Positions 1 to 64,000 of a stretch of 64,000 nt of DNA are shown piece after piece; the first letter of the stretch is position 1; every line of letters begins with the position of its first letter. Both the position numbers and the translations under genes were made by a program. The notes beneath the pieces are model-generated. The model did no database searches, was not told the origin of the DNA, and saw nothing but the letters and a program-made list of their open reading frames with translations. The stretch lies in the IMG/VR virus record IMGVR_UViG_3300045988_104133, positions 22,871-86,870 of that record; one strand, given 5' to 3'. Origin of the DNA: a virus.

Positions 1-354
1 GGTATATTGCGAAAGGGAGCTATCAGTGCAAAAAAGGATGAGGTAGTCATTATCCCAATGAATATGCGTGATGGTTCTCTTATCTGCAAGGGAAAAGGTA
101 ACAAAGATTGGCTATGCTCTGCCCCTCATGGCGCAGGTAGATTAATGTCTCGTACACAGGCAAAGAAAGAGTTATCTATGGATTCTTACAAGAATGAAAT
201 GAATGGTATTTATTCCACATCAGTTTGTGAAGAAACCATTGACGAAGCACCTATGGCATATAAATCAACAGAAGAGATTGTTGAGCTAATAAAACCTACG
301 GTTAATGTGATAGATGTTATTAAACCAATTTACAACTTTAAAGCAAAATTATAA
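1..354 (+). CDS. rtcB: RtcB RNA ligase, C-terminal part (gene starts upstream of the window)
   Basis: RtcB hallmarks SAPHGAGR and DEAPMAYK. The reading frame is open to the window edge. Confidence 0.8.
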   Translation, partial: GILRKGAISAKKDEVVIIPMNMRDGSLICKGKGNKDWLCSAPHGAGRLMSRTQAKKELSMDSYKNEMNGIYSTSVCEETIDEAPMAYKSTEEIVELIKPTVNVIDVIKPIYNFKAKL

Positions 355-560
355 TGAGCAAGGAAACATTTGACTTCTCGGAGGCTCTCAGAAGAATGAA
401 GGAAGGAAAGAAAGTGAGAAGGGTAATTTGGAAAGAATGTGGAGCTTATATCCATATTGTCTCTGTGACTATTGTGGCTGTATGCGATGGCAAATTCTTT
501 CCTTGTGTTTTCAAAGATTCTGAGGATATTCTAGCAAATGACTGGGAGGAGGTGGAATGA
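354..560 (+). CDS. DUF2829-like small protein (the family that includes Thoeris anti-defence Tad2)
   Basis: N-terminal FSEALRRMKEGKKVRRVIW and C-terminal EDILANDWEEV match my recollection of DUF2829. ATGA overlap with rtcB. Not searched. Confidence 0.55.
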   Translation: MSKETFDFSEALRRMKEGKKVRRVIWKECGAYIHIVSVTIVAVCDGKFFPCVFKDSEDILANDWEEVE

Positions 561-814
561 TGAAGATTAGGTTGGCAAAGAAGATAATGAGGCGCAATAC
601 GCCTTATTGGATATTTCGTTATCTCTGCCATAATCGCATATTGTTACCAGGAGCTGGATATAAAAGACACCGCATCACAAAGGCGATGAGTTTAGTTGAA
701 CATTGGAATGCTCGTAGGTACAGAAACGAAGCGGCAAAGTTTAATAAAAAGAATCCGCTCAGTCCGAGAGACCTTCGTCGTAGTGTAGAAAGATTAAAAC
801 AGTACAGCGTATGA
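557..814 (+). CDS. Hypothetical basic protein (85 aa)
   Basis: Track ORF, translationally coupled (ATGA) to the upstream gene. Confidence 0.55.
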   Translation: MMKIRLAKKIMRRNTPYWIFRYLCHNRILLPGAGYKRHRITKAMSLVEHWNARRYRNEAAKFNKKNPLSPRDLRRSVERLKQYSV

Positions 815-939
815 AAGAAGAAAAATGTTGTGGTAACTGCCTTTGGATGGGACGCGAAGACATCTTAGGCAATGGATGGTGCTACAAAAAAGATTGCGAA
901 ACATCTTGTGATAAGGTTTGCAAGAAACATGAATTTTAA
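811..939 (+). CDS. Cys-rich mini-protein (42 aa)
   Basis: Hand translation MKEEKCCGNCLWMGREDILGNGWCYKKDCETSCDKVCKKHEF. The ATG overlaps the upstream stop (ATGA). Below the track length cutoff. Confidence 0.4.
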   Translation: MKEEKCCGNCLWMGREDILGNGWCYKKDCETSCDKVCKKHEF

Positions 940-954
940 ACTTTAAATATTAAA

Positions 955-1602
955 ATGGAAAAGATCTACAGACATTTTAAAGGAGGTTATTACAGATTTA
1001 TTACTGAGGTCACTAATAGTGAAACTCAGGAGAAGGAAGTTGTTTATCAGGCTCTCTATGGAGAGTGCAAGGTTTGGACTCGCCCTGCCGATATGTTCTA
1101 CGGAAAGGTGAACGTTGATGGTGTGGAGATTGATAGATTCACCGAGGTTGTTGGTGTGCCTGTTTTATTCAAAAAGACCAACGAGAACGCTATTATGCCA
1201 ACTAAGGCGCACGATGATGATTTCTGCTACGACTGCTATGCCGTATCAGAAGAAGAGGTTGCGCCTAACGTATGGAAATACGGTCTCGGATTTGCGCTAC
1301 AGATTGAAAACCGAAACAAGCCTGCTGACATTTCAAGATGCTTTACGTTCCGTCCTCGTTCTTCCGTATGGAAGACTGGTATGAGTCTCAGTAACTGTGA
1401 AGGCACTGTCGATGACCCATATACTGGAGAGATTTCTGCCGTATTCTATCACTTGTTTCCAAATATGCCAAGATATAAGGTTGGTGACAAAATCGTGCAA
1501 TTCCACCTCGAAAAAAGTGACAACATCATGCTTATCGAGACGGACAAATTAAACAAAACAGAGCGCGGCGATAACGGCTACGGCTCTTCTGATAAAAAGT
1601 AA
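955..1602 (+). CDS. dut: DUF1653-like domain fused to trimeric dUTPase
   Basis: N-terminus YRHFKGGYY..VVYQALYGE..WTRPADMF is DUF1653-like. C-terminus carries the dUTPase motifs FRPRSS and GTVDDPYTGEI. Confidence 0.7.
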   Translation: MEKIYRHFKGGYYRFITEVTNSETQEKEVVYQALYGECKVWTRPADMFYGKVNVDGVEIDRFTEVVGVPVLFKKTNENAIMPTKAHDDDFCYDCYAVSEEEVAPNVWKYGLGFALQIENRNKPADISRCFTFRPRSSVWKTGMSLSNCEGTVDDPYTGEISAVFYHLFPNMPRYKVGDKIVQFHLEKSDNIMLIETDKLNKTERGDNGYGSSDKK

Positions 1603-1605
1603 TAC

Positions 1606-2235
1606 ATGAATATAACAGATGAACAGAAAACGTATATAAAGGAACACCCTTACGAATCTCCTTACGCAATGGCCAAGAGCTTCGGTTGCGCAGTACAGAC
1701 TGTTTACTGGTGGCTACATAGGCTGCATGGGGATTCGTTCAAGGACGAAAGAAAAGAGCAAAGAGAGAAGATCAGGGAATCTGTCCGTAAGCTGTATCCG
1801 GATTACTCTTCTTCTGAAATTTCCAAAGAGCTTGGAATAACAAAGTCATGTGTAACAAGCATAGCAAAGGCACTTGGCGTTACTCATACCCAGGAAACGG
1901 AAGAAAGACTTCGGTTGAAATGTGCTCAGGCAATAATAAGACCGGAGATAATAGCTAAACGTTCTGAATCTCTAAAAAAGACGCTGAGGCTTGACAGGTA
2001 CAGAGCAACGAATGGAATAAAACAGAAGACACGACGCAAGTTCAAGACCATTCCGAGCAGATGTCTCTGTGCAAGGAACTATCTCTGCAATAAATACAAC
2101 TACTTCTACGACAAAGATTACGGAGAGCTGCTTACCGTGTTCTACGACAGCGAAACCAAAATGTTGACAGAAGAGCAGCAGAAACACTACGAGACGAAGT
2201 ATGGTATCAAGTTCCTCCAGGGAGCTGAAGAATAA
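1606..2235 (+). CDS. Putative DNA-binding protein with helix-turn-helix segments
   Basis: ISKELGITKSCVTSIAKALGV and MAKSFGCAVQTVYWWL look like HTH units. No family recognised. Confidence 0.6.
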   Translation: MNITDEQKTYIKEHPYESPYAMAKSFGCAVQTVYWWLHRLHGDSFKDERKEQREKIRESVRKLYPDYSSSEISKELGITKSCVTSIAKALGVTHTQETEERLRLKCAQAIIRPEIIAKRSESLKKTLRLDRYRATNGIKQKTRRKFKTIPSRCLCARNYLCNKYNYFYDKDYGELLTVFYDSETKMLTEEQQKHYETKYGIKFLQGAEE

Positions 2236-2259
2236 TTTCTGTGCATTATCTATATGTTT

Positions 2260-2297
2260 AGGGGTGGCTACACATCGCGTGCGGTCACCCCTTTTTG
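2260..2297 (+). terminator. Intrinsic terminator after the left (+) gene block
   Basis: GGGGTG...CACCCC hairpin followed by TTTTTG. Confidence 0.7.
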
Positions 2298-2335
2298 TTT
2301 ATAAATCAATAACCAAATAAAAACATTAGAAAAAA

Positions 2336-2938
2336 CTAAGAACGTTTATGTAGCTTTAGTCTCCAGTATATCCAACCTAAAAATGCGAGAATGCCTATGA
2401 AAAGGCAAACTGAAGTTATCTTACCTATATTTAAAAATGCCATGTCAGTCCTTGATAGCTGTTTCTCGACATATACTTTATCTTTCGATATTTTATTTAT
2501 CACTGAGATTAAGGAGTCGCATCTCTTGTGATATAGAGACGTGCTGTCCTTATATTCCTTGAGGCACGAAATGCTGTCCCTGAGTATCTGTACGTCCTCC
2601 TGCGATATTTCGTGATATTCGTAGTGGAATCTGTCTTCTCCAACTTTGTTACCATTGGCATCGTATTTGGAAGCCGTGCTATCCCTTATATGAGTCTTCT
2701 CTTTGGTGGTAGACTTTAAAGACTCTTTATGCGATGCTCTGTATGATTCCATTTCCTTAATAAGCCTTGCGTTAAAGAGAGAATCCCACTTAGCCTCGTT
2801 ACGCTTATCGGTGATGTATGTCTGTTTCTCTATCACACGTTCTTTCGCCTTACATCTACAGAACATTGATAGAATCAGCATTGCTACTGCAATGGCAATT
2901 ACAACCCTTGTTATTTTATCAATCAGTTTCATAATCAA
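2336..2938 (-). CDS. Membrane-anchored coiled-coil protein, possible spanin-like lysis component
   Basis: N- and C-terminal hydrophobic segments. Last gene of the holin-endolysin cassette and overlaps the endolysin end. Confidence 0.5.
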   Translation of the reverse strand: MIMKLIDKITRVVIAIAVAMLILSMFCRCKAKERVIEKQTYITDKRNEAKWDSLFNARLIKEMESYRASHKESLKSTTKEKTHIRDSTASKYDANGNKVGEDRFHYEYHEISQEDVQILRDSISCLKEYKDSTSLYHKRCDSLISVINKISKDKVYVEKQLSRTDMAFLNIGKITSVCLFIGILAFLGWIYWRLKLHKRS

Positions 2939-3428
2939 GTGAATTAATTCTGTTCAGCCAACCATTCTTGAACTTTTTGTTCTGTGGTCTTGTCTGACAG
3001 ATACGTTCAATAAAATCCTTCCGTTCCTGCTTGATGGTATCAAACAGATCCCGGCCATCTCTTGCGTTGACAGCTGCGATAGTCTTCGGCCCGACAATAC
3101 CATCCACATCAACGCCAAGAACTCTCTGAGGAATCTTGATACCGTAGGCTCCGCTAGCCCATACCCAGTCGACGAGGATATTGGCTACGTTCTGGTCTTT
3201 AATATCATCAGCATTCCACTTATCCCAGTAGTACTTCTTGAAGATTACACCCCATTGCACACGGGTCATACGCTTTAAATCGTTAACCGTCTTCTTGCTG
3301 CCGAATACTGAGCGGTACGTAGCAAGAGTCACACCCATATTAGTAGCTCCTCCCAAATCATCCTTGTCGTTAACGAAGCCACCTTCCCACTTTAGGATGA
3401 ACGGCTCTAAAATCTTACTGTTTGCCAT
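2919..3428 (-). CDS. Endolysin, GH108-type lysozyme with PG-binding domain
   Basis: LKWEGGFVNDKDDLGGATNMGVT and GVDVDGIVGPKTIAAVN. Start trimmed to MANSKILEPF inside track ORF 2919..3512. Confidence 0.75.
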   Translation of the reverse strand: MANSKILEPFILKWEGGFVNDKDDLGGATNMGVTLATYRSVFGSKKTVNDLKRMTRVQWGVIFKKYYWDKWNADDIKDQNVANILVDWVWASGAYGIKIPQRVLGVDVDGIVGPKTIAAVNARDGRDLFDTIKQERKDFIERICQTRPQNKKFKNGWLNRINSLDYETD

Positions 3429-3927
3429 TTTTGTTTTCCTCCTCTTTTTTATCAAACTCATTATTGAGTCTGTCAATAATCGGTTTCCAATAACTAGGCA
3501 ATGCCTTTGCAAACTCGAATCTCAAAATGTAGTAAATAACTCTGAATGCTACATTCTTAGGGTATGCCTTGATGAGGTTTTTGAATGCGTTGCATAGATA
3601 CACATAGCAGAAAATGTATGTAAGCATCTTTATTACAAACAAAGCCTCATTTCCGTCATTACAGCCTATCATGATACCATATATCACATAGTCAATGGTA
3701 AGATAGAGCAACATTTCAAGAATGGCGTTTACAAACTTTGATGCCGAAAAGTTTTTGCATCGTACAACACTAACGCCATCAGCTCGCATACCACAAAAGA
3801 TATTGAAGCCGAAAGCAATTACTAGCGCCAGAACGAAACCTTCAGTTGGCGTTGCAAAGGCAAGTATAGCAGAGGAAATTGTAACCACTATCTGCCTAAT
3901 CTGTGAAGAATCTAATAAATTTGTCAT
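3415..3927 (-). CDS. Putative holin (multi-pass membrane protein)
   Basis: Several hydrophobic helices and a charged C-terminal tail. Lies immediately upstream of, and overlaps, the endolysin. Confidence 0.5.
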   Translation of the reverse strand: MTNLLDSSQIRQIVVTISSAILAFATPTEGFVLALVIAFGFNIFCGMRADGVSVVRCKNFSASKFVNAILEMLLYLTIDYVIYGIMIGCNDGNEALFVIKMLTYIFCYVYLCNAFKNLIKAYPKNVAFRVIYYILRFEFAKALPSYWKPIIDRLNNEFDKKEEENKNGKQ

Positions 3928-3977
3928 AATCTGTTATCCTGAATAATTAATAAAAATAAAGTTTCGGTCTCTTTCTG

Positions 3978-3985
3978 CAAAGATA
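3978..3985 (-). promoter_or_regulatory. Bacteroidota -7 box TATCTTTG upstream of the holin
   Basis: CAAAGATA on the + strand, about 50 nt upstream of the start at 3927. Confidence 0.5.
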
Positions 3986-4025
3986 GCAAAAAAAACCGAA
4001 ACTTCATTCAGAATAACGAAAAACT

Positions 4026-4454
4026 TTAGACATTCAAGTCGTAATATGGAAGTCTGCCACTTTCCAGGAAGGAAATACATTCATCGAAAATCTTTTGCTC
4101 GTAGTTGTACGTGTTGATCTTCGGGAACCATTTCTTTATTTTTGCGTCGTTACGCTTTACCATTTCTCCCCAGAGAACGCACCAGTCTTCGAGATTGATG
4201 TTGTCGTTCTTGACCTCATGCCAATAGTCCTTGGCCACATCTTTAGTATGAAGCTGACCGATGAGGCAAAGATGCATATCTGCCATCTCTTCGTTATAAT
4301 GACACGATCCAATCTCTCCCTGGACCTGCTTCATCACATCAAGCATTACGCTGTCATTCATTCCGACTTCACAACAATCTGCCATGATCGTAACACAGTT
4401 CTTGATAGCCTGCATATCATTGCTAGCTATAATGTCTTCGAATACCTTTTTCAT
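4026..4454 (-). CDS. Hypothetical protein (142 aa)
   Basis: Track ORF, co-oriented and tightly packed with neighbours. Confidence 0.65.
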   Translation of the reverse strand: MKKVFEDIIASNDMQAIKNCVTIMADCCEVGMNDSVMLDVMKQVQGEIGSCHYNEEMADMHLCLIGQLHTKDVAKDYWHEVKNDNINLEDWCVLWGEMVKRNDAKIKKWFPKINTYNYEQKIFDECISFLESGRLPYYDLNV

Positions 4455-4472
4455 AACCGTATATTTTTGATG

Positions 4473-4979
4473 TTACTTCAGAAAATACTCTCTGATGTTG
4501 TATACACCATCCTTGTCTTTCAACAAATCGAGTGCAAGGCTGTGGGCATACTTAACCAGATGTTCTGTATCAATGTCCTTAACATCTTCCTTGCCGAGTA
4601 TCTTAGCAATTGTGCATCCGTGGTCGCTTACAACCTGATTCATCGCAACGTACAAAGCGTAATCGTTGTAATAAGGTTTCTCCTCTGTTGCAAGTCCGAG
4701 ACCGGTCATAGCATTGATCCATGTCTGCATATCCCAGGTTACTGGTGGATTCATACCGTTTACAATCTCAGAAGCTTCCTTCTTCGTAAGATAGTTCTTC
4801 CACTTGATAGCGCAAAGCTTATCAAGATACTCTTGTGCCAACTCTGGGTGCTTGGATGCCATATCCTTCATCATGCGACGCATCGTATTACCGAATACGT
4901 GCATATACTTTACGTTGGTTGACGAAGCCATAATCCCATAAAGCTCATCAAACTTACTCATAATGTCTTTTGTTTCCAT
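4473..4979 (-). CDS. Hypothetical protein (168 aa)
   Basis: Track ORF, co-oriented and tightly packed with neighbours. Confidence 0.65.
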   Translation of the reverse strand: METKDIMSKFDELYGIMASSTNVKYMHVFGNTMRRMMKDMASKHPELAQEYLDKLCAIKWKNYLTKKEASEIVNGMNPPVTWDMQTWINAMTGLGLATEEKPYYNDYALYVAMNQVVSDHGCTIAKILGKEDVKDIDTEHLVKYAHSLALDLLKDKDGVYNIREYFLK

Positions 4980-4993
4980 ATCTTGTATATTTT

Positions 4994-5425
4994 TTAACCT
5001 ATTATCAAATCTTTCAACTCTACAAAGTCCTCCTCTGTGAAGTTGATGCTTCGCTTGCTTCCAAAGAGGATAGCAGTAGCAATTCCATCTGGCAGGTCAA
5101 TAGACACAACTCCTTTGTCGATATGTCCGTGTATAAAACCTACATCGAATTTGTAATCTTCCACGGATTTTAGCATCTGCATCATATCTTCAAATATCGT
5201 GTTGGCATCTATGTTGCCGTCTTCATCGGCGATGAATAGGGTAGCGTTGTCAATGCTCTTGCCCCAACTATCCTTGTGCTTGGCGATGATGTTGTGCGCC
5301 GCACGTTTCATGTACACTGATGGTATGGCGAGCATCTGGTTAGCCTTAACCATATCGTCTATTCTAGCATCTGCCCACAAATCAAGCGATGTAAGCAGTT
5401 TCTCTTTCAATTCTGTTACGTTCAT
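4994..5425 (-). CDS. Hypothetical protein (143 aa)
   Basis: Track ORF, 4-nt overlap with the upstream gene. Confidence 0.65.
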   Translation of the reverse strand: MNVTELKEKLLTSLDLWADARIDDMVKANQMLAIPSVYMKRAAHNIIAKHKDSWGKSIDNATLFIADEDGNIDANTIFEDMMQMLKSVEDYKFDVGFIHGHIDKGVVSIDLPDGIATAILFGSKRSINFTEEDFVELKDLIIG

Positions 5426-5919
5426 TTCTTAGTTCCTCCCTTCTTTGTCCCTTGAACCATAGCGAGATACTCTTGCCACGTTTTATCACTATGATTTGTC
5501 ATATAGTCGTTAAGCATAGCGGTTTTCTGCTCTTCCGCCTGTGCTACTTCTTTTCTCAGTCGTTGCATCAAAGACAAATGTTTCTTTAATGCCTCCTGTC
5601 CTTGCTGAGTGCTTTCGATACGAGGGCGTATGATGCGCAATTCCTCGTCTTGCACTAGCTTAGATACATATTGCAAGCTATTGACGTATTCCTGATTCTG
5701 CATCAAATACTGCCTTTGCGCCCCTGTAAGATTGTCCTCAATTTTGTCAATTTCATCCCAGAGTGGGGTTTGAGACTGCTGTGCTTGCATGTTGATGGAT
5801 GCTCGCTTCTGTTGTATTGCCTCATACATCTTCTGTAGCTCAGCATCCATCATTTGCGGCTGTTGCTGACTTGTGCCCATATCAAGCAAAGGGCTGTTTC
5901 CGAAATTCATCATAATCAA
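5422..5919 (-). CDS. Hypothetical Gln-rich coiled-coil protein (165 aa)
   Basis: Track ORF, co-oriented. Confidence 0.6.
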   Translation of the reverse strand: MIMMNFGNSPLLDMGTSQQQPQMMDAELQKMYEAIQQKRASINMQAQQSQTPLWDEIDKIEDNLTGAQRQYLMQNQEYVNSLQYVSKLVQDEELRIIRPRIESTQQGQEALKKHLSLMQRLRKEVAQAEEQKTAMLNDYMTNHSDKTWQEYLAMVQGTKKGGTKK

Positions 5920-6036
5920 TATCTTTAAGTTGGTGATATATTATAGAGAGGTGAGAGGGCATCCACCAACGAGGGCAAACACCCCTCACCAACTCATTTT
6001 TTCTTAGTCCGTCTAACCGACTTCCTTACTGCTCTG

Positions 6037-6762
6037 TTACGCTCCTGTAGTGGGAGTAGAAGGAGCAGTGCAGTTACAGCCATAGCTGCCGTAACCAGTA
6101 ACTACTGGTGTAGATGGGAGCACAAGCTGACCATCAATCTTGCGGCAGCACTTCTCGTTAACGTAAGCCATCATAAGTTTCTCCTTGTAAGGAGTGAGGG
6201 CTTCCATTACGGCTACCTTCTTGTCGAGGTCACTATACTTTGCTTGCAACGCATCGTACTGGTCTCTCTGATTCTTGTACAAGCCGAAATCAGCATCAAC
6301 CTGAGACTTGTAAAGACCGAACTCAGCCTGCATTGCACGGCGGTTCTCGGCGTTGATAGCATCGTTAGCACCCTTATACATAGAGAACTTCTCAGCGATG
6401 TCTGTCTCTCGCATAGCGTAGAACTTGTTAGCGGTGTCGAGCTTCATACCGAACATGTAGGTAAGCAACTTTACCTCATCATCGCATTCCTTCTCCATTA
6501 CCTGCAAGGCAGTTGGCTGATTTGAACTTGCGTTAGCCCCATAGGCGTTGATGTTCACGTTCTCAGGCATATTGCTGCCACCGAGTGAACCAAACACACT
6601 GCGGTTGTTACCGCCAAGCAACCAAGCACCAGCACCGAGTGCTGTGCCGATGATACCAAGGGTAAGACCAGCATTGCCTGTTGCCTTAGAAGCATAATCA
6701 TCGTGCTTCTTTCCCTCTTCGTAGATTTTCTTCTCTACGACCTTTGCATCTGTCATTTCCAT
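6037..6762 (-). CDS. Hypothetical protein with Gly-rich membrane segment and coiled coil (241 aa)
   Basis: Track ORF. GLTLGIIGTALGAGAWLLGG is hydrophobic. Has its own promoter box upstream. Confidence 0.65.
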   Translation of the reverse strand: MEMTDAKVVEKKIYEEGKKHDDYASKATGNAGLTLGIIGTALGAGAWLLGGNNRSVFGSLGGSNMPENVNINAYGANASSNQPTALQVMEKECDDEVKLLTYMFGMKLDTANKFYAMRETDIAEKFSMYKGANDAINAENRRAMQAEFGLYKSQVDADFGLYKNQRDQYDALQAKYSDLDKKVAVMEALTPYKEKLMMAYVNEKCCRKIDGQLVLPSTPVVTGYGSYGCNCTAPSTPTTGA

Positions 6763-6822
6763 GATACAATCTTTTTAAGTTATCCTTAATATTAACTAAC
6801 ACTATGTAATCGATTACGGATG

Positions 6823-6830
6823 CAAAGGTA
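6823..6830 (-). promoter_or_regulatory. Bacteroidota -7 box TACCTTTG
   Basis: CAAAGGTA on the + strand, about 60 nt upstream of the start at 6762. Confidence 0.5.
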
Positions 6831-6926
6831 CAAAGAATAGGGTAGAGCAAATATAACTCTATCACACTTTCTTTTATTGCTTGATTATCAGTGATTTAAG
6901 GTGATAGGAGGTAATATCATAAATAA

Positions 6927-6960
6927 CAAAAAAAAAGAGAGGCAATCACTTACCTCTCTT
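6927..6960 (-). terminator. Intrinsic terminator ending the 7846..6946 unit
   Basis: AAGAGAGG/CCTCTCTT hairpin overlapping the stop codon, followed on the - strand by a 9-nt T run. Confidence 0.7.
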
Positions 6961-7290
6961 GCTCTTAATGAAGTGCAGTATATCCCACTTCTTCCAATAT
7001 CGGGTGTGCCCTCGCTTCTTGCACTCACCGTTCGGAATGTCGCCCCTTGCAACCATCCTGTTAAGGGTAGCATCAGAAACGTGAAGCTTCTCCTTGACTT
7101 CCTCGGTAGATAGCATCGGATTGAGAGCATACGGCAGATAGTTCTCACAAAGGTCTTCTATCTCATCGCTACTCATTCCGCAAGCAGTTACCTTCTCCCC
7201 TCTCTTCTCTTGCTCGTCTGCTCGAAAACAAGAATCCGATAACGATTTTAATAACACTCCCAAGGTGTGATAACCAAATAACTTTCCCAT
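6946..7290 (-). CDS. Excisionase/MerR-like helix-turn-helix DNA-binding protein
   Basis: LSTEEVKEKLHVSDATLNRMVARGDIP...WKKWDILHFI matches the Xis/AlpA-type HTH pattern. The true start may be the internal MSSDEIED. Confidence 0.6.
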   Translation of the reverse strand: MGKLFGYHTLGVLLKSLSDSCFRADEQEKRGEKVTACGMSSDEIEDLCENYLPYALNPMLSTEEVKEKLHVSDATLNRMVARGDIPNGECKKRGHTRYWKKWDILHFIKSKRGK

Positions 7291-7294
7291 ATCA

Positions 7295-7846
7295 TTATAA
7301 TCTAGAGATTAAACTTTGACAGCCCTTGCCTGAGAAATACTTATCAGCAAAACCATATACATAAAATATAATGGTCATTACAAGTATTACAACATTAGCT
7401 TCCACCATTTCTTTGGTGGTAAAAACATTCCAGTATACGATATGAATAGCATTTATCCCAAATAGGTAGATGATCATCGGAATACGCCATCTGTAGCAGA
7501 GCCAAAAGAATCTGCTCGCAATTATAAGTATAAGCGGATGGATGTAAACGGAAAAATAGATAAATGCTGCCGATACCCAATTCTCCTTAAACCATACGCA
7601 CATTTCTTTTTCGTGAGACGCAAATGTTACCATGCATGCAATATGAAAAAGCATGATAAACAGAGGCATCACTTCACAATAATACTTAAACCAAGTGAGT
7701 AGCTTTATGCTGTAGCCTCTACCTGCAAGGATAATGACGTTTATCATTTCGCTAACGTCCATGTCCTTAAACATTACTCTTGACAACTGTACAACACCGA
7801 CTGATTGAACTAACCGATGGACTTCATCTTCTTCCTCTTTAGTCAT
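7295..7846 (-). CDS. Multi-pass membrane protein (183 aa)
   Basis: Five to six hydrophobic helices. First gene of a promoter-to-terminator unit. Confidence 0.65.
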   Translation of the reverse strand: MTKEEEDEVHRLVQSVGVVQLSRVMFKDMDVSEMINVIILAGRGYSIKLLTWFKYYCEVMPLFIMLFHIACMVTFASHEKEMCVWFKENWVSAAFIYFSVYIHPLILIIASRFFWLCYRWRIPMIIYLFGINAIHIVYWNVFTTKEMVEANVVILVMTIIFYVYGFADKYFSGKGCQSLISRL

Positions 7847-7885
7847 AAGCTGTTATATTTTAGTTGATTTAAAAGATTGATGCCG

Positions 7886-7893
7886 CAAAGGTA
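7886..7893 (-). promoter_or_regulatory. Bacteroidota -7 box TACCTTTG
   Basis: CAAAGGTA on the + strand, 40 nt upstream of the start at 7846. Confidence 0.55.
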
Positions 7894-7975
7894 CGCATCT
7901 TCTAATAAAAGTAATTGGTTTTTGATTGATTTTTGTGTTAAACTTTATAAAATGTAACAATCTGAAAGTAGATGG

Positions 7976-8024
7976 CTACAAAAATAGCGTTAGAACGGCT
8001 TTCTTGCCAAATTCTAACGCTATT
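7976..8024 (-). terminator. Intrinsic terminator after gene 8043..8507
   Basis: 13-bp stem AATAGCGTTAGAA/TTCTAACGCTATT followed on the - strand by TTTTTG. Confidence 0.7.
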
Positions 8025-8042
8025 ATTATATCTACACTGGTA

Positions 8043-8507
8043 TTATCCTATCACAACATCAAGGGTCTCCATATCAGCGAACTTCAAGCCGCAATCCTTA
8101 GCAGCTTTGAACAGCTCCTTCTCGTCAACTTCCTCAATGGCTACCTCTACCTCCTTGTCGGCAAGTTCCTTGAAATACTTTTCGGTCTTCTGCTTCTGAT
8201 TGAAGAAGTACTCATTGACCTCAGCGAACTTGGCTGAATCGTCCTTGGTGTATTCGTAGCCTTCATCGGCGTGCTTCTGCTCCAACTGCTGGCACTCCTG
8301 AAGCTTGCACTGCATCTCCTCGAACTTATCGTCCTTCAGGCTCTCCTGCGCTTCCTTCACATCCTTGTCGTAAGTATCGGCTACTTGGCGCAGTGCCTTC
8401 ATATTCTTCCAAACTCGCATAGCGGCATCATCACTCATTGATGATGTCTTCAATGCCTTCAATGTTCTGTAGGCATCAACTGCCTCAATTGTCTTAATCT
8501 TTTTCAT
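8043..8507 (-). CDS. Hypothetical acidic coiled-coil protein (154 aa)
   Basis: Track ORF flanked by its own promoter box and terminator. Confidence 0.65.
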   Translation of the reverse strand: MKKIKTIEAVDAYRTLKALKTSSMSDDAAMRVWKNMKALRQVADTYDKDVKEAQESLKDDKFEEMQCKLQECQQLEQKHADEGYEYTKDDSAKFAEVNEYFFNQKQKTEKYFKELADKEVEVAIEEVDEKELFKAAKDCGLKFADMETLDVVIG

Positions 8508-8584
8508 AATTGTTTCTTTATTTTTATGTTATACAATATTCTTCGCCAGATTGCCATAGCAGAATACCTTTCCTATTAACAGTG

Positions 8585-8592
8585 CAAAGTTA
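8585..8592 (-). promoter_or_regulatory. Bacteroidota -7 box TAACTTTG
   Basis: CAAAGTTA on the + strand, about 80 nt upstream of the start at 8507. Confidence 0.45.
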
Positions 8593-8759
8593 AGAAAATA
8601 ATTCCGAATAACAATGCAGGAGGAGCAAAATTTACGAATTTTAAAAACAGCTTCCCCACGTTGGATAATCACTAGGACGTAATGTGTCTGCTTTCTCGGT
8701 GAGAACGTAAACCACAAATACATTTCTAGCATATTTGTTATATTAAGAACATCTGCTTT

Positions 8760-10046
8760 TTAATGCATAATATAACTACCACCTGGAGGAACTTGTTTCC
8801 ATCCACCATCTATATTAATTTCAAAAGATAATTGACACATTTGTCCATAATAACCTCCTTCATAAACATTATCAAATCTTATATATATATCAACATAATC
8901 TGTTCTATCACCTTCAGGAATAGTTACAGAACCTGTAATTTGACCAGAGCTATTAGATACATAACCTCTTCCGTATGTTGTCTTATTGTTACCATAAGCA
9001 CAAACACTTCTAAATATACCATCAGTAATTGTAATTGTAGCATCAGGAAGTTTATATATTCTTGCTTTACAAATACAACTAGCACCAACTAATTCTCTCA
9101 ACGATGAGAAATCAACAAAACCACTAGAACCACTTTTAATACTTTCCATATTAATTTGTCTAGGATAATATTTAAAAGTAATAGCACCCGGAAGAGATAT
9201 AAAAATTATTTTTGTATTATCATATAAAGTTGCATTACGAGTATATGCTAAAAAAGGCACAATATCAATATATTTATCTCCACTACCTATATCAAAAGTT
9301 ATTTCTCTACCAGCATATATATAATCTGTTGGTTTTTTGCAATTGCCAACATAATAATTTTTATAAATCTTATCAGTAGTATTATATGGTGAATTATAAC
9401 GAATTTGAATCCAAAAAGACCAACCTAAAGATAAATCAGGTATTATATCATCCATAGTAACATTTGTATTATAATCCGCATTTGTTTTCTTATATAGAAT
9501 ACAATTAAATTTAGGAGTTGAAGAATAATAAATTTCAACGGTATGAAATTGAGGAATAGAAGTCAGAAATACATTACTTATTGCTTTACTACTATAGTTT
9601 CTAAAATCACTTAATCTATAAGGAGAATTAGCACCACCTTTTGGAAAATGTTTTCCTGATACCATTGTACTTGTGTTATCACTAATATAACCATTATTAC
9701 CATATACATTATCTTTATAAAGGTTGTTACAAGCTTTAATTGCAAAACCTTCTCCTCCATAATTATTACGTAAGTTCTTATAAGTGTCCATAGGTATATT
9801 CATACCACAACGAACAACACAAGTATATTTACTATATGAAGATGTTACTATTTCCTCAGAGTCTTCTCTAATAGGATATTCTTTAAATTCACCTTTACAA
9901 CTAATAGGTTTATACTTACTCCATATATTTATATTTTCACTCTTACAAAGAGTAGCAAGGTCATTGCTACTCTCTCCAAGAGCTCGTTTAACATCATCAA
10001 TGCTAACAGGAGCACTAATAATTCCAGTTTCACTATTGTAAGACAT
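8760..10046 (-). CDS. AT-rich putative receptor-binding or tail accessory protein (428 aa)
   Basis: Long ORF downstream of the tail fibre. Asn/Tyr/Ile-rich. Much lower G+C than neighbouring genes. Confidence 0.7.
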   Translation of the reverse strand: MSYNSETGIISAPVSIDDVKRALGESSNDLATLCKSENINIWSKYKPISCKGEFKEYPIREDSEEIVTSSYSKYTCVVRCGMNIPMDTYKNLRNNYGGEGFAIKACNNLYKDNVYGNNGYISDNTSTMVSGKHFPKGGANSPYRLSDFRNYSSKAISNVFLTSIPQFHTVEIYYSSTPKFNCILYKKTNADYNTNVTMDDIIPDLSLGWSFWIQIRYNSPYNTTDKIYKNYYVGNCKKPTDYIYAGREITFDIGSGDKYIDIVPFLAYTRNATLYDNTKIIFISLPGAITFKYYPRQINMESIKSGSSGFVDFSSLRELVGASCICKARIYKLPDATITITDGIFRSVCAYGNNKTTYGRGYVSNSSGQITGSVTIPEGDRTDYVDIYIRFDNVYEGGYYGQMCQLSFEINIDGGWKQVPPGGSYIMH

Positions 10047-10205
10047 AATCTTTATTTTTTTTAATATTCAACTTTAGTAACAACTCGCTCTACTGTTACA
10101 TTGAACACTTTCGCAAGTCATAACATAAATCGTTCCATACGCTTAATCTTTAGAACTTAAAACACTAGGCAAGGCAGCTCTATAAGAGCCACCCTGCGTT
10201 AATAC

Positions 10206-10511
10206 TTACTCTGATGCCTCGCTTGCCATATTAGCGGCGATAGCGGAATTGACCTCCTTAATCAATGCTGATACCTCACTGAGCTTGCTCTGCGGAACAC
10301 CGCTGATGTTGTAGGTCAGCTCGCTGCCGTTGAAGCTTGCGTTGGCATTGCCGAGATAATTACCATTTGCGTCACCATAGATACTCATATTGATGCTCTC
10401 GATGTTGCCACCCGTCTTGTCAACATTGTAGGTAATTTCTACTCGATAGCCGCCCTTGGTATAAGTGGCGGTTGTCTGTTCACTCTTCTTGTTAATCTTT
10501 AAATTCTCCAT
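10206..10511 (-). CDS. Hypothetical small protein downstream of the tail fibre (101 aa)
   Basis: Track ORF, 8 nt after the fibre stop, normal G+C. Confidence 0.6.
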   Translation of the reverse strand: MENLKINKKSEQTTATYTKGGYRVEITYNVDKTGGNIESINMSIYGDANGNYLGNANASFNGSELTYNISGVPQSKLSEVSALIKEVNSAIAANMASEASE

Positions 10512-10519
10512 TTTCTAAT

Positions 10520-13500
10520 CTAATTTAATGAATTAATATTCTTGTTATCTAATCTTTTCTTGTTGCAGTCTTCCTTATCTCCACTCAATCGCAGAACCTC
10601 TGATTCAAGGAAGACCACCCGAGCCTTCAACCTGCTGACCTCATCGCCCACCTGCTCGATAGCACCGAATGCCGTTGCAATCAGCTTCGGAGACCAGTAG
10701 TTAATCTTGTAGTAGCCCTTCTCGTCAGTCTCCACGATGTCCTTTAAGTGAGGGTTGCACAAGACGTGTTGGGCAATCCAACCGATAGACCTTGTGTTGT
10801 CCTTCTTCCAAGCAAAGCTGAACGTGCCACCCATCGCCTTGATGATACCCAAGTAGTCCAGCTTCCGCAAATCCTGCTTCAAGCGGATGTCAGAACTAGC
10901 ATAAGCTGTAACTCCACCTTTAGCAAGAATGCTATTAGGGAAGTAAGTATTCATATAAGCATCATAATCATATATATGACCAGTAGTACTAATTGTATAT
11001 CTGTCACCATTATAGTTATATTTAGTTAAAGCTAAAGCTCTAATTTTAGCAACAATACCATTACGTAAAGCAGTATTATTACTAGGATGACTAAATACTA
11101 ATCTCACATAACGATAATTATCATTACCAACATTTACATTTAGAGGACCAACACAAATATCACATTTGTGTGACCATCCTTTCATTATTTTAGAAACATA
11201 TTCTTTATAACCACCAGTACTACTTCCAAAATATACTTGGCATTTTATATCAACTCCATTATTTACATCAACACTTATCCAACTAAGTTCTTGATATATT
11301 TCATCAGGAATCTTAACAGTAACCCTAAGTTGATTTTTCTTTATTTGAGCAAGTTTATCAGCCTCAGTATCACCAAGCAAATTATTAGACCCTAAATAAT
11401 AATTAAATCCTCTAGCATTATCGTTTATAAGATTAAATCTATTTTCTGGATTACCAAAATATGTATTCCAAGTAGCACCATTATCCATTGAATATTCTAC
11501 TTGTATATTATCTTGAGGAATACCATTAAACATATTAGTAACATTAGCTGCAATACTACCATCCCAATTATTTACATTAGTACCAAAAGCATTTACATCA
11601 GCCGTGGTAGGCATTATACCTTTAGCTGTTAATAAATTATTAATATGAGTAGAACCATTAATAGTAGCAGTATTAATAATAGTTATATCTTTAAAAAGAG
11701 CATAACCACCTTGCATTATTTTCCAATTATTACTATCTGCTTGACTACACATGTCTTGAACTTTCACCCAATTAGTATTATTACCATTACCTAAATATAA
11801 ATCACCACCACTACCTCCAATTCTAGCTCCACTATCAGGAGTTATAGTTGTAATACCTGGAAATTTAAGTGTACCATTACTTCTTTTATTAGAATAATAA
11901 TTAAATACAGTTCCATCGGCTATACCTAAATATATAGCATTAGCGACAGTATCATATTTGAGACCAGCCCAATCACTATACTCCCAGTTGGTTGCTCCAA
12001 AACGAATAGCAGCACCAGTATTAAATACTACTTGGTCTTTTATAGCTGATATACGAGCATTAGCATTTACATTATTATTTAATATTATAGCTCCGTTTTC
12101 AGAATCACTATTATTTATGTATATTGTTCCGTTAACATTTCCAGTACCATCAAAACTTTGACCCCAAATACTTCTAGCAGTTCTGAGTTTAGTTGCAGAA
12201 GCTACATTGTCATGTAGAAAAGCAAGATAACCAACTTGAGTTGCTGTAGTAGTATTTATACCATGCATTATTCTAATTCTTCCACTAGTTCCTATATCAA
12301 ATCTAGTTCTCCAAGTAGAATAACCTTGTATATTAATTATATCACCATAGCTTTCATGAAAATTATTATGTCCCTCATTAGTATGAGCCCAACCATAAAC
12401 TCCAACTCCATCCTTAGTTACAGATGCATCTCCATACTCACCTCTATATCTAAGAAATGAACTTTCATGATAACCATCTACAGTATCTGCATTACCAGCA
12501 CTACTAGCATAACCATTATGCAAAGCATTATATAAACTATTTGCACCTTTTTGACTAAGACTTGTACCAGTAGAAGTTCCACTATAACTATCAGTAATTC
12601 CTCTCCAAGTATTTTGCCAAGTAGTAGAAACACCATTGATAGTAATAGTTTGACCACTTACAGAACCAGTAACAAAGTTCTTGTCATTAGTAAGTTGACT
12701 AAGTTTAGTAAGATTACCTTTATGATAAACTTCATATTCAGCATCATATTTACTAGTAGTTCTAACTACATTATTGCTAAAATATAATACTCCATTTACT
12801 GCACGAATACCATCATAGTTACCGTTACTTCTAAAAAATAGAATAGCTTCAGTAGGGGTCTCAGATACATCATTAGTATAAATGCTATTAACTCCAATAA
12901 TATCGGAATTTCTCATATTTATACCCCATTGACCAGAACTATAATATCTATCATTAGCCATAGTAAGAACACTAACATCTTGATGACTAGTAAGATAACC
13001 TTGACTTTTAACCCAAGATTGCGTAGCATACCCATTAAGAGATTGATGACTAGTAAGATAAGTTCCTAAATCTACAGCAGCACCACCAGTAGCTGCAATA
13101 GTTTTAGTAACACCGTTAATCTTTACACTATGTGTATGACTAGTTGCCGACTTACCACTAAGAAGTGAATCTACACTACTTTTGGTATAATAGTTAGCAA
13201 GACTTTGGTGAGAAGTTAAAAATGTAGCACCTTTAGTAAATGTAATGCCCTTTCCGCTTTTAGATACAGACGTGATAGCATTTCCACTTCCACTTACAGA
13301 TATTGCATTAACGTAACCATCAAGTGACTGATGATTAGTTAAGAACGTACTACCTTTAACTACGCTGATAGTAGTACCATCCTTGGTGACAGACGTAACC
13401 GCATTACCGCTGCCGCTGACAGAGATAGCAGTAGCACTACCACCTTCCAAGCTGGAAATACGAGAATCAAGAGCCTTGATGGAGTAGGCAGAGGCAATCT

Positions 13501-16500
13501 CACTCAGCGATTCTGATGTAAGCTTCAAGGCATTTGAATAACTCTTCACACTGCCGTTCAAGCCGCCACCACTGGATGAGGATGTCCCAACACCATAGGC
13601 AGAAACACCACCACTAGTATAGAGGTTTGCCACCTCGTTAGTCGTAGTGTTCGTAATCTTCAACGCCTTATTGGTTGCATCATACTCCATCTTTATGTTG
13701 CCGATGGAGATGTACTTTCCGTTAGGCACGATGATACTTCCGTTAATATCGGCAGTACCGTTAAACGAGTTACCCCAAAGCTTGCGAGTATTCGTGAGCT
13801 GGAGAGCCTTTTTCGCTGAACCGTTTGTGAAGTAGCCTTGCAAGGTGGCGATACTCCCTTTGTTTGCGGATATGCCCGAAGCATTTACCCCTTCTGCCTT
13901 TTTCGCTCTTGTCACCTCATCAGAAATTGACTTATTGATTCCGTCAACAATACCGCTCAAAGTATTCGTCTGCGCAATATTTGCGAGGAAGCTAACCACC
14001 TCGTTCCACTTATTGATAACGCCGTCCGCAGTCTCCTCGTCAGTAGTTATAAGGGCGTACCAGTCATAGGCACTATCCCAACAAGTTACCTTCGTTGATG
14101 TAATGCCGTCCAGTACAGACTTATTGCTATGAGTATGCTTTGCTGATACCGCACCATCCCAAGCCGTCTGCTTTGCAGTAGTAGGAATAGAGTAACCCGA
14201 GGCAAGACTAATGGCAAACGTACCGCTTGTTGTGATAGTCTTAGTTGCGCACGTCAAACCAGTAGGAAGGGTAAGAGCTACAGATGTAACAGTACCCTTA
14301 TTGGTAGTATAGCCCTTTGCATCAATCTCCGCTTTGGTATAATAGCTTGCGAGAGACTGATGAGCAGTCAGATACCCTTTATCATTGGTAAGCTGGCTTA
14401 CCTTCGTGATGCGGTCAGTGATTTCTGTCCACTTATGGGTATGCGCACTAGGTGTGAATGTTGATGGCTTACCCGTGATGTTATTCCAAGAAAGGCTCAG
14501 ACCGCCAAGCTCTGATGCTATATTGTCAATTCGGCTGCTGAGAGCCTTTATAGCATAGGCATTCGGAATGCTAGTCAAGTCCGCATCCGTATAGTTTCCC
14601 TCTATGATTCTCGCATAGCTGATTACGCTTGCAATCAAGCCGCCACCACCCGTGGTAGATGCTCCTGCTCCGTATGCCGTGATACCACCTGTGGTATAGA
14701 GATTGCCATCAATTTTGATAGCCTTGTTTTTGGAATCATACGTGAGCTTAATGCCATGGAAGGAGATTGCGCCTTCGAATGTAGCATCGCCCGATACGCC
14801 AAGTTTAGAGAATGGAGCGTTTGGCTTCAAAGACACAAGGTCGGCAACGCTCGTTCCTGCACTTCCTTCCTTCCAAGTCGGCTCGAAGAAGGTGAGGTAT
14901 GCGCCAAGATTCTTCTCACTGATGATAAACGATGTCGGGTCTGCGTGAACCTTTCCGCTCACATCCCACCAGATAGCACCATTGGCAAGATAACCCGAGC
15001 CATCGAAGCGGATGAGGGAGGTTGCAGGGGTAAGATTTCCGCTATTATAGTCCTTATCCACCATCTGACCGCCCCACCATGTTGCGATACTCTTCTTTCC
15101 TCTATTCGTGTCTATTGCTCCGTTGATACCGCTCTGAACGTTTCCGTCTCCGTCTCTCAGCGCAAGGAGCGTTGTCATTACAAGACCACCGTCAATATGT
15201 GTAGTCTGACCGAGCGCATCCTTGAGATACTTGTAACCTGCGAGGTCTGTGATATTCTGCTTCAAGTCACCATATATCTTGCTAGTGATATAGGCGTTTG
15301 CCAAGCCAAGTTTGTCATAGAATGCGCTGTATGCGGACTGGAAGTTGGTAAACTTCGTTCCCACGGCTGAGACGATAGCAGCCTTGCCGTTGGTATCAGC
15401 CTTATTGTAATTTGTAGATATATCTGAGAGATACGTAACGAGTTCCGTCTTAGCAGTAGAGAGAGTAGTGAAAGCAGTATTAAGGTCGGTGAGTTCTTTT
15501 GTACTCTTTAACACCTCTGCTCCCTTCACTTCATTGTACGACTTCTCGGCAGCTGCGAAAGCATCTTCAAGTCGCTTGGAATCCTGCGCCATAGCCGCAA
15601 TCTCAGAAGGCTCTAGATAGCCATCTGTAACGTAGCTGTCGAAAGCCTTCTTGTTGGTGGTGACGGTAGTTCCTAATTTGCTGATGTCACCCTGCGCCTT
15701 TTCTGCCGCCTTCTGCGCTTTCTCCGCCGCTGCCTGGGCTGCGTTAGCAACGGTATCATCGGTGTATTTAGATGCTTTTATCCAATCACCGATTGCGAAC
15801 TGAGAACCAGCACCCTTTGCAGTCTGGCAGCGCAATACCTCATTCTTATAGGTACTGCCGTCTGCTGGATAAGTCGCATTAACCCAAATGTCACCAACTT
15901 GGTATGGTGGGTTCGGCTGAGTGCTAAATACCTTCATTTTGCCATCTGCCGTTTCCTGTGCCTTGCTTGCATCTGAAAGGGCTTTAGCGATGTCGGTATC
16001 TGTAATGATAGTCCACTTATAGGTGTTGCCATCCTTGGCAAAGCGATATGCCTTGCCCGTCTTGTTGTCATAATAGAGGTCGCCCAAATGGGTATCTTTT
16101 TCCTTGTCTGTCGCCCAACTGCTGGCTGGAGCATTCTTCAAAGTAGGCACACCCTCATAGAACCACGTCTCGATAGCACCATCCACCTGATTCTGCAAGT
16201 CAGTAATAACCTGCGAGTTCTTGATGAGATTGTTCACCTGCTCCTCTGTCAAGCCCTTTGCTGAGTTCTCCTTGATGTACTGAGACAATTCCTTGCCATC
16301 TACTGTGGATTTGGCTGAGATTTTGCCTTTAACAGATACCTGCTTGGCTGCGCTGTCATACTTGATGTAGCTACTACCCTCATAGCCATTCTCCTTAGTA
16401 GGTCGGTCTCCGAAGTACATATCACCATAGACGTTGAAGAATGCCTTGTTATTCTTCTTATTTACACCATATTCCACGTACTCCCTATTGGCAAAGGAAT

Positions 16501-19414
16501 AGCTGTTGATGCCGTGATAGAGGCTTATGGATGGCGAATAGGTATCTACCGCCGAGAAGATAAGGCAGTTCTGACGTTCCACATCGGTTCTATTACCGCA
16601 CTGGTTGAGCACATCACCTTTAGCAGGAACATCGCTTGCCGTAGCGCAATCGGTATCAGAGAGGTCGATGTAATGATATTTCTTTCCTTCCAACTCTACA
16701 GGGTCTTCATCACGACCGATTACCAATCGCCAATAGAAGTGATTGCCAGCCTTGTGATAAGTGCCCTTGCGAACATTGAATGATTCCGAGCGCACTTGGT
16801 CGCCAACAGCGAAATCATTATCCACGGCATCGCCTTCCTGCTCTGCTAAGAAATAGCAACGATAAGCCTTCTGTGACACATTGTTATATGTCACAGTAAC
16901 CTCTTCTACCTTATGAGCCACCACGCCACCAGCAGGAGAGATTATCTCCTTACCACCGATGGTGGATGTTTTATTGATGACCAGCTCCTCGAAGATAGCC
17001 TTCATTCTTACCTCCAAGTAATCTGTGATTAGGTGCGAACGACCTTCTGCGTCTGGAGTCCACGAGCCTCCACCGACAAGCAATCCCTGCAAGAACTTCT
17101 GCACCTTTTCCCAAGTGATAGTTCCTTTTGCGGTGTCATCGTTTATCTTTGAGATGAAGTGCTTACTTCCCTCTGTCGCAACCTGACTCTTGACCTGGGT
17201 AGTTGTCAAGCCTGCACCAGTTCCTCCATTTCCGCTTTGGAGCGACGAAATCTGCTGCTGAATCTTCTGGATAGTACCAACCTCTTTATCCTCACGAAGA
17301 GTTATGTCGTATGTCGGTATCTTGCCATCTTCTTCCTTGATTGTGAGCTGATCTATGGATATTACACCGCCAATTCTGAGGTCAGTATCCTCAAACTCCA
17401 TCAAGTCTCCGGCTTTGAGCGTATCATGAAGACTCTTGATAACTCCTGTAGTATCCTTTTCAGCAAGATCATGCTGTCTTGCCATGAAAATCTCATCAAC
17501 CTTAGGCTGATAGACGTACCTTGTGTAGTCGTTCTTGTCAATGAATGCTATGGCGTATTTAAGGAGTTTCAGAGACGCAGCATTGACATACGAATCAGGA
17601 AGTGTGATGTCGGTAAGAACGAAATGGTCGCCTTTCTTGATAGGGTAGTCCTTGTATGGAAACCAAAGCTCAAGAGCGTCGTCCTTTACTCTTTCAATAG
17701 TAAGCCTCCATCTTCCATCAATCTTGGTTGAGGATGCTACCTTGAATGTTCGTCCGCCACACATACCATCCTTCATCGAGATGGAGAAGTCGTCATCCTT
17801 TAAGTCGTTGATATCAAAGTCGATAGCCTTTTTAAGATAGATATCAACATTCTTTACGGTTTCATTATCGCCAAATCTTCCGTCATCATCAGGAGCCACA
17901 CCCTCATCAATCTCATCAACACGTACGCCACCGATTTCCATCTCTTCGATAGTAGGGTAGATTTCAATAACTCCATTTGTCTTATCATCTGTTTCAAAGA
18001 ACTGCGATGCAGAACGAAGGCCAATCTGCTCGATGTTGATAGAATCGATGTATGGCCTGTGCGGATCTGTGGAGAATTTATGCTGTCTCCCGGTAGGATT
18101 CACGTACTTCTTCTCTTCATCCGTGAGTGTGTTATAGAAATCACTCAGCGATACATGAGGGAATCCAGGCAACATAAGTCTGTTGATGGACATGTTGTTC
18201 GGAAGATTCTTTGCGTACTCCTTCATGGATGAAGGAACTGCCTTCTTGTTGAGACCGGACGTGATATACATCTTTGTATTTCCGGCCTTGACCTGCGCAA
18301 TAAACGCATCAAGCTTCTCCTTTGATTCCTCATCTCCGGTGTCAGTCTGTGTTCCCTTCAGCTCAGAATAGAATCTACATTTTTTAGAGTCGTATGCCTG
18401 TGTTACATAACCGGTAATCTCAGTTTTGAAATCAAATGTAACCTTAAGTACCCAACCGAGAGACTGCTCGCCAGTTTCCCCAGGAACAATATACTTTCTC
18501 GGATTCTTGAAATATGTTTCTATATAATCGAGGTCCAGTTCAAGTGTAACATTCGTGCTGGCCCCGACGACTTTCGTGATGTTCGCCACATACTTGACAC
18601 CGAGGTCCGCATAGTAGTGAGAAGGAAGATTCTTCTCGGAACCATATGCTCTTAGTCTTGTAACGACACTCTGATCGGAATCAGCGTTCTGAACAATCTC
18701 ATAGAGTCCATTGCCGAGTCCGTACTTGAAGATATGATTAGCCTGTATTCCGGTAGTACCGACATAGATGTTTCTCCCTCTGACGATGAAGTTTATGTCC
18801 CACTTCTCGTTCACAAGCGCAAGGGCTTGCCAACAGGTCTGCGAATCCACTGTAATAGACATCGATTCGATGACGTTATCGTCGGTTTTCTCACCATAAA
18901 CCGACAACCACTCACTTTCGAGGGCTCCACGCTGCACGGAACGCTCCTTGTTTCGGGAGTAAATCTTCCAAAGACCTGCACCAATCTGCTCGTTTAAGCA
19001 TGCCTGGATTCTGTCGAGCAAATCATCCAAAGTCTGTACATAGAATGGAAATTTCGGTAGGGAAGTGTAGTGAAGCTCGTTATCGTTCAATACCACATCG
19101 AGGAACTCTGCCCTGGCAAGCTCATCCTGCAATGCATTGAACTTTACGCTGTCATATACGAAGCCCTCTCCATATGTGTCGGGTCTGGCCTGCTTATCCT
19201 TGCCCGGCTCGTAGTTGAGCTCAAACCGCTCGCCACGATAGACAATATAGTCGCCTATCTGAAAGTTGATAGGCACTTCATGCTTGAAATTGATAGTCAC
19301 GAAGCACTCACCCATCCAAGAATCGGAGTATTCCAATCCATGAACGGTTATCTGCTCTCCGTTAACGTCTGTCAGCTTCGAGCCATCCTTATGATAAATA
19401 TTCCAAGTACTCAT
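10520..19414 (-). CDS. Giant tail tip/tail fibre protein (2964 aa) with C-terminal intramolecular chaperone-like domain
   Basis: N-terminus resembles the phage minor structural/tail-tip region. Repeated (F/Y)LT.HQSL and GG(V/I)(S/T)AYG motifs. The C-terminus SDIRLKQDL...INYWSPKL plus coiled coil resembles the Peptidase_S74 chaperone. Confidence 0.85.
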   Translation of the reverse strand: MSTWNIYHKDGSKLTDVNGEQITVHGLEYSDSWMGECFVTINFKHEVPINFQIGDYIVYRGERFELNYEPGKDKQARPDTYGEGFVYDSVKFNALQDELARAEFLDVVLNDNELHYTSLPKFPFYVQTLDDLLDRIQACLNEQIGAGLWKIYSRNKERSVQRGALESEWLSVYGEKTDDNVIESMSITVDSQTCWQALALVNEKWDINFIVRGRNIYVGTTGIQANHIFKYGLGNGLYEIVQNADSDQSVVTRLRAYGSEKNLPSHYYADLGVKYVANITKVVGASTNVTLELDLDYIETYFKNPRKYIVPGETGEQSLGWVLKVTFDFKTEITGYVTQAYDSKKCRFYSELKGTQTDTGDEESKEKLDAFIAQVKAGNTKMYITSGLNKKAVPSSMKEYAKNLPNNMSINRLMLPGFPHVSLSDFYNTLTDEEKKYVNPTGRQHKFSTDPHRPYIDSINIEQIGLRSASQFFETDDKTNGVIEIYPTIEEMEIGGVRVDEIDEGVAPDDDGRFGDNETVKNVDIYLKKAIDFDINDLKDDDFSISMKDGMCGGRTFKVASSTKIDGRWRLTIERVKDDALELWFPYKDYPIKKGDHFVLTDITLPDSYVNAASLKLLKYAIAFIDKNDYTRYVYQPKVDEIFMARQHDLAEKDTTGVIKSLHDTLKAGDLMEFEDTDLRIGGVISIDQLTIKEEDGKIPTYDITLREDKEVGTIQKIQQQISSLQSGNGGTGAGLTTTQVKSQVATEGSKHFISKINDDTAKGTITWEKVQKFLQGLLVGGGSWTPDAEGRSHLITDYLEVRMKAIFEELVINKTSTIGGKEIISPAGGVVAHKVEEVTVTYNNVSQKAYRCYFLAEQEGDAVDNDFAVGDQVRSESFNVRKGTYHKAGNHFYWRLVIGRDEDPVELEGKKYHYIDLSDTDCATASDVPAKGDVLNQCGNRTDVERQNCLIFSAVDTYSPSISLYHGINSYSFANREYVEYGVNKKNNKAFFNVYGDMYFGDRPTKENGYEGSSYIKYDSAAKQVSVKGKISAKSTVDGKELSQYIKENSAKGLTEEQVNNLIKNSQVITDLQNQVDGAIETWFYEGVPTLKNAPASSWATDKEKDTHLGDLYYDNKTGKAYRFAKDGNTYKWTIITDTDIAKALSDASKAQETADGKMKVFSTQPNPPYQVGDIWVNATYPADGSTYKNEVLRCQTAKGAGSQFAIGDWIKASKYTDDTVANAAQAAAEKAQKAAEKAQGDISKLGTTVTTNKKAFDSYVTDGYLEPSEIAAMAQDSKRLEDAFAAAEKSYNEVKGAEVLKSTKELTDLNTAFTTLSTAKTELVTYLSDISTNYNKADTNGKAAIVSAVGTKFTNFQSAYSAFYDKLGLANAYITSKIYGDLKQNITDLAGYKYLKDALGQTTHIDGGLVMTTLLALRDGDGNVQSGINGAIDTNRGKKSIATWWGGQMVDKDYNSGNLTPATSLIRFDGSGYLANGAIWWDVSGKVHADPTSFIISEKNLGAYLTFFEPTWKEGSAGTSVADLVSLKPNAPFSKLGVSGDATFEGAISFHGIKLTYDSKNKAIKIDGNLYTTGGITAYGAGASTTGGGGLIASVISYARIIEGNYTDADLTSIPNAYAIKALSSRIDNIASELGGLSLSWNNITGKPSTFTPSAHTHKWTEITDRITKVSQLTNDKGYLTAHQSLASYYTKAEIDAKGYTTNKGTVTSVALTLPTGLTCATKTITTSGTFAISLASGYSIPTTAKQTAWDGAVSAKHTHSNKSVLDGITSTKVTCWDSAYDWYALITTDEETADGVINKWNEVVSFLANIAQTNTLSGIVDGINKSISDEVTRAKKAEGVNASGISANKGSIATLQGYFTNGSAKKALQLTNTRKLWGNSFNGTADINGSIIVPNGKYISIGNIKMEYDATNKALKITNTTTNEVANLYTSGGVSAYGVGTSSSSGGGLNGSVKSYSNALKLTSESLSEIASAYSIKALDSRISSLEGGSATAISVSGSGNAVTSVTKDGTTISVVKGSTFLTNHQSLDGYVNAISVSGSGNAITSVSKSGKGITFTKGATFLTSHQSLANYYTKSSVDSLLSGKSATSHTHSVKINGVTKTIAATGGAAVDLGTYLTSHQSLNGYATQSWVKSQGYLTSHQDVSVLTMANDRYYSSGQWGINMRNSDIIGVNSIYTNDVSETPTEAILFFRSNGNYDGIRAVNGVLYFSNNVVRTTSKYDAEYEVYHKGNLTKLSQLTNDKNFVTGSVSGQTITINGVSTTWQNTWRGITDSYSGTSTGTSLSQKGANSLYNALHNGYASSAGNADTVDGYHESSFLRYRGEYGDASVTKDGVGVYGWAHTNEGHNNFHESYGDIINIQGYSTWRTRFDIGTSGRIRIMHGINTTTATQVGYLAFLHDNVASATKLRTARSIWGQSFDGTGNVNGTIYINNSDSENGAIILNNNVNANARISAIKDQVVFNTGAAIRFGATNWEYSDWAGLKYDTVANAIYLGIADGTVFNYYSNKRSNGTLKFPGITTITPDSGARIGGSGGDLYLGNGNNTNWVKVQDMCSQADSNNWKIMQGGYALFKDITIINTATINGSTHINNLLTAKGIMPTTADVNAFGTNVNNWDGSIAANVTNMFNGIPQDNIQVEYSMDNGATWNTYFGNPENRFNLINDNARGFNYYLGSNNLLGDTEADKLAQIKKNQLRVTVKIPDEIYQELSWISVDVNNGVDIKCQVYFGSSTGGYKEYVSKIMKGWSHKCDICVGPLNVNVGNDNYRYVRLVFSHPSNNTALRNGIVAKIRALALTKYNYNGDRYTISTTGHIYDYDAYMNTYFPNSILAKGGVTAYASSDIRLKQDLRKLDYLGIIKAMGGTFSFAWKKDNTRSIGWIAQHVLCNPHLKDIVETDEKGYYKINYWSPKLIATAFGAIEQVGDEVSRLKARVVFLESEVLRLSGDKEDCNKKRLDNKNINSLN

Positions 19415-19420
19415 GTGTCT

Positions 19421-19909
19421 TTATCCTAAATTTGAAATACTGCCCTGTGCGTCCATGATTGGCTTTATGTTAGTAACAGGGTCGTTAAACTTGAAAGTGA
19501 TAGAGAGAACTAGCAAGTCCTCGTTATCCGGATCTCTATATAGGTTTGGATCAATATCCTTAAGTCTTACATGCTGTCTTCCGATTCTATTGAAGCCGCA
19601 ATACATCTTCATCATGCCTGACTTGCGGATGTAATCAATAAAAGCCTTACATTTCTCGTTAGCGCCGAAAGCCTCGCCGTGGAACATAAACTTAACCTTA
19701 TTCTCGTAGGCCGCCATATAGAGACCATCCTTTCCGATATATTCGTCATCACCATGCTCATCGTGCCAATCCCTTTTCGCTGGTTCCTTGACAGAATCAC
19801 AAGGCTTGAACGGGTTCTCGCTAACGTACATACCGAAGTCGGCGATGGAGTCCTTCACCTCGTTCCCATCGCCTTCCTTCTGCATGTATATCCTGAAATA
19901 ATCTTTCAT
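19421..19909 (-). CDS. Putative distal tail protein (162 aa)
   Basis: Position immediately upstream of the tail-tip/fibre gene. No motif recognised. Confidence 0.5.
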   Translation of the reverse strand: MKDYFRIYMQKEGDGNEVKDSIADFGMYVSENPFKPCDSVKEPAKRDWHDEHGDDEYIGKDGLYMAAYENKVKFMFHGEAFGANEKCKAFIDYIRKSGMMKMYCGFNRIGRQHVRLKDIDPNLYRDPDNEDLLVLSITFKFNDPVTNIKPIMDAQGSISNLG

Positions 19910-19933
19910 ACCTAAATCAACTATTTATAAATG

Positions 19934-19941
19934 CAAATATA
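19934..19941 (-). promoter_or_regulatory. Bacteroidota -7 box TATATTTG
   Basis: CAAATATA on the + strand, 25 nt upstream of the start at 19909. Confidence 0.4.
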
Positions 19942-19986
19942 CAAAATATTGCATAAATTTGCAAGTAATACACGTATAAATATGCG

Positions 19987-20502
19987 TTAATTGAACTTAA
20001 AATCGTGTCTATCCCTGATATTGACTGTTCCGGTAGCTTTCACGACTGTTCCTCCGTATTGGTAGACGAAGCACTTTGCGGTATCTTCGCATTCAACATG
20101 AAGCTCTGCACCATCTAACAGATTGACAAACACCCTGGAGAATCCCTTAACCTTCAGGTAAAGTGAAGAGTTGTGCCTTACGTATATCTCTCCACTGTCC
20201 ATCCAGTCATAGTTGATATTTGCTACACACTCTCCATTGAGGATGACAACCTTCGGATTTTGCAGGTCAACGTTCTCGTCAACATAAACACCATGATCGT
20301 GAATGACATCACCAAAGTACTTCTTCATATCTTTGGTCGAAGGCCAGTTCTTCCCGATACAGAAGTCGATACCCTTAACAAACTTCTCGACCATCTCATG
20401 CTTGGATGAGTTGTCGTGCCACTCGGCGGTCCACTGAGCGCAAAGACCCAGTGAAACTGCCTCGTTTTTCATTCTGTCTGATAAATTTCTTTTTTCAAAC
20501 AT
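19987..20502 (-). CDS. Hypothetical protein between tape measure and tail tip genes (171 aa)
   Basis: Track ORF, 2 nt after the tape measure stop. Confidence 0.6.
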   Translation of the reverse strand: MFEKRNLSDRMKNEAVSLGLCAQWTAEWHDNSSKHEMVEKFVKGIDFCIGKNWPSTKDMKKYFGDVIHDHGVYVDENVDLQNPKVVILNGECVANINYDWMDSGEIYVRHNSSLYLKVKGFSRVFVNLLDGAELHVECEDTAKCFVYQYGGTVVKATGTVNIRDRHDFKFN

Positions 20503-20504
20503 AA

Positions 20505-23500
20505 TTATTTCATTTTTAAAGATTTCGTACCATTGATAACTCTGTTGAAGTTATCGTTATACTCAATGAAAATTTTCTCGATTCTCTCTGCTGCATCTGC
20601 ATTGCGCAAGGTATTCCGAGCAATAAGGTTGAGCTGCGTGAGCTGAGATTTTGAAATCTCGCTCATCTCAGGAAGGAACTTGCCCTGCATTTCCCTAATT
20701 ACAGAGACATCAAGTCTAATCGCGTTAAGATAGGATGCAAAAAGATCACCTGTCTCCTCGGTAATGCCTTTTATCGAGTTGGTCAAAGAGGAACTTCCGT
20801 TTTCTCTCAAATCAAGTCCCTTTTCCTTTAGAGCATCGAAGATACCGGTTAACTGAGGAACTACATTTTCGCCTACTTGGTAGAGCTTGTCCGCAAAATC
20901 GTCCATGTCGGTCTCATCAAGTTTACCCTTTTCATCAAGGATACCTGTAAGCCATTCGAGAGGTTTTTCAAGTGCCTTCTCCATGATTTTCTGAGATACA
21001 ATATTCTTCGTAACTTCGCGAACCATTTCCTTGACCTTATTCTTGTAAGCCTCAACCGCATCTTCCCCCTTAGTCCATGCGCTCACAACAGTATCAGTCA
21101 GTTGATTTCCCCAGCTCTTCATATCGATAGAGTAAACGTCTTTAAGGAAGTCCTGTGCGAACGTCTTAATCTGCAACTGCATCTCCTTGATTTGCTGGTC
21201 GTAGTCAGCAATCTTATCCTTGTCCGTCTTTTTCTTATCCTCCTCAGCTTGTCTCTGCTTTCTCAACTCGTCTTCCTGAGCGTGAAGTAGGGCGAGCTGA
21301 TCTGCGTATGCGGAAGGATTCGTCTCTGTCTTCATTACAGCGTCATAAGTCTCCTTGCTGTAGTGACTGAAGTTGTGACCTCCAAAGAAATTCTTTCCAA
21401 TATCGGTCTTAGAAAAAGCATCCCAAGCCTTATAGTCATTCTTGACATCGTTGAGCTTTTTATTCGCATCGGAAGACCTATTGTAAGAATAGATTCCACC
21501 GAGTGTCTTTTCAATAACGGAACTGATATTGCTAGATAGGTTCTTCAATTCATTCAGCTGTCTCTCTGCAAGCTTTATCTGTCTGTCGAGCTTGGCATCG
21601 TGAGCCTTAGCAAAGGCTTTGATAGGAGAGGTAAATATGCCCGTGACACCTGCAAGGATTCCACCAACGTTGCCGGACTCTGCGCTTGTTACCACCTTTG
21701 ACAGCGAACTTGACATGCCGGAGAATGTCTCGAAGAACGCAGAAGCGTCCTGCCATCCATCAGACTCTGTGTCAGCTCCGAGAAGGGAAGCAGTCTCTTT
21801 GATGTCATTGAATGCTTCACTCAGTCCCTGGACATTCTGGTCGATAATACTTACTACGTTAGCAAACTTATCAAGAGACTCCTTTGCTTTTGTTCCATCC
21901 TTAAACAGAATCTCAGCAGCTTTCATCATAGCCTTTCCGCTGGCAATCATGCTGTCACCACGCTTGATGAAGTTTTCGTCTCCCATTTTGAGACCAAGTT
22001 CACGAACCTTCTTTCCTTCAGCAATTTTACTTGCTGCGATGGTCATCTGCTCGCTGGCATCAGAAATCTTCTGCTCAGCCATTCCCTTCAGGCCACCATT
22101 GAGGAAAGTCTTCTTTGGACTCGTCAGCTTCGATAACTGCTCATCAAGCTGCTTGATTTCCTTGGCGTACTCTCTAGCATCAATGGCTCCGCTTTGTAGA
22201 GCCTCATTGATATTCTGCCTGATTCTTGCTCCGATAGTCTGAGCCTTATCCATACCGAGAGACACGATGGCTCCGTAGAAGTTGAGATAATCAGAAGAGT
22301 TCTTGAACTTGTCAAGTTTAACCTGACCAATCTCCTTGTCTCTCTGAATCTCATATCTCGCCTTGATGCCAGGATCATTCGTCTTGCTGATAAGCTCGTT
22401 GTATCTCTCCCTTATCTTCAAGATTTTATCCTCATAATCTTCTGTCTTCTCAATGATGTCGGCGGCATCTTGCAAAGACTTTACATAATTACCACGGAGG
22501 AGTTCTGTAATTTTTTTCCACTCTTCGTACTGATTTGGTAGCTTAAGCTTTTCCTTAGCTTCTCCGTCAGTCATGCTGAGAGAATCCTGAAGATTGAATA
22601 TCTCATGGTAGTGAGCGTAATACTCGTCCATAAGAGATTGAGTCTTGTCATCCATCTGGAAAGCGTCAATCCATGCGGACTCAGCAAAGAACTTGCTGCC
22701 TGTCTTTTCGAGAAGGCTCTTGTACAAATCCCAACGTTCTGACAGCTTGTTCATGGACTCATTGAAGTCAGCTGCCTTTCTCTCGTACTCCTTCTTGTCC
22801 TTCTCGTCGAAGAGCCACTCTGCAACCTCACGATAGATTGAAGTCTGGAACTTCTTTCTCTCGGTGGTGTTTATACTGAATCCTCCAAGGAGAGAATGGA
22901 CAGCCTTCTGATAGTCGTCAAGATTAAGACCGGTAACCTCTGGGAAGAGATTGTAAGTCTTCTTCTTTGCCTCTTCATCAGACATTATGCTCTTGTACTT
23001 CTGGTACATCTGCCTTGCAGACTTAAGACTGCTTAGACGCTCCTGTAAACGCTTGAGCTCTATATCTTCTTTGCGACCTGAATTCCCGTTTCTTCCTTTC
23101 GGAACCTTATTGGACTTTTTGTCTTGCGGATAGAATTTATAGCCGAGACCTTCCCATGCCGCCTGATTCAAGCTATTGTAGCTTTCCCAAGCCTCATCTC
23201 GAAGTGCCTTAGATATCTTGCCGCGTTTAAACTTGTTCTCGCGGTTCTTATACTCGTTGTACCTGTTCTGCAACTCTGTTTGCAGGTTATTATCCGTATT
23301 GTAGTCGGAAGTTTCGTCAAGATAAGAATCGAGCATAGTCGCCTGTGTTTCTACCCTCGCTTTACTCTTTCCTGTCTTGGATAAATTTCTGCGGACTCTT
23401 TGCTGCATAGGCGTCTTTGGTTTCTCGACCTTGCCGCCACCTGCTTTCTTTGGCTGTTTTGCACCAGCCTCCTGATAGAAGATAGACTTCAAGTACTCAC

Positions 23501-26500
23501 GAATCTGAGGAACATTCACCTTGCACGCATCGAGCATTCTTTCTATCATGCTCGCAAAGCGTGAAGAATTCCTGTTGCACCACTTCGAGAAATCTACACC
23601 GAACAGGTTGAATGACTTCTTAAGGAAGTTAATGATTCTAGGAATATTCTTCTTAGCGATATCATTTATCTGATCACTAACCTTGTTTGCCCTTATTCCT
23701 ATTTTGTAAATGCTATTTGCAATATCATTGCTTCCGTTACTTGACTTCAAAACGAAAGAATCCCAATTTGCGCCTCCTCTTTCTGCAAGAATACGAATCT
23801 TCTCATCGAGAGACATGGCTCTTTCCTCTGGCTTCAGGAACTGATTAGCAACGCTATCCATTCTCGACTTTGTATCTTCGTCAAGTCCAGATAAAAGCGT
23901 CTGGTACTTGATAACCGCCTCGTTGAGGTCTTCGACAGCATCCTCCATCGTGTCTGCAAAAGGATTACCGGAACCCCAACCACCTGAAGCTCCAAGTGCT
24001 CCAGCAACAACATCCGAGTCGTTTGCTTCCTGCTGTGAGTTGTCACGAGCGGCAACTATTCCCTTATTGAGAATATCATACTGCTCGTTAAGATTCTTCG
24101 CCCTTGTAATCTGATCTTCTATTGTCTGTGTGTAATCTCCGCTGTTTCGAAGAAGCTCTTTCATTGAGTTTACTCGCTGTTGTAAGTCCGCGCTGTTTGC
24201 CGGCTTCTCATTTGCGAGCTCATCCTCGTAGTTTTTCTTCTTGTTGTATGCAGAATCCCTGAAACCCTTTGCATTCTCAGAAATTCTATCCATATCACTG
24301 CTGTAGCTGGAGAATGTCTGAACAGCTAGACCGATTGCAAGTCCCCACCAGCCGCCAAGCATCGTAAAGAGAGACTTAATTCCTCCACCTATCTTAGAGA
24401 TACCCATATTCATTACGGCGGCAAATCGTGTTCCTCCGAGTATAATCTGCTCCTGTCTTGCTGTAATCTGCCCCATCACGGCAAGCTGTCTGATAAGTTC
24501 TTTTGTAACAAGACCTTCCTTGACAGCTTTCTGCATCTGAAGAACAGACATCTTCCCTTCAAGTGCAAGACGAGACATAGCATTCGCCCTTGAAGCGGTA
24601 TCAGACAGCAAGTATGCCCTTGCCTGTACATTCTGCAACGCCTTCTGTTGAGTAATCTTACCTTCTGTGACAAGTTGCTGCTGTTCGATAGCGTAAGTCC
24701 TCAGCTGAGCATTCATCTGCTGAGTGTAGTTCTTGTTTATTGAGCCCAATCCGAGCTTACCGGAAGCCATCAGTCCAAGTTTCCTTGCAGCAAATATAGC
24801 TCCGAAAGAAAGCATAGCAGGGGATAGTTTATCAAGAGCTAATACTAAGTCTGTTACTCGGTTGATAATAAACGAGAACGTACCGCCTATGACATTCTTT
24901 CCTTCTGCAAATTTACCGAGCATAATATCCCACGCGTCGATAAGCTTATTCCAGCGGCCAAGCAGTGTTTCGGACAACACGAGCTGCATATTGTAGAACT
25001 GGCCACCCTCGTCTGTCATCTTCCACAGTACCTTCTGAACATCCTCGAAGCTTACCTGTCTTCCGGAAATCATCTTCTTGACATCTGCCTGGGTATAATT
25101 CTTGCGACCGTTCTTTCCTTCAGAATTATATAATTCCGTTATCTTCTGCAAGAGTGGGAGTCCTGCGTAAGCAAACTGGCGTAACTCCTTACCATCGAGC
25201 CAAGATCGAGCCTTAACCTGACCGAACGCAAGACCCAATCGGCCGAAGTCCACGCCAAGACCAGATGCTATATCCGCAAGTCGCTTAGTTGTATCGTACA
25301 AGTCGTTTGCCTCTACTCCGAATGCAGCCAACTGCTTGACATCTCTGTTCAGTTCTCCAAACTTGAATGGAGACTGCAACGCAAGCTGCTGTGTCTGAGC
25401 GAACAGCTCGTCAGCCTTCTGTACATCACCAAGGATGGAGCGTAACGCAACATGCTGCTGAACAATCTCACCACCGGTCTGTACGATTGAATTAAAGAAT
25501 TGCTGCGCGCCAAAGACAATACCTCCCTGCAAGAAGAGAGATTTGATGTCTCCGACTATGGATTGCATCTTCTTCGCTTCAGCGTTTGCTCCGGCGAATG
25601 CTGCTGCGAGATCGTTTCGTGCCTTTGCGGCAGACTGAGCAATCTCCTGCTGACGTTTCTGTTCTAGTTCAATACCGCGCTGCGCCTCTCGATTAGCTTC
25701 TCTTTGAGCATCAGCAACTCTATTTGCAAGCTGAACCTCCCGTTGGTCGCCAACGTTTGTAATTAATCCAAGTGCTGTAGAATCTCTGCTTCCAAGCCTT
25801 TGTAATATTGACTTTAGATAATTGAATTGATTTTCAATATCTTTTATTTTAGTCTCAATCTGAGTTGTATCTACCTGTAACTTAACGGAATTTCCATACT
25901 CCTTGCGAAGCCTTACCAACACGTCATCGAGCCTTTCCATTCTTCGAGTAGAAATTTCTATCTCTCTTTGGCGTTGTCTTTCTGCCGCAGCGTCGTCACG
26001 CTTTGCTTTGGCGGCATCTCTTGTAGCCTGAGCTTCTGCTTTCCTGTTAGCTTTATCTTGTGCAGAGTTTAAATCCCTTTGTGCCTGGGTAGCATTTGCA
26101 AGGCTTGATGAAAGTCTGTTCACTTCCTCCGCATACGACGAATAGGAAGGCCTACCACCCTTACCCATAAGGGCAATATTGGCATCCTCTATTCTTCTTT
26201 TGAGCTCGGTTGCTTCCGAAAGAGCTTTTTCTAAAGCACTTGTATTTACTCCAAGCTCTAGGCCTCTCATGCCGGCGCGTTCGCCTCTACCGATTACAAG
26301 CGACATCTTAGCATAGAGCCTAGACATTCTTTCAGTATCGGCTTCTATGCGTCTGGCTTCGGCGGCAGATTGTCTCTTCCTTTCATCAGAGGCTTGCTTT
26401 TCTGCCTTTCTCTTGGCCTCCTGCAATGCCATGTAGCGCTTTGCATAATCAGACAAAGCTTTAAGTTCCGCATCATTATCCTTGGCGCTCAACTTTGAAG

Positions 26501-27398
26501 CTGCCGCAAACTCTCTCTCCTGCGCAATGACTTTTCCCTTCTCTCGTCCGTATGCCTGTGTTGCGGCGGCGGCTTTCGTCATTTCTACAGCAACATCGGA
26601 AAGAAGGTTCTTCATCTGCGCGGCATCGGTGAGGATAGATTTGTTTCCAGATGCCGCCTGCAATCTGGCAAGTATCTTGTCAAGCTCGGTAATACTTCCA
26701 CCAAGCATGTTAGTATTGAAACCCTTCAAGGCTCCCTCTGCCATAAGGTCTCGCATCCTAGCGAGCTTTTCGGTTACTCTTGCAATGTCAGCTTCAACCT
26801 TTGCTGCTCCACCGGAAAAGGCAGAAAGAGGGTTCTCCTTTTTAAACTGATCAGTAATCTGCTTTACATCACGGAATGTCATTTGAAGAACCTTGGCATA
26901 ATCCTGCAAAACCTTTGCGCTATCTACGCCGCCACCTCCGCCGCCTTGTGCTTTATTCTGCAATCTGAAAAGCTGATTATTGATATTCTCAAGCATCAGC
27001 TCGGCTTCCCTAAGTTTCGAGGTATCAACATTAGGATTCAGTGAGCGTAGCTCTGAAATCTTGCTGCGCTCTATATTGATTCTTTGAAGCATATCGAGAT
27101 AGGAGAGAGCGTTTTTTACCGCCAACTGCAAATCTTTAGCTTCATCACCTTTGTCGTTTTTCTTGAGTTTGGAAATCCTTCTGTTTATCTCATTGAGAAC
27201 ATCTGCAAACTCTTTGGCTTTTTCTGCCTGCTCCTTAAATCCAGACTTTTTTGTCCCGAATCCCTGGAGGGCACGAAGAAGCGCGTTCGCAGCATCATCA
27301 CCAGTCTTAAGCTTGTCAATGATTTTCTGCAACTCCTTGGAGGTATTATCCTTGACACCAAGTTGGAACCACAAGTCACCTAAATTTCCACCTGCCAT
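20505..27398 (-). CDS. Tail tape measure protein (2297 aa)
   Basis: Very long, coiled-coil-rich ORF directly downstream of the frameshifted chaperone pair. Confidence 0.85.
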   Translation of the reverse strand: MAGGNLGDLWFQLGVKDNTSKELQKIIDKLKTGDDAANALLRALQGFGTKKSGFKEQAEKAKEFADVLNEINRRISKLKKNDKGDEAKDLQLAVKNALSYLDMLQRINIERSKISELRSLNPNVDTSKLREAELMLENINNQLFRLQNKAQGGGGGGVDSAKVLQDYAKVLQMTFRDVKQITDQFKKENPLSAFSGGAAKVEADIARVTEKLARMRDLMAEGALKGFNTNMLGGSITELDKILARLQAASGNKSILTDAAQMKNLLSDVAVEMTKAAAATQAYGREKGKVIAQEREFAAASKLSAKDNDAELKALSDYAKRYMALQEAKRKAEKQASDERKRQSAAEARRIEADTERMSRLYAKMSLVIGRGERAGMRGLELGVNTSALEKALSEATELKRRIEDANIALMGKGGRPSYSSYAEEVNRLSSSLANATQAQRDLNSAQDKANRKAEAQATRDAAKAKRDDAAAERQRQREIEISTRRMERLDDVLVRLRKEYGNSVKLQVDTTQIETKIKDIENQFNYLKSILQRLGSRDSTALGLITNVGDQREVQLANRVADAQREANREAQRGIELEQKRQQEIAQSAAKARNDLAAAFAGANAEAKKMQSIVGDIKSLFLQGGIVFGAQQFFNSIVQTGGEIVQQHVALRSILGDVQKADELFAQTQQLALQSPFKFGELNRDVKQLAAFGVEANDLYDTTKRLADIASGLGVDFGRLGLAFGQVKARSWLDGKELRQFAYAGLPLLQKITELYNSEGKNGRKNYTQADVKKMISGRQVSFEDVQKVLWKMTDEGGQFYNMQLVLSETLLGRWNKLIDAWDIMLGKFAEGKNVIGGTFSFIINRVTDLVLALDKLSPAMLSFGAIFAARKLGLMASGKLGLGSINKNYTQQMNAQLRTYAIEQQQLVTEGKITQQKALQNVQARAYLLSDTASRANAMSRLALEGKMSVLQMQKAVKEGLVTKELIRQLAVMGQITARQEQIILGGTRFAAVMNMGISKIGGGIKSLFTMLGGWWGLAIGLAVQTFSSYSSDMDRISENAKGFRDSAYNKKKNYEDELANEKPANSADLQQRVNSMKELLRNSGDYTQTIEDQITRAKNLNEQYDILNKGIVAARDNSQQEANDSDVVAGALGASGGWGSGNPFADTMEDAVEDLNEAVIKYQTLLSGLDEDTKSRMDSVANQFLKPEERAMSLDEKIRILAERGGANWDSFVLKSSNGSNDIANSIYKIGIRANKVSDQINDIAKKNIPRIINFLKKSFNLFGVDFSKWCNRNSSRFASMIERMLDACKVNVPQIREYLKSIFYQEAGAKQPKKAGGGKVEKPKTPMQQRVRRNLSKTGKSKARVETQATMLDSYLDETSDYNTDNNLQTELQNRYNEYKNRENKFKRGKISKALRDEAWESYNSLNQAAWEGLGYKFYPQDKKSNKVPKGRNGNSGRKEDIELKRLQERLSSLKSARQMYQKYKSIMSDEEAKKKTYNLFPEVTGLNLDDYQKAVHSLLGGFSINTTERKKFQTSIYREVAEWLFDEKDKKEYERKAADFNESMNKLSERWDLYKSLLEKTGSKFFAESAWIDAFQMDDKTQSLMDEYYAHYHEIFNLQDSLSMTDGEAKEKLKLPNQYEEWKKITELLRGNYVKSLQDAADIIEKTEDYEDKILKIRERYNELISKTNDPGIKARYEIQRDKEIGQVKLDKFKNSSDYLNFYGAIVSLGMDKAQTIGARIRQNINEALQSGAIDAREYAKEIKQLDEQLSKLTSPKKTFLNGGLKGMAEQKISDASEQMTIAASKIAEGKKVRELGLKMGDENFIKRGDSMIASGKAMMKAAEILFKDGTKAKESLDKFANVVSIIDQNVQGLSEAFNDIKETASLLGADTESDGWQDASAFFETFSGMSSSLSKVVTSAESGNVGGILAGVTGIFTSPIKAFAKAHDAKLDRQIKLAERQLNELKNLSSNISSVIEKTLGGIYSYNRSSDANKKLNDVKNDYKAWDAFSKTDIGKNFFGGHNFSHYSKETYDAVMKTETNPSAYADQLALLHAQEDELRKQRQAEEDKKKTDKDKIADYDQQIKEMQLQIKTFAQDFLKDVYSIDMKSWGNQLTDTVVSAWTKGEDAVEAYKNKVKEMVREVTKNIVSQKIMEKALEKPLEWLTGILDEKGKLDETDMDDFADKLYQVGENVVPQLTGIFDALKEKGLDLRENGSSSLTNSIKGITEETGDLFASYLNAIRLDVSVIREMQGKFLPEMSEISKSQLTQLNLIARNTLRNADAAERIEKIFIEYNDNFNRVINGTKSLKMK

Positions 27399-27416
27399 AT
27401 CCTGAATATTTTTAAA

Positions 27417-27823
27417 TTAGAGTTTATTGTTTAAGTAATCTGCAAGACTTATCTTCTTGCCAACGATGCTTCCCTCATTCTTCTTTTTCTCCATCCACCT
27501 GTCGTAGAGGTCATCCATCTCCTTCTTGGTATGCTTCTTCGGACCGCCTTCCTTCTTGGTCTTTGGATAGACGACAAGAGGCTGGTCTGCAACCATTAGG
27601 TCAATCTGTGCTGATGAATAGCCCCACCAGTAGTCGTAGGCTGCAATGAAGTACTTGCGCTGAAAGAGGAAACCGAACTTCTCCGCTAGTGAGAAGGCTG
27701 CTCCCCAGCTGGTTCTGCTTGGATAGCTTTTGCTTCGCTCCTCGTCATCGTCATCATCACGTCCGTCATCCCGGTCGCTAATATGGTAGCCAGTGAGAAT
27801 GCGTTCGATGGAATTTTTTTTTT
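27417..27823 (-). CDS. -1 frame extension of the tail assembly chaperone (gpGT analogue)
   Basis: Hand translation of the -1 frame from the A10 run is open for 132 codons (NSIERILTGYH...LADYLNNKL) and stops 19 nt before the tape measure start. Confidence 0.65.
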
Positions 27824-28144
27824 AGAAACATCGAGGACTCTCAGCACCTCGGCCACGTCCACATCCTTGATGTAGTAGAGCCAACGCCAGTAGATCCAAT
27901 ACAGGAATCGAATCTTCCAGATGTTGTTGAGGAGAATGCAGACACAAATCTTGACGTTGCGCTTCCATTCGTTCTTCTCCTTTGCCCTGATATGGGAACA
28001 CCTGCTCATGGTTCCCTTGCGAAGCCAACCGAGCTTGTGCTTCTTGCCACGGAACACGAACTCGGTAGGCTCGTCGTGCAGCACGCTGTCAAGCAACTCC
28101 TGCAAATCCACCGAAGGCTGCTCTATTTTCTTTTCTTCTGCCAT
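27686..28144 (-). CDS. Tail assembly chaperone, zero-frame product (gpG analogue)
   Basis: Lies between the major tail and tape measure genes. Contains an A10 slippery run. Confidence 0.7.
   Translation of the reverse strand: MAEEKKIEQPSVDLQELLDSVLHDEPTEFVFRGKKHKLGWLRKGTMSRCSHIRAKEKNEWKRNVKICVCILLNNIWKIRFLYWIYWRWLYYIKDVDVAEVLRVLDVSKKKIPSNAFSLATILATGMTDVMMTMTRSEAKAIQAEPAGEQPSH
27814..27823 (-). other. Slippery A10 tract (T10 on the + strand), candidate -1 programmed frameshift site
   Basis: Zero frame reads TCT AAA AAA AAA ATT. The two frames overlap here. Confidence 0.65.
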
Positions 28145-28248
28145 GATTGTATGCTATTAAATGAAGAAGGGCGGCACGGCTGTTGATTAGCCTGCCGCCC
28201 AACGGTTTGTTATCCTGAATCTAATTACCTAAAGAAGCCTTTACTTGA

Positions 28249-28860
28249 TTAACCGCCAATGCCTGGTCCACTTGCAGCTGGAGCCTTAGTAAGCCAAGCG
28301 ATGCTACGCTTACCTGCACCCTCGATGGAGCCGGAGAACTTGAATGCAACTGGCTCAGTACCGGAGTTGTCCCACTGCAATGTAGCGTAGAGAGCGATGT
28401 TGGTAATAACCATGAGGTTCTCCTTCTCGTCGTCAACGATAACGATAGTGCCCTTGATCTTGAACTTCTTAGGCTCAACAGCGATACCTGTAAAGCCGGT
28501 AGTAGCGTCGAGGGTAGCGTCACCTGTACCCTTCAGAGTAACTTTGGTCAGCTCAGTGATAGCATCCTCGCCGAACATAATTGTCAGCAAGTCCTTTGCC
28601 TTTGAAGGAACAACGAACTCTACGTTGAAGTCGCCGAGCTCTGCGGTAGTTGCCCAGTCGCCTGCAAGACCGATAACCTTGTAGTGGTTGATGGTTGGGT
28701 CATCCATAGTCGCCTTCAGCGAGTCAACGGTAACCGGAAGCTCAACCTCTGGGGTGATGTCAACTGTAGCCTTGCTCAAATCGGTAATAGCTTTTGAGTA
28801 GAGCAGAGTTTTAGGACCATTGAAAATGTCCTTCATCTTGTCAATAGTTGTCATAGCCAT
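28249..28860 (-). CDS. Putative major tail protein (203 aa)
   Basis: Position directly upstream of the chaperone pair. No motif recognised. Confidence 0.5.
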   Translation of the reverse strand: MAMTTIDKMKDIFNGPKTLLYSKAITDLSKATVDITPEVELPVTVDSLKATMDDPTINHYKVIGLAGDWATTAELGDFNVEFVVPSKAKDLLTIMFGEDAITELTKVTLKGTGDATLDATTGFTGIAVEPKKFKIKGTIVIVDDEKENLMVITNIALYATLQWDNSGTEPVAFKFSGSIEGAGKRSIAWLTKAPAASGPGIGG

Positions 28861-28895
28861 AATCTAAAATATTTTAAATTGTTATACCTGAATAC

Positions 28896-29303
28896 TTATT
28901 TCGTACGTAACCTTCCCTGTATGATCGTCACGGAAAAACCTGCGCCGTCGTCTGTCTGTAGCGTTATACGAGGATTGGAAACAATGAGATTTTTTGTGGA
29001 GATTGGAAATCTGTCCATAATCTCCTGGACTTTCTCGTCAACGCTAGAAACATCAAATGTGTTTGGATTTCTTGCTGAAGCTTTATCGCGTACATACAAT
29101 TCGATTTGAGCTGTAGTGGTGAAATCATTGTAAACTCCACTTGAGTTCATCTCGTTATTGTAGATACTAGATGGAAAGTATACCACGATGTAGCTGTTGA
29201 TTTTCGTATCAACTGCTTTTGGTCGGCTCCGGGAGTAGAGCTTGTCGCAAATCCCCTTCATTGCATTGCCGACATCGAAATATAGAGTCTTAATACTAAC
29301 CAT
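28896..29303 (-). CDS. Putative tail terminator/neck protein (135 aa)
   Basis: Gene order only. Confidence 0.4.
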   Translation of the reverse strand: MVSIKTLYFDVGNAMKGICDKLYSRSRPKAVDTKINSYIVVYFPSSIYNNEMNSSGVYNDFTTTAQIELYVRDKASARNPNTFDVSSVDEKVQEIMDRFPISTKNLIVSNPRITLQTDDGAGFSVTIIQGRLRTK

Positions 29304-29306
29304 ATC

Positions 29307-29840
29307 TTACATCGTTCTAAAGTATCTAACCAAATATTCTCTAAGAGAGGTAATCACGTCGTGGCCTCTCTTAACCTCGACAAACTTAGCGTAATCCACA
29401 CCGGCAACAAGGAGCATCTGCCATGTAGCATCGTACTTTCCTTTGTTGTGCTCCCTGGAAACAAGTTCATCCCACGCCGCATTTGGACCATATTCACCAC
29501 CTTCTCCGTATTCACCCTTGTAAGGTCTCCTTCCGCTGTCTTTGAAGGAGAATGAGCTGCGATAATACTTATCGAGGTTGTATCTCTCTCCGGCAGCAAG
29601 GGTTACTCGGGTTGGCTCTGGGCCTGGAGCATAATGAATCGACTGCAATGAGCCGTTGTAATATGTACCGATGGCTGTTGACTTGTACAAGTTACCGGTT
29701 ACGTCATCATAGTTTCGAGACTTGTCAGCAGCCTTCATTGTCATTTCAGCCGCATGGTCCATCTTCTGCTGCATCTTTGCTACAGCCATCTGACGGATTT
29801 TCTTCTCGACCTGTAAAAACTGACCTGATAAACTTGTCAT
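29307..29840 (-). CDS. Putative head-tail joining protein (177 aa)
   Basis: Gene order only. Confidence 0.4.
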   Translation of the reverse strand: MTSLSGQFLQVEKKIRQMAVAKMQQKMDHAAEMTMKAADKSRNYDDVTGNLYKSTAIGTYYNGSLQSIHYAPGPEPTRVTLAAGERYNLDKYYRSSFSFKDSGRRPYKGEYGEGGEYGPNAAWDELVSREHNKGKYDATWQMLLVAGVDYAKFVEVKRGHDVITSLREYLVRYFRTM

Positions 29841-29843
29841 AAT

Positions 29844-30221
29844 CTAAACCCTTGTCAAATTCCAATACACAACAGTCCTGTTATTATCCGGTTCGCAGTC
29901 CTTAACCATACCTACCTCGGTGTTGTTGCCGACAGTGGAGTAGATGGTGTCGCCGTCAAGAGGACATCTGTCAGCATCCCATTCGTCATATCTGACCGGA
30001 ATCGATGCCTTCCTCTTGTTCTGGTCGACGTTCTTGTCTCCCTCTGTAGTGGTATCGGTGTAGCTGCGGCCTTCGCCATAATAGAGAATGATTTCCTTGT
30101 CCTCACCAACTGGAGCATCATCATCGGCAAACGGGTCATCAGGGTCGGCTTTTCCGACGACCTTCCTCACGATCTTGATGATGTGAGGGTATCTTGGGTT
30201 TCTGATGTTTTCCTTTTCCAT
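29844..30221 (-). CDS. Putative head closure/connector protein
   Basis: Track ORF 29844..30260 trimmed to MEKENIRN so it does not overlap the upstream gene. Function from gene order only. Confidence 0.4.
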   Translation of the reverse strand: MEKENIRNPRYPHIIKIVRKVVGKADPDDPFADDDAPVGEDKEIILYYGEGRSYTDTTTEGDKNVDQNKRKASIPVRYDEWDADRCPLDGDTIYSTVGNNTEVGMVKDCEPDNNRTVVYWNLTRV

Positions 30222-30226
30222 ACGCC

Positions 30227-30661
30227 TTATTTGATGATGTGAGGGAGAGGTTCTCCCCAAGGAGAATAATTCGCCCTCTTTACTCCGTGGGAGGTCACCC
30301 GGAAGGTGGATTTCTTCTTGAGCATCGAATCAGGCTCCAGCTCTGCATAGATAGCGTTAGCCTCTGCCTTCATCTCGCTCCTGTCGTTGTCCGACATATC
30401 ATATCCACCTCCCGAATGAGTCCATCCGTTATCGGAATCGGAGGTGTTGTTCACCTTGCTCGGACCAAGAACAAACCATTTCAGCATGTCGGCATAGGCA
30501 AGCCTTACCTTGTCCTTGTCGCAGGCTTCGAGGTCGATGCCGTTTTCAAGTTCCCTGTCGTGCATGATGCCAAGCAGAGCCTTCATCGGCATCTCGAACT
30601 TCACCTTATTAATAAGGTAGTCGTTCACAGTGTAAATGTTCATCTCCGAATCCATAGTCAT
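30227..30661 (-). CDS. Putative head-tail connector protein (144 aa)
   Basis: Gene order only. Confidence 0.4.
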   Translation of the reverse strand: MTMDSEMNIYTVNDYLINKVKFEMPMKALLGIMHDRELENGIDLEACDKDKVRLAYADMLKWFVLGPSKVNNTSDSDNGWTHSGGGYDMSDNDRSEMKAEANAIYAELEPDSMLKKKSTFRVTSHGVKRANYSPWGEPLPHIIK

Positions 30662-30683
30662 ACAATCTAGTTACGTTAAGAAA

Positions 30684-31865
30684 TTAACCCTTCTTGGTAA
30701 TGTCGATAATCCAACGGTAAGGAGAATCGAGCATAGCAGGAACAGAAGCGAGGAACAAGTCTGTTTTGAACTCCTGGTAGAGACCGTTCGCGGTAATCAT
30801 GTTACGCAGCAAGCCAAGCTTGTTGTTGGTCTGCGCCCAAGCCACATCAATGAGCTTGTTGCCAAGGGTGTCAAAGATACGCTTGTCAAGGATCTCCTTA
30901 CGCATGAAACGCAAAGGCTTGCCAGCAGGACGAAGAACAACTGTTCCGTCTGCCCAACCACGAATCTCTGTAACTGTGCCATCGAAGCGCTTGTTGTGCT
31001 CAACCTCATCGACAATCTCGATAGGAGAAAGACCGTTGAGGTCAACAACAGACTTCAAGAACATTGCGTTGTTTGGACCGTAGTTCTGCAAAACTGCCAC
31101 AAAGTTAGCGTTCGCCCAGCTCTTGTACAACTCAGCAATCTGCTTGTTCTTCAAGAATACGTTATTGTAGTCGTTCTTGGTCATCTGCCATACGAGAGGT
31201 ACACTGCGGTACTCGATGTTCTCCTTGCGCCAATCCTCCTCAAACTTGCGCATCTGCTCAAGTAAGTCGCAGTTTGGATCGTTCCAGGCAAGCGTACCCG
31301 CCTTTTTGAAGTTCTCCTTTGGAACCTTTGCGTCATACAGAGGCTCCTGGATACCACGACCAATCTTGTCGTAGTCGATGAAACCTGTCGAACTCAACTG
31401 AGCTGACATGTAGGTCATAGTCATGTCGAGTGAGTCGTACAATACCTGTACCTTGTCGAGGTAAGCATCAACCAGGTCAGCGTCGTTGCCGAACTCATCC
31501 TGGAGAAGCTTCATCTTGTGGTAACGCTCTGTCGCAGTCTCACGGAAGCCGTCAGCAGCGAAGTCTGGAATTGAAGCGGTGTACCACTCAATACCCTCAT
31601 GGTCGTTCTGATAGCCCTCGCCGAGAGGAGCACGGAGGTTCATCAAGGTTGCAGGGTTCAATTTACGTGTGCGAACCTTGAAGGTTGCATCACCATTGTT
31701 AGATGTAGGGGTGAGATCTGGATCAATGTCACCCTGTGTCAGATACCAGCCGTTGTTACAGCGAAGTACGCCGTCACGATTGACGAACTTCTGAAGGTAA
31801 GTGTTGTTACCCTTACCAGTGAAGAACTTCGCAAGCTGCTCGACACCAATATCAATTTTTGCCAT
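30684..31865 (-). CDS. Putative major capsid protein (393 aa)
   Basis: Size and a lambda-like order: scaffold, then a 257-aa protein, then this gene. Confidence 0.55.
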   Translation of the reverse strand: MAKIDIGVEQLAKFFTGKGNNTYLQKFVNRDGVLRCNNGWYLTQGDIDPDLTPTSNNGDATFKVRTRKLNPATLMNLRAPLGEGYQNDHEGIEWYTASIPDFAADGFRETATERYHKMKLLQDEFGNDADLVDAYLDKVQVLYDSLDMTMTYMSAQLSSTGFIDYDKIGRGIQEPLYDAKVPKENFKKAGTLAWNDPNCDLLEQMRKFEEDWRKENIEYRSVPLVWQMTKNDYNNVFLKNKQIAELYKSWANANFVAVLQNYGPNNAMFLKSVVDLNGLSPIEIVDEVEHNKRFDGTVTEIRGWADGTVVLRPAGKPLRFMRKEILDKRIFDTLGNKLIDVAWAQTNNKLGLLRNMITANGLYQEFKTDLFLASVPAMLDSPYRWIIDITKKG

Positions 31866-31900
31866 AATCCTGAATCAATCTTTTTACGTTATACAATAGG

Positions 31901-32674
31901 TTAAATGTGCCAGAACTCTGGGTAGAGTGACTTGTTCATCGCCTTAACAGCAGGAGGAACAGGACCCATGCGGTCAAGCCACATAACGCAGTCTGGATTC
32001 AACATACAGAAGTTGACGTTTGTACGAGGCTTGTGATACTTGTCGCCGCCGGCATCGAAATAAGGGAAATCGTTGTCGCTCGGAGCAAAGCAGTTAGGGT
32101 TGGTTACCATTGGCAGCACGCTCGCGCCTGCCTTCTCTGCCTCCACCAGCACGTCGCCAGCGATCAATGCGCCAAGCGCCTCCGAGAGGGTCAGCTTCCA
32201 TACGTCGCCTACCGATGTGTCGGTGGTTGCCTCCACGGCGGTCACGGTCACACCCTTTGCCTTTGTCTTGAAGTCCTTCTGACCGACCATGATGGTATCG
32301 CCAGGGAACGGGATGTGAACGAATCCGTTACGAACGATGTAGATGTCTGTGTCTGTAGCCGCAGTAGTAGCCTTTGCCACGCCGTAAGCCTTCAGAATCT
32401 TGATTGTAGCACCAGGACCTTCGTTGCCTGCTGTAAAGCCAAGATCGTGCTCAATCAAGTCGCCGGCATAAATCTTAGCCTGACCCTTGAATGGGTTGAC
32501 GAGCTTACCACCAATAGGTGGGTGAACGAAGGCATTCTTGACAAGTGCCTCAAGACCGGCAAACACGTATCGGGTTCCGCCGACCTTACCTTCTGTCTGA
32601 ACGATGGTTGCGCCGTGGCTAAGCATACCACGAGTACCCATCTGTTCCATGTAGGAAATAGAAGTGTTGTCCAT
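31901..32674 (-). CDS. Capsid-associated protein, possibly decoration (257 aa)
   Basis: Lies between the scaffold and major capsid genes. Confidence 0.35.
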   Translation of the reverse strand: MDNTSISYMEQMGTRGMLSHGATIVQTEGKVGGTRYVFAGLEALVKNAFVHPPIGGKLVNPFKGQAKIYAGDLIEHDLGFTAGNEGPGATIKILKAYGVAKATTAATDTDIYIVRNGFVHIPFPGDTIMVGQKDFKTKAKGVTVTAVEATTDTSVGDVWKLTLSEALGALIAGDVLVEAEKAGASVLPMVTNPNCFAPSDNDFPYFDAGGDKYHKPRTNVNFCMLNPDCVMWLDRMGPVPPAVKAMNKSLYPEFWHI

Positions 32675-32709
32675 AATCTTTTTACCTTTTTAAAATTGTT
32701 ATCCTGAAA

Positions 32710-33405
32710 TTACTTCTTGTCTCCACCGCCGAATCTCTTCTTTCGACGCTCGGCCACTTCTTCCATAAACTTGTCATCATCTGTGGACGTGCCTCCGCTA
32801 GACGTGCGACTGCCTTTTGCTGGAATACCGTTTTCACCGGTAGCCTCCTTGTACTCTGCGGTGTAGATTTTCTCAGCCTTAGAAACCAGGTCGTCGATGT
32901 CGACATCTTCGTCCGGAATCTCCAGCTTTGCGATTGCAGCATTGAGGAAGTAGTTCTTCATTTCAAGGTTTGCCTTGTCGAACTTATCCTTCAAACCTGC
33001 CTTTACTGACTCGATGGTTGCCTTCCTTGCAGCCTTCTTGTCTCTTTCTGCGTTAGCTTCCTTGAGGGCTTTGATTTCTTTGAGAAGCTCGTTGTATTTG
33101 TCGTCAGAATCGTCATTCTTGGCGGCCTCCTTACGCTTGCGCTCCTCTTCCTCTTCCTTCTTCTTGCGTTCAGCCTCCTCCTTGCTCTTCTTTACCTCGT
33201 CAGAGATATTCTTGTGCAAGTTGCCGTTGATACGCTTCAGACGGTTTGCTAACTTGGTAACCAACTTGGAATTTGCTTCCTCGTCATCACCGAAATCTTC
33301 CAAAACATCATCAAGTTCCTCATCGATGGTCTTTTGGCTAAGTTCTTTGAACTTGGTGGTATCAACCTCCTTGTTCACTAATGCTAAGAGTTCCTCTCTT
33401 GTCAT
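32710..33405 (-). CDS. Scaffolding protein (231 aa)
   Basis: Highly charged Glu/Lys-rich coiled coil. First gene of the head operon. Confidence 0.6.
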   Translation of the reverse strand: MTREELLALVNKEVDTTKFKELSQKTIDEELDDVLEDFGDDEEANSKLVTKLANRLKRINGNLHKNISDEVKKSKEEAERKKKEEEEERKRKEAAKNDDSDDKYNELLKEIKALKEANAERDKKAARKATIESVKAGLKDKFDKANLEMKNYFLNAAIAKLEIPDEDVDIDDLVSKAEKIYTAEYKEATGENGIPAKGSRTSSGGTSTDDDKFMEEVAERRKKRFGGGDKK

Positions 33406-33482
33406 GTTGTTTTTTGATTAAAAATGTTATCCCGAAAGTGGTCCCTCCACCTCGAAAACGTATAAATATACCTTTTATTTTG

Positions 33483-33490
33483 CAAATATA
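33483..33490 (-). promoter_or_regulatory. -7 box TATATTTG for the head/tail operon
   Basis: CAAATATA on the + strand in the divergent intergenic region. Confidence 0.45.
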
Positions 33491-33524
33491 TGAATAAATA
33501 TGCAATTATCAAAGAAAAATTGTA

Positions 33525-33532
33525 TATTTTTG
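33525..33532 (+). promoter_or_regulatory. -7 box TATTTTTG for the packaging operon
   Basis: 20 nt upstream of the terminase ATG. Confidence 0.45.
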
Positions 33533-33551
33533 CAGTATTAAATGTATATTT

Positions 33552-35195
33552 ATGCAGAAAGATGTATTTTCAGGATTAAAATTGGATAACGGAGAGCCTA
33601 TTTACACTCAAGAGTATATCCAATCATTAAGAGACGCCGACAAGAAGCATCCCGACAAGCTGAAGATTATAGCTCAGCGTGGCGGTCAGGAACGCATGCT
33701 GTCTATAGACGCTGATATTAAGATAGTTGGCGGTTCGCGAGGCGGCTCAAAATCGTTCTCTTCCCTAATGGAAGTTCTGAAGGATATTAAAAATCCAGAT
33801 TTTCATGCAACAATTCTTCGTAACGAAAAAGACGACTTACAGTCCTTAGTGACAGACTCTTATAAATTGTTCTCCCAATTTGGAACTTACAATAAGTCAC
33901 AAAATGATATGACCTGGAACTTCGATAACGGAGGATGGCTCAAATTCTCGTACTATGCTGGAGCCTATCAGGACTTCAAGACACGATTCCAGGGTCGCCA
34001 GTATGCCTACGTCTGCATCGATGAGGGTACTCAGTGCCCATACAAGAAGTTCAAGTACCTCTTGACCAACAACCGAAATGCAGCGCATATCCGAAACCGC
34101 TTCTGGATTACCTGTAACCCAGACCCGGAATCTTGGGTGAGAAAGTTCATTGACTGGTGGGTTGACGAGAACGGCTACATCATACCGGAACGGGACGGAG
34201 TTATACGATACTGTTTCATGGACGGAGATACGCCTGACTCAATCTACTGGGGTAACACGAGAGAAGAGGTGTACGAGCAGTGCAAGGGCATTATTGATAG
34301 CCTTTGGAAGGACAGCTATGAGGAACTTGGTTATACAAAGCTCGAAATGTTCATCAAGTCGGCAACATTCGTTCGCGCTGACGTATCAGAGAACATTAAG
34401 CTTATCTCTACCGATGCCTCATATCTCGCCAACCTTGCCCAACAGGACGAGGAACAGCGTATGCGAGACCTTGAAGCCAACTGGAACTGGAAGGCCGCCG
34501 GTGATGACATGATCAAGATGGAAGACCTTGATGAAATCTACGACAATGCAGAACAGATAGGAGATGGAAAACGCAGAGCTTCTGCCGATATTGCTTTCAC
34601 CGGCGGAGATAACTTCGTAATGTGGCTTTGGGAAGGATGGCATTGTAAAGACTTGGTTGTGCTGAGGCTGGACCCTAAGACGCTCGTTTCTGTAGTTGAG
34701 GCCAAGCTGAGAGAGTGGGGGGTCGAGGAATGTAACTTCACTTACGATATGCAGGGAATCGGTCAGTACTTCAAGGGATTCTTCAAGGATGCCGTCCCAT
34801 TCAACAACCAGGCAGCACCTATCGCTAGGAATCATCAGGAAGAAGAAGGAATCAAATATCTCTATAAAGATTTGAAGTCTCAGTGTGCTTGGTTATTCTA
34901 TAAGATGATAAAGGAGAAGCAGATTTCCATCGACTCGGCCCTGCTTGAAAGAAAGTATTCAGGAAACGGATTTGACAAGGTTCCTCTCAGACAGATTCTT
35001 CAGAAGGAGCGTAAGATGCTCAGACGTGACGAGAATAGCGATGATAGGGGATTCAAGCTATTACCTAAGAAGATTGCCAAGAAATATGTCGGGCACTCGC
35101 CTGACTTCTTTGAATCTTGGTTCTACGTAATGATATTCAGTTTAACAAAAAAGAAAAATAAAAAGGTAAAAGGATTATGGATGCTATCAAGGTAA
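33552..35195 (+). CDS. terL: Terminase large subunit (547 aa)
   Basis: Size, P-loop-like VGGSRGGSKS, acidic YVCIDEGTQ. Overlaps the portal gene downstream. Confidence 0.75.
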   Translation: MQKDVFSGLKLDNGEPIYTQEYIQSLRDADKKHPDKLKIIAQRGGQERMLSIDADIKIVGGSRGGSKSFSSLMEVLKDIKNPDFHATILRNEKDDLQSLVTDSYKLFSQFGTYNKSQNDMTWNFDNGGWLKFSYYAGAYQDFKTRFQGRQYAYVCIDEGTQCPYKKFKYLLTNNRNAAHIRNRFWITCNPDPESWVRKFIDWWVDENGYIIPERDGVIRYCFMDGDTPDSIYWGNTREEVYEQCKGIIDSLWKDSYEELGYTKLEMFIKSATFVRADVSENIKLISTDASYLANLAQQDEEQRMRDLEANWNWKAAGDDMIKMEDLDEIYDNAEQIGDGKRRASADIAFTGGDNFVMWLWEGWHCKDLVVLRLDPKTLVSVVEAKLREWGVEECNFTYDMQGIGQYFKGFFKDAVPFNNQAAPIARNHQEEEGIKYLYKDLKSQCAWLFYKMIKEKQISIDSALLERKYSGNGFDKVPLRQILQKERKMLRRDENSDDRGFKLLPKKIAKKYVGHSPDFFESWFYVMIFSLTKKKNKKVKGLWMLSR

Positions 35196-36883
35196 CAAAT
35201 TTCAGAAAGATTCTCGTAAAGAAGCCTTTCTTTGAACTCACGCCAAAGGGGTACATGAACCACGATGGCTATTGCAGGAACGAGGTGTCCGATAATGAAG
35301 ACCCTCAGATGCCGCAAGATACATTGTACAGAGTGATTAAGACTCAGAAGGACTTCCTTCGTGAGTTCTATCCTACGTCCCACAAAATCTTCGACAAGGA
35401 TCTCTACCCTGACATCTGGAGAAAGAACCCGGAAGACGGGAAATGGTATGTCCAGGAGATTCAAAGAACGGCATTTGCTTTCCAGCAAGTTATTCATACG
35501 AAGCATGTTCTCCACATGACAGGTAACGATATTCAGTTTGAGCTTGCCGGTGATCCTGAGATGAAGAAACAGGAAGAGTATATTAATCTCCTTGCCAAGT
35601 TCAAGAAGGGATGGTATATGCACGATATGGAGATTCGTCACTATGAGGCTGTAAGTTCGTACATGAAGGTTGCTGAGGCTGCTGTAGTCGGATTCTTCGA
35701 TAAAAACAAGAAATTCGGTACTCGCACATTGGCTTTCGATAGAGGAGACACATTGTATCCTCAGTTCGACCCTCTTACTGGCGAACTCGTTGTGTTTGCT
35801 CGCAAGTATTACGACTTCGATGAGGAAGGCAATGAAAAGATTGAATGGGTAGAGGTGTGGGATGACAAGACGTTCTACCGCTTCAAGAAGCAAGTTAACG
35901 AAGGTAAGGTCAAGGAGACTATCAAGAGAATTGCCAAGATATTCGGAATCGACGACTATACTTGCGTTGAAGAGAAAGCTCACGGCTTCCCATTTATCCC
36001 TGTTGCATACGTAAGAAACGATGACGGTCCATGCTGGTCTGTTGTACAGAAGAACATCGAGGACTACGAGGAAGCTTTCTCTTATCTCTGCGAGAACAAC
36101 AAGGCTTACGCCTTCCCTATAATGAAGCTGAAGGGCGATGGTGACGACATTACCGTTGTTGGAGATACAGACGGATCGGCTAAGATGATTCAGATTACCG
36201 ATACGAATGGTGATGCAGACTTCATTAACGGAACAGACGCTTCCGATGCATTTGCGACACAGCTCAACAAGTCGTATGACCTCATCTATGAGCTTTCGTT
36301 CACTGTAAAGCCACCGGAGCTGAAGTCGGGTGACCTTCCGGGCGTTGCTATCAAGCTGCTCTATTCTCCTGCCATCGAGGTTGCAGAGAACGATGCTAAG
36401 AAGATGCATCCGTTCCTGGATCAACTTGTTCGTATCTCAAAGTATGGTATCGGAGTTGAAGAAAACTGCATGGCCACTATGACCGGTCTTCCTATTCACG
36501 CTTGGGTGGAAATCTATGTGCATCAGAACAAATCTGAGATTATCACAAACTTGGCAACGGCTGTTCAAAACGGCTTCCTCTCAAAGCAGACTGCATCTGA
36601 GCGTTGCCCAGACTTCCCAGTTAACGATGAATACGACCGTATCATGCGCGAGAAGAAGGAAGAGGATCAGCAGGACCTCCTCATGGATATTCAGCGTGCG
36701 GATAACGAAACTCAAAATGCAATCGAGGAGCAGAAAGCTACTGCGAATATTCAGAATGGAGGTAGTGGAAACGTACGTACGGGTCGCGGAGCTGGACGCC
36801 CAAATAAGTCAGGAACCAAATGGGACGAGAATCGGAACGCCCCGAATGAGAACAACTGGCAGCACTACAACCAAACCCATTAA
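35177..36883 (+). CDS. Portal protein (568 aa)
   Basis: Size and position between the terminase and the MuF-like gene. Confidence 0.7.
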   Translation: MDAIKVTNFRKILVKKPFFELTPKGYMNHDGYCRNEVSDNEDPQMPQDTLYRVIKTQKDFLREFYPTSHKIFDKDLYPDIWRKNPEDGKWYVQEIQRTAFAFQQVIHTKHVLHMTGNDIQFELAGDPEMKKQEEYINLLAKFKKGWYMHDMEIRHYEAVSSYMKVAEAAVVGFFDKNKKFGTRTLAFDRGDTLYPQFDPLTGELVVFARKYYDFDEEGNEKIEWVEVWDDKTFYRFKKQVNEGKVKETIKRIAKIFGIDDYTCVEEKAHGFPFIPVAYVRNDDGPCWSVVQKNIEDYEEAFSYLCENNKAYAFPIMKLKGDGDDITVVGDTDGSAKMIQITDTNGDADFINGTDASDAFATQLNKSYDLIYELSFTVKPPELKSGDLPGVAIKLLYSPAIEVAENDAKKMHPFLDQLVRISKYGIGVEENCMATMTGLPIHAWVEIYVHQNKSEIITNLATAVQNGFLSKQTASERCPDFPVNDEYDRIMREKKEEDQQDLLMDIQRADNETQNAIEEQKATANIQNGGSGNVRTGRGAGRPNKSGTKWDENRNAPNENNWQHYNQTH

Positions 36884-36889
36884 TAGCCT

Positions 36890-37666
36890 ATGGATGAATT
36901 AAAACGTTCTGTCGATTACAGCAGGAAGCGCTTGCAGGCAATCCGAAACTGCGAGGACCATGTTGCAGATATTCTCTGGAAATCGACACAGAAAATAATT
37001 GCCGCAAGTAAGCGATACAGAGGTGCGGGCAGGCTCACAAACGAGTCAGCCCTGCTCTCTTACGCCAAGAATGTTACTGCTGATGCAGAGGAGAGTATCA
37101 ACAGTTACATCTCTGCTTACTCCAAGGTTTCATGCAAGATTCTCGGGATTGACAACGAGAACATAGAATCGTTTCTCGTCAGCGACATCTACGGAAAGAC
37201 GACATCCGAAAGAAACGCCGTCTATCTCGGAAACTTTGCTGAAGATATTGTAAGGATGATCAAGGCAGGAACCTTGATGGGATATTCAGACCAGCAGCTC
37301 CTGTCTTCCATCCGCACAGGCTATAAAGACCCATATCACACATCAGTCATCACCAAGGCGAAGAGAAAGGACATAAATATCGATGTTCCTTCTTACGGAA
37401 AGGGATACTACAAGAACGCCTATCAGAACATTGTAAGAAACGCCTCTCAGGTGATTGCTTTGGCGTGGGGACAGGCAGAGCAGGAGTATGGGCAGGAGAA
37501 CAAGGCTATCGGGTTCTACGTCAAGAGAGGAAGTAGTTATCCATGCGAAATCTGCCAAAATGAAGCCGATGCTGGCATCCATTCTTTCAAAGATCCATAT
37601 CCTCCATTTCACGTTTCGTGTTGTTGCTACACAGTATTTGCATTCAAGGATAATAAAAAGAAATAA
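36890..37666 (+). CDS. Head morphogenesis protein, SPP1 gp7/Mu F family
   Basis: C-terminal PCEICQ...PPFHVSCCC motif, directly downstream of the portal. Confidence 0.7.
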   Translation: MDELKRSVDYSRKRLQAIRNCEDHVADILWKSTQKIIAASKRYRGAGRLTNESALLSYAKNVTADAEESINSYISAYSKVSCKILGIDNENIESFLVSDIYGKTTSERNAVYLGNFAEDIVRMIKAGTLMGYSDQQLLSSIRTGYKDPYHTSVITKAKRKDINIDVPSYGKGYYKNAYQNIVRNASQVIALAWGQAEQEYGQENKAIGFYVKRGSSYPCEICQNEADAGIHSFKDPYPPFHVSCCCYTVFAFKDNKKK

Positions 37667-37670
37667 GATT

Positions 37671-38219
37671 ATGATTGAAGAAACAAAAGGATACACGTTA
37701 TCCGTCGATACATACAAGAAAGCGAAGGCTCTCAAGATGAAAGACCCTCGCTATTACATCTACGCCAGTCTCCGTGGTTCAGGTATGTCTGTTCGTGACA
37801 GCTGGGCCATCGCATTCCAAGGAGAAGGAATAGGTGTGTGGGAGAAATCATTCCTCGAAAACGAGATGAACAAGCTAGAAGCCCAAGAGTCCGTCCAGAA
37901 GAGAATAGCAGAGGTTCAGGGCAAGAAAACGAAGAACGAGAACGCCGATGAACTCACCCAGGAGGAACTTATTAAGGCTACCTCGAAGGAAGAGATTCTG
38001 AGAAACCTCGTTATCGCTCAGCGCAAGCAGAAGTTTGGCTCTCCAGAGTGGCAAAAGACAACTGCCATGATAGCCGACTACTCTAAGATTAAGCAGGACG
38101 AAATTGATACAGAAAATAATGTGGTCCACTACTACATTCCTCTATCAATGCCTCGATGCTGCGAGGACTGCATTATCTTCAAAAATGGCCAGGCGACCTT
38201 TCAAAAGAAGAAGAAATAG
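37671..38219 (+). CDS. Hypothetical protein, possibly terminase small subunit
   Basis: Track ORF 37455..38219 trimmed to MIEETKGY just after the MuF stop. SKEEILRNLVIAQRK...IADYSKIKQD resembles small-terminase C-termini, but only weakly. Confidence 0.55.
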   Translation: MIEETKGYTLSVDTYKKAKALKMKDPRYYIYASLRGSGMSVRDSWAIAFQGEGIGVWEKSFLENEMNKLEAQESVQKRIAEVQGKKTKNENADELTQEELIKATSKEEILRNLVIAQRKQKFGSPEWQKTTAMIADYSKIKQDEIDTENNVVHYYIPLSMPRCCEDCIIFKNGQATFQKKKK

Positions 38220-38271
38220 TTAAATTCGTGTTAAAGTAACTTTGTTTTACTAGAATTTCAGCAAAACCAAG

Positions 38272-38279
38272 TACCTTTG
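38272..38279 (+). promoter_or_regulatory. -7 box TACCTTTG with upstream TTTG (38241)
   Basis: Exact TAnnTTTG match in the gap between convergent operons. Confidence 0.5.
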
Positions 38280-38285
38280 CAAACA

Positions 38286-38381
38286 ATTAATGTTCACAGA
38301 TTCTTTCTGCTGAGCATAATTCAAATTATTTTGGTTAACTAAGAGGGGCAGTGTCTTCACAGATGCTGCCCCTCGCTTTTT
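38286..38381 (+). ncRNA. Candidate ~95-nt sRNA carrying an anti-leader sequence
   Basis: Promoter box upstream and an intrinsic terminator at the 3' end. Only a 7-codon ORF. 38315..38338 is the exact reverse complement of a TTAACCAA-N8-GAATTATG leader. Confidence 0.4.
38343..38381 (+). terminator. Intrinsic terminator
   Basis: GAGGGGCAG/CTGCCCCTC stem followed by GCTTTTT. Confidence 0.7.
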
Positions 38382-38419
38382 AAAACAAATATATAAGTAG
38401 AAGAAAACTTTGAAGTCAA

Positions 38420-38608
38420 TTAAGGATACTTCTCTCCGGTAACCAACTCAAGTATACCCTTAAGCCTATCATTAAGAAGGTCGTCGTTGAATACTGGAAG
38501 AATACCGTATGGAGGAAGTTTCTTCGTCTCTGCGGCCTCCAAAATAAACTGGAGCGCCTGTACCAGGGAAGTATGGTCTTGAACGACCTCAAGCAACTTA
38601 TCGCTCAT
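38420..38608 (-). CDS. Hypothetical protein (62 aa)
   Basis: Track ORF 38420..38785 trimmed to MSDKLLEVV. The longer version overlaps the better upstream ORF out of frame. Confidence 0.45.
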   Translation of the reverse strand: MSDKLLEVVQDHTSLVQALQFILEAAETKKLPPYGILPVFNDDLLNDRLKGILELVTGEKYP

Positions 38609-39152
38609 CCTTGCCTCCTTTCTTCTTAATCTGCTCTGCCATTTCAAGAATAGTCTCGGCGTGCTTATCTCGGTCGATGACCTCCTGAACTGCCTCATCG
38701 CTTTCTTTGCGAAGCTGCTCTTCAGTCTTACCCTCGTCGGCAGCAGCGTTTCTTCTTGCAGCCTCACGAGCAAGGTATTCGTCACGAAGCTTCAACTTAC
38801 CTGCCGTGTATTCTGCATCGCCAGGCAACGATGTATCAGCATACATAAGCTGGGCAAATGCCTCGATGATGTTTCCATTATCCTTGGAGAACTCATAATG
38901 GTCTCCTACAGCCACAGGAACACATTCATCGAGCGCAGCGTACATTGATGTACCGATAGAGTATTCAATACCCCATGTACCGGCAATGTCAGCAATCTTG
39001 ATGAAAGGCAGAGAGCCTCTCTGTAAATGCTTCTTGATATCAGCAGGAATATCCTCTCTGAGTGAAGCAACTTCTTTCTTAGACAAGCTCTTGCTGAACT
39101 TCAGCACGGTGAAGTGTCTTGTCTTAATAGTCTTTCCAAATGGTAATGCCAT
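38598..39152 (-). CDS. Hypothetical protein (184 aa)
   Basis: Track ORF with protein-like composition. Confidence 0.65.
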   Translation of the reverse strand: MALPFGKTIKTRHFTVLKFSKSLSKKEVASLREDIPADIKKHLQRGSLPFIKIADIAGTWGIEYSIGTSMYAALDECVPVAVGDHYEFSKDNGNIIEAFAQLMYADTSLPGDAEYTAGKLKLRDEYLAREAARRNAAADEGKTEEQLRKESDEAVQEVIDRDKHAETILEMAEQIKKKGGKDER

Positions 39153-39164
39153 GATAACAATATT

Positions 39165-39308
39165 TTAGAGTTCAACTTTTATTTCCTTATACTCGAAATC
39201 TGCGCAAGATGGATTCTCCTCAGAAGTAAACCTAATCTCATTAGGGTGGTTACAAGCTCCATTCTTGAAGAAGAAGCAATCCTTGCAAGTGTAATCAGTC
39301 TGTTCCAT
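39165..39308 (-). CDS. Cys-rich mini-protein (47 aa)
   Basis: Hand translation MEQTDYTCKDCFFFKNGACNHPNEIRFTSEENPSCADFEYKEIKVEL. Fills the gap between flanking genes. Confidence 0.4.
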   Translation of the reverse strand: MEQTDYTCKDCFFFKNGACNHPNEIRFTSEENPSCADFEYKEIKVEL

Positions 39309-39921
39309 GTTCCTTACGTTTTTGATATTCCATCAATGTCAAGATACAATAGTTAGCGCAGTCAAGAAGAGCATCTTCCAATGGTTCATTAGCAACTTGC
39401 GCCTCATTGTCCTTCAGCGTCTTGATGCGATTTACCTTCTCTCGTATCTTTCCGTAGCCGTAGTTGATACCAAGCTCATCATACATTTCGGAAAAAGCAT
39501 TCCCATAATCGTGATTCTTGCGCTTGTAGGTATCGCTCATCTTGTCGGTGATATCCTTGAAGCGGTCAGCATCGGTTCTTTCGTTTTGTTTCCCCTTAAG
39601 CGGCAACTTGCTCCAATCAAGATTATCGCCGATGATACAATCCTTCCATTCATCCATCAGCTTTTCTGCATATTCGGGATATAAACCATTCTTCTGCAAA
39701 ATATCTAAATCTACGCGTACATTAGTAATGTCGCGAACGCCACAATAAACACAGTCATTTTTAACAGACTTTACACAAAAAACATCTGTAGGTTCAATCA
39801 GTGACATGCAGCATCCTTTCCTTGTATTGACATAATAGAAAAATCCTCCTCTGGTGCGTTCTATACTCTCGCACGGAAGTAAAAACTCCAGCCCTACCTT
39901 AATATCTTCTTTCTTAATCAT
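39295..39921 (-). CDS. DUF1599-like domain protein (208 aa)
   Basis: C-terminal KRKNHDYGNAF...GKIREKVNRIKTL...EDALLDCANYCIL resembles DUF1599 (recalled). Confidence 0.6.
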   Translation of the reverse strand: MIKKEDIKVGLEFLLPCESIERTRGGFFYYVNTRKGCCMSLIEPTDVFCVKSVKNDCVYCGVRDITNVRVDLDILQKNGLYPEYAEKLMDEWKDCIIGDNLDWSKLPLKGKQNERTDADRFKDITDKMSDTYKRKNHDYGNAFSEMYDELGINYGYGKIREKVNRIKTLKDNEAQVANEPLEDALLDCANYCILTLMEYQKRKEHGTD

Positions 39922-39941
39922 AAGCTATTCCTCCTTATCTT

Positions 39942-40319
39942 TTAGTTCAACGAAATCACCAATGCCCAAACGAGCATTGTTGATGCAAGACGCAATCCAA
40001 CCCCCATCAGGTAGGCAGAAGGCTCGCCGCCGTGTTCCAAGTCAGTATATTCCTCGATGGCATCGCAGACGTGAGAAGCTTCATGGCAGCAATAGTTCAT
40101 CGACATAACCTTCCGACACGGAAACGATACAAGAACGCCGCGCCTTCTGTCGCTCTTTCTGACAGCATCGGAATACGTAACGCCGCCGTAATCAATATCG
40201 GGAGCCTTACATTTGTCAAAGCAGGAATCTATCAGCTCTTTCAGGTCTTTACCGATGTGTACCCAAAGTTTCAAAGGGTAGATTCCGTTTCCATATTCGT
40301 AATATCCTTTCTTCTTCAT
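39942..40319 (-). CDS. Putative zinc metallopeptidase-like protein (HExxH)
   Basis: HEASH motif inside CCHEASHVCD. Confidence 0.5.
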   Translation of the reverse strand: MKKKGYYEYGNGIYPLKLWVHIGKDLKELIDSCFDKCKAPDIDYGGVTYSDAVRKSDRRRGVLVSFPCRKVMSMNYCCHEASHVCDAIEEYTDLEHGGEPSAYLMGVGLRLASTMLVWALVISLN

Positions 40320-40600
40320 ACCTCATCGTTTTTATGTTTCTCCCACCCTGCTTTTGAAAAGGCATACCAAGTATCACAAATGTCTAGAGCAAGAACGTCT
40401 CCTTGATTAATACATAAATCGCTTTTAATACCTTCAACATGAACATACATCACTGCTAAAGCATCATAAGGATTACTACGACCTTCTATAAACGGATTTT
40501 TAAAGAACTTGGTCTTGTATACACTAGTAACAATAGGCACTTGAAGAACATCTGAAATATTCTCTGTGCTAATCTCTATCGACTTCTTAAACTTCTTCAT
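40316..40600 (-). CDS. Hypothetical protein (94 aa)
   Basis: Track ORF, ATGA coupling to the downstream gene. Confidence 0.6.
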   Translation of the reverse strand: MKKFKKSIEISTENISDVLQVPIVTSVYKTKFFKNPFIEGRSNPYDALAVMYVHVEGIKSDLCINQGDVLALDICDTWYAFSKAGWEKHKNDEV

Positions 40601-40698
40601 ATTCTCAAATATTTATTTTGGATACAATCTCGATGGCAGACAATAATGTCTTCTCGCTGATACCTTTTCCACTACCAACACCATCTTTCTCTATCTTT

Positions 40699-41085
40699 TC
40701 AATGGAACTCTTTATAGAGCATACTGCTTATAGAGCATACTGCATCATTTATGCTATCTGCACTACTCATCGTATTTTCGATAGCTGATTGCAGCTCATC
40801 GAAACGCTTGTCTATATAATCCTTCAATCTTTCTTCGTGCTCTATAACGTTTATAGAGTTTGCGATTTTTGCATGCGTCCAGTTTTCTTCTACACATGCA
40901 TAATAATCGCCTTTTGTATCATCATGAATCTTGGAAGACACAACTCTTAGACACACGAAATCGTCTCCATCCATTACAGCATACACACCCTCTCCTGATG
41001 GGTATAGTTCGGCTTTCGCCTTATTATCCCTACTTTCTCCTTGTATGTATGCGACCTTTCCTAAAACGTTAACTCTAATTTCCAT
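40699..41085 (-). CDS. Hypothetical protein (128 aa)
   Basis: Track ORF. Confidence 0.6.
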   Translation of the reverse strand: MEIRVNVLGKVAYIQGESRDNKAKAELYPSGEGVYAVMDGDDFVCLRVVSSKIHDDTKGDYYACVEENWTHAKIANSINVIEHEERLKDYIDKRFDELQSAIENTMSSADSINDAVCSISSMLYKEFH

Positions 41086-41092
41086 ATCTCAA

Positions 41093-41314
41093 CTATTTAT
41101 TATGTAACCTACCAATATGCCACTTTGAGCAAACCTTGCATAAGTAAGGATGCCAGCCAAGTGCCTTCAACCTCGGAATCTGATTCAGAAACTCCCAAGC
41201 ATCATCCTCAGTCTCGTATGCGACCTTTGCCTTCCATGAATGAACCTTCCTGGTCCAATGTTCAGGATCAGGCTTGAACGGCGGAACTTTATTAGGATTG
41301 TGATGTCTTCCCAT
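41093..41314 (-). CDS. Hypothetical protein (73 aa)
   Basis: Track ORF, tightly packed. Confidence 0.55.
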   Translation of the reverse strand: MGRHHNPNKVPPFKPDPEHWTRKVHSWKAKVAYETEDDAWEFLNQIPRLKALGWHPYLCKVCSKWHIGRLHNK

Positions 41315-41316
41315 AA

Positions 41317-41715
41317 TTAAAAAGCTGTATATCTCGTTCTACGTATATCTTCTAGCCTCTCACGGGCCGAAAGCCGTCTTTCAAGCGAAGAATCGAACTT
41401 TTTGGCTATCTGCTCGAATTTGAAAATCATTAGGTCATCCTCAGAAACCTTCCACATCTTCTTCAGCCACTCGTTATTGAGGCGCTCTGTGGTTTTCCTG
41501 ATTCTGTCGCCGTAGAGGATTTCGAGCAGCAGCTTGTCAAAACCACCTTCCGGCTCAAAGCTCACGTCAAGCGTGATGCTGTGATTCTTGTATCGGCAAG
41601 ACGACATCTTGATACCGGACTCGAACGCTTTGTCCACAACATTATGAATAGATCCGCGAATTCTGTCGCCATCTATAAAGGCATCGGATATACAAAACAT
41701 AAGTTCTTCTCCCAT
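41317..41715 (-). CDS. Hypothetical protein (132 aa)
   Basis: Track ORF, tightly packed. Confidence 0.6.
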   Translation of the reverse strand: MGEELMFCISDAFIDGDRIRGSIHNVVDKAFESGIKMSSCRYKNHSITLDVSFEPEGGFDKLLLEILYGDRIRKTTERLNNEWLKKMWKVSEDDLMIFKFEQIAKKFDSSLERRLSARERLEDIRRTRYTAF

Positions 41716-41718
41716 AAG

Positions 41719-41931
41719 CTACAAACATTTAAATGAAACACTGTTCAACGTTCTGTTCACCGCGGCCTCCCTCTCGTTACACATGGTCCTCATGCACTCC
41801 AGGGCATCCTCGCGGACAGCAGTCATGATCTCCTGCATCGAAGCGGTGGCCGGAACAATATTCCCGTCAGCCTTCTTCTTCTTCTTCGTGATACGGGATA
41901 TAATCTCCTTGATATATTCCTTGTCTATCAT
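41719..41931 (-). CDS. Hypothetical protein (70 aa)
   Basis: Track ORF, tightly packed. Confidence 0.55.
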   Translation of the reverse strand: MIDKEYIKEIISRITKKKKKADGNIVPATASMQEIMTAVREDALECMRTMCNEREAAVNRTLNSVSFKCL

Positions 41932-41951
41932 AGAAATCTGTTTTATAACCG

Positions 41952-43514
41952 TTAATCATCAGGCTGAATGAAGCTCTCTGGCTGCTTGACGTCCTCCTCA
42001 CCACGCAATTTATTCTTCACGTCGTTGATGAGAAGCTCCTGCTTCAGGTCAATCATCTGCGCGCCGTACACCTGATAGGTCATTCCGCCCTGTGACCTCT
42101 TCTTGAAGAAGCCGTACTTGTCGCTCATATCACGCCCGAACTTCTGAATCGTAGGGATATCCTTCTCCTCGACATCGTTGGCCTTGCAGAACTCGACGAA
42201 CCTTTCGTACATCTCCTTGGCAAGCATGCATTCCGAAATCTCACCCCTCGCCTCTTGGCTACACCTCATATCATACGCCCTTATCCAGGCATAGATAGGA
42301 TTGCTTCCTAGAAGAGAGATAAGCAGCTGTCTCCTGCTGCCCTCAGCTGCCGGGAACCTGTACTTCCTGCTCCTCAGCTCCATCGCGCCACGGAATATCC
42401 AGTTGAACACTCCGCTCAGTTCCTCACGGATGACCTTGCTCGCCAGCTCCGGATCCTGCCTCTCCTTAGGGATGGTCACATCGAAGCTCACGTACTGCAA
42501 GCGTCTGATGAATCCGAGCGACGCATCGTCAGGGAACGGAAGCTCGTTGAGGTTGAAGATGAGGTAGGGGATTGAGTTCCCCTCAAGGATATCCCTGCCG
42601 AGCTTTCTCATCGGGACAGGCTCGCCGCTCACGAGTCTCTTAAACATACCAGTGTTCTTCCTTCCGAACTTCTTCGGGTCGGAATCGGAAGACCAGTTGA
42701 AGATGGCGTTTCTTATTGGATACCTTCCCCTCATTCCCTCGTCGCCGTCAGCAGTGAGGTCAGCGTAGTCCATCTTGCTTATCCTGTCCTTGCCGAATAT
42801 GTTGCAGGCAACGTCGAAGATGACGCTCTTTCCGTTGGCTCCCGTACCTATAAGGAGAAGGCAGAGTTCAATCTTCGATGACTCCTTCCCCTCGTACGGA
42901 TTGTATGCAGTACCTCTCTGTATGAGACCGAGACCGAGGAACATCTGGAGGATCATCCTCGACGTCCTGTCCGGAAGGACCTCCTTGATGAAGTTCATCC
43001 ACCTGTCACACTTCGCCTTCGGATTGTAGTCGTATGGGTGGTAGTATGTGACATGGTACTCGGGAGAGAACGGCATCACGTTCGGATACTTCAGACCGCT
43101 GCCGAAGTCAACCACTCCGTTGGCGAATGCAACGATGTCGAAGGTAGGTCTCAGTATGTTGTAGCACTCTATCACCTCCATGAATGACTTGTTCATCACC
43201 GTACTGATGCCGAGCATCGGAGCCATGGCCAGGTCGAGGAGCAGAAGCTGGTAAGCCTGTTCCAAAACTATCTTCGGAACAGCTTCGTATATCTTGCCGT
43301 TGAACATGTAGTAAGCACCGTTGTAGTACTTCACCGGAGCCTTCTTCGCCAGACGTCTCATTGACCTGATGAAAGTAGACTTCAGCTTGTTGTACTTATC
43401 AGAGTTTGCCTTACCCCAGTCCTGGCAACGGAGCGCTTCGAAGCCGTACTCGTCATGCCTCAAAAGGTCTAGCAACTGAGCGTGCAATGTGTCTATAGCA
43501 ATACCATTTTCCAT
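41952..43514 (-). CDS. D5/P4-family primase-helicase (SF3 NTPase)
   Basis: Walker A LLLIGTGANGKS, matching size and architecture. First gene next to the iteron region. Confidence 0.75.
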   Translation of the reverse strand: MENGIAIDTLHAQLLDLLRHDEYGFEALRCQDWGKANSDKYNKLKSTFIRSMRRLAKKAPVKYYNGAYYMFNGKIYEAVPKIVLEQAYQLLLLDLAMAPMLGISTVMNKSFMEVIECYNILRPTFDIVAFANGVVDFGSGLKYPNVMPFSPEYHVTYYHPYDYNPKAKCDRWMNFIKEVLPDRTSRMILQMFLGLGLIQRGTAYNPYEGKESSKIELCLLLIGTGANGKSVIFDVACNIFGKDRISKMDYADLTADGDEGMRGRYPIRNAIFNWSSDSDPKKFGRKNTGMFKRLVSGEPVPMRKLGRDILEGNSIPYLIFNLNELPFPDDASLGFIRRLQYVSFDVTIPKERQDPELASKVIREELSGVFNWIFRGAMELRSRKYRFPAAEGSRRQLLISLLGSNPIYAWIRAYDMRCSQEARGEISECMLAKEMYERFVEFCKANDVEEKDIPTIQKFGRDMSDKYGFFKKRSQGGMTYQVYGAQMIDLKQELLINDVKNKLRGEEDVKQPESFIQPDD

Positions 43515-43641
43515 TTATGTACAATAATAATATTAATTTTCCGTTATTGTGTAGGATAAACCCCGATAAATAGGGGCTTTCTGAAGGATAACACGTGTCA
43601 GGTCGTCCTTATAACATGTCGTCTATAAAATATCGACAATA

Positions 43642-43649
43642 CAAAGATA
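43642..43649 (-). promoter_or_regulatory. -7 box TATCTTTG for the replication operon
   Basis: CAAAGATA on the + strand, about 130 nt upstream of the start at 43514. Confidence 0.4.
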
Positions 43650-43961
43650 CAGATAATATCCTGAATATCCGGTAAAACCCTAGTAAATAAAGGGTATAAA
43701 TATACATTTTAGGTATACATTAAATGAAGGATAGGTATACATTTATGGTTTGGTCTGCAAAGTAAGAGTTTATGCTATCAAATGTTAATAAATAACGGAT
43801 GAATGAATATGCATAATTATCCTTTATGGTGGAAAGTAATTAAACTTTACAAAAAGACTAAAAATTCGGAAGAAAAAATTTTTAGATGAGGTGACTACCG
43901 CGCTGATTTAGTGCTATTTAGGGGGTGTGGGGGTGTTTCTTCTGAAATTATTACACTTTGT

Positions 43962-44030
43962 GTCGGTTTATATAGTGTAAACCATCGTGAAACAATATTT
44001 TTGTAATTATTTTAAATTGTCGGTTTATAT
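43962..44030. repeat. Two direct copies of GTCGGTTTATAT
   Basis: Copies at 43962..43973 and 44019..44030 in an ORF-free AT-rich region. Confidence 0.7.
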
Positions 44031-44261
44031 TTATAAAAAATTTATGTAACCACTTAATAATCAATACTTTATAATTTTGTTTATATTCGTTTTCTTGCAT
44101 AATTATACATTATCAATAAAGTGTGAAACATCAAAACTTATTACAATATACTTGACCAAAATATATTTACCATATTTATACATGCATAAATATTCATGTT
44201 TAACTTATTAAATACATTTTAACGAAATTGGTAAAAGCTTATTACATGAGTAGTTAAAAAC

Positions 44262-44461
44262 CTTAACATAATCTGCCATTTTGACGGGTGTAACTACCTG
44301 AAAATCAATTAGTTAGCAATTTGTAAAGATTAATGTTTATTAAGTTAATTATTTAACAATTACTGCCACTATACCTTTATAACTAATTGATTATTAGATA
44401 GTTACAAGTCTGCCACGTTGTCGAAAACGTTAAATTATTCAAACCTTAACAACTACTGACA
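44262..44461. repeat. Four iteron-like direct repeats TTAACA-N2-3-(T/A)CTG(C/A)CA
   Basis: CTGCCA cores at 44273, 44364 and 44410, and CTGACA at 44456, each preceded by T(T)AACA. The last three intervals are about 46 nt. Confidence 0.6.
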
Positions 44462-44621
44462 AACGCTGTAATTATTACAAACAGCTAACTATCTATAAAT
44501 CAAGTACTTACAATAGGTTAAATGCATAAACACTCAATTTTTTACTGGTTGTTTGGTATGCAGTTTGCAGTTATGTAGATAACAAGCGATATTGCTTGTT
44601 ATTCATTTAGACGATTTAGAT

Positions 44622-45143
44622 ATGAACGATTTAGAGTTAAAAGGTGCTCAAGGTTACGAACATACTAGTACAAAGGTAGCTAGTTATGTAAGCGAGTGCA
44701 AAGGTAGCGCAGTTTTAGCGCAGAGTTTAGAGGTACTTAATAGCTACAGAAAGAAACTATTAAGCGAGTGCAAAGATAGCGAAGTAGTAAGCGCAAAGAA
44801 AGAACTAGAGAAAGCACGTATTAAGTACAACAAGCTAGCAACAAATTACGTGCTTTCAGATGAAAGCTATTGCAATTTGCAGACTGAGTGCGTTCGTTCT
44901 GCTGTTAGCGAGTTTTCCCGCAAACATAAACTACCTAATTTCTTTGCGTGGTTTGATAACAACGGCAAAGACAAACAAACTACTATTATCGACAGTTTGC
45001 AGCGTTTAGGTAGTAAGTTGTGCTCTTTGCATCAAGCCTTTGCAAGTGGTGCAAAGGTAGCAAAGAAGAAGAGTGAAAGCATAACAGACCTGCAAAAACA
45101 GATAGCAGAATTGCAAGCGAAGTTAGCAGCAGCGCAAAAGTAA
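44622..45143 (+). CDS. Hypothetical protein with C-terminal coiled coil (173 aa from the ATG; track uses TTG 44592)
   Basis: Track ORF followed by a terminator. Confidence 0.6.
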   Translation: MNDLELKGAQGYEHTSTKVASYVSECKGSAVLAQSLEVLNSYRKKLLSECKDSEVVSAKKELEKARIKYNKLATNYVLSDESYCNLQTECVRSAVSEFSRKHKLPNFFAWFDNNGKDKQTTIIDSLQRLGSKLCSLHQAFASGAKVAKKKSESITDLQKQIAELQAKLAAAQK

Positions 45144-45154
45144 CACAAAACAAG

Positions 45155-45185
45155 GTAGCTAGAGAAATCTAGCTATCTAGTTTTT
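45155..45185 (+). terminator. Intrinsic terminator
   Basis: TAGCTAGA/TCTAGCTA hairpin followed shortly by TTTTT. Confidence 0.6.
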
Positions 45186-45412
45186 CCTACTGGCTATTTG
45201 ATAGGTAGCCAGTGGGAAATTTTACTCCAGGTTTTTCAACTTGGAGCGGGTCGCCGTGTCCTTATTTTTCCCACACAATTTGGTAAACCTTGTCGTGGTG
45301 TGTGGGCTTAACTCAGAGAGAGAATTTATTCTCCCTCAGGGGACTAATTGCCAAAATTCAAGAGAAGTATCTCAGTAAATCGAGAGTGCGAGAGGCACAC
45401 CGAGATGGGAGA

Positions 45413-45428
45413 GAGTAACGTGTTACTC
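45413..45428. promoter_or_regulatory. Perfect 16-bp palindrome GAGTAACGTGTTACTC (operator-like)
   Basis: Read directly, inside the 680-bp ORF-free leader of the early array. Confidence 0.4.
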
Positions 45429-45613
45429 AGAGACATCCATCCGAGAGATACGCAAAAATTCCTGGCGTGAGCGTCGAATGAGATGAGACGGCACGACGGC
45501 TAGGGGATTTGTATCATCTAGCGAGATGAGAGTTTATAGAAAGAAATCATAATTCATATTCTATTCGGTGTTGTGAGCCGTTCGGGAGTGGTTACCCGAG
45601 AAATCCCAGTGTG

Positions 45614-45629
45614 TGCAATCACGATTGCA
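45614..45629. promoter_or_regulatory. Perfect 16-bp palindrome TGCAATCACGATTGCA (operator-like)
   Basis: Read directly, in the same ORF-free leader. Confidence 0.4.
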
Positions 45630-45860
45630 GCGTTCAAGGTACACACTATCCACGCTGACTGAAATCGGTTGCTTGTCATCCGTGCGAGATTTATCTCCTC
45701 AGAAATAAACAAGTTGCTGGCAGAAGCATAAAATCTGTAGGGTGTGAGCCACGTAGTTAAGACAATAATGATAAAACGTGGTGCAAAGATGCACATCCTG
45801 GCTAACGGGGCGGTGAGAGATCACCGCTCTACAATTATGAACCATTTAAAAATTAGAATT

Positions 45861-46106
45861 ATGAAAGAAGTACATTACATTTGGATAGATTTTGAGAGTT
45901 CAACGGGTTCGTCTAAATCGATACTTTTACGTAACGGTTGTTTTTCTCTCGATGGTGCAAAGAAATTCATAAAATCTTTGCGCCCAAAAACTCTGTATGA
46001 GAATAGACCAACTTTCTTGAAGGACTGTGTAAAAATAACATTGACCGCACAGAACATTGTCTCGTCTAACACTCTCTACAGAAGAACCATTAATATTGTA
46101 GCCTAA
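45861..46106 (+). CDS. Small hypothetical protein (81 aa), first gene of the array
   Basis: In-frame ATG of track ORF 45744..46106, directly after the GAACCATTTAAAAATTAGAATT leader. Confidence 0.6.
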   Translation: MKEVHYIWIDFESSTGSSKSILLRNGCFSLDGAKKFIKSLRPKTLYENRPTFLKDCVKITLTAQNIVSSNTLYRRTINIVA

Positions 46107-46151
46107 AATCTCCCTACGTTTGTAGGGAACAATAACCAAAATTACAGAATT

Positions 46152-46286
46152 ATGAGTACGATGAGAATTAAATGCCTCGATATGAAAGAGGTAGAGAGTA
46201 TCATTGCAGATGCTCAGGAGATTTTAAGTCACGTAGAATTCGGGTCTTTGCAGAATGGTGTGCTTACATTATTCTGCGTGGCGTGA
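46152..46286 (+). CDS. Mini-protein (44 aa)
   Basis: Hand translation MSTMRIKCLDMKEVESIIADAQEILSHVEFGSLQNGVLTLFCVA. Module leader upstream. Confidence 0.45.
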   Translation: MSTMRIKCLDMKEVESIIADAQEILSHVEFGSLQNGVLTLFCVA

Positions 46287-46303
46287 GCCTAAAATCCGTA
46301 GCT

Positions 46304-46670
46304 AGTACGATAATTGTCGTGTGTGGCTACGGAACAATTACCAATAAAATTAGAATTATGAAAGCAAGACAGATTATTTATTCAAGTACGATAATTGTGC
46401 TTGGATTTATTCAGAGTGTTCCTGCTCTGTTGTGTTTAGCAAGTACGAATATTGCCATTATTCTGCTTGGAATATTTTGGGGAATTCTGCTTGGAATATT
46501 CTGGAGAAGTACGATAATTGGCAGATGGTTCTTCAGGGAGCTGTGGAGATCTACACTCCGCTTGGAGAATTTCATCCTGCCTGGAGTGTGAGAGATTTGG
46601 AAAGTACGATAATTGTGCTTGGAAACATTCAGCTAAATTCTGCTTGGAGAAATCCAGGCAGTACGATAAT
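46304..46670 (+). repeat. Irregular direct repeats AGTACGATAAT(TG) and (AT)TCTGCTTGGA
   Basis: AGTACGA(T/A)A copies at 46304, 46385, 46442, 46508, 46603 and 46660. GCTTGGA copies at 46399, 46464, 46489, 46560, 46617 and 46642. Confidence 0.8.
46358..46591 (+). CDS. Questionable hydrophobic ORF (77 aa) spanning a DNA repeat block
   Basis: Module leader upstream, but the peptide repeats simply mirror DNA repeats that extend beyond both ends of the ORF. Confidence 0.3.
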   Translation: MKARQIIYSSTIIVLGFIQSVPALLCLASTNIAIILLGIFWGILLGIFWRSTIIGRWFFRELWRSTLRLENFILPGV

Positions 46671-46693
46671 ATAACCAATCAAACAAGAGAATT

Positions 46694-47023
46694 ATGGATA
46701 GAATATTAAAGCAAGATTTGAGCAAGAATGAGGTTATAGACCTCTTGCGTGGAATGGACGCACAGGAAGTTGAGGGAAATTTCTCTGTACGTCGTGTCCT
46801 GATCAATACACAGGCGTGTGACGTATTCGGTGGAGAACCTGAGGACTCTTATCCTCTCATCCCCGGTACGTACATGGCATTGTATTACAATAGTATTGCC
46901 GGAGACCCGTATCCGCTCTTTGAGAGAATATGTGAAAACATAATAAATGACGAGAACAAGAGCCAGACTCTCCTGAATGGCGATGGCATTATTCTGATTT
47001 TCCTGCTCAACAAGTACGAGTAG
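46694..47023 (+). CDS. Hypothetical protein (109 aa)
   Basis: Track ORF with module leader. Confidence 0.7.
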   Translation: MDRILKQDLSKNEVIDLLRGMDAQEVEGNFSVRRVLINTQACDVFGGEPEDSYPLIPGTYMALYYNSIAGDPYPLFERICENIINDENKSQTLLNGDGIILIFLLNKYE

Positions 47024-47085
47024 CCAAAAATGTGCTCAGGCATTTTCCTGGGCATACTATGTCAAACCATTAAACAAATTGAATT

Positions 47086-47262
47086 ATGTTAGACAAGAAA
47101 TCACAGAAGAATTTTGAGCGTGCGCTTATGCATGAGATGGAGAAGATCAAGATAGCAGCGCGCCAGTGGCATAGCAACAATACTAAGGGCTACAGAGATT
47201 ATCGTAGCAAGAAAACTATCTCCAAGAGTTTCTCTGAGATTGCGGTATTGTGCATGAGCTAA
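47086..47262 (+). CDS. Small basic protein (58 aa)
   Basis: Hand translation MLDKKSQKNFERALMHEMEKIKIAARQWHSNN... Module leader upstream. Confidence 0.5.
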   Translation: MLDKKSQKNFERALMHEMEKIKIAARQWHSNNTKGYRDYRSKKTISKSFSEIAVLCMS

Positions 47263-47310
47263 ATGTGCGTGACGATTGTCACGCATACTATTCACCAATA
47301 TTTAAGAATT

Positions 47311-47601
47311 ATGATAGATGAAGAATACAAGGAGAATGTAGAGTACATACTCTCTACGATTTTGCCTAAGTTGCAGGAAATCCAAAAAAAAGTATTGAAA
47401 AATCAATCAAGACTGAGCCTTGATGTTAGCGTTAGCAATAAAAACGGCGAAGGGTATATAAGTTGTTTTGCCTGTGTCATGAATGACATGGGAGAAATAA
47501 CGGATACTTGTTTTCCACGTTTCATCTGCGTATGCAGCAAAGAGGAGATTGACGAGCGGCTTAACGAACTTAAAGAGTTCATCAAGAAGTACATAGCCTG
47601 A
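47311..47601 (+). CDS. Hypothetical protein (96 aa)
   Basis: In-frame ATG of track ORF 47263..47601 after the module leader. Confidence 0.65.
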   Translation: MIDEEYKENVEYILSTILPKLQEIQKKVLKNQSRLSLDVSVSNKNGEGYISCFACVMNDMGEITDTCFPRFICVCSKEEIDERLNELKEFIKKYIA

Positions 47602-47651
47602 AAATTGAGGGAGTTTTATCTCCCTCTCCTATAAACCAAAAATGTAGAATT

Positions 47652-47921
47652 ATGAGCAAATGGGTACAATTCTATCACAAGATTAATAAGTTTGACCTTG
47701 TGAACATGAGATTTACGGATGATTTCAGTATCGTGGAAATGGTTGGCATGGATTCTATTATGCCTATTGACGGTAGACTTAATCTGTCATCCATACGTGC
47801 TGAGATACAGAAGAAAATAGAGAACATGAAGAAAATCGAGAGTTTCGACCCTTGTGCGTTCTCCATCCTCACCGGTCCTACGATTCTGTGTGCTTCAGAA
47901 AGTCCGGTGTACAATCTCTGA
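47652..47921 (+). CDS. Hypothetical protein (89 aa)
   Basis: Track ORF with module leader. Confidence 0.7.
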   Translation: MSKWVQFYHKINKFDLVNMRFTDDFSIVEMVGMDSIMPIDGRLNLSSIRAEIQKKIENMKKIESFDPCAFSILTGPTILCASESPVYNL

Positions 47922-47979
47922 GCCAGAACTGGGCAGTACGATAATGTGCTGCCTGCTATTAACCAAAACATATAGAATT

Positions 47980-48126
47980 ATGGAAACAGTAAGAGTAACT
48001 GACAGACACGGAATAGAGCGCGCGTGGGATGTCGTAACAGATAAATGTGTAGGCTGTTGTTTCTTAGGCATACACAACGGGACGACGTACTGCTGTCCTA
48101 GCCATATCTCGTGTGACAACAAGTAG
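47980..48126 (+). CDS. Cys-rich mini-protein (48 aa)
   Basis: METVRVTDRHGIERAWDVVTDKCVGCCFLGIHNGTTYCCPSHISCDNK. In-frame ATG of track ORF 47854..48126 after the module leader. Confidence 0.5.
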   Translation: METVRVTDRHGIERAWDVVTDKCVGCCFLGIHNGTTYCCPSHISCDNK

Positions 48127-48187
48127 CCAAATCTGCGGGGCACGTCCTGTGTCCTGCTTCTATTATTAACCAATAAAATTCAGAATT

Positions 48188-48364
48188 ATGACAGACGGAG
48201 ACAGAAAGTTTCTTGCCAGGCTCGTCGCGAGTCACAAGGCAGTTATCAGCGAGGAGTGCAGACGCAAGAACCTCGACAAGAGCGAGTATTTCAGACGCGT
48301 AGCGCGTGCAGACAAGAAAGCTCAGGAGATTGAACAATCGTGCATGCGACCTCGCAAGTTCTAG
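48188..48364 (+). CDS. Small basic protein (58 aa), possible ribbon-helix-helix DNA binder
   Basis: Hand translation MTDGDRKFLARLVASHKAVISEECRRKNLDKSEYFRRVARADKK... The SEYFRRVA pattern recalls CopG/MobC-type RHH proteins. Confidence 0.5.
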   Translation: MTDGDRKFLARLVASHKAVISEECRRKNLDKSEYFRRVARADKKAQEIEQSCMRPRKF

Positions 48365-48425
48365 CCAAACATTCTGTGCAGTCTATCTGCACAGAAACCA
48401 TGTTAAACCATAAAAATGTAGAATT

Positions 48426-49319
48426 ATGAAGAAAATTGTTAATACATTTACGAAGATTTTCGTACGAGACGGAAAGCGTCACAGAATTGTCGCTGTCGCT
48501 TCTTTAGGTGATGAGTGCAGAAATAACATCTGCACTTTCTCTATTACAGGTCAGATAGATATTTTCTGTTTCGGTTCATGGCACTGCAAAACCTGCGGTT
48601 GCATTACAGACGAGATATGCAAATTCTTTCCAGAATTGAAACCATTTGTAAATCTTCACATGTGCAACTACAAGGGACAGCCATTCTATACTGTGGATAA
48701 TGGTATTTACTATGTATCCCAAAGTAAGGAGATTGCTATGCGTAATCTCAGAATTACCGAGGATGAGTACGATGCCCTGCTCCCTGCTGCCGAGCTGAAC
48801 GACAAGGACTATTTTGTCTATAAGTTATTCAAGCTTGGCATCGTTAAGAGATGGAAGTCTGAAGCTGATAAGTTTATTGAGTTTCTTCTTCGCCAAGGAG
48901 GTGAATGGGAGAATCCATACACTATCAGCGACGAAAGACCGACAATTAAGCTGACCGGAGGCATAAGAGCTCTTGTAGAATCCAGACTCAAGAAAGGATA
49001 CTACACGAAGGAAAATATTGATAAGATATTGCAGCAAAGAAGAGCTGACGAAATCAGCAAGAAACGTCAGTCTATAATTGAAGAGTACTACAAGAAGACC
49101 GAAAAAGCTCGCAATGAGCGTGACGTGATGCTTTACATTCTTGACCACGGTCTTTCTATCGGTAACGTGATTTATTACGATTACAACAACACCGTGAAGT
49201 TCAACTGGCTCGATTACAAGGAGCAGATTACGAAAGAACAGTTCGAGAATTTTATTGGGAACTTAGATCCCAGCAAGTTGCCTGAGGGTATTAAATTCTC
49301 AATCGACATCAAGAAGTAG
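48426..49319 (+). CDS. Hypothetical protein (297 aa)
   Basis: Track ORF with module leader. Confidence 0.8.
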   Translation: MKKIVNTFTKIFVRDGKRHRIVAVASLGDECRNNICTFSITGQIDIFCFGSWHCKTCGCITDEICKFFPELKPFVNLHMCNYKGQPFYTVDNGIYYVSQSKEIAMRNLRITEDEYDALLPAAELNDKDYFVYKLFKLGIVKRWKSEADKFIEFLLRQGGEWENPYTISDERPTIKLTGGIRALVESRLKKGYYTKENIDKILQQRRADEISKKRQSIIEEYYKKTEKARNERDVMLYILDHGLSIGNVIYYDYNNTVKFNWLDYKEQITKEQFENFIGNLDPSKLPEGIKFSIDIKK

Positions 49320-49323
49320 CCAA

Positions 49324-49363
49324 CCAATCCTCACTCCAACGGGTGGGGATTTCTATTAACCAA
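49324..49363 (+). repeat. 40-nt direct repeat, copy 1
   Basis: CCAATCCTCACTCCAACGGGTGGGGATTTCTATTAACCAA. Differs at one position from the copy at 49719..49758. Confidence 0.9.
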
Positions 49364-49374
49364 ATATTAGAATT

Positions 49375-49713
49375 ATGATAACGGATTACTACACAGCCGT
49401 ACACTGGCTAAAAAGTGCGTTCATCCTCTGTAACGAGATTGTAGAGAATGACGAATCAGTGATTGAAAACATCGAGTATCCAGAGATGACAGAAGAAGAA
49501 AGGAACAGAATCGAGATATTCCAGTGGTTCCTCACTAACATGAGCGAAGAGGATAAGGAATGGATGCAGAAGAATTTCCCTGATCTTATCTTCTCTTACT
49601 CAGACAAGCTTGACTTGTGGATTCTTTGCGTAGATCATTTTGGAACGATGTGGAAGGGAGTCCCAACGACTACCAACTGCGAGAATGCGGCAAAGGCTAG
49701 CCAGCTGCCGTAG
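49375..49713 (+). CDS. Hypothetical protein (112 aa), flanked by the 40-nt direct repeats
   Basis: Track ORF with module leader. Confidence 0.7.
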   Translation: MITDYYTAVHWLKSAFILCNEIVENDESVIENIEYPEMTEEERNRIEIFQWFLTNMSEEDKEWMQKNFPDLIFSYSDKLDLWILCVDHFGTMWKGVPTTTNCENAAKASQLP

Positions 49714-49718
49714 CCAAA

Positions 49719-49758
49719 CCAATCCTCACTCCCACGGGTGGGGATTTCTATTAACCAA
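49719..49758 (+). repeat. 40-nt direct repeat, copy 2
   Basis: CCAATCCTCACTCCCACGGGTGGGGATTTCTATTAACCAA. Confidence 0.9.
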
Positions 49759-49771
49759 CAATTACAGAATT

Positions 49772-50011
49772 ATGAGTGATTTAGAGAAAATCCTGAATGA
49801 CGATTTGCTGAAGTGTAAAATCGTTGAGTCTGTAGAGAATCCTGTTAGGCGTGTGGATCTCATCAAGTGGACGCACGGCAATACATACTCTATTGCAGAG
49901 GTACGCAAGGATACCGGTAAGCTAGAGGTCACAGACTTGAAAGCTGCCAGTGGTCTTGAAGCATACAAGCATTTCTTCAGAAATTATGGAGACATTGCCA
50001 TATGTGGCTAA
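49772..50011 (+). CDS. Hypothetical protein (79 aa)
   Basis: In-frame ATG of track ORF 49640..50011 after the module leader. Confidence 0.65.
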   Translation: MSDLEKILNDDLLKCKIVESVENPVRRVDLIKWTHGNTYSIAEVRKDTGKLEVTDLKAASGLEAYKHFFRNYGDIAICG

Positions 50012-50063
50012 ACCTCCCCACATCATCGTGGGGAACAATTATGAACCATTAAACAGATGAATT

Positions 50064-50603
50064 ATGGAAAATAATATTTGGGAATATGTTATGAACAGCA
50101 AGGGTGAGGTTATCGAGAAAGTAGCCGATTATATCGGTGTGGAAAGCTTCGCCAAGGTGATTGAGAATCTCTATCGCGAATGCCTGGAGGAATTCGATGA
50201 CGCGGAAGACATGAAAGAATACATTGCCGATTTATACGGAAAGAATATCCAGTCTCTTGCGTGGGAGTTTACTCTAGAGGCAAACAAGGAGATGAAGAAA
50301 TATCTCCATAAGGATTCTCAGCATATGGATGGCAATTTCGCCAATCTGTACGAGGACTACCCTAAGCACAGAACAGGTGTTTGGTGGGCATCAGACTACG
50401 ATGGCGATGATTACTACGATTTGTATCCTCAGATGGTAGCCCGACTTGATGCCGCAGAGGACAGCGAACAGGCTAACGAGGATAGAGCATATCTTGAAGA
50501 GTGGTATTTCAAAGCCTTCGGTACGTACAACATCAAGTACAATTTCGGCAATTACCTTGAAGAGGTTCACTCCATGATGGAGGAAGATTACGAGGAAGCC
50601 TAA
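50064..50603 (+). CDS. Acidic hypothetical protein (179 aa)
   Basis: Track ORF with module leader. Confidence 0.75.
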   Translation: MENNIWEYVMNSKGEVIEKVADYIGVESFAKVIENLYRECLEEFDDAEDMKEYIADLYGKNIQSLAWEFTLEANKEMKKYLHKDSQHMDGNFANLYEDYPKHRTGVWWASDYDGDDYYDLYPQMVARLDAAEDSEQANEDRAYLEEWYFKAFGTYNIKYNFGNYLEEVHSMMEEDYEEA

Positions 50604-50657
50604 CAATATCCCCTAGCATGGGGGTATTCAATGTTAAACCATTTAAATGATTAGATT

Positions 50658-51479
50658 ATGAGTTACGAATTTGCAAAGAAGGAAATCGGTGATTACAGAA
50701 TCACCATTTACCAGGATGAGGATGCTGAATCGCCTTGCTCTGCATGGGATTTGGCATGAGTTTACTTCTGGGACTATTCCGACTACGGATACAACAGAGG
50801 TCTGTCTCGTGGTTGCAGCAGCGAAGTTGACGCTAAAAATGCAGATGATGCTTTGAAAGAGCTTGTCTGCAAATATGTGTCACAAAAGAAGATCATCGAC
50901 TACATCAATAGCGAAAATGTCGATAGCTTCCGTATACGTTATGACAAGAGCGAGCACATGTGGTATCTTGAGAATCTGTACAAGGGTGAGTGGTACAACC
51001 ACGAAGAGTTCTGCCCGAGCGACCTGAAGAGATTCGACTATAGAGAGGAGCTTTGTGATATCCTCGAAGAGGACGATTTCACGTATCTTCTGCATGACTG
51101 CAAGGATATTGCATTCTACGAGTGGTCCTCTACTGGCTACAGTCAGGGAGATTATGTTAGCGGATATGCCTACTGCGACAAGAATCGCTTCTCCAAGTAT
51201 TGTGACACTAATACAAAAAACTGGAGAAAGCGAGCCTTGGACTTATTTGAGCATGAGGTTAAGTGCATAGGTCTTTGGATGTGGGGAGATGTCAAGGGAT
51301 TCGTCTTGGAGAAGAAAGTCCATTACAAGAAAGTCTTCACGGAAATAGGTCGTGAGCCGGAGGACGACTACGACTGGGAACAGATTGATTCCTGCTGGGG
51401 AGAGTACTACGAGGACTCTGACGAGCTGATTAAAGTCGCTCTCGAAGAGAATGGAATCAAACTAAAAGAAACAGCCTAA
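50658..51479 (+). pseudogene. Single 273-codon reading frame interrupted by one in-frame TGA (50757..50759); either a nonsense pseudogene or a read-through/recoded gene
   Basis: The module leader is only at 50658. The frame reads MSYEFAKKEIGDYRITIYQDEDAESPCSAWDLA-TGA-VYFWDYSDYGYNRGL... and continues into track ORF 50853..51479, which has no leader and only a TTG start. Confidence 0.6.
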
Positions 51480-51529
51480 CCAAGGGGAGCTTTCATGCTC
51501 CTCTTCTATGAACCAAATTACAGAGAATT

Positions 51530-51790
51530 ATGGGAAAGATTACAATTTCGCAGAAGGGAAGTAGAACTATCTACAGAGTGAACAGAAGAATCGTGTGCTA
51601 TCGTGACGGGCACAAGTATTGTGTGGGCAAGCCATCATCTGGCAGCACCCATATCGAGTTTGATGCCTTGTCCGAGAATATTGCACACGAGAGATGTATT
51701 GAGATTTGTGAGCGTAGAATCAATGCAGAGATGAAGTATCAGAATCCTGTCGCATACAACGCCCACAGAGTATTGAACGCATTAGCCTAA
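51530..51790 (+). CDS. Hypothetical protein (86 aa)
   Basis: Track ORF with module leader. Confidence 0.7.
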   Translation: MGKITISQKGSRTIYRVNRRIVCYRDGHKYCVGKPSSGSTHIEFDALSENIAHERCIEICERRINAEMKYQNPVAYNAHRVLNALA

Positions 51791-51839
51791 AAGATAGCCT
51801 TCGGGCTATCACTATTAACCAATTAAACAAAAGAGAATT

Positions 51840-52166
51840 ATGACAAAAGAAGCTACAAAGGTATTCGATAAGTTTTTCAAGATTCATCGTGACAACGTTG
51901 CAGGTAAGACTATCTGCTTTATCTCACGTGGAGAGTGGTCCGATCCTCAGATTGCGTACAAGGGCTATCTCCTTAACTACTGGGATGTGCTAGAGCTGGC
52001 GTGTCCTGAAGATGCGCCGGATGATTACGAACCAGACGAAACAGAATGGTATGACGCTTGTGTGGATTCTCTATTCGGCTACACAGATTGCGGCTTAAAA
52101 CCTGACAAGTTTGAGCCATCAGACGCTATGAGCGTGACAGGTATCATTAATATCAAGAAGCCTTAA
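51840..52166 (+). CDS. Hypothetical protein (108 aa)
   Basis: Track ORF with module leader. Confidence 0.7.
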   Translation: MTKEATKVFDKFFKIHRDNVAGKTICFISRGEWSDPQIAYKGYLLNYWDVLELACPEDAPDDYEPDETEWYDACVDSLFGYTDCGLKPDKFEPSDAMSVTGIINIKKP

Positions 52167-52216
52167 AAACGGAGGGAGCAATCCCTCTGACATTATTAAC
52201 CAAATTATTAAAGATT

Positions 52217-52447
52217 ATGAAGAGATATTACGTATCAGTCACAGAGACTTTAAACAAGATTGTCAGCGTCGATGCCAAGAGTGAGAAAGATGCGCTTGAA
52301 CAAGTACAAACAGCCTACAATGATTCTGTCATCGTTCTCGATTCCAGCAATTTTGTAAACGAAGAAATAGAGCTTGATTCTAATCAGGAGTTATATGCTG
52401 ACAACGAAAAAGAGCAGGGAGGAGATGTTTATCAGCACATCGACTAG
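52217..52447 (+). CDS. Hypothetical acidic protein (76 aa)
   Basis: Track ORF with module leader. Confidence 0.65.
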   Translation: MKRYYVSVTETLNKIVSVDAKSEKDALEQVQTAYNDSVIVLDSSNFVNEEIELDSNQELYADNEKEQGGDVYQHID

Positions 52448-52495
52448 CCAAACGGGGAGAGCAATCTCCCTACCAATAACCAAAACACAAGAATT

Positions 52496-52864
52496 ATGAA
52501 TGAAGACAGAATCCTAGAGATGTTCTTCGAAAAAGCCAGATGGCAGTATGCTATCGAGAAAGGCTTATTCAAGGACATGAACAAAGCAGTAATGTATCAG
52601 CTTACAACGCCGGAGGCTCGTCTGGCTATGTATCAGAGGATCAAGAGCGGCAATTACAAGATAATGCCGCCACACACAGCGAAGATTCCGAAAGACAACG
52701 GAGATTTCCGTACGGTCTACGTGAATGAAGCTGTAGACAGAATCCTCCTGAGCATCGCCAACGACCTCTTGTTTGAGCTGATGCCAGAGATGGTGCATCC
52801 ACGCTGTCAAGGAAGACAAGGATGGAAAAAAGAAGAAGACATACAAGCATACCTGCAAGGGTAA
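52496..52864 (+). CDS. Reverse-transcriptase-like N-terminal fragment (fingers motifs only, 122 aa)
   Basis: SGNYKIMPPHTAKIPKDNGDFRTVYVNEAVDRILLSIANDLL matches the RT motif 1-2 pattern (G.Y.P...IPK..G..R.....DR..Q). No YxDD region follows. Confidence 0.55.
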   Translation: MNEDRILEMFFEKARWQYAIEKGLFKDMNKAVMYQLTTPEARLAMYQRIKSGNYKIMPPHTAKIPKDNGDFRTVYVNEAVDRILLSIANDLLFELMPEMVHPRCQGRQGWKKEEDIQAYLQG

Positions 52865-52907
52865 TCCTTATATCCGTCTTCAAAACGAAAACATCTTCGT
52901 CGCTGAC

Positions 52908-53309
52908 TTGGAGAGAAAGGTATACAATCCTCTCCGTGACCTTGCCAACAAGATGAGTGCTGTAGAAACCTACAAGGAACTCTACGATGCCGTTCGCAAG
53001 TTCAACAAGAACCGCAAGCATCTCGCATGGGACACCAAGCAGGCAGATGCATTCATTCATGCTTACAAGGGTTCTGGTTCCTACTACACGATGAGAAACC
53101 TCATCATGTTCCATGGAGCAAGATTCATGAAGAACGGACGAAAGATGTCAGAGGCCAATTCTCTGAAAGAGCTTGACTCTAAAGCCAAGCTCTACGATGA
53201 AGAGGGTTGGAAGATGCTCGGTGTACTCAAGCAGCTTATCAAGGACAATAATATCAGCGTCCAGGGCAAGATTCTTGAATGGAAGAAAGCCAAGAGCGAG
53301 AATAAGTAA
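52908..53309 (+). CDS. Hypothetical protein in the frame overlapping the RT-like fragment (133 aa from TTG)
   Basis: This frame is open from 52782 and overlaps the RT-like ORF by 83 nt. No module leader and no ATG before 52953. Confidence 0.45.
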   Translation: MERKVYNPLRDLANKMSAVETYKELYDAVRKFNKNRKHLAWDTKQADAFIHAYKGSGSYYTMRNLIMFHGARFMKNGRKMSEANSLKELDSKAKLYDEEGWKMLGVLKQLIKDNNISVQGKILEWKKAKSENK

Positions 53310-53340
53310 TCATCAGTAAGACGTAAGGTTCGCCGCCTAA

Positions 53341-53476
53341 AGAATGGTGGCCCGGCAGCAATTCACAAGAGCTTCTTCAACGAAGGATCTCCTCCAGTCA
53401 CTACTGGAGGTAATCCTTCGAGCTAAAGCTCTCTAGATCGAACTATTAAAGCAAGGCGCCAGCCGGGAGCCATTCT
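53341..53476 (+). ncRNA. Candidate structured RNA occupying an ORF-less cassette position
   Basis: Closing helix 53341..53356/53462..53476 (7+6 bp). Inner hairpin 53382..53419 (7+8 bp, loop CACT). G+C-rich, followed by a complete junction module. Confidence 0.4.
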
Positions 53477-53541
53477 AGCCCAAAAAAGTCGGTTACTGAT
53501 TCGGTAACCGATTCAAAGTCTAACCAATAAAATTAAGAATT

Positions 53542-53937
53542 ATGAAGGAAATTAATGTAGACACAAGAGAGTATATTAAGGCTCTTATTGACGGGAAGAA
53601 TGTCGTCGAGGAATCACTTCTAGACGCCATCTTTGACGATTCGCAATATCTCACCAATAAGTTTTTTTCATTGGGATTTGTCGGAGGCGCACCTACAATG
53701 ATAGAGTATCACGGAAACTACCTATCTATCAGGAAGCTTCGATCGTGGATTACATCAGAGTGGGGTAGAGAGATTGTCAAACGACTGACTGGCGAATCAA
53801 AAAATAATATATACTATTTCGAGACGAAGCAGTATCTCGACGAACGCCAGGCTGAGCCTTTAATCTATACATTCTTTCTGAGCACAGATTACCTTACTGT
53901 AAGATTTCACTACAATGTAAAAGTAGATGAAGATTAG
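53542..53937 (+). CDS. Hypothetical protein (131 aa)
   Basis: Track ORF with module leader. Confidence 0.7.
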   Translation: MKEINVDTREYIKALIDGKNVVEESLLDAIFDDSQYLTNKFFSLGFVGGAPTMIEYHGNYLSIRKLRSWITSEWGREIVKRLTGESKNNIYYFETKQYLDERQAEPLIYTFFLSTDYLTVRFHYNVKVDED

Positions 53938-53977
53938 CCAAACATGTCAGTCGTTAGCAGCGGCTGACTACTCATAT

Positions 53978-54004
53978 CATAACTAAATTTTGTTTAAATG
54001 GTTC
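53978..54004 (+). other. Inverted (anti-leader) copy of the junction-module leader
   Basis: The reverse complement reads GAACCATTTAAACAAAATTTAGTTATG, followed by a 2-codon ORF. Confidence 0.6.
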
Positions 54005-54007
54005 AAG

Positions 54008-54037
54008 CCGGTCTGTCGTGAGACACGCCGGTTTTTT
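54008..54037 (+). terminator. Intrinsic terminator inside the early array
   Basis: CCGGTCTGTC/GACACGCCGG stem followed by TTTTTT. Confidence 0.7.
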
Positions 54038-54071
54038 GTTCCCCAAGTTTAACCAATTTTAAATTAGAATT

Positions 54072-54776
54072 ATGAGTAGAAATTACTGGACATTAGGTAA
54101 GGAAGGAATGAAGACTCGTTTGTCAAAGGCACAGGCAGCTTACGAGAACGCATTAGAGAACGTCAGCGACTTGCATGTCAAGATCAGCGATGGCAACACA
54201 AAATTGGGAGCTATCCCATCCGTGTCGCTCATTCCGGTCATGGATTGCGGTAACTGTTCAATCTGCTCCAAGAGCTGCTACGACCTGCGCAATGACATGA
54301 TTTACAAGGAGGTCATCAAGACGAGAGCTATCAATTCTGCAATCTACCATGAGGATCCCGAGCGATACTTCAAGGAAATTGATGGGTATCTCGACTACCG
54401 ATTCCCTCGTGCATTCCGATTCCACATCGGTGGTGACATCCAGGATAAATGGTATCTTGACAAGATGTGCGAGATTGCCCGCAAGCATAAGGATACCAAG
54501 TTCCTGGCGTTCACCAAGATGTTCGATGTGTGTAACGAGTATCTCGATGAGGGCAACGTCATTCCAGAGAACATGCACATCTTATTCAGCGGATGGCTTG
54601 GTCTCAAGATGGATAACCGCCACGGATTTCCGGAGGCGCATCCTATCTTCGAGAGCGGTACATCAGCACCGGAAGGGACACGTCTGTGTACCGGAAACTG
54701 CACAGAGTGTCTGAAGGAAGACAGACTATGCTGGTCTATCGGGAAAGGTCAGGCGGTAGGATTCCTTGCACACTAG
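54072..54776 (+). CDS. Cys-cluster protein (234 aa), possibly GP88-like
   Basis: GNTKLGAIPSVSLIPVMDCGNCSICSKSCYD resembles the phage GP88 family as I recall it. Confidence 0.7.
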   Translation: MSRNYWTLGKEGMKTRLSKAQAAYENALENVSDLHVKISDGNTKLGAIPSVSLIPVMDCGNCSICSKSCYDLRNDMIYKEVIKTRAINSAIYHEDPERYFKEIDGYLDYRFPRAFRFHIGGDIQDKWYLDKMCEIARKHKDTKFLAFTKMFDVCNEYLDEGNVIPENMHILFSGWLGLKMDNRHGFPEAHPIFESGTSAPEGTRLCTGNCTECLKEDRLCWSIGKGQAVGFLAH

Positions 54777-54830
54777 CCAAAAGCCCTCTTCGGAGGGTAC
54801 AATGTTTAACCAATTAAAATTTTGTGAATT

Positions 54831-55265
54831 ATGGCAACAGCAAGAAGAGGTACAAGAATGCTCAAAGCTTCTGACATTATGAAAAGAAAGGGAATTGTCC
54901 AGAAACAGATGGACATGGACAAGTTCAACGAGGTTGTAGAGAATTTCTTTATGACCCATGAGCCTAAGGAAACGATTCTCCTAACTCCGAAGAGATTCAT
55001 CGAGATGGATAACCCGCCAGAGGGAGACTTCATTGACTATCTCGATGTCAGCGTTTGGGAGAAGAAGAGTGAGGACCCGGACGACCCGTTCGACTTCATA
55101 GACTATCAGTTCATGAAGAAGAACGGTATGCTCCGTCCTATCCTTATGGTGAACGAGCCTTTCATCGGCAATGCTGCCGGGTGGCTGAGAGATTTTTGTG
55201 GATTCACTGTGAAGAGCAGAACACGAAAGAAGAAGAAGGAATACATCGTGTCTCTGCCGGTGTAA
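54831..55265 (+). CDS. Hypothetical protein (144 aa)
   Basis: Track ORF with module leader. Confidence 0.7.
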   Translation: MATARRGTRMLKASDIMKRKGIVQKQMDMDKFNEVVENFFMTHEPKETILLTPKRFIEMDNPPEGDFIDYLDVSVWEKKSEDPDDPFDFIDYQFMKKNGMLRPILMVNEPFIGNAAGWLRDFCGFTVKSRTRKKKKEYIVSLPV

Positions 55266-55329
55266 AGCCGAACAAGGCGTGGAACAATCCGTTTCACGCT
55301 CCTAGTATTAACCAATTAAAATTAAAGAT

Positions 55330-55902
55330 ATGAATGATTTTTTGAAATTAGCAGAGAATTTAGGATGGAGTTATAATGTTGACGATACACCTAACGAAAG
55401 AGGTGAGGTTTGCGTCGAGTTAGAGAAGTATTCCCCACAAGACCAAGATTTCATCGCCACAATTTGGTTCGAGAATGGCAATAAGTCTGATTTCATGGAT
55501 AAGTTGTATCAATATTATAGCGACTTCGATCCTGACGAGGAAGCCAGTAAATGGATTGGCGAGGATGGACATGGTGCTAACGGCGCGCCATACAAATTAT
55601 CGGATATTTTGCAAGATATGGAGGATTGCAAGGATATGCTACTAGATTTATGGCACGAGTATTTTTACGATGAGTACCCAGAAAATCGTCCAAATGAGAC
55701 CGACGAAGGGAAGCGACTCGCAGGAGAAATCGAGGAGAAATCCGGAAAGTATTACCACTCGTGCTCTCTACAGAATTATCCGAGCGGTAAGTACGGCGTT
55801 ATCATTGATGGCTGTCAGAAGTTTCTATCGGACTGCAAGGAAGAGGCATTAGCCTATATGAAAGGCGTGCTTATGGGCCTTGATATCGAAAGAAAAGACT
55901 AA
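55330..55902 (+). CDS. Acidic hypothetical protein (190 aa)
   Basis: Track ORF with module leader. Confidence 0.75.
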   Translation: MNDFLKLAENLGWSYNVDDTPNERGEVCVELEKYSPQDQDFIATIWFENGNKSDFMDKLYQYYSDFDPDEEASKWIGEDGHGANGAPYKLSDILQDMEDCKDMLLDLWHEYFYDEYPENRPNETDEGKRLAGEIEEKSGKYYHSCSLQNYPSGKYGVIIDGCQKFLSDCKEEALAYMKGVLMGLDIERKD

Positions 55903-55958
55903 GCCAAACAAGCCTGCCGGGAACGGTGGGCATCAAGTTAAACCAAAATATTAAGATT

Positions 55959-56477
55959 ATGAAGAGAAAAGTATTGAAAGACAAGATTGATGAGTTGCGT
56001 TCAACAGCAAAGATGGAACTTGCATGCACCATCCGTGAGATAATGAGAGAGCACAATGTGAGCAGAAAGGTGTTCGATTGGCCTGTACTTGCCGGCGACA
56101 ACAGGGAGGTGAACATCGTAGAAGTAGGCGACAGCGATACAGCTATCCCTATCATTCATAGCCGATGCACTTCTGTAGGGTTTGAGTTTCCGGAAGCAAA
56201 AGCTATCGATGACGATATACCAGTTGACCTTCTTGCAGACATCGCTACTAGTCTGAACGACGAGCTGAACGGCTATATTGGTGTCTATGCTGCAAAGTAT
56301 AAGATTGCCTACAATGATGGAATTTTCATTTCTAAGGAGAATCCTTACGTATTCCGAGCAAAATCATATAAAGATGCATTGGATGAGGCGGAAGACTACA
56401 TGCGTGTGTGGAATGACCATAATGGTTCTACCCTAAGACTCGTATCAGTCGAGAAGCAGACTGCTTCGGAAGGTTAA
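55959..56477 (+). CDS. Hypothetical protein (172 aa)
   Basis: In-frame ATG of track ORF 55926..56477 after the module leader. Confidence 0.7.
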   Translation: MKRKVLKDKIDELRSTAKMELACTIREIMREHNVSRKVFDWPVLAGDNREVNIVEVGDSDTAIPIIHSRCTSVGFEFPEAKAIDDDIPVDLLADIATSLNDELNGYIGVYAAKYKIAYNDGIFISKENPYVFRAKSYKDALDEAEDYMRVWNDHNGSTLRLVSVEKQTASEG

Positions 56478-56560
56478 ATTAGCGTTAAAAACGGCAAAGA
56501 CGATGGTTTATATTATAAACTTTTCGTATCTTTGCCACTAGTAACCAAAATATTAGAATT

Positions 56561-57580
56561 ATGACAGAAGAAATAAGAATCAAGACAAGAGATTGGGAGA
56601 GACTTCTGAGCTACACTCAGCAGCAGAAGTACAAGACTGCCATCAAGCAGGGTTGGTTCGCCAATTATCACAGCAACGCCTGGAGGCATGACACGTTCTA
56701 TGGCGCATACATCTGGAAATACCCGAAGCTTATTAAGGTTGTAAGGATGTTCGAAGAGATGCTTGGACATAAGCCATTATGGGAAGACATCACCGACGAC
56801 AATCTGCGCGACCTCTTCGAGAAGATCCAGGAGAACTACGCTCCTAACTCGGCAAGAACCGTATGTGCAACCATCAAGGCTGTGATACGTGAGAATGATG
56901 CTACCAGGGAAATTCCTAGTCCTACGTTCGGCAGAATACTTAGAGCGAAGGCTGTACCGGTCCAGTCTGTATATCTCTCTGATGAGGAGATAAACAGAAT
57001 CATAAAGTACAACCCTCACGGGAAAACAAAAAGATATGTTCAGAGAATGTTTATCATGGAATGTCTCTGTGGCGCACGTTACAGCGACTGCCAGAGAATG
57101 ACGGAAGAGAACATAGATGATACCGGACACTTCCTCGTCTATGTTACTCAGAAAACAAAGACCGAGGTAAGGGTTCCACTTCACAAGAAGCTCCGTAAGT
57201 TCCTCGTATGCGGTACTGGTGACGAGCCTCTTCCGGGTGAGATAGGTGAAAGGACGTTCAATAGAGCACTCCGCGAAATCTGTCGTGACTGCGGAATAGA
57301 TACGAATACAAAAGTGTTCAAAGCTGGAAAGGAAGAGACTGGAAAGAAGTATCGGTTCGTCTCATCCCATACCGGCAGACGCTCGTTCGCAACGAATCTC
57401 TCAAAGAAGGGAGTGCCTCTTGAGCAGATTGCCGTCATGATGGGACATACCAGTAACGGTATGCCTAATATACAGATGACACAGCGCTACATTGTCGGTA
57501 AGACCGAGATTGACAGCAATACACTGAGATTGTTCGGCGTCTATGAAGAAGACCTCGATAACGGTCTAGATGAGGATTAA
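56561..57580 (+). CDS. Tyrosine recombinase embedded in the early array (339 aa)
   Basis: Catalytic pattern GARYSD ... HTGRRSFAT ... MMGHT ... TQRYI. Module leader upstream. Confidence 0.85.
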   Translation: MTEEIRIKTRDWERLLSYTQQQKYKTAIKQGWFANYHSNAWRHDTFYGAYIWKYPKLIKVVRMFEEMLGHKPLWEDITDDNLRDLFEKIQENYAPNSARTVCATIKAVIRENDATREIPSPTFGRILRAKAVPVQSVYLSDEEINRIIKYNPHGKTKRYVQRMFIMECLCGARYSDCQRMTEENIDDTGHFLVYVTQKTKTEVRVPLHKKLRKFLVCGTGDEPLPGEIGERTFNRALREICRDCGIDTNTKVFKAGKEETGKKYRFVSSHTGRRSFATNLSKKGVPLEQIAVMMGHTSNGMPNIQMTQRYIVGKTEIDSNTLRLFGVYEEDLDNGLDED

Positions 57581-57643
57581 GCTAAAACTGGAGGTGGTTA
57601 GCTGCCATCTCCTGCCATTGTTTAACCAATTAAAATAATGAAT

Positions 57644-58066
57644 ATGGTAGAAGATTATACAGTAGAAGAGTTGAATAAACTCATCAATGAGTGCCGGAAG
57701 AAGTACGAAAAGCTAGAAAAGGAGACCGTTATGAAGGCTCTGACTGGCGAGATTGGTACGAACTCCGCAATGGTGGAGGAGTTGGAGATACTCAACATCC
57801 ACTATCACGACGAAATGGATGAGTACGATATCACTGCACCTGACCTGAATCCAGATCTTATCGAAAACTTCAAGAAGGCAGAGCGTGATGGCAAGAACGT
57901 CATCTTCGAGGCACAGGAATATCTTAAGATTCTGGGAATGTGCGAAGAGATGTTCAACCAGAAGATGTGGGTCAACGAAGATGGCCACATATGCGATGAA
58001 GAAGGTAATAGACTTTCCGCCGACAGAGAACATCGTGTTTTCGAAGTTGTTAAGTGCGGGAAATAA
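57644..58066 (+). CDS. Acidic hypothetical protein (140 aa; alternative ATG at 57638)
   Basis: Track ORF with module leader. Last gene before a strong terminator. Confidence 0.7.
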   Translation: MVEDYTVEELNKLINECRKKYEKLEKETVMKALTGEIGTNSAMVEELEILNIHYHDEMDEYDITAPDLNPDLIENFKKAERDGKNVIFEAQEYLKILGMCEEMFNQKMWVNEDGHICDEEGNRLSADREHRVFEVVKCGK

Positions 58067-58082
58067 GATATTTCTAGTTTTT

Positions 58083-58106
58083 CATAGCTAGATTGTTTAA
58101 ATGATT
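58083..58106 (+). other. Degenerate inverted (anti-leader) copy of the module leader
   Basis: The reverse complement reads AATCATTTAAACAATCTAGCTATG, followed by a 2-codon ORF. Confidence 0.45.
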
Positions 58107-58108
58107 GT

Positions 58109-58143
58109 CCTCTCTTGCCCGTGAGGGTAGGAGGGGATTTTTT
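58109..58143 (+). terminator. Strong intrinsic terminator ending the early array
   Basis: About 12-bp stem, GTGA loop, then TTTTTT. Confidence 0.8.
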
Positions 58144-58231
58144 AAAACGGCCCCGATTAGCCAAAATAGGGAGCTTCGGCTCCTGCAATTATTAACAAAG
58201 CCCTATCGCATCACGGTGAAGCGAAAAGAAT

Positions 58232-58390
58232 ATGAGACAAGGTTTTTATGAGTGCATCGAGCACAATCGCAAGAATAGAAAGAAGGCTATTGATGAAATG
58301 CCTTATGCGAGCAAAGTAGTCGCTGTTGTAGGTGGCTATATGGGTTTCGAGTCTTGGGATGATTACGAAATCTGGAAAAATCAAAAATAA
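58232..58390 (+). CDS. Mini-protein (52 aa)
   Basis: Hand translation MRQGFYECIEHNRKNRKKAIDEMPYASKVVAVVGGYMGFESWDDYEIWKNQK. Second-type leader upstream. Confidence 0.5.
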   Translation: MRQGFYECIEHNRKNRKKAIDEMPYASKVVAVVGGYMGFESWDDYEIWKNQK

Positions 58391-58432
58391 GCAATTACAT
58401 TCAGCCCTCGCTATCACGGTCAAAGCAATCTT

Positions 58433-58741
58433 ATGATAACAACTAATATCAAATTCAACCGGGTTGTTGCAAAGGAAAATTTCAACAACAACAGTATCGA
58501 AGAACTGAAGAACGCTATTGAGAGAGGCATCCTTAGCGAAACAGGTCTGATTGTCGCAAGTGACATGAAAAAGGCAAAAGAAATATTGAACCCCGATGGT
58601 AGTCTTGAGATACAGAAGACCGTTGCAGGAGAAGCTATTGCCTTCCTCGCTGATGAGACCGCAGTGTCGGTAAGACTTATCCAATACAACCCTCATGGTC
58701 TTTTAAAATTCGTCTACACGATAAAAGCAACGGAAATCTGA
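58433..58741 (+). CDS. Hypothetical protein (102 aa)
   Basis: Track ORF with second-type leader. Confidence 0.65.
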   Translation: MITTNIKFNRVVAKENFNNNSIEELKNAIERGILSETGLIVASDMKKAKEILNPDGSLEIQKTVAGEAIAFLADETAVSVRLIQYNPHGLLKFVYTIKATEI

Positions 58742-58787
58742 TGTAAAACAACCCTTTAGCCCTCGACATCACGGTAAAGTCAGTAAA

Positions 58788-59090
58788 ATGGAAAATTGTC
58801 TTGAAAAAGTTGTAAAAGAGAATGGCAATATAAACTTAAACGAATTAAGTTGGAAGCAGGTCGTTGCACTCCTGAACGCCTGGAATTCCAGCTTCGCAAG
58901 AAATGAGAACACATCGTTCTCGGAGATGGTGAAGCGATGCTACAAGCCTCGTACTTGGCACGAGAATGCGAATATCATCTATTTGCATCGAAATAATCAG
59001 AAAACCACCATTCTTCCTCATGCCTGTTATAACCTCGACGAAGCAGAGGAAGATATGATATTTAATTTGCTCAAAAAGCAATTAAACTGA
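58788..59090 (+). CDS. Hypothetical protein (100 aa)
   Basis: Track ORF with second-type leader. Confidence 0.65.
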   Translation: MENCLEKVVKENGNINLNELSWKQVVALLNAWNSSFARNENTSFSEMVKRCYKPRTWHENANIIYLHRNNQKTTILPHACYNLDEAEEDMIFNLLKKQLN

Positions 59091-59112
59091 ACTCTACGGA
59101 TGCAGTAGAACG

Positions 59113-59138
59113 AAAAAGCCCCGACCTAAGCCGGGGCT
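59113..59138 (-). terminator. Intrinsic terminator oriented for the - strand
   Basis: AGCCCCG/CGGGGCT hairpin. The A5 run on the + side gives a T5 tail on the - strand. Confidence 0.65.
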
Positions 59139-59285
59139 AACACAGACCATTACAGTCTGACATCTACGATAGTAGAAATTTGCTCTTTATGAGCGTTTAA
59201 ATCCACAATTCCGAAGAATTGACCGTCAACGGAAGTTTATTTTTATTTCTATTCCATAAAGGTTCGATTAAAGTCTTCCGAAGAC
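59113..59285 (-). ncRNA. Candidate ~170-nt minus-strand sRNA
   Basis: -7 box at 59291..59298. UUCG-capped hairpins (GTCTTCGGAAGAC, CAATTCTTCGGAATTG) and CAGAC/GTCTG. Terminator with a T run on the - strand only. Longest ORF is 12 codons. Confidence 0.4.
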
Positions 59286-59290
59286 ATGTG

Positions 59291-59298
59291 CAAAGATA
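59291..59298 (-). promoter_or_regulatory. -7 box TATCTTTG
   Basis: CAAAGATA on the + strand. Confidence 0.5.
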
Positions 59299-59355
59299 GT
59301 GGATTTATTTCAGAAGACAATATTTCTTCAACAACAATTAACGAATTTAACTAAT

Positions 59356-59574
59356 ATGTACAAAGTCATAAGTACAGAATATCATTTTTATCCTCATGTC
59401 GTGCTAGAATTGCAGGATACCGCCACCAAAGAGACAAAGTGGTGGTGCTACGCTGACTTTCATGACGAGGACCTGTGCAAGGAGCTTGGGGTGAAGGACC
59501 TTACCGGTTGTACCCTTGACAAACAGCCAAGTCACGGGACCTGGATATCCAAGGAGGATATAGGGCATCTGTAA
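59356..59574 (+). CDS. Hypothetical protein (72 aa)
   Basis: In-frame ATG (MYKVISTEYHF) of track ORF 59299..59574. The upstream part overlaps the minus-strand promoter. Confidence 0.55.
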   Translation: MYKVISTEYHFYPHVVLELQDTATKETKWWCYADFHDEDLCKELGVKDLTGCTLDKQPSHGTWISKEDIGHL

Positions 59575-59591
59575 TCGCAGGTTCTCATACA

Positions 59592-59630
59592 AATAGCCGC
59601 TTATCACTTAACAGATAGGCGGCTATTTTA
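59592..59630 (+). terminator. Intrinsic terminator
   Basis: 9-bp stem AATAGCCGC/GCGGCTATT followed by a T-rich tail. Confidence 0.6.
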
Positions 59631-59851
59631 TTAAGATAACCACCAAAAAAGCAACGAAAATCACACTTTTTTCTTAAACTACGTTAATTGTAAATATTCT
59701 GTACTTTAATGAATGTTTCAATCTGCTGTTTTTACTTCGCTTGAAACATTTAGCTATATCAGTATCTTTAAAACGTTTGTCCTCACTTTTTACTTTAATT
59801 AGTACGGTTTATGGTGAAAACAGAACTATTGCACGGAATAGAAAATCGTAG

Positions 59852-59859
59852 TATCTTTG
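59852..59859 (+). promoter_or_regulatory. -7 box TATCTTTG
   Basis: Exact TAnnTTTG match followed by CAG, about 520 nt upstream of the next CDS. Confidence 0.5.
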
Positions 59860-59865
59860 CAGTGC

Positions 59866-59995
59866 TTGTTAGTAGTTGCGCACTAAGCAGCGGACATATT
59901 GAGTATATTTAAGTGATTATTCACTTCCCTATACGAAACCCTATCCAGAGTTCGGAGCGCAACACGAACAAAGGATAGGGTTTTCTTTCTTTTTC
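59866..59995 (+). ncRNA. Candidate short transcript or attenuator-type leader
   Basis: Starts after the promoter box. Ends in an ACCCTATCC/GGATAGGGT stem (with inner GTTCG/CGAAC hairpin) followed by TTTCTTTCTTTTT. Confidence 0.35.
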
Positions 59996-60340
59996 GGTCT
60001 GACAGGTAGTCTTGGTGGCTTGTCGGCTAAATACACTCGGCTACACAGACTTTAAACCCACGTCACAAGAGGTGCATGGTGACACCGCAGGAACTGAAGG
60101 CAGAAGGCGGGCAGGGCTAGGCGTACCTAGAAAGCTGCTTAGATTAGGTGCTGTACGATTTGGCAACCGATCCGACCGAAGGGGCTCATTATACTGGGTT
60201 CATGTAACTTCGAGTGGAATATTCCTACCAAGCTCTCATCGTTTCAATGACTGATGGGGGTAAGGGGGAGAACCACTCTCTCAGAGGTCTATTGCCTGTT
60301 TCATATAACCTTTTTAAAAAGGAAAATATTAATTATAAAT
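59996..60340 (+). ncRNA. G+C-rich, ORF-poor segment, candidate structured RNA of unknown class
   Basis: Hand count gives about 62% G+C at 60061..60120 versus about 17% at 60301..60360. Local hairpins at 60062..60083 and 60111..60138. Possible long-range helix 60011..60018/60222..60229. Confidence 0.3.
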
Positions 60341-60377
60341 AAGTAAACTAGTGGATAATTTTTAATATTTAAATAAT

Positions 60378-60923
60378 ATGAGTGTAAAAAACATTATTTT
60401 GGCATCAGTACTCGCAATAGTAGTACTCGCCGCAGGTTCAGTTATCGGTTGTTATTTCCATTACAACAACCAGGAAATCTCACTTCGCCAGCAGTCAGAG
60501 GCTCAGCGTGGCAAGATTGAGGGTGTTCACGACAAGATGTGGAAGGTTCTTCAGCAGAAGGCACAGGTTACGGATGAGTACAAGTCCGCATTCGAGTCCA
60601 TCTATCCGAAACTTATCGAGGGCAGATACTCAAAGGGAGACGGCTCGCTTATGAAGTGGATCAAGGAAAGTAATCCTAACTTCGACGTTTCGCTATACAA
60701 GGACCTCATGCAGTCCATCGAGATTCAGCGCTCCGAGTTTCAGACATCACAGGAGAGAATGCTCGATATCATCCGTGAGCACGAGACGCTCGTGAAGACA
60801 TATCCGGCGAAGTGGTTCGTATCTGACACCAAGCCTATCGAATACAAGGTCATCTCTTCATCCAAGACAAAGATGATCATGCAGCTTGGAGAGGATAACG
60901 ACGTAGACCTGTTCAAGAAGTAA
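60378..60923 (+). CDS. LemA-like membrane-anchored protein (181 aa)
   Basis: One N-terminal TM helix plus a ~150-aa helical domain. Architecture and sequence feel like the LemA family (recalled). Confidence 0.6.
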   Translation: MSVKNIILASVLAIVVLAAGSVIGCYFHYNNQEISLRQQSEAQRGKIEGVHDKMWKVLQQKAQVTDEYKSAFESIYPKLIEGRYSKGDGSLMKWIKESNPNFDVSLYKDLMQSIEIQRSEFQTSQERMLDIIREHETLVKTYPAKWFVSDTKPIEYKVISSSKTKMIMQLGEDNDVDLFKK

Positions 60924-60929
60924 CGGCTT

Positions 60930-62045
60930 ATGGAAATATTCATATTCCTAATCCCATTCGTGGTTGCTGCTTTCCTGTTGATTTTCTTCAGGAAGCAGAC
61001 CACCTGGTGGGAATACGCAGTACTCATTGTTCCATCCATCCTCATAGGCATCCTCATGGAGTTCGTGTTCAAGCAGTCCAATGCTGCTGACACGGAGTAT
61101 CTCGGAAGCTACGTTACAAGAATCCGTCATTACGATGCCTGGAATGAGTACATACACCGCACGTGTACAAGGACCGTTGGAAGCGGAAAGCATCAACGTA
61201 CGGAAACGTATGATTGCTCGTATGTTGACAATCACCCTGAACGTTGGACTTATTTTGATGCTAGGAACAAGGAAGAATACTTCATGACCGACAACGAGTT
61301 TAATGTAGTTAGAAAGATTCTCGGAACCCAAAGCATGTTTATTGATATGCACAGGGATTACTACACTAAGGATGGTGATGCTCAGGAATGGGCGTGGGAT
61401 GGTTCCATTGAAAACTCGTACACATTATCTTCTGAGCACGATTATAAGAATAAAGTGAAAGCCTCACGTTCTATTTTCAAGTTTGAGGATATAGATAATC
61501 AGCAGGCACGCAAGCTTGGACTATTCGAGTATCCGGATATCGTTCTTTACGACCAGAATCCCGTTCTCGGACTGAAGATCCCGAAGAATCAGGAGAAGGC
61601 GATGAGATGGCTGAACGGATACTATGGCGAGCGGAAGCAGTTTAGGGTGTTCGTCCTGTTCTTTACGAACAAGCCGGAAGAAATCGTTGAAAAGCAGCGC
61701 TCATACTGGCAGGGCGGCAACAAGAATGAGCTTGTCGTGTGCGTCGGTATTGACAAAAACAAGAATGTCAAGTGGTGCAACGCATTTTCATGGTGTGATA
61801 GCCCGGTCGTAGGCGTAAAGAGTAGAGACTGGTTTATGAGCAATCCTGTAAATCTCGAAAAGTACGCCGAGTATATCGGTCCGATTGTAGAAAAGGAATG
61901 GCACAGAAAGAACTTCGAGGATTTTGACTATCTCACAATTGAACTTACCGACGTACAGTACTGGGCCATCATTATTATCTTGCTTATATTCAATATTGTA
62001 ATGAGCTCCTGGATTGTAACCAATAATTATAAAAACGATTTGTAG
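60930..62045 (+). CDS. Membrane protein with two N-terminal and one C-terminal TM helices and a large central domain (371 aa)
   Basis: Track ORF, 6 nt after the LemA-like gene. Confidence 0.7.
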   Translation: MEIFIFLIPFVVAAFLLIFFRKQTTWWEYAVLIVPSILIGILMEFVFKQSNAADTEYLGSYVTRIRHYDAWNEYIHRTCTRTVGSGKHQRTETYDCSYVDNHPERWTYFDARNKEEYFMTDNEFNVVRKILGTQSMFIDMHRDYYTKDGDAQEWAWDGSIENSYTLSSEHDYKNKVKASRSIFKFEDIDNQQARKLGLFEYPDIVLYDQNPVLGLKIPKNQEKAMRWLNGYYGERKQFRVFVLFFTNKPEEIVEKQRSYWQGGNKNELVVCVGIDKNKNVKWCNAFSWCDSPVVGVKSRDWFMSNPVNLEKYAEYIGPIVEKEWHRKNFEDFDYLTIELTDVQYWAIIIILLIFNIVMSSWIVTNNYKNDL

Positions 62046-62048
62046 CGT

Positions 62049-62519
62049 ATGAAAGAAAGATTAAAAATGATTTTCGACCGCATCGACATCTTCGTCGTGT
62101 GCATTGTCTTCGGGTGCTGCCTCACTGTAGCGGAGGTATTCATAGGAACCTGGGGATGGTTTGTTCTTTTGTTTATAATGACTTCCCTTATTACTGAAGT
62201 CTGCTACACCCTCCGCTGTAACGAGAAGCTGAAAATAGAGCTGATAGAGACAAAGGAAAATCTGAAGAAGGCTGAGAAAGAGTCGGATACTGCAAACCAT
62301 CAGATCGTCAAGAAGAGTAGAATTATCCGATTCTACGTCTTACTGGAAATGTTGTGGAGGGAGAGATGGACATGCGAACACGCAAAGGTTAATTACTGCA
62401 AGCACAGGATAACATTGAGACAACTTATCGATGCGATGAATCATTCCGATAAGAGGTGTGATGAGATTTCCAATAAAATCTCTGAGCTTACCAAGGATTT
62501 GAACGAACTCGATAAATAG
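62049..62519 (+). CDS. Membrane protein with two TM helices and a coiled coil (156 aa)
   Basis: Track ORF, 3 nt after the upstream gene. Confidence 0.65.
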   Translation: MKERLKMIFDRIDIFVVCIVFGCCLTVAEVFIGTWGWFVLLFIMTSLITEVCYTLRCNEKLKIELIETKENLKKAEKESDTANHQIVKKSRIIRFYVLLEMLWRERWTCEHAKVNYCKHRITLRQLIDAMNHSDKRCDEISNKISELTKDLNELDK

Positions 62520-62540
62520 ATACTTGTCACAAAACAACTT

Positions 62541-62574
62541 TCCCCACGCCATCGGCAAATGACGTGGGGATTTT
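62541..62574. terminator. Terminator hairpin between convergent genes
   Basis: TCCCCACG/CGTGGGGA stem followed by TTTTCTTTG. Confidence 0.65.
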
Positions 62575-62579
62575 CTTTG

Positions 62580-63758
62580 TTAACCGTTCAGATAGTCGAT
62601 GACTTTTCGGTTCGCCTCGTCTATCTTCTTATTGTCGAACTGAATATAGAGGTCGGTGGTGGATGAATCCCATTCACTATGGCCCAGAGCCTTGCCGATA
62701 ACTTCCTTCGGAATATCGATGCTCGCAGCTATGGTAGCCCAGCTTCTTCTGGCCGTATACCATACTATGTCCTTGTGGAGCGGTTTGATTTCTTTCTTGA
62801 TCAAGGCGCCACGCTTGTTTTTCTTCATTTCTGTTGGTCCGATTCTCTTCAGGTAATCTCCTAGCGTTCTTCGGAAGCTTGATTCCTTCGTTCCGTCATC
62901 CAGGATACACAGAAGATGCTTTTTTCCCTTATACTTCTTGATGATTTCCATCGCTTCCGGCTCAACCTTGATGTCGTAGAGTCTGCCGGTCTTGTTGCGC
63001 TTGTATTGAATGCGCCCTTTCTTGATGCAGTCGGCAGGAAGTTCGAGCAGGTCGGAGAGGTTGATGCCTATCAGATAGAACCCGAGCATAAACAAGTCAC
63101 GGTACTTCTCCATGAAAGGTTCAACCGGAAAGTCGCGATACTCCCTCATCTCCTCGGCGCTCAGATACAGGTACTGCTGACGCTCCGTCTTGATGGAGAA
63201 CTTACGAAAAGGGTATTTGGTCGTAATCTCGTTATCTATGGCCCAGTTGAACACCGTACGTATGTTTCTGAGGTCGATGGCTATTCCACCACTCATACGA
63301 CCCTTCAGAAGCTCGTGTGCCTGGAATCGTTCAAGCCAGTCCCTGTCGATGTTGTCGAAGTCGGCATGTTCATCGAAGGATTCAATCCTCTTCCTCGTTC
63401 TTAGAAATATCTCCTTGGTACTATCCTTAGCCTTGGTCTTGATGAACTCATCGATGTAGTAGAGGATATTCTTCTCTACCGATGCAGCCCTTCCGTTGAT
63501 GATGGCTTTGATTTCGTCCTTCATCCTTGCTGCCGGAAGATCACAATTCATATAAACATATTCTTCCACGGACGCAAATAGCCTTGCTAGCATGGCCGTC
63601 TTGGCTCTTGCGTTCGGAACACTCTTCGGGAATACCATCCCGCTGAACTTGACGGTACTCGTGATGCCGGTATAGACCTGGAATCTCTTACCGTTGTAAC
63701 TTATGATGAAGAAAACCTTCAGTGACTTTCCTTCAACGTATATCTTGATGCTATTCAT
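62580..63758 (-). CDS. int: Tyrosine integrase (392 aa), Bacteroidetes phage-integrase type
   Basis: WYTARRSWATIAA ... ALGHSE ... TDLYI catalytic pattern with a long N-terminal arm-binding/SAM-like region. Adjacent to the tRNA 3' end. Confidence 0.85.
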   Translation of the reverse strand: MNSIKIYVEGKSLKVFFIISYNGKRFQVYTGITSTVKFSGMVFPKSVPNARAKTAMLARLFASVEEYVYMNCDLPAARMKDEIKAIINGRAASVEKNILYYIDEFIKTKAKDSTKEIFLRTRKRIESFDEHADFDNIDRDWLERFQAHELLKGRMSGGIAIDLRNIRTVFNWAIDNEITTKYPFRKFSIKTERQQYLYLSAEEMREYRDFPVEPFMEKYRDLFMLGFYLIGINLSDLLELPADCIKKGRIQYKRNKTGRLYDIKVEPEAMEIIKKYKGKKHLLCILDDGTKESSFRRTLGDYLKRIGPTEMKKNKRGALIKKEIKPLHKDIVWYTARRSWATIAASIDIPKEVIGKALGHSEWDSSTTDLYIQFDNKKIDEANRKVIDYLNG

Positions 63759-63761
63759 ACT

Positions 63762-63847
63762 TACTCACAGATTTTACTCACAGATTTTACTCACAATTTT
63801 ACTCACAACTCAATTTTACTCACATATTACTCACAAAACTAATCACA
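63762..63847. repeat. Seven direct repeats of TACTCACA (last copy TAATCACA) with 11-17 nt spacing
   Basis: Copies start at 63762, 63775, 63788, 63800, 63817, 63828 and 63840, between the integrase start and the tRNA. Confidence 0.85.
63834..63841 (-). promoter_or_regulatory. -7 box TAGTTTTG for the integrase
   Basis: CAAAACTA on the + strand inside the repeat array, about 75 nt upstream of the integrase start. Confidence 0.4.
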
Positions 63848-63956
63848 TTGGCGTACATTATGCACGATTTTGTACCTATTTTGTGTGTGAAAATGATGAT
63901 TTTTGATTATGTTTTTATAGTGAAAAACGATGTAAGTGGCTGATTATCAATACTAG

Positions 63957-64000
63957 AGCGAGATACGGGAGTCGAACCCGCCTCACAGGCTTGGGAAGCC
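63957..64000 (-). tRNA. 3' part of a tRNA gene, probably tRNA-Gly(CCC), continuing beyond the window
   Basis: The reverse complement reads ...GGCTTCCCAAGCCTGTGAG-GCGGG-TTCGACT-CCCGT-ATCTCGC-T. This gives a T arm with a TTCGA loop, a 7-nt acceptor strand, and an anticodon loop TTCCCAA. CCA is not encoded. Confidence 0.7.

Follow-up and report, generated by a model that had tools for sequence, protein, structure and literature searches.

In the window analysed here, a 64,000-nt stretch of IMG/VR virus record IMGVR_UViG_3300045988_104133 (positions 22,871 to 86,870), the gap between two convergent operons holds a short unit made up of a promoter-like box, the reverse complement of a leader found before many genes several kilobases away, and a GC hairpin followed by a T run. 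The unit raises the question of whether it is a stand-alone gene for a small RNA (sRNA) that reads those leaders, as the initial annotation proposed, part of the 3' end of the neighbouring operon, or what is left of a gene start on the opposite strand.

The phage and its genomic context

Along the window lie genes for TerL (33552), the portal (35177), a head-morphogenesis protein (36890) and two giant tail proteins, a minus-strand primase-like gene, and then a plus-strand gene array. Since a gene flanking the unit is 98% identical in the complete Segatella copri HDD04 chromosome, and a genome scan found further copies in S. copri and Prevotella metagenome-assembled genomes (MAGs), the virus is, judging from its sequence, a temperate phage or prophage of S. 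copri. The flanking 184-aa gene belongs to a protein cluster with thousands of member sequences. Two related contigs, L093 and L094, are binned in MAGs labelled Mogibacterium and Bacilli, which is probably mis-binning of a Segatella phage.

TerL has 547 aa in the window, 764 aa in relatives L085 and L087, and 914-915 aa with a LAGLIDADG_3 domain in L083 (14940-17684) and L175 (13922-16669); the larger forms suggest intein or homing-endonuclease insertions. In the AT-rich divergent gap between the primase operon and the array, several 22-30-nt inverted repeats of the type TGTAACTA...AATCAAT...TAGTTACA (44045-44513) are candidates for operators or a replication origin. Four GCTACCTTTGCAC-like copies lie on the minus strand at 44667-45061, near the start of or inside the plus-strand open reading frame (ORF) 44622-45143; all four have the form of a minus-strand -7 box, TAnnTTTG(C/T)A, and might serve as stacked antisense promoters or be repeats of an operator-like kind.

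An inverted array module in the gap between two operons

Re-reading the sequence from 37900 to 38800, together with a terminator scan, placed the -7 box, the 24-mer and the hairpin with its T-run exactly where the initial annotation had put them (Table 1). The hairpin reads GAGGGGCAGTGTCT-TCAC-AGATGCTGCCCCTC and forms 14 pairs over 38343-38374, with GCTTTTT continuing to 38381, i.e., a GC-rich stem-loop with a U-run on the transcribed strand, as expected of an intrinsic terminator. The same hairpin also closes the TerL-portal operon, and no other terminator was found between the stop of the last plus-strand gene (38219) and the hairpin. A 9-nt direct repeat, TTCACAGAT, occurs on the plus strand both in the 5' stem-loop SL1 (38293-38301) and at the top of the terminator (38356-38364).

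Table 1. Coordinates of the unit, of the leader array and of the integrase in the window.
Feature	Position	Strand	Basis or content
-7 box TACCTTTG	38272-38279; extended TACCTTTGCA to 38281	+	Bacteroidota-type promoter element
Conserved block 5' of the promoter	38220..38271	+	Stretch between the last plus-strand stop codon and the -7 box
Predicted sRNA, ~97 nt	38285..38381	+	Transcription start site (TSS) by homology; 3' end set at the terminator T-run
SL1, 5' stem-loop	38290..38317	+	Fold prediction; AUG (38290-92) paired with anti-start CAU (38315-17)
Anti-leader 24-mer CATAATTCAAATTATTTTGGTTAA, candidate seed	38315..38338	+	CAUAAUUC (38315-22), variable spacer, UUGGUUAA (38331-38)
SL2, intrinsic terminator	38343..38381	+	Terminator scan; 14-bp stem, UCAC loop, GCUUUUU tail
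Array of ~22-24 mostly small genes	45840..57640	+	Leader search; predicted targets
Tyrosine integrase, gene 56561-57580	56527..57580	+	Pfam Phage_integrase 3.2e-15; PHROG integrase 6.5e-30

The leader to which the 24-mer corresponds, AACCA[AT]-N-(G)A(A/T)TATG with a variable spacer, stands at 22-24 plus-strand gene starts between 45840 and 57638. Its core is AACCAA-N(3-12)-GAATTATG, of which the 24-mer is the reverse complement. The original estimate of about 25 genes lying 7-19 kb away was thus roughly right; both blocks are matched exactly with an N8 spacer in only two leaders (47959 and 49751), the spacer ranging from about 3 to 12 nt. The strict pattern TTAACCAA-N8-GAATTATG, with at most three mismatches, occurs seven times (1.0 expected; seven reached in 0 of 100 shuffles), six times on the plus strand at 46.3-52.2 kb and, as its sole minus-strand match, in the unit at 38.3 kb.

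Each leader is part of a larger intergenic module consisting of a stop codon, usually within TAGCC(A/T)AA, a GC hairpin, (T)ATTAACCA(A/T), an A/T-rich spacer of 3-12 nt and GAATTATG. Hairpins of -10.7 to -17.5 kcal/mol precede every array leader except that of the integrase, differ in sequence from unit to unit and have no clear U-run; they are candidates for an attenuator, an RNA-stability element, a processing site or a recombination linker. The unit at 38.3 kb reproduces this module in full and inverted, hairpin and leader together, and not the leader alone. Read on the minus strand, it runs through the hairpin, TTAG, TTAACCAA, AATAATTT and GAATTATG into an ORF of seven codons (MLSRKNL*, ATG at 38317-38315), which, as first described, heads no gene. 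An ATG at 38290 opens a second 7-codon ORF, MFTDSFC, on the plus strand. Both peptides were rejected as products, their start codons not being conserved in relatives. The array itself ends with the integrase, and the other array proteins that were scanned had no recognisable function except one GP88-domain protein; to call these genes early, as the initial annotation did, is an assumption.

A host-type promoter with a start site mapped in a lysogen

The -7 box has the form TAnnTTTG, and among 34 distinct sequences from close relatives only its two nn positions vary (TACC, TACT, TATC, TAAC). Distant lineages carry TAACTTTGCA, TATCTTTGCA or TACCTTTGCA, and the six fixed positions are kept in all lineages. 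Within the window TAnnTTTGCA is enriched (14 occurrences versus 3.3 expected). A canonical -33 TTTG, 19-21 nt upstream of the -7 box, is absent, the nearest TTTG lying 27 nt upstream (38241-44). Because the differential RNA-seq (dRNA-seq) study of El Mouali et al. reports a -7 box at >70% of S. copri primary TSSs and a -33 box at only 15% (bioRxiv 10.1101/2024.04.05.588293), the missing -33 element does not disqualify the promoter. Another TAnnTTTG, TAACTTTG, is found on the plus strand 35 nt upstream of the sRNA box (38237-38244); it is conserved in close relatives, and the TSS table of the HDD04 dRNA-seq data reports no start for it.

El Mouali et al. mapped TSSs in S. copri HDD04, and their Table S1 lists a plus-strand start, TSS:907834_f, which was called in libraries E and S (early-exponential and stationary) and classed by the authors as 'antisense' to P4D_00799 (bioRxiv 10.1101/2024.04.05.588293). 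In the HDD04 chromosome the homologous TACCTTTG occupies 907820-907827 on the plus strand, placing this start 6-7 nt downstream of the box; the distance is given as a range because the coordinates of the paper seem shifted by 1 nt relative to RefSeq (P4D_00800 at 908139-908693, versus 908141-908692 for our own match). The HDD04 prophage is near-identical to the window, and the start is mapped in that prophage, not in the window itself. The mapped integrase TSS lies at an equal distance from its own box. In the 33 kb before this start, between 874759 and 907834, the table calls no TSS, as expected for silent late genes.

It counts against the unit that TSS 907834 was called in only two of the four conditions listed, and the transcript is missing from the 26 sRNAs of Table S2A, a list whose scope is intergenic sRNAs (bioRxiv 10.1101/2024.04.05.588293). 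Since the start was called in the lysogen HDD04, the RNA is expressed in the lysogenic state, as immunity antisense RNAs are, and activity of the promoter in the lysogen is well supported. With its own promoter, TSS and terminator and without a conserved ORF, the unit has the makeup of an independent transcription unit for a trans-acting sRNA.

Conservation across related phages

The close relatives comprise 81 sequences (80 from IMG/VR and one GenBank fragment), and all 81 carry the unit, in 34 distinct versions. It is also present at six distant loci, where the flanking 184-aa protein is 50-63% identical and synteny is kept in all six; there the order is again TAnnTTTGCA, a stem-loop, (C/A)(A/G)UAAUUC, a short spacer, UUGGUU and a terminator, and the arrays of these six loci have an unchanged leader consensus. 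Covariance model R1, built from the close relatives, finds one match per genome, always at the syntenic site on the plus strand (E 1e-8 to 1e-29), and a DNA pattern combining seed and loop matches at least 118 IMG/VR contigs, once each. Conservation in related phages, proposed at the outset as a check, thus holds throughout the relatives examined, including those in which the flanking protein is only about 50% identical.

Conservation is unevenly distributed within the unit. TAATTC and TTGGTT are kept in all lineages (L085 reads TAATTT and ATGGTT), and the spacer between them varies in length and sequence. The lower terminator stem changes by compensation, e.g., GGGGCAG/CUGCCCC, GGGCGG/CCGCCC, GGGGUGG/CCACCCC and UGGGUGG/CCACCCA. 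While this lower stem covaries, the apical GUCUUCACAGAU of the terminator is invariant in most lineages, with a compensated GUCC/GGAU change in L177; this suggests a sequence-specific role for the apical loop. Upstream, the block between the stop codon of the plus-strand gene and the -7 box is near-invariant among the 81 close relatives, even where the flanking gene has been swapped for another allele. That last plus-strand gene has at least three unrelated 3' alleles in close relatives (38219-38225; L039, L033, L030), and its stop codon is the precise point at which the conserved intergenic block sets in, a sharp boundary of recombination.

An intact minus-strand gene at the site, named beforehand as the observation that would speak against an sRNA, was found in none of more than 90 related loci; in many relatives the minus-strand ATG is ACG or the ORF has two codons. 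A decayed gene start was rejected as an explanation, because a neutral relic would not keep its blocks intact over such divergence and no relative has the minus-strand gene. The closest annotated phages, LoVEphage and Bacteroides phage BI-TP1, have a TerL 59% identical to that of the window and a similar TerL/portal/primase layout; neither has an AACCAA leader array or the sRNA, the best covariance-model hit in BI-TP1 being non-significant (E = 0.15). This joint absence fits a co-occurrence of array and sRNA, as far as a single outgroup can indicate.

Predicted fold and coding strand

The plus-strand RNA from 38285 to 38381 is predicted to fold into SL1, an A/U-rich linker and the terminator (z = -6.4), and four variants from other lineages give a matching fold. 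From 38318 on, the linker is predicted to be unpaired or weakly paired. The blocks UAAUUC and UUGGUU are therefore conserved, predicted to be accessible and complementary to the start regions of the predicted targets, as would be expected of a seed; the anti-AUG triplet, sequestered in SL1, counts against this.

In the alignment of close relatives, 95.4% of cells are paired and five pairs are changed on both sides; at the base of SL1, U-A is replaced by C-G in six variants, so that AUG/CAU becomes ACG/CGU with the stem kept. In the alignment that covers all lineages, the paired cells amount to 91.1%, and both-side changes occur in 17 of 25 pairs, a count biased towards the model structure to which this alignment was fitted. 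Ten of the 11 SL1 pairs are changed on both sides in the broad alignment, as are seven pairs of SL2, where 96.4% of cells are paired. For covariation, the score is 0.394, versus 0.163 +/- 0.015 for shuffles and 0.045-0.10 for slid controls.

Canonical pairs are more frequent on the plus strand than on the minus strand, both overall (91.1% versus 84.3%) and in SL2 (96.4% versus 86.9%). In most sequences the plus strand has a T-run after the stem, and no U-tract exists on the minus strand. G.U pairs of the plus strand, one of them invariant among close relatives, would be A.C mismatches on the minus strand, and the minus-strand ATG-to-ACG change destroys a start codon while the plus strand keeps a G.U pair with the AUG. 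The G.U pairs and the T-run favour the plus strand as the coding strand. Against the Rfam models, nothing in the window reached the gathering score of a family, and by this measure the RNA has no homology to a described immunity antisense RNA.

Collectively, conservation, the -7 box, stem covariation and the HDD04 TSS strongly support the proposal of a stand-alone plus-strand promoter, anti-leader and terminator giving a transcript of about 95 nt. That an sRNA gene of about 97 nt exists at this locus can be stated with high confidence.

Predicted pairing with array leaders and the integrase mRNA

The linker (38311-38342) was paired in silico with gene starts from -40 to +12. Duplexes with 21 array starts have a median energy of -14.4 kcal/mol, versus -8.8 kcal/mol for 61 other gene starts (Mann-Whitney p = 3.5e-8), a comparison that is partly circular since the finding was itself defined by the motif; with shuffled seeds the value is -7.4 +/- 0.9 kcal/mol. 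AACCA[AT] is array-specific (15 of 21 array starts, three of 61 others), whereas ATTATG and GAATTATG-like sequences are a general start context, occurring at 13 of the 61 non-array genes. Because such GAATTATG-like contexts are common outside the array, specificity would come from UUGGUU only, which counts against the proposed targeting. At most leaders, moreover, the predicted pairing consists of two blocks of 6-8 nt with an internal loop between them, a further point against it.

The integrase is the best predicted target (-19.8 to -21.4 kcal/mol; -21.4 in the scan of all gene starts), with 21 of 23 positions paired between sRNA and leader in a manual alignment. Its gene has a host-type -7 box, TATCTTTG (56527-34), and by homology with HDD04 its TSS is inferred at 56540, so that its 21-nt 5'UTR, AGUAACCAAAAUAUUAGAAUU, is the shared leader itself. 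The HDD04 homologue P4D_00837 is listed with a TSS at 929006, a 21-nt UTR and expression in four of four conditions (bioRxiv 10.1101/2024.04.05.588293). That the leader might be a promoter for a phage polymerase was considered and rejected, since the host-type box and the mapped TSS of the integrase put the leader inside a 5'UTR.

Pairing of sRNA variants with the integrase leader is predicted at -16 to -27 kcal/mol nearly throughout, versus -5 to -9 kcal/mol for shuffles; variants from distant lineages were paired with the integrase-leader alleles of the window's own group. The exception among the 24 variant-by-allele pairings is L085 with the second leader allele (-11.9 kcal/mol). In 45 contigs that have both elements, the sRNA spacer and the integrase-leader allele show no covariation, each of the two alleles occurring with every spacer type, and the leader consensus is constant between lineages. 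Since the spacer does not covary with the leader allele, the pairing, if real, relies on the two blocks. From this complementarity we infer that the sRNA may act on the leaders.

Alternative explanations

The sRNA could be real without acting on the leaders, its anti-leader being the residue of an inverted module and its true partners being other targets, such as host mRNAs, or a protein bound through the GUCUUCACAGAU loop or the A/U-rich linker. Phage sRNAs that target host genes are known; the missing covariation between spacer and integrase leader would fit such a role, as would the apical GUCUUCACAGAU, which is more invariant than the seed and of which a part, TTCACAGAT, is repeated in SL1. 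A residue should decay, however, and the changes fall in the spacer, in SL1 and in the lower part of the terminator stem, whereas both blocks are intact at about 50% flanking identity; the strong pairing predicted with the integrase leader in nearly every variant likewise speaks for leader targets. We regard this alternative as unlikely, though it is the one that survives best.

We consider it still less probable that no independent sRNA exists and that the region is the terminator or 3'UTR of the late TerL-portal operon, with the anti-leader kept by recombination or gene conversion with the 22-24 modules and the TSS incidental. The lack of another terminator ahead of the hairpin speaks for this account, repeated modules are natural recombination substrates in a region whose flanking genes are mosaic, and the TSS was called in only two libraries. 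Yet the fixed positions of the -7 box are kept in all lineages with a TSS at the canonical distance, SL1, which lies between promoter and seed, covaries and is without an equivalent in the array modules, and an array on the plus strand could convert this site only by inverted exchange.

A function on the minus strand, whether as a decayed or mini-ORF gene start or as a 3'-end module of the minus-strand operon in which hairpin and AACCAA act as they do in the array, could draw on the unit being a complete inverted module directly downstream of the last minus-strand gene (stop 38420) and followed by a 7-codon ORF, but it is largely refuted and very improbable given the absence of a minus-strand gene from more than 90 related loci with their ACG or two-codon variants, the neighbouring minus-strand genes (38420-43514) that do not use the leader, the fewer canonical pairs and missing U-tract on that strand, and a mapped TSS on the plus strand.

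Proposed mechanism and origin

Taken as a whole, the locus is probably best explained as a temperate-phage non-coding RNA gene of about 97 nt that acts on shared leaders. It is well supported that host RNA polymerase starts 6-7 nt past the TAnnTTTGCA box, at about 38285, and that the resulting transcript comprises the 5' stem-loop and the A/U-rich linker and ends at the strong terminator. In the proposed model, the linker blocks UAAUUC and UUGGUU, as the reverse complement of the AACCAA-N-GAAUUAUG blocks of the leaders, would allow the sRNA to form a duplex with each leader that reaches the start codon, to keep ribosomes out and thereby to lower translation. The more specific claim, of a prophage sRNA that reduces translation of both the integrase and the array by pairing with their common leader, is, in our judgement, somewhat favoured over its opposite.

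In the prophage, the mRNAs chiefly affected would be that of the integrase, whose transcription is constitutive, and any array transcripts arising from leaky expression or from a superinfecting phage. At the late stage of infection, the late operon would also supply the anti-leader sequence, as its 3'UTR, adding to repression. According to the HDD04 study, S. copri has no known sRNA chaperones (bioRxiv 10.1101/2024.04.05.588293), which counts against such a mechanism. The unit likely originated by inversion of one array intergenic module, its hairpin becoming the terminator and its leader the seed. In its widest form the model is tentative, and we hold it to be possible but somewhat short of probable: a single prophage sRNA would be the RNA counterpart of a global translational repressor, keeping the array silent in the lysogen and possibly acting against superinfecting relatives, would have arisen by module inversion, and would be the first such circuit in a Bacteroidota phage.

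Relation to known systems

The closest known functional analogues are the c4 antisense RNA of P1/P7 and, for the logic of one factor acting on many start sites, RegA of T4. c4 (immI) is a small RNA made in the lysogen that pairs in trans at a ribosome-binding region and blocks translation of an mRNA for lytic functions. The RNA described here resembles c4 in being a small phage RNA that is expressed in a lysogen and has two separated short blocks of complementarity, its effect being predicted. It differs in that c4 is cut from a longer precursor within the operon of its target and has one target gene, the antirepressor, whereas the present sRNA is a transcription unit of its own, with promoter and terminator, 7-19 kb away from the genes it is predicted to target, and matches the leader of about 22-24 genes; the two have no kinship in sequence or in Rfam. 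T4 RegA is a protein repressor that acts at a short A/U-rich motif by the start codons of many phage mRNAs. The proposed factor would share with RegA its single-factor, many-site logic, but would be an RNA that reads the motif by base pairing.

Other phage RNAs and structures, i.e., P22 sar, lambda OOP and lambda sib retroregulation of int, limit lysis-lysogeny genes including the integrase. They are encoded opposite or adjacent to a single target, unlike the present sRNA, which is encoded elsewhere and is partly complementary to many. Among host RNAs, GibS and MasB are trans-acting sRNAs of Bacteroides thetaiotaomicron. SrcF is a trans-acting sRNA described in S. copri (bioRxiv 10.1101/2024.04.05.588293). 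With these three the unit shares a TAnnTTTG -7 box, a 5' stem-loop, a predicted unpaired seed and an intrinsic terminator, in hosts without Hfq, ProQ and CsrA; they are chromosomal and serve host metabolism, whereas the sRNA here is carried by a phage and has a seed matching a leader repeated in the phage genome. The array modules, as distinct from the sRNA, recall another known element. PeSL promoter-stem-loop cassettes of T4-type phages are repeated between small genes, can be copied or moved and carry an early promoter. Like PeSLs, the array modules are stem-loop modules repeated between many small genes in a plastic region; unlike them, they combine a hairpin with a translation leader and have no recognisable promoter.

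Our literature search returned no described Bacteroidota phage sRNA of this kind, and to our knowledge almost no work has addressed post-transcriptional regulation in phages of Bacteroidota. Within the phage antisense-RNA theme, what sets this putative trans-acting sRNA apart is a seed matching a leader that recurs throughout a gene array, together with its probable derivation from an inverted array module.

Implications

In the human gut, Segatella copri ranks among the most prevalent bacteria, and the prophage family described here is an abundant one. The lysogen HDD04 can be cultivated, has a deletion system and has been profiled by dRNA-seq, which makes the hypothesis directly testable. 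If the sRNA represses the leader, this would explain why about 22-24 unrelated small genes keep one 5' leader, and would make both the integrase and the array accessible to manipulation through one gene, and perhaps also lysogeny, excision or immunity. It would also show that a regulatory RNA can arise when its target site is copied in inverted orientation, a one-step route to such a regulator.

Follow-up and report, generated by a model that had tools for sequence, protein, structure and literature searches.

Recurrent junction modules in a small-gene array of a temperate Segatella copri phage, and a candidate RNA antisense to their leader

Why should a phage place the same junction element ahead of each of 25 small genes? 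The carrier is a temperate phage, distantly related to LoVEphage, whose host is the gut bacterium Segatella copri. In the window (the whole 64-kb stretch of DNA analysed), all 25 copies have + orientation and fall within 45.8-57.6 kb. They share the consensus (T)AGCC(W)AAA, a variable hairpin of 6-12 bp, cTAyTATT-AACCAA, about 6-12 G-free A/T-rich nt, and AGAATT-ATG. The reading that we favour, at a probability of roughly 0.55, is a transcribed linker that combines an RNA hairpin, a Bacteroidia leader and recombination microhomologies, together with a candidate phage RNA directed against the leader. The modules, all on the + strand, are:

45798-45863, +, module 1, array start: GGCTAAC, hairpin 45810-45827, AACCAT 45840, AGAATT-ATG 45861
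46099-46154, +, module 2: TAGCCTAAAA, hairpin 46111-46128, AACCAA 46134, ATG 46152 (44-aa gene)
46283-46360, +, module 3: variant core TTACCAAT, hairpin 46295-46333, ATG 46358
46628-46696, +, module 4: hairpin 46640-46661, AACCAA 46673, ATG 46694
47019-47088, +, module 5: TAGCCAAAAA, hairpin 47031-47056, AACCAT 47065, ATG 47086
47252-47313, +, module 6: variant core TTCACCAAT, hairpin 47264-47287, ATG 47311
47595-47654, +, module 7: AGCCTGAAAA, hairpin 47607-47626, AACCAA 47634, ATG 47652
47919-47982, +, module 8: hairpin 47931-47954, AACCAA 47961, ATG 47980
48123-48190, +, module 9: TAGCCAAA, hairpin 48135-48157, AACCAA 48168, ATG 48188
48356-48428, +, module 10: TAGCCAAAC, hairpin within 48368-48404, AACCAT 48406, ATG 48426
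49314-49377, +, module 11: hairpin 49326-49351, AACCAA 49358, ATG 49375
49709-49774, +, module 12: TAGCCAAAC, hairpin 49721-49746, AACCAA 49753, ATG 49772
50003-50066, +, module 13: hairpin 50015-50034, AACCAT 50044, ATG 50064
50593-50660, +, module 14: GCCTAAC, hairpin 50605-50628, AACCAT 50637, AGATT-ATG 50658; heads gene 50658-51479 (in-frame TAG)
51470-51532, +, module 15: hairpin 51482-51505, AACCAA 51511, ATG 51530
51781-51842, +, module 16: AGCCTAAAA, UUCG hairpin 51793-51810, AACCAA 51817, ATG 51840
52158-52219, +, module 17: GCAA hairpin 52170-52189, AACCAA 52198, AAGATT-ATG 52217
52442-52498, +, module 18: TAGCCAAAC, GCAA hairpin 52454-52471, AACCAA 52478, ATG 52496
53475-53544, +, module 19: hairpin 53487-53513, AACCAA 53522, ATG 53542
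53988-54074, +, module 20: hairpin a true T-run terminator (about 54010-54045), AACCAA 54051, ATG 54072
54771-54833, +, module 21: TAGCCAAAA, UUCG hairpin 54783-54798, AACCAA 54808, ATG 54831
55264-55332, +, module 22: hairpin 55276-55300, AACCAA 55310, AAAGAT-ATG 55330
55900-55961, +, module 23: TAAGCCAAAC, hairpin 55912-55931, AACCAA 55941, AAGATT-ATG 55959
56481-56563, +, module 24, integrase: hairpin 56493-56536, AACCAA 56543, ATG 56561
57578-57640, +, module 25, last and weakest: TAAGCTAAAA, hairpin 57590-57612, AACCAA 57624, AAAATA-ATG 57638

Every array element listed in a preliminary description is present, including its TAGCCAAA sites at 48362, 49711, 52445 and 53935 and its example hairpins at 51793-51810, 52170-52189 and 54783-54798. 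Base composition does not account for the recurrence: the strict pattern AACCAW-N5-16-RAWTWATG has 20 matches in the window against 0.15 expected from 100 dinucleotide shuffles, and 18 of the 20 are on the + strand, at 45840-56543. Five looser copies have GATT, GAT or no GAATT (50637, 52198, 55310, 55941, 57624), and two variants read ACCAAT, without the first A (46340, 47294). Related viral contigs and S. copri prophages (11-15 copies in each of the latter) supplied 483 further distinct copies, always oriented along one strand. The 5' motif AGCC(W)AAA is conserved at the nucleotide level, with the stop codon in differing registers (TAG-CC, AGCC-TAA, AGCC-TGA, TAA-GCC). The proposed rule of one module per gene holds for intact genes, because both ORFs that lack a leader are 3' parts of genes: ORF 50853 is the end of a single gene (50658-51479) with its module at the gene start and one in-frame TAG, and ORF 52908 is a remnant left by an internal deletion of ~3.6 kb. 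Limited literature searching brought up no counterpart already described for Bacteroidota phages.

In its behaviour the hairpin is an RNA element of the sense strand, selected as RNA rather than as conserved sequence, in keeping with the RNA-level role first suggested for it. It occurs in 25/25 window copies (-8.5 to -21 kcal/mol), with its 3' end 2-13 nt upstream of the ACCA core. The mean MFE of -13.3 kcal/mol compares with -7.1 for shuffles, 87% of copies lie below -8 kcal/mol, and folding is stronger for sense than for antisense RNA (-13.2 vs -11.4 kcal/mol; Wilcoxon p = 1e-21). The commonest loops are GNRA and UUCG. Across orthologous junctions stems are invariant while loops vary, as for module 13 in 18 relatives; the module 1 stem differs in its L009 orthologue by a G.U-compatible change. 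Genuine T-run terminators are present elsewhere in the same phage, but apart from module 20 the module hairpins lack such a run and are not canonical terminators. In the linker that we favour, AGCC(W)AAA provides a stop codon plus an A-tract, and the hairpin may shield the start region that follows from the coding RNA before it, protect the 3' end of the upstream segment, or both.

A related reading, compatible with this one and not exclusive of it, treats the modules as places where an RNase cleaves, comparable to the RNase III sites spaced along the early mRNA of T7: a polycistronic RNA would be cut between hairpin and AACCAA, giving hairpin-protected 3' ends and uniform short-leader mRNAs. 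The sense-strand hairpins with stable tetraloops and no U-run would suit such a role, as would cTAyTATT|AACCAA, a conserved single-stranded stretch whose distance from the stem is fixed, and one 5' end in the S. copri HDD04 lysogen (930069) maps to the loop of the final module's hairpin, without a good promoter box. We regard it as unlikely, given that the stems here are short and simple, from which the RNase III sites of T7 differ.

Published dRNA-seq of that lysogen shows no TSS at ~20 of its modules (913761-929006). At the integrase module a primary TSS was found in 4/4 conditions, on the G of ctaGTAACCAA and 21 nt upstream of the ATG; the mRNA thus begins 3 nt before AACCAA, with the leader itself as its entire 21-nt 5'UTR. 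This start is explained by the integrase module's own canonical TATCTTTG box, absent from other modules; in the window this host -7 box lies in the 3' arm of the module 24 hairpin (56527-56534). The modules are not host-type promoters. They could instead be terminator-promoter units, true analogues of PeSLs, making each small gene its own transcription unit: the hairpin would end the upstream transcript, and cTAyTATTAACCAA would be a single-box promoter for a phage-modified or phage-specified RNA polymerase in lytic growth. The order of stem-loop, conserved box and gene in a hyperplastic ORFan region matches that of PeSLs (PMC4122927), the motif is restricted to one temporal or functional gene class, the integrase TSS sits at the boundary of hairpin linker and AACCAA, and the module at 54051 comes directly after a genuine T-run terminator, so that its gene needs read-through or re-initiation. 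We nevertheless judge this quite unlikely. Besides the silence of the HDD04 modules and the canonical box at the sole module TSS, the hairpins have no U-runs and stand only ~21-35 nt from the ATG, AGAATT is locked to the ATG while its spacing from AACCAA floats over 5-15 nt, and the subset of phage proteins scanned yielded no recognisable sigma factor or RNA polymerase. Our preferred reading remains a standardised linker, transcribed between the cistrons of an array of co-oriented accessory or early genes, whose co-transcription we infer solely from gene orientation, short gaps and absent host promoter boxes.

Downstream of the hairpin, AACCAA, the A/T-rich spacer and AGAATT-ATG form a short, unstructured, G-free leader bearing the adenines on which Bacteroidia ribosomes rely where others use a Shine-Dalgarno site. 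The frequency of A is 0.99 at -3, 0.82 at -6 and 0.62-0.81 at -11 to -14; that of G does not exceed 0.04 over most of the stretch from -23 to -1, rising to 0.07-0.15 at -7 and -8, with a conserved G at -5. This pattern matches the initiation determinants measured in Flavobacterium johnsoniae (PMC6847099). Since strongly translated Bacteroidia mRNAs need A at -3, -6 and -11 to -14 and no G, part of the leader's conservation is ordinary initiation context.

The three conserved blocks, recurring ~25-fold, also act as microhomologies for gain, loss and swapping of cassettes. Comparison of related phages placed 35% of homology-block ends inside junctions, against 13% expected (p = 1e-7), and explicit recombinants break at AGCCTAA, AACCAA and GAATTATG. 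Relatives carry the module 10 hairpin ahead of four different genes, the break in each case lying at AACCAT, and module 16 has recombinant junctions in contigs L050, L053 and L055. The suggested likeness to PeSL cassettes of T4 thus stands for shuffling at shared modules, with breakpoints seen in each conserved block, but not in the strict sense, for a PeSL contains a host promoter and these modules do not. An integron-like array, with the hairpins as attC-type sites for the terminal tyrosine recombinase (gene at 56561-57580), would also give promoterless small ORFs in one orientation separated by hairpins of variable sequence, and a few copies read GCCTAAC ... GTTAAAC, resembling attC core sites. 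That reading is effectively refuted: the recombinase scores 21.8 bits on the integron-integrase model against a cut-off of 265 bits, the hairpin flanks are direct CCAA repeats rather than complementary R''/R' sites, and breakpoints fall at three blocks, not one crossover point. The recombinase gene is itself an array cassette, and in S. copri genomes it is the integrase of the prophage.

A single antisense image of the leader lies outside the array, within a candidate anti-leader RNA:

38272-38279, +, -7 promoter box TACCTTTG of the predicted RNA, fitting TAHHTTTG
38285-38381, +, predicted anti-leader RNA of ~97 nt: 5' stem-loop, open seed region, terminator hairpin, U5
38315-38339, +, seed: CATAATTC (38315-38322), spacer AAATTATT, TTGGTTAAC (38331-38339)
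38343-38381, +, intrinsic terminator of the anti-leader RNA and the late operon: stem 38343-38374, GC, T5

The seed CATAATTC-N8-TTGGTTAAC is the exact antisense of GTTAACCAA-N8-GAATTATG, and the predicted RNA doubles as the 3'UTR of the terminase/portal operon, which ends at 38219. Its MFE is -38.9 kcal/mol (z = -6.4), and the region scores 119 bits with a covariance model. The 25 pairs are 92.9% kept, 7 of them with compensatory changes, a number reached by 0/500 shuffles; the terminator stem covaries (CAG/CTG, TGG/CCA, CGG/CCG), with two G.U pairs possible on the + strand only. The seed CAU is partly paired within the RNA's own 5' stem. The element is present as one copy per contig in 88 contigs. 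The -7 box is conserved among homology-retrieved relatives and in the distant L066, and the HDD04 TSS 907834(+), placed by gene geometry, follows the box by 4-14 nt whichever sequence variant is considered.

In this clade, the leader's two blocks, which do not vary between clades, are the likely target of this RNA, whose sequence would allow pairing over the start codons of all array genes. The outcome may be an array-wide translational shut-off, in the lysogen or late in infection; if so, one small RNA might switch off the whole 25-gene set. The operator over the start codon envisaged in the preliminary description thus gains a candidate regulator, a phage antisense RNA and not, as in T4 RegA, a protein. 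Predicted seed duplexes average -15.9 kcal/mol with the 25 leaders versus -8.7 with 63 other start regions, a contrast with some circularity, since the antisense element is an image of the module.

With leader and hairpin as already described, the copy at 38.3 kb could instead be a relic module that cassette recombination stranded in opposite orientation in the late-operon 3'UTR/terminator region, without regulatory action on the array. Modules do recombine freely, and an imperfect inverted leader image also occurs inside the array (53975-54000). In the L019-type clade, which is distant (primase 47% identical) but carries modules, the element is missing within 10 kb either side of the primase, so the modules do not depend on it, and the HDD04 TSS was detected in only 2/4 conditions. 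We hold a relic possible, if somewhat unlikely, because of how the element has been kept. Among 80 relatives retrieved by the neighbouring protein alone, and mostly close (adjacent protein at least 91% identical), which leaves room for a relic, 78 keep C[AG]TAATTC-N5-10-TTGGTTA, with invariant blocks around a spacer whose length and sequence are scrambled, the reverse of what neutral decay would give. The element is also retained in L326 and in L066, whose flanks are ~72% identical, and it lies within a covarying structure, flanked by a conserved -7 box and a covarying terminator. In ~30 of the 80 relatives CGT replaces CAT, destroying the minus-strand ATG, which is therefore not maintained as a start site; pairing to AUG is retained through G.U, and the RNA's own stem carries the compensating change (AUG/CAU to ACG/CGU).

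The gene junctions of the array at 45.8-57.6 kb carry 25 copies of a composite module, all on the + strand, which runs (T)AGCC(W)AAA, a variable hairpin, cTAyTATT, AACCAA, an A/T spacer and AGAATT directly before the ATG; every intact + strand gene in this interval has a module in front. A strict pattern for the part that we call the leader, from AACCAA to AGAATT, together with its start codon (AACCAW-N5-16-RAWTWATG), matches 20 times, far above the 0.15 expected from base composition, with 18 of these matches on the + strand of the array; this rules out chance or base composition as the origin of the module. The total of 25 includes five copies with a weaker ATG-proximal block, and two modules (46340, 47294) have an ACCAAT core without the first A. 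A hairpin of -8.5 to -21 kcal/mol is present in 25/25 modules, ending 2-13 nt upstream of the core. The motifs that the preliminary description cited as examples were all found in the window at their coordinates. Its rule of one module per gene also holds for the two ORFs that lack a leader (50853 and 52908), neither of which is an independent gene. The first is the downstream part of gene 50658-51479, which has a module at its start and one in-frame TAG, and whose ortholog in the related locus L024 is an intact 284-aa protein; the second is the 3' remnant of a ~3.6-kb deletion, after which the first 108 codons of one gene run directly into the tail of a different gene. The TAG (50757-50759) is codon 34 of this otherwise intact 274-codon gene, which has orthologs of up to 284 aa, and could be a nonsense mutation, a sequencing error or a read-through codon. 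The deletion scar (52820-52910) ends inside genes, not at module boundaries, and relatives have a full f1...f3 block between the remnants.

A pattern scan of IMG/VR gave 120 loci, ~63 of them with 4-18 module copies, always confined to one strand per locus, and S. copri genome loci have 11-15 copies each. From 483 distinct copies a consensus was derived, in which the 5' block (T)AGCC(W)AAA places an A-tract directly 5' of a 6-12 bp stem, whose sequence differs from copy to copy so that only pairing is kept, with a loop of 4-6 nt (GTGA, GAAA, TTCG and GCAA among the most frequent). After the stem come the linker cTAyTATT and then AACCAA, typically 7-10 nt of A/T (range 5-15), AGAATT fixed against the ATG, and A-rich codons downstream. 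The stop codon of the preceding gene occupies the 5' motif in varying registers, and this motif is therefore conserved as nucleotides, not codons. GAATTATG has 20 of its 22 window occurrences within the array, so the exact words are class-specific rather than general. We conclude that the module is real, functional and shared across the family.

The window is a tailed-phage genome or prophage, with the following landmarks:
33552-35195, large terminase
35177-36883, SPP1-type portal
30684-31865, minus strand, major capsid protein
41952-43514, minus strand, D5/P4-type primase

Two tyrosine recombinases are also encoded, and two giant ORFs lie on the minus strand in the structural region, one of 2964 aa (10520-19414) and one of 2297 aa (20505-27398). 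Megablast of the window found no close phage relative; the nearest named phages by terminase protein, at 59% identity, are of the Bacteroides/Phocaeicola LoVEphage type. LoVEphage (MW660583.1) shares the layout of the window but has neither this module nor its antisense copy (see below). Its equivalent array has a start-proximal motif of its own, CCTTTAAAyTTTk-N-ATG, which follows hairpins at three genes (10841-10860, 11200-11219, 12653-12673; 3 matches versus 0 expected). The host is Segatella copri and the phage is temperate, because array gene 54072-54776 has copies at 93-97% identity in S. copri genomes, including the complete HDD04 chromosome (NZ_CP152484.1, at 926538-927239). Array genes gave no Pfam, PHROGs or NCBIfam matches except for a GP88-like protein (54072), the integrase and phrog_17696 (48426), and no Rfam family matched anywhere in the window.

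The hairpin is a sense-strand RNA feature. Folding of the 50 nt 5' of AACCA gives a mean of -13.3 kcal/mol versus -7.1 in shuffles, and 87% of related copies lie below -8 kcal/mol. The sense RNA folds better than its reverse complement (-13.2 versus -11.4 kcal/mol, Wilcoxon p = 1e-21), as selection on the transcript for G.U pairs and tetraloops would predict, and at orthologous junctions the loop changes freely while the stem is invariant (ctccccac-NNNNNN-gtgggg in 18 relatives). An RNA-level role had been proposed from the tetraloops and the missing U tract, and the better folding of the sense strand, the kept stems with drifting loops and the lack of a U-run bear this out. As an intrinsic (Rho-independent) terminator the hairpin fails, since no U-run directly follows the stem, except in the copy at 54010-54045; the consensus tail is cTAyTATT. 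Clear T-run terminators occur in the same phage at 38343-38381, 45153-45225, 54010-54045 and 58107-58138. Within the array, the + strand at 53975-54045 has CATAACTAAATTTTGTTTAAATGGTT and, after it, a hairpin and T6. This imperfect inverted leader image lies beside the only T-run terminator of the array, and the CATAACTAAATTTTGTTTAAATGGTT region is exactly conserved in 19 loci.

Primary 5' ends of the S. copri lysogen HDD04 have been mapped by dRNA-seq (doi 10.1101/2024.04.05.588293). The coordinates of this preprint are those of NZ_CP152484.1, and integrase P4D_00837 lies at 929027-930046, exactly where the related locus L125 predicts. Modules that were host sigma-A promoters should show -7 boxes and mapped starts, and one does: at module 24, the integrase copy (56481..56563 in the window), the lysogen has a transcription start site (TSS) at 929006 in 4/4 conditions, 21 nt 5' of the ATG, the single module with a TSS. 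Elsewhere the promoter reading is ruled out. A -7 element (TAHHTTTG) is lacking in 24/25 modules, the integrase copy alone having one, and 24/25 likewise have no TAnnTTTG/TTTG pair; the + strand of the array has only a handful of TAnnTTTG boxes, the space for a promoter between hairpin and gene is only ~21-35 nt, and the lysogen map has no TSS from 913761 to 929006, a span of ~20 modules. Modules are not host promoters. An E. coli-type promoter and terminator scan was uninformative for this phylum. One further mapped 5' end, 930069 (L125 position 13532), falls in the hairpin loop of the last module; it has no promoter box upstream and may stem from processing rather than from true initiation.

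The integrase TSS is the G of ctaGTAACCAA, 6 nt downstream of a TATCTTTG box in the 3' arm of the hairpin (window equivalent 56527-56534), so that the whole integrase 5'UTR in the mapped transcript is the AACCAA...AGAATT leader. This mRNA provides direct evidence that an untranslated region needs nothing beyond the leader. In Flavobacterium johnsoniae, ribosome profiling and reporters showed that Bacteroidia do not use Shine-Dalgarno (SD) sequences, and that initiation is instead promoted by A at -3, -6, -12 and -13 (the -14 to -11 region) and by low structure (PMC6847099). In the 483 copies, the frequency of A is 0.99 at -3, 1.00 at -4, 0.82 at -6 and 0.62-0.81 at -11 to -14, and G is nearly missing from -23 to -1, apart from a conserved G at -5 and a minor fraction (0.07-0.15) at -7/-8. 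The leader thus has the features of SD-less initiation in Bacteroidia: A at -3, at -6 and across -11 to -14, little potential for pairing and no SD. Since its A positions match these determinants, its conservation is partly what a strong start site needs in this phylum. Avoidance of AUG is imperfect, a few leaders (47642, 48416) containing an extra upstream ATG. How Bacteroidia that ignore SD start internal cistrons is still being worked out, and this phage family offers ~500 natural variants of one minimal 20-nt leader; it evidently works, has a mapped 5' end in one copy, and is a ready-made expression part for Segatella and Bacteroides. Modules also help to annotate true gene starts.

Related arrays keep the backbone order while single genes are gained, lost or replaced. 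Homology-block ends fall in junctions in 35% of cases versus 13% expected (for clustered ends, 32/91, p = 1e-7), and crossovers were located at all three conserved blocks. At AGCCTAA, gene w16 is joined to the w18 hairpin and leader in two related loci (L053 and L119). At AACCAA, the w16 hairpin is joined to the w23 leader in L055, and the w09 hairpin occurs with four different leaders and genes. At GAATTATG, L050 has the hairpin and leader of w16-w17 joined to the w18 coding sequence, and in L027 the switch comes just after the ATG. The cassette shuffling suggested earlier by likeness to promoter-early stem-loop (PeSL) elements is thus borne out by breakpoints enriched at junctions in related phages. 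Exchange by an integron, for which the window does encode a recombinase, does not fit: that protein scores 21.8 bits on TIGR02249 versus a cut-off of 265 and is not IntI-like, the flanks are direct CCAA repeats and not complementary R''/R' core sites, and there are three distinct breakpoints, with no single crossover point. In L055, at the junction that follows the w09 homologue, the hairpin loop is an exact inversion of that in other phages (TCTAT versus ATAGA) with the stem unchanged, as would result from a hairpin-mediated template switch. The modules show where exchange takes place in a hypervariable ORFan region of prophages that are very common in the human gut, and can be used to trace cassette flow.

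In limited literature searches we found no description of the module, nor of the antisense RNA treated below. Among the closest known systems to the module are the PeSL/PmSL cassettes of T4-type phages (Arbiol 2010, PMC2839356; Comeau 2014, PMC4122927), which likewise consist of an intergenic stem-loop (often with an A-tract in front), conserved boxes and then the start codon, are repeated among small ORFan genes of hyperplastic regions, are absent from structural genes, and have indel or replacement ends inside the element. PeSLs, however, carry a complete -35/-10 promoter of the sigma-70 type, or else a Mot box, together with a Shine-Dalgarno site, whereas the modules have no host promoter or room for one, no SD, and no TSS at ~20 copies in the lysogen; their conserved part is the leader and translation start region, and the host phylum is another. 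The module is PeSL-like in architecture and evolutionary behaviour, yet fails the defining promoter test.

The SAS and extended SAS (ESAS) elements of Cluster K mycobacteriophages (Pope 2011, PMC3203893) are also asymmetric conserved motifs that lie, in one orientation, a few nt away from the ATG at many non-structural genes, often with an inverted repeat upstream, sometimes with the stop codon of the upstream gene inside the motif, and with a single opposite-orientation copy in several genomes; a translational role has been proposed for them (PMC3203893). The SAS 13-bp consensus GGGATAGGAGCCC contains an SD core and lies 3-8 bp upstream of the start, whereas AACCAA...AGAATT abuts the ATG; ESAS arms are conserved in sequence, whereas module stems vary freely; and no antisense RNA has been proposed for SAS, the opposite-orientation copy of which was not analysed as an RNA gene. 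The module resembles SAS and ESAS in position and orientation, but has neither the GGGATAGGAGCCC consensus nor inverted repeats of conserved sequence.

T4 RegA represses ~30 early mRNAs via an A/U-rich unstructured operator that includes the AUG (PMC3014915). The known operators AAAAUUAUG and AAAUUAUGA are close to the module AGAAUUAUGA; RegA is a protein, however, and its operators are not strictly conserved, whereas the candidate regulator here is an RNA. The RegA analogy drawn in the preliminary description therefore stands at the level of logic, the block over the start codon resembling operators such as AAAUUAUGA, but not at that of the protein, as no RegA homologue was recognised among the window proteins scanned. 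In the T7 early region, RNase III hairpins punctuate one long early transcript and stabilise upstream segments. These intercistronic hairpins resemble those of the array, but T7 sites are larger, have internal loops, number about ten per genome and are not coupled to a conserved leader. We class the module with the cassettes that recur in phage accessory regions and serve regulation and shuffling, here in a form adapted to translation without SD.

The strict module pattern has a single match on the other strand, at 38315-38336. Read on the minus strand, it would head a 7-codon ORF after a terminator, which makes little sense. On the + strand it lies within a predicted ~97-nt RNA (38285-38381), here called the anti-leader RNA, among these features:
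38219, + strand, stop of the last terminase-portal operon gene
38272-38279, + strand, conserved TACCTTTG box, then a 5' stem-loop
38315-38339, + strand, seed CATAATTC-AAATTATT-TTGGTTAAC
38343-38374, + strand, strong hairpin, then GC and T5 (terminator with T-run)

The box agrees with the revised -7 consensus TAHHTTTG, which lies 4-5 nt from the start (PMC6847099). The predicted 97-nt RNA folds at -38.9 kcal/mol (z = -6.4), with the seed largely open in the MFE structure except for CAU, and the two 8-9-nt blocks of the seed are exact antisense of the leader consensus. An exact-pattern scan found one antisense copy per contig in 88 viral contigs, many of which also have arrays. In 80 relatives, retrieved by the neighbouring 182-aa protein alone to avoid ascertainment bias, C[AG]TAATTC-N5-10-TTGGTTA is present in this intergenic region in 78, with an insertion at this place in the remaining two. 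Both blocks are invariant, whereas their spacer varies in length and sequence. CGT replaces CAT in ~30/80, which removes the minus-strand ATG and retains pairing with AUG via G.U, and the RNA's own stem has the matching change, from AUG to ACG, in its 5' arm. In an alignment of 15 diverse sequences, the 25 proposed pairs are kept in 92.9% of cells, versus 32-55% with slid partners, and seven pairs show compensatory changes, a number reached by 0/500 shuffles. The element is also present in the related loci L066, with flanks ~72% identical, and L326.

Expression was approached through the HDD04 map, where the neighbouring genes are the 184-aa gene (908139-908693), the primase (911132-912694) and a further gene (913802-914323). 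Gene spacing around the 62-aa and 184-aa genes is conserved in 24 loci retrieved by exact protein, and puts the stop of the HDD04 182-aa gene at 907760-907770, with the last G of the -7 box 60 nt later. The single mapped TSS in that stretch, 907834(+), from early-exponential and stationary libraries, would lie 4-14 nt after the box and upstream of the seed under any variant, as placed by gene geometry, not sequence; with the 191-nt variant, the same geometry puts it exactly 4 nt past the box. The anti-leader RNA very probably exists.

Predicted duplexes between seed and leader have two helices of ~8 bp each, one of them across the AUG, with a mean energy over the 25 leaders of -15.9 kcal/mol (range -10.5 to -23.1) versus -8.7 for 63 other phage start regions (p = 3e-12), a contrast that is partly built in because the seed is the image of the module. 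The leader blocks are identical in all clades examined, even distant relatives. One of these, the L019 clade, has modules and no anti-leader within 10 kb either side of the primase by pattern, eye or covariance model, so the link between module and RNA is not a necessary one. In this type the primase is 47% identical, the late region is rearranged, a plain terminator follows the 182-aa homologue, and the covariance model gives only weak antisense-of-module matches. Modules therefore work without the anti-leader RNA.

That the RNA acts on the leaders is a good hypothesis, though we put it somewhat short of even odds. In its full form, one ~97-nt RNA, antisense to the identical leader of ~25 unrelated accessory genes, would be a master translational switch for the array, to which we give a probability of roughly 0.35. 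Such an RNA could silence the array in the lysogen, could silence matching genes of incoming relatives as a form of immunity and, as part of the 3'UTR of the terminase operon, could stop the array late in infection. Temperate phages have trans-acting antisense immunity RNAs (P1/P7 c4, P4 CI, P22 sar, lambda OOP), which are small, consist of stem-loop, open seed and terminator, are expressed in the lysogen, and are complementary to phage mRNAs in their leader or ribosome-binding regions, in some cases at several sites, with one to a few targets. The anti-leader RNA is closest in kind to P1 c4, P4 CI and P22 sar, but here one seed would fit ~25 identical leaders, and the host lacks SD initiation, so the target is the A-rich leader and AUG. 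If functional, no phage sRNA would have been described earlier from this phylum, and the use of one seed for many targets would be an unusual design for silencing prophages or for superinfection immunity. If the master switch is real, it would do with RNA what the T4 RegA regulon does with a protein, in a phylum without Shine-Dalgarno pairing. HDD04 is genetically tractable and carries a relative of this prophage, and there the hypothesis is directly testable.

We note some further peculiarities around the array. (i) Between two T-run terminators and the first module lie ~560 nt of non-coding DNA (45230-45790), rich in (C/T)GAGA(G/T) words and with no Rfam match, which could be iterons, partition sites or a structured RNA. 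(ii) Direct repeats AGTACGATAAT(TGTGCTTGGA) and ATTCTGCTTGGA occur in 5-6 copies at 46301-46670 and 47932-47945, some within ORF 46358-46591 and others in the hairpin loops or linkers of modules; TACGATAAT is also the hairpin-to-AACCAA linker in other phages. (iii) Beyond the end of the array, a second junction motif, GCCCTnnnnATCACGGTnAAG, lies at 58404-58424 and 58759-58779 (2 matches versus 0.05 expected), with a looser copy near 58195-58215, just 5' of three consecutive small + strand genes (58232, 58433, 58788).
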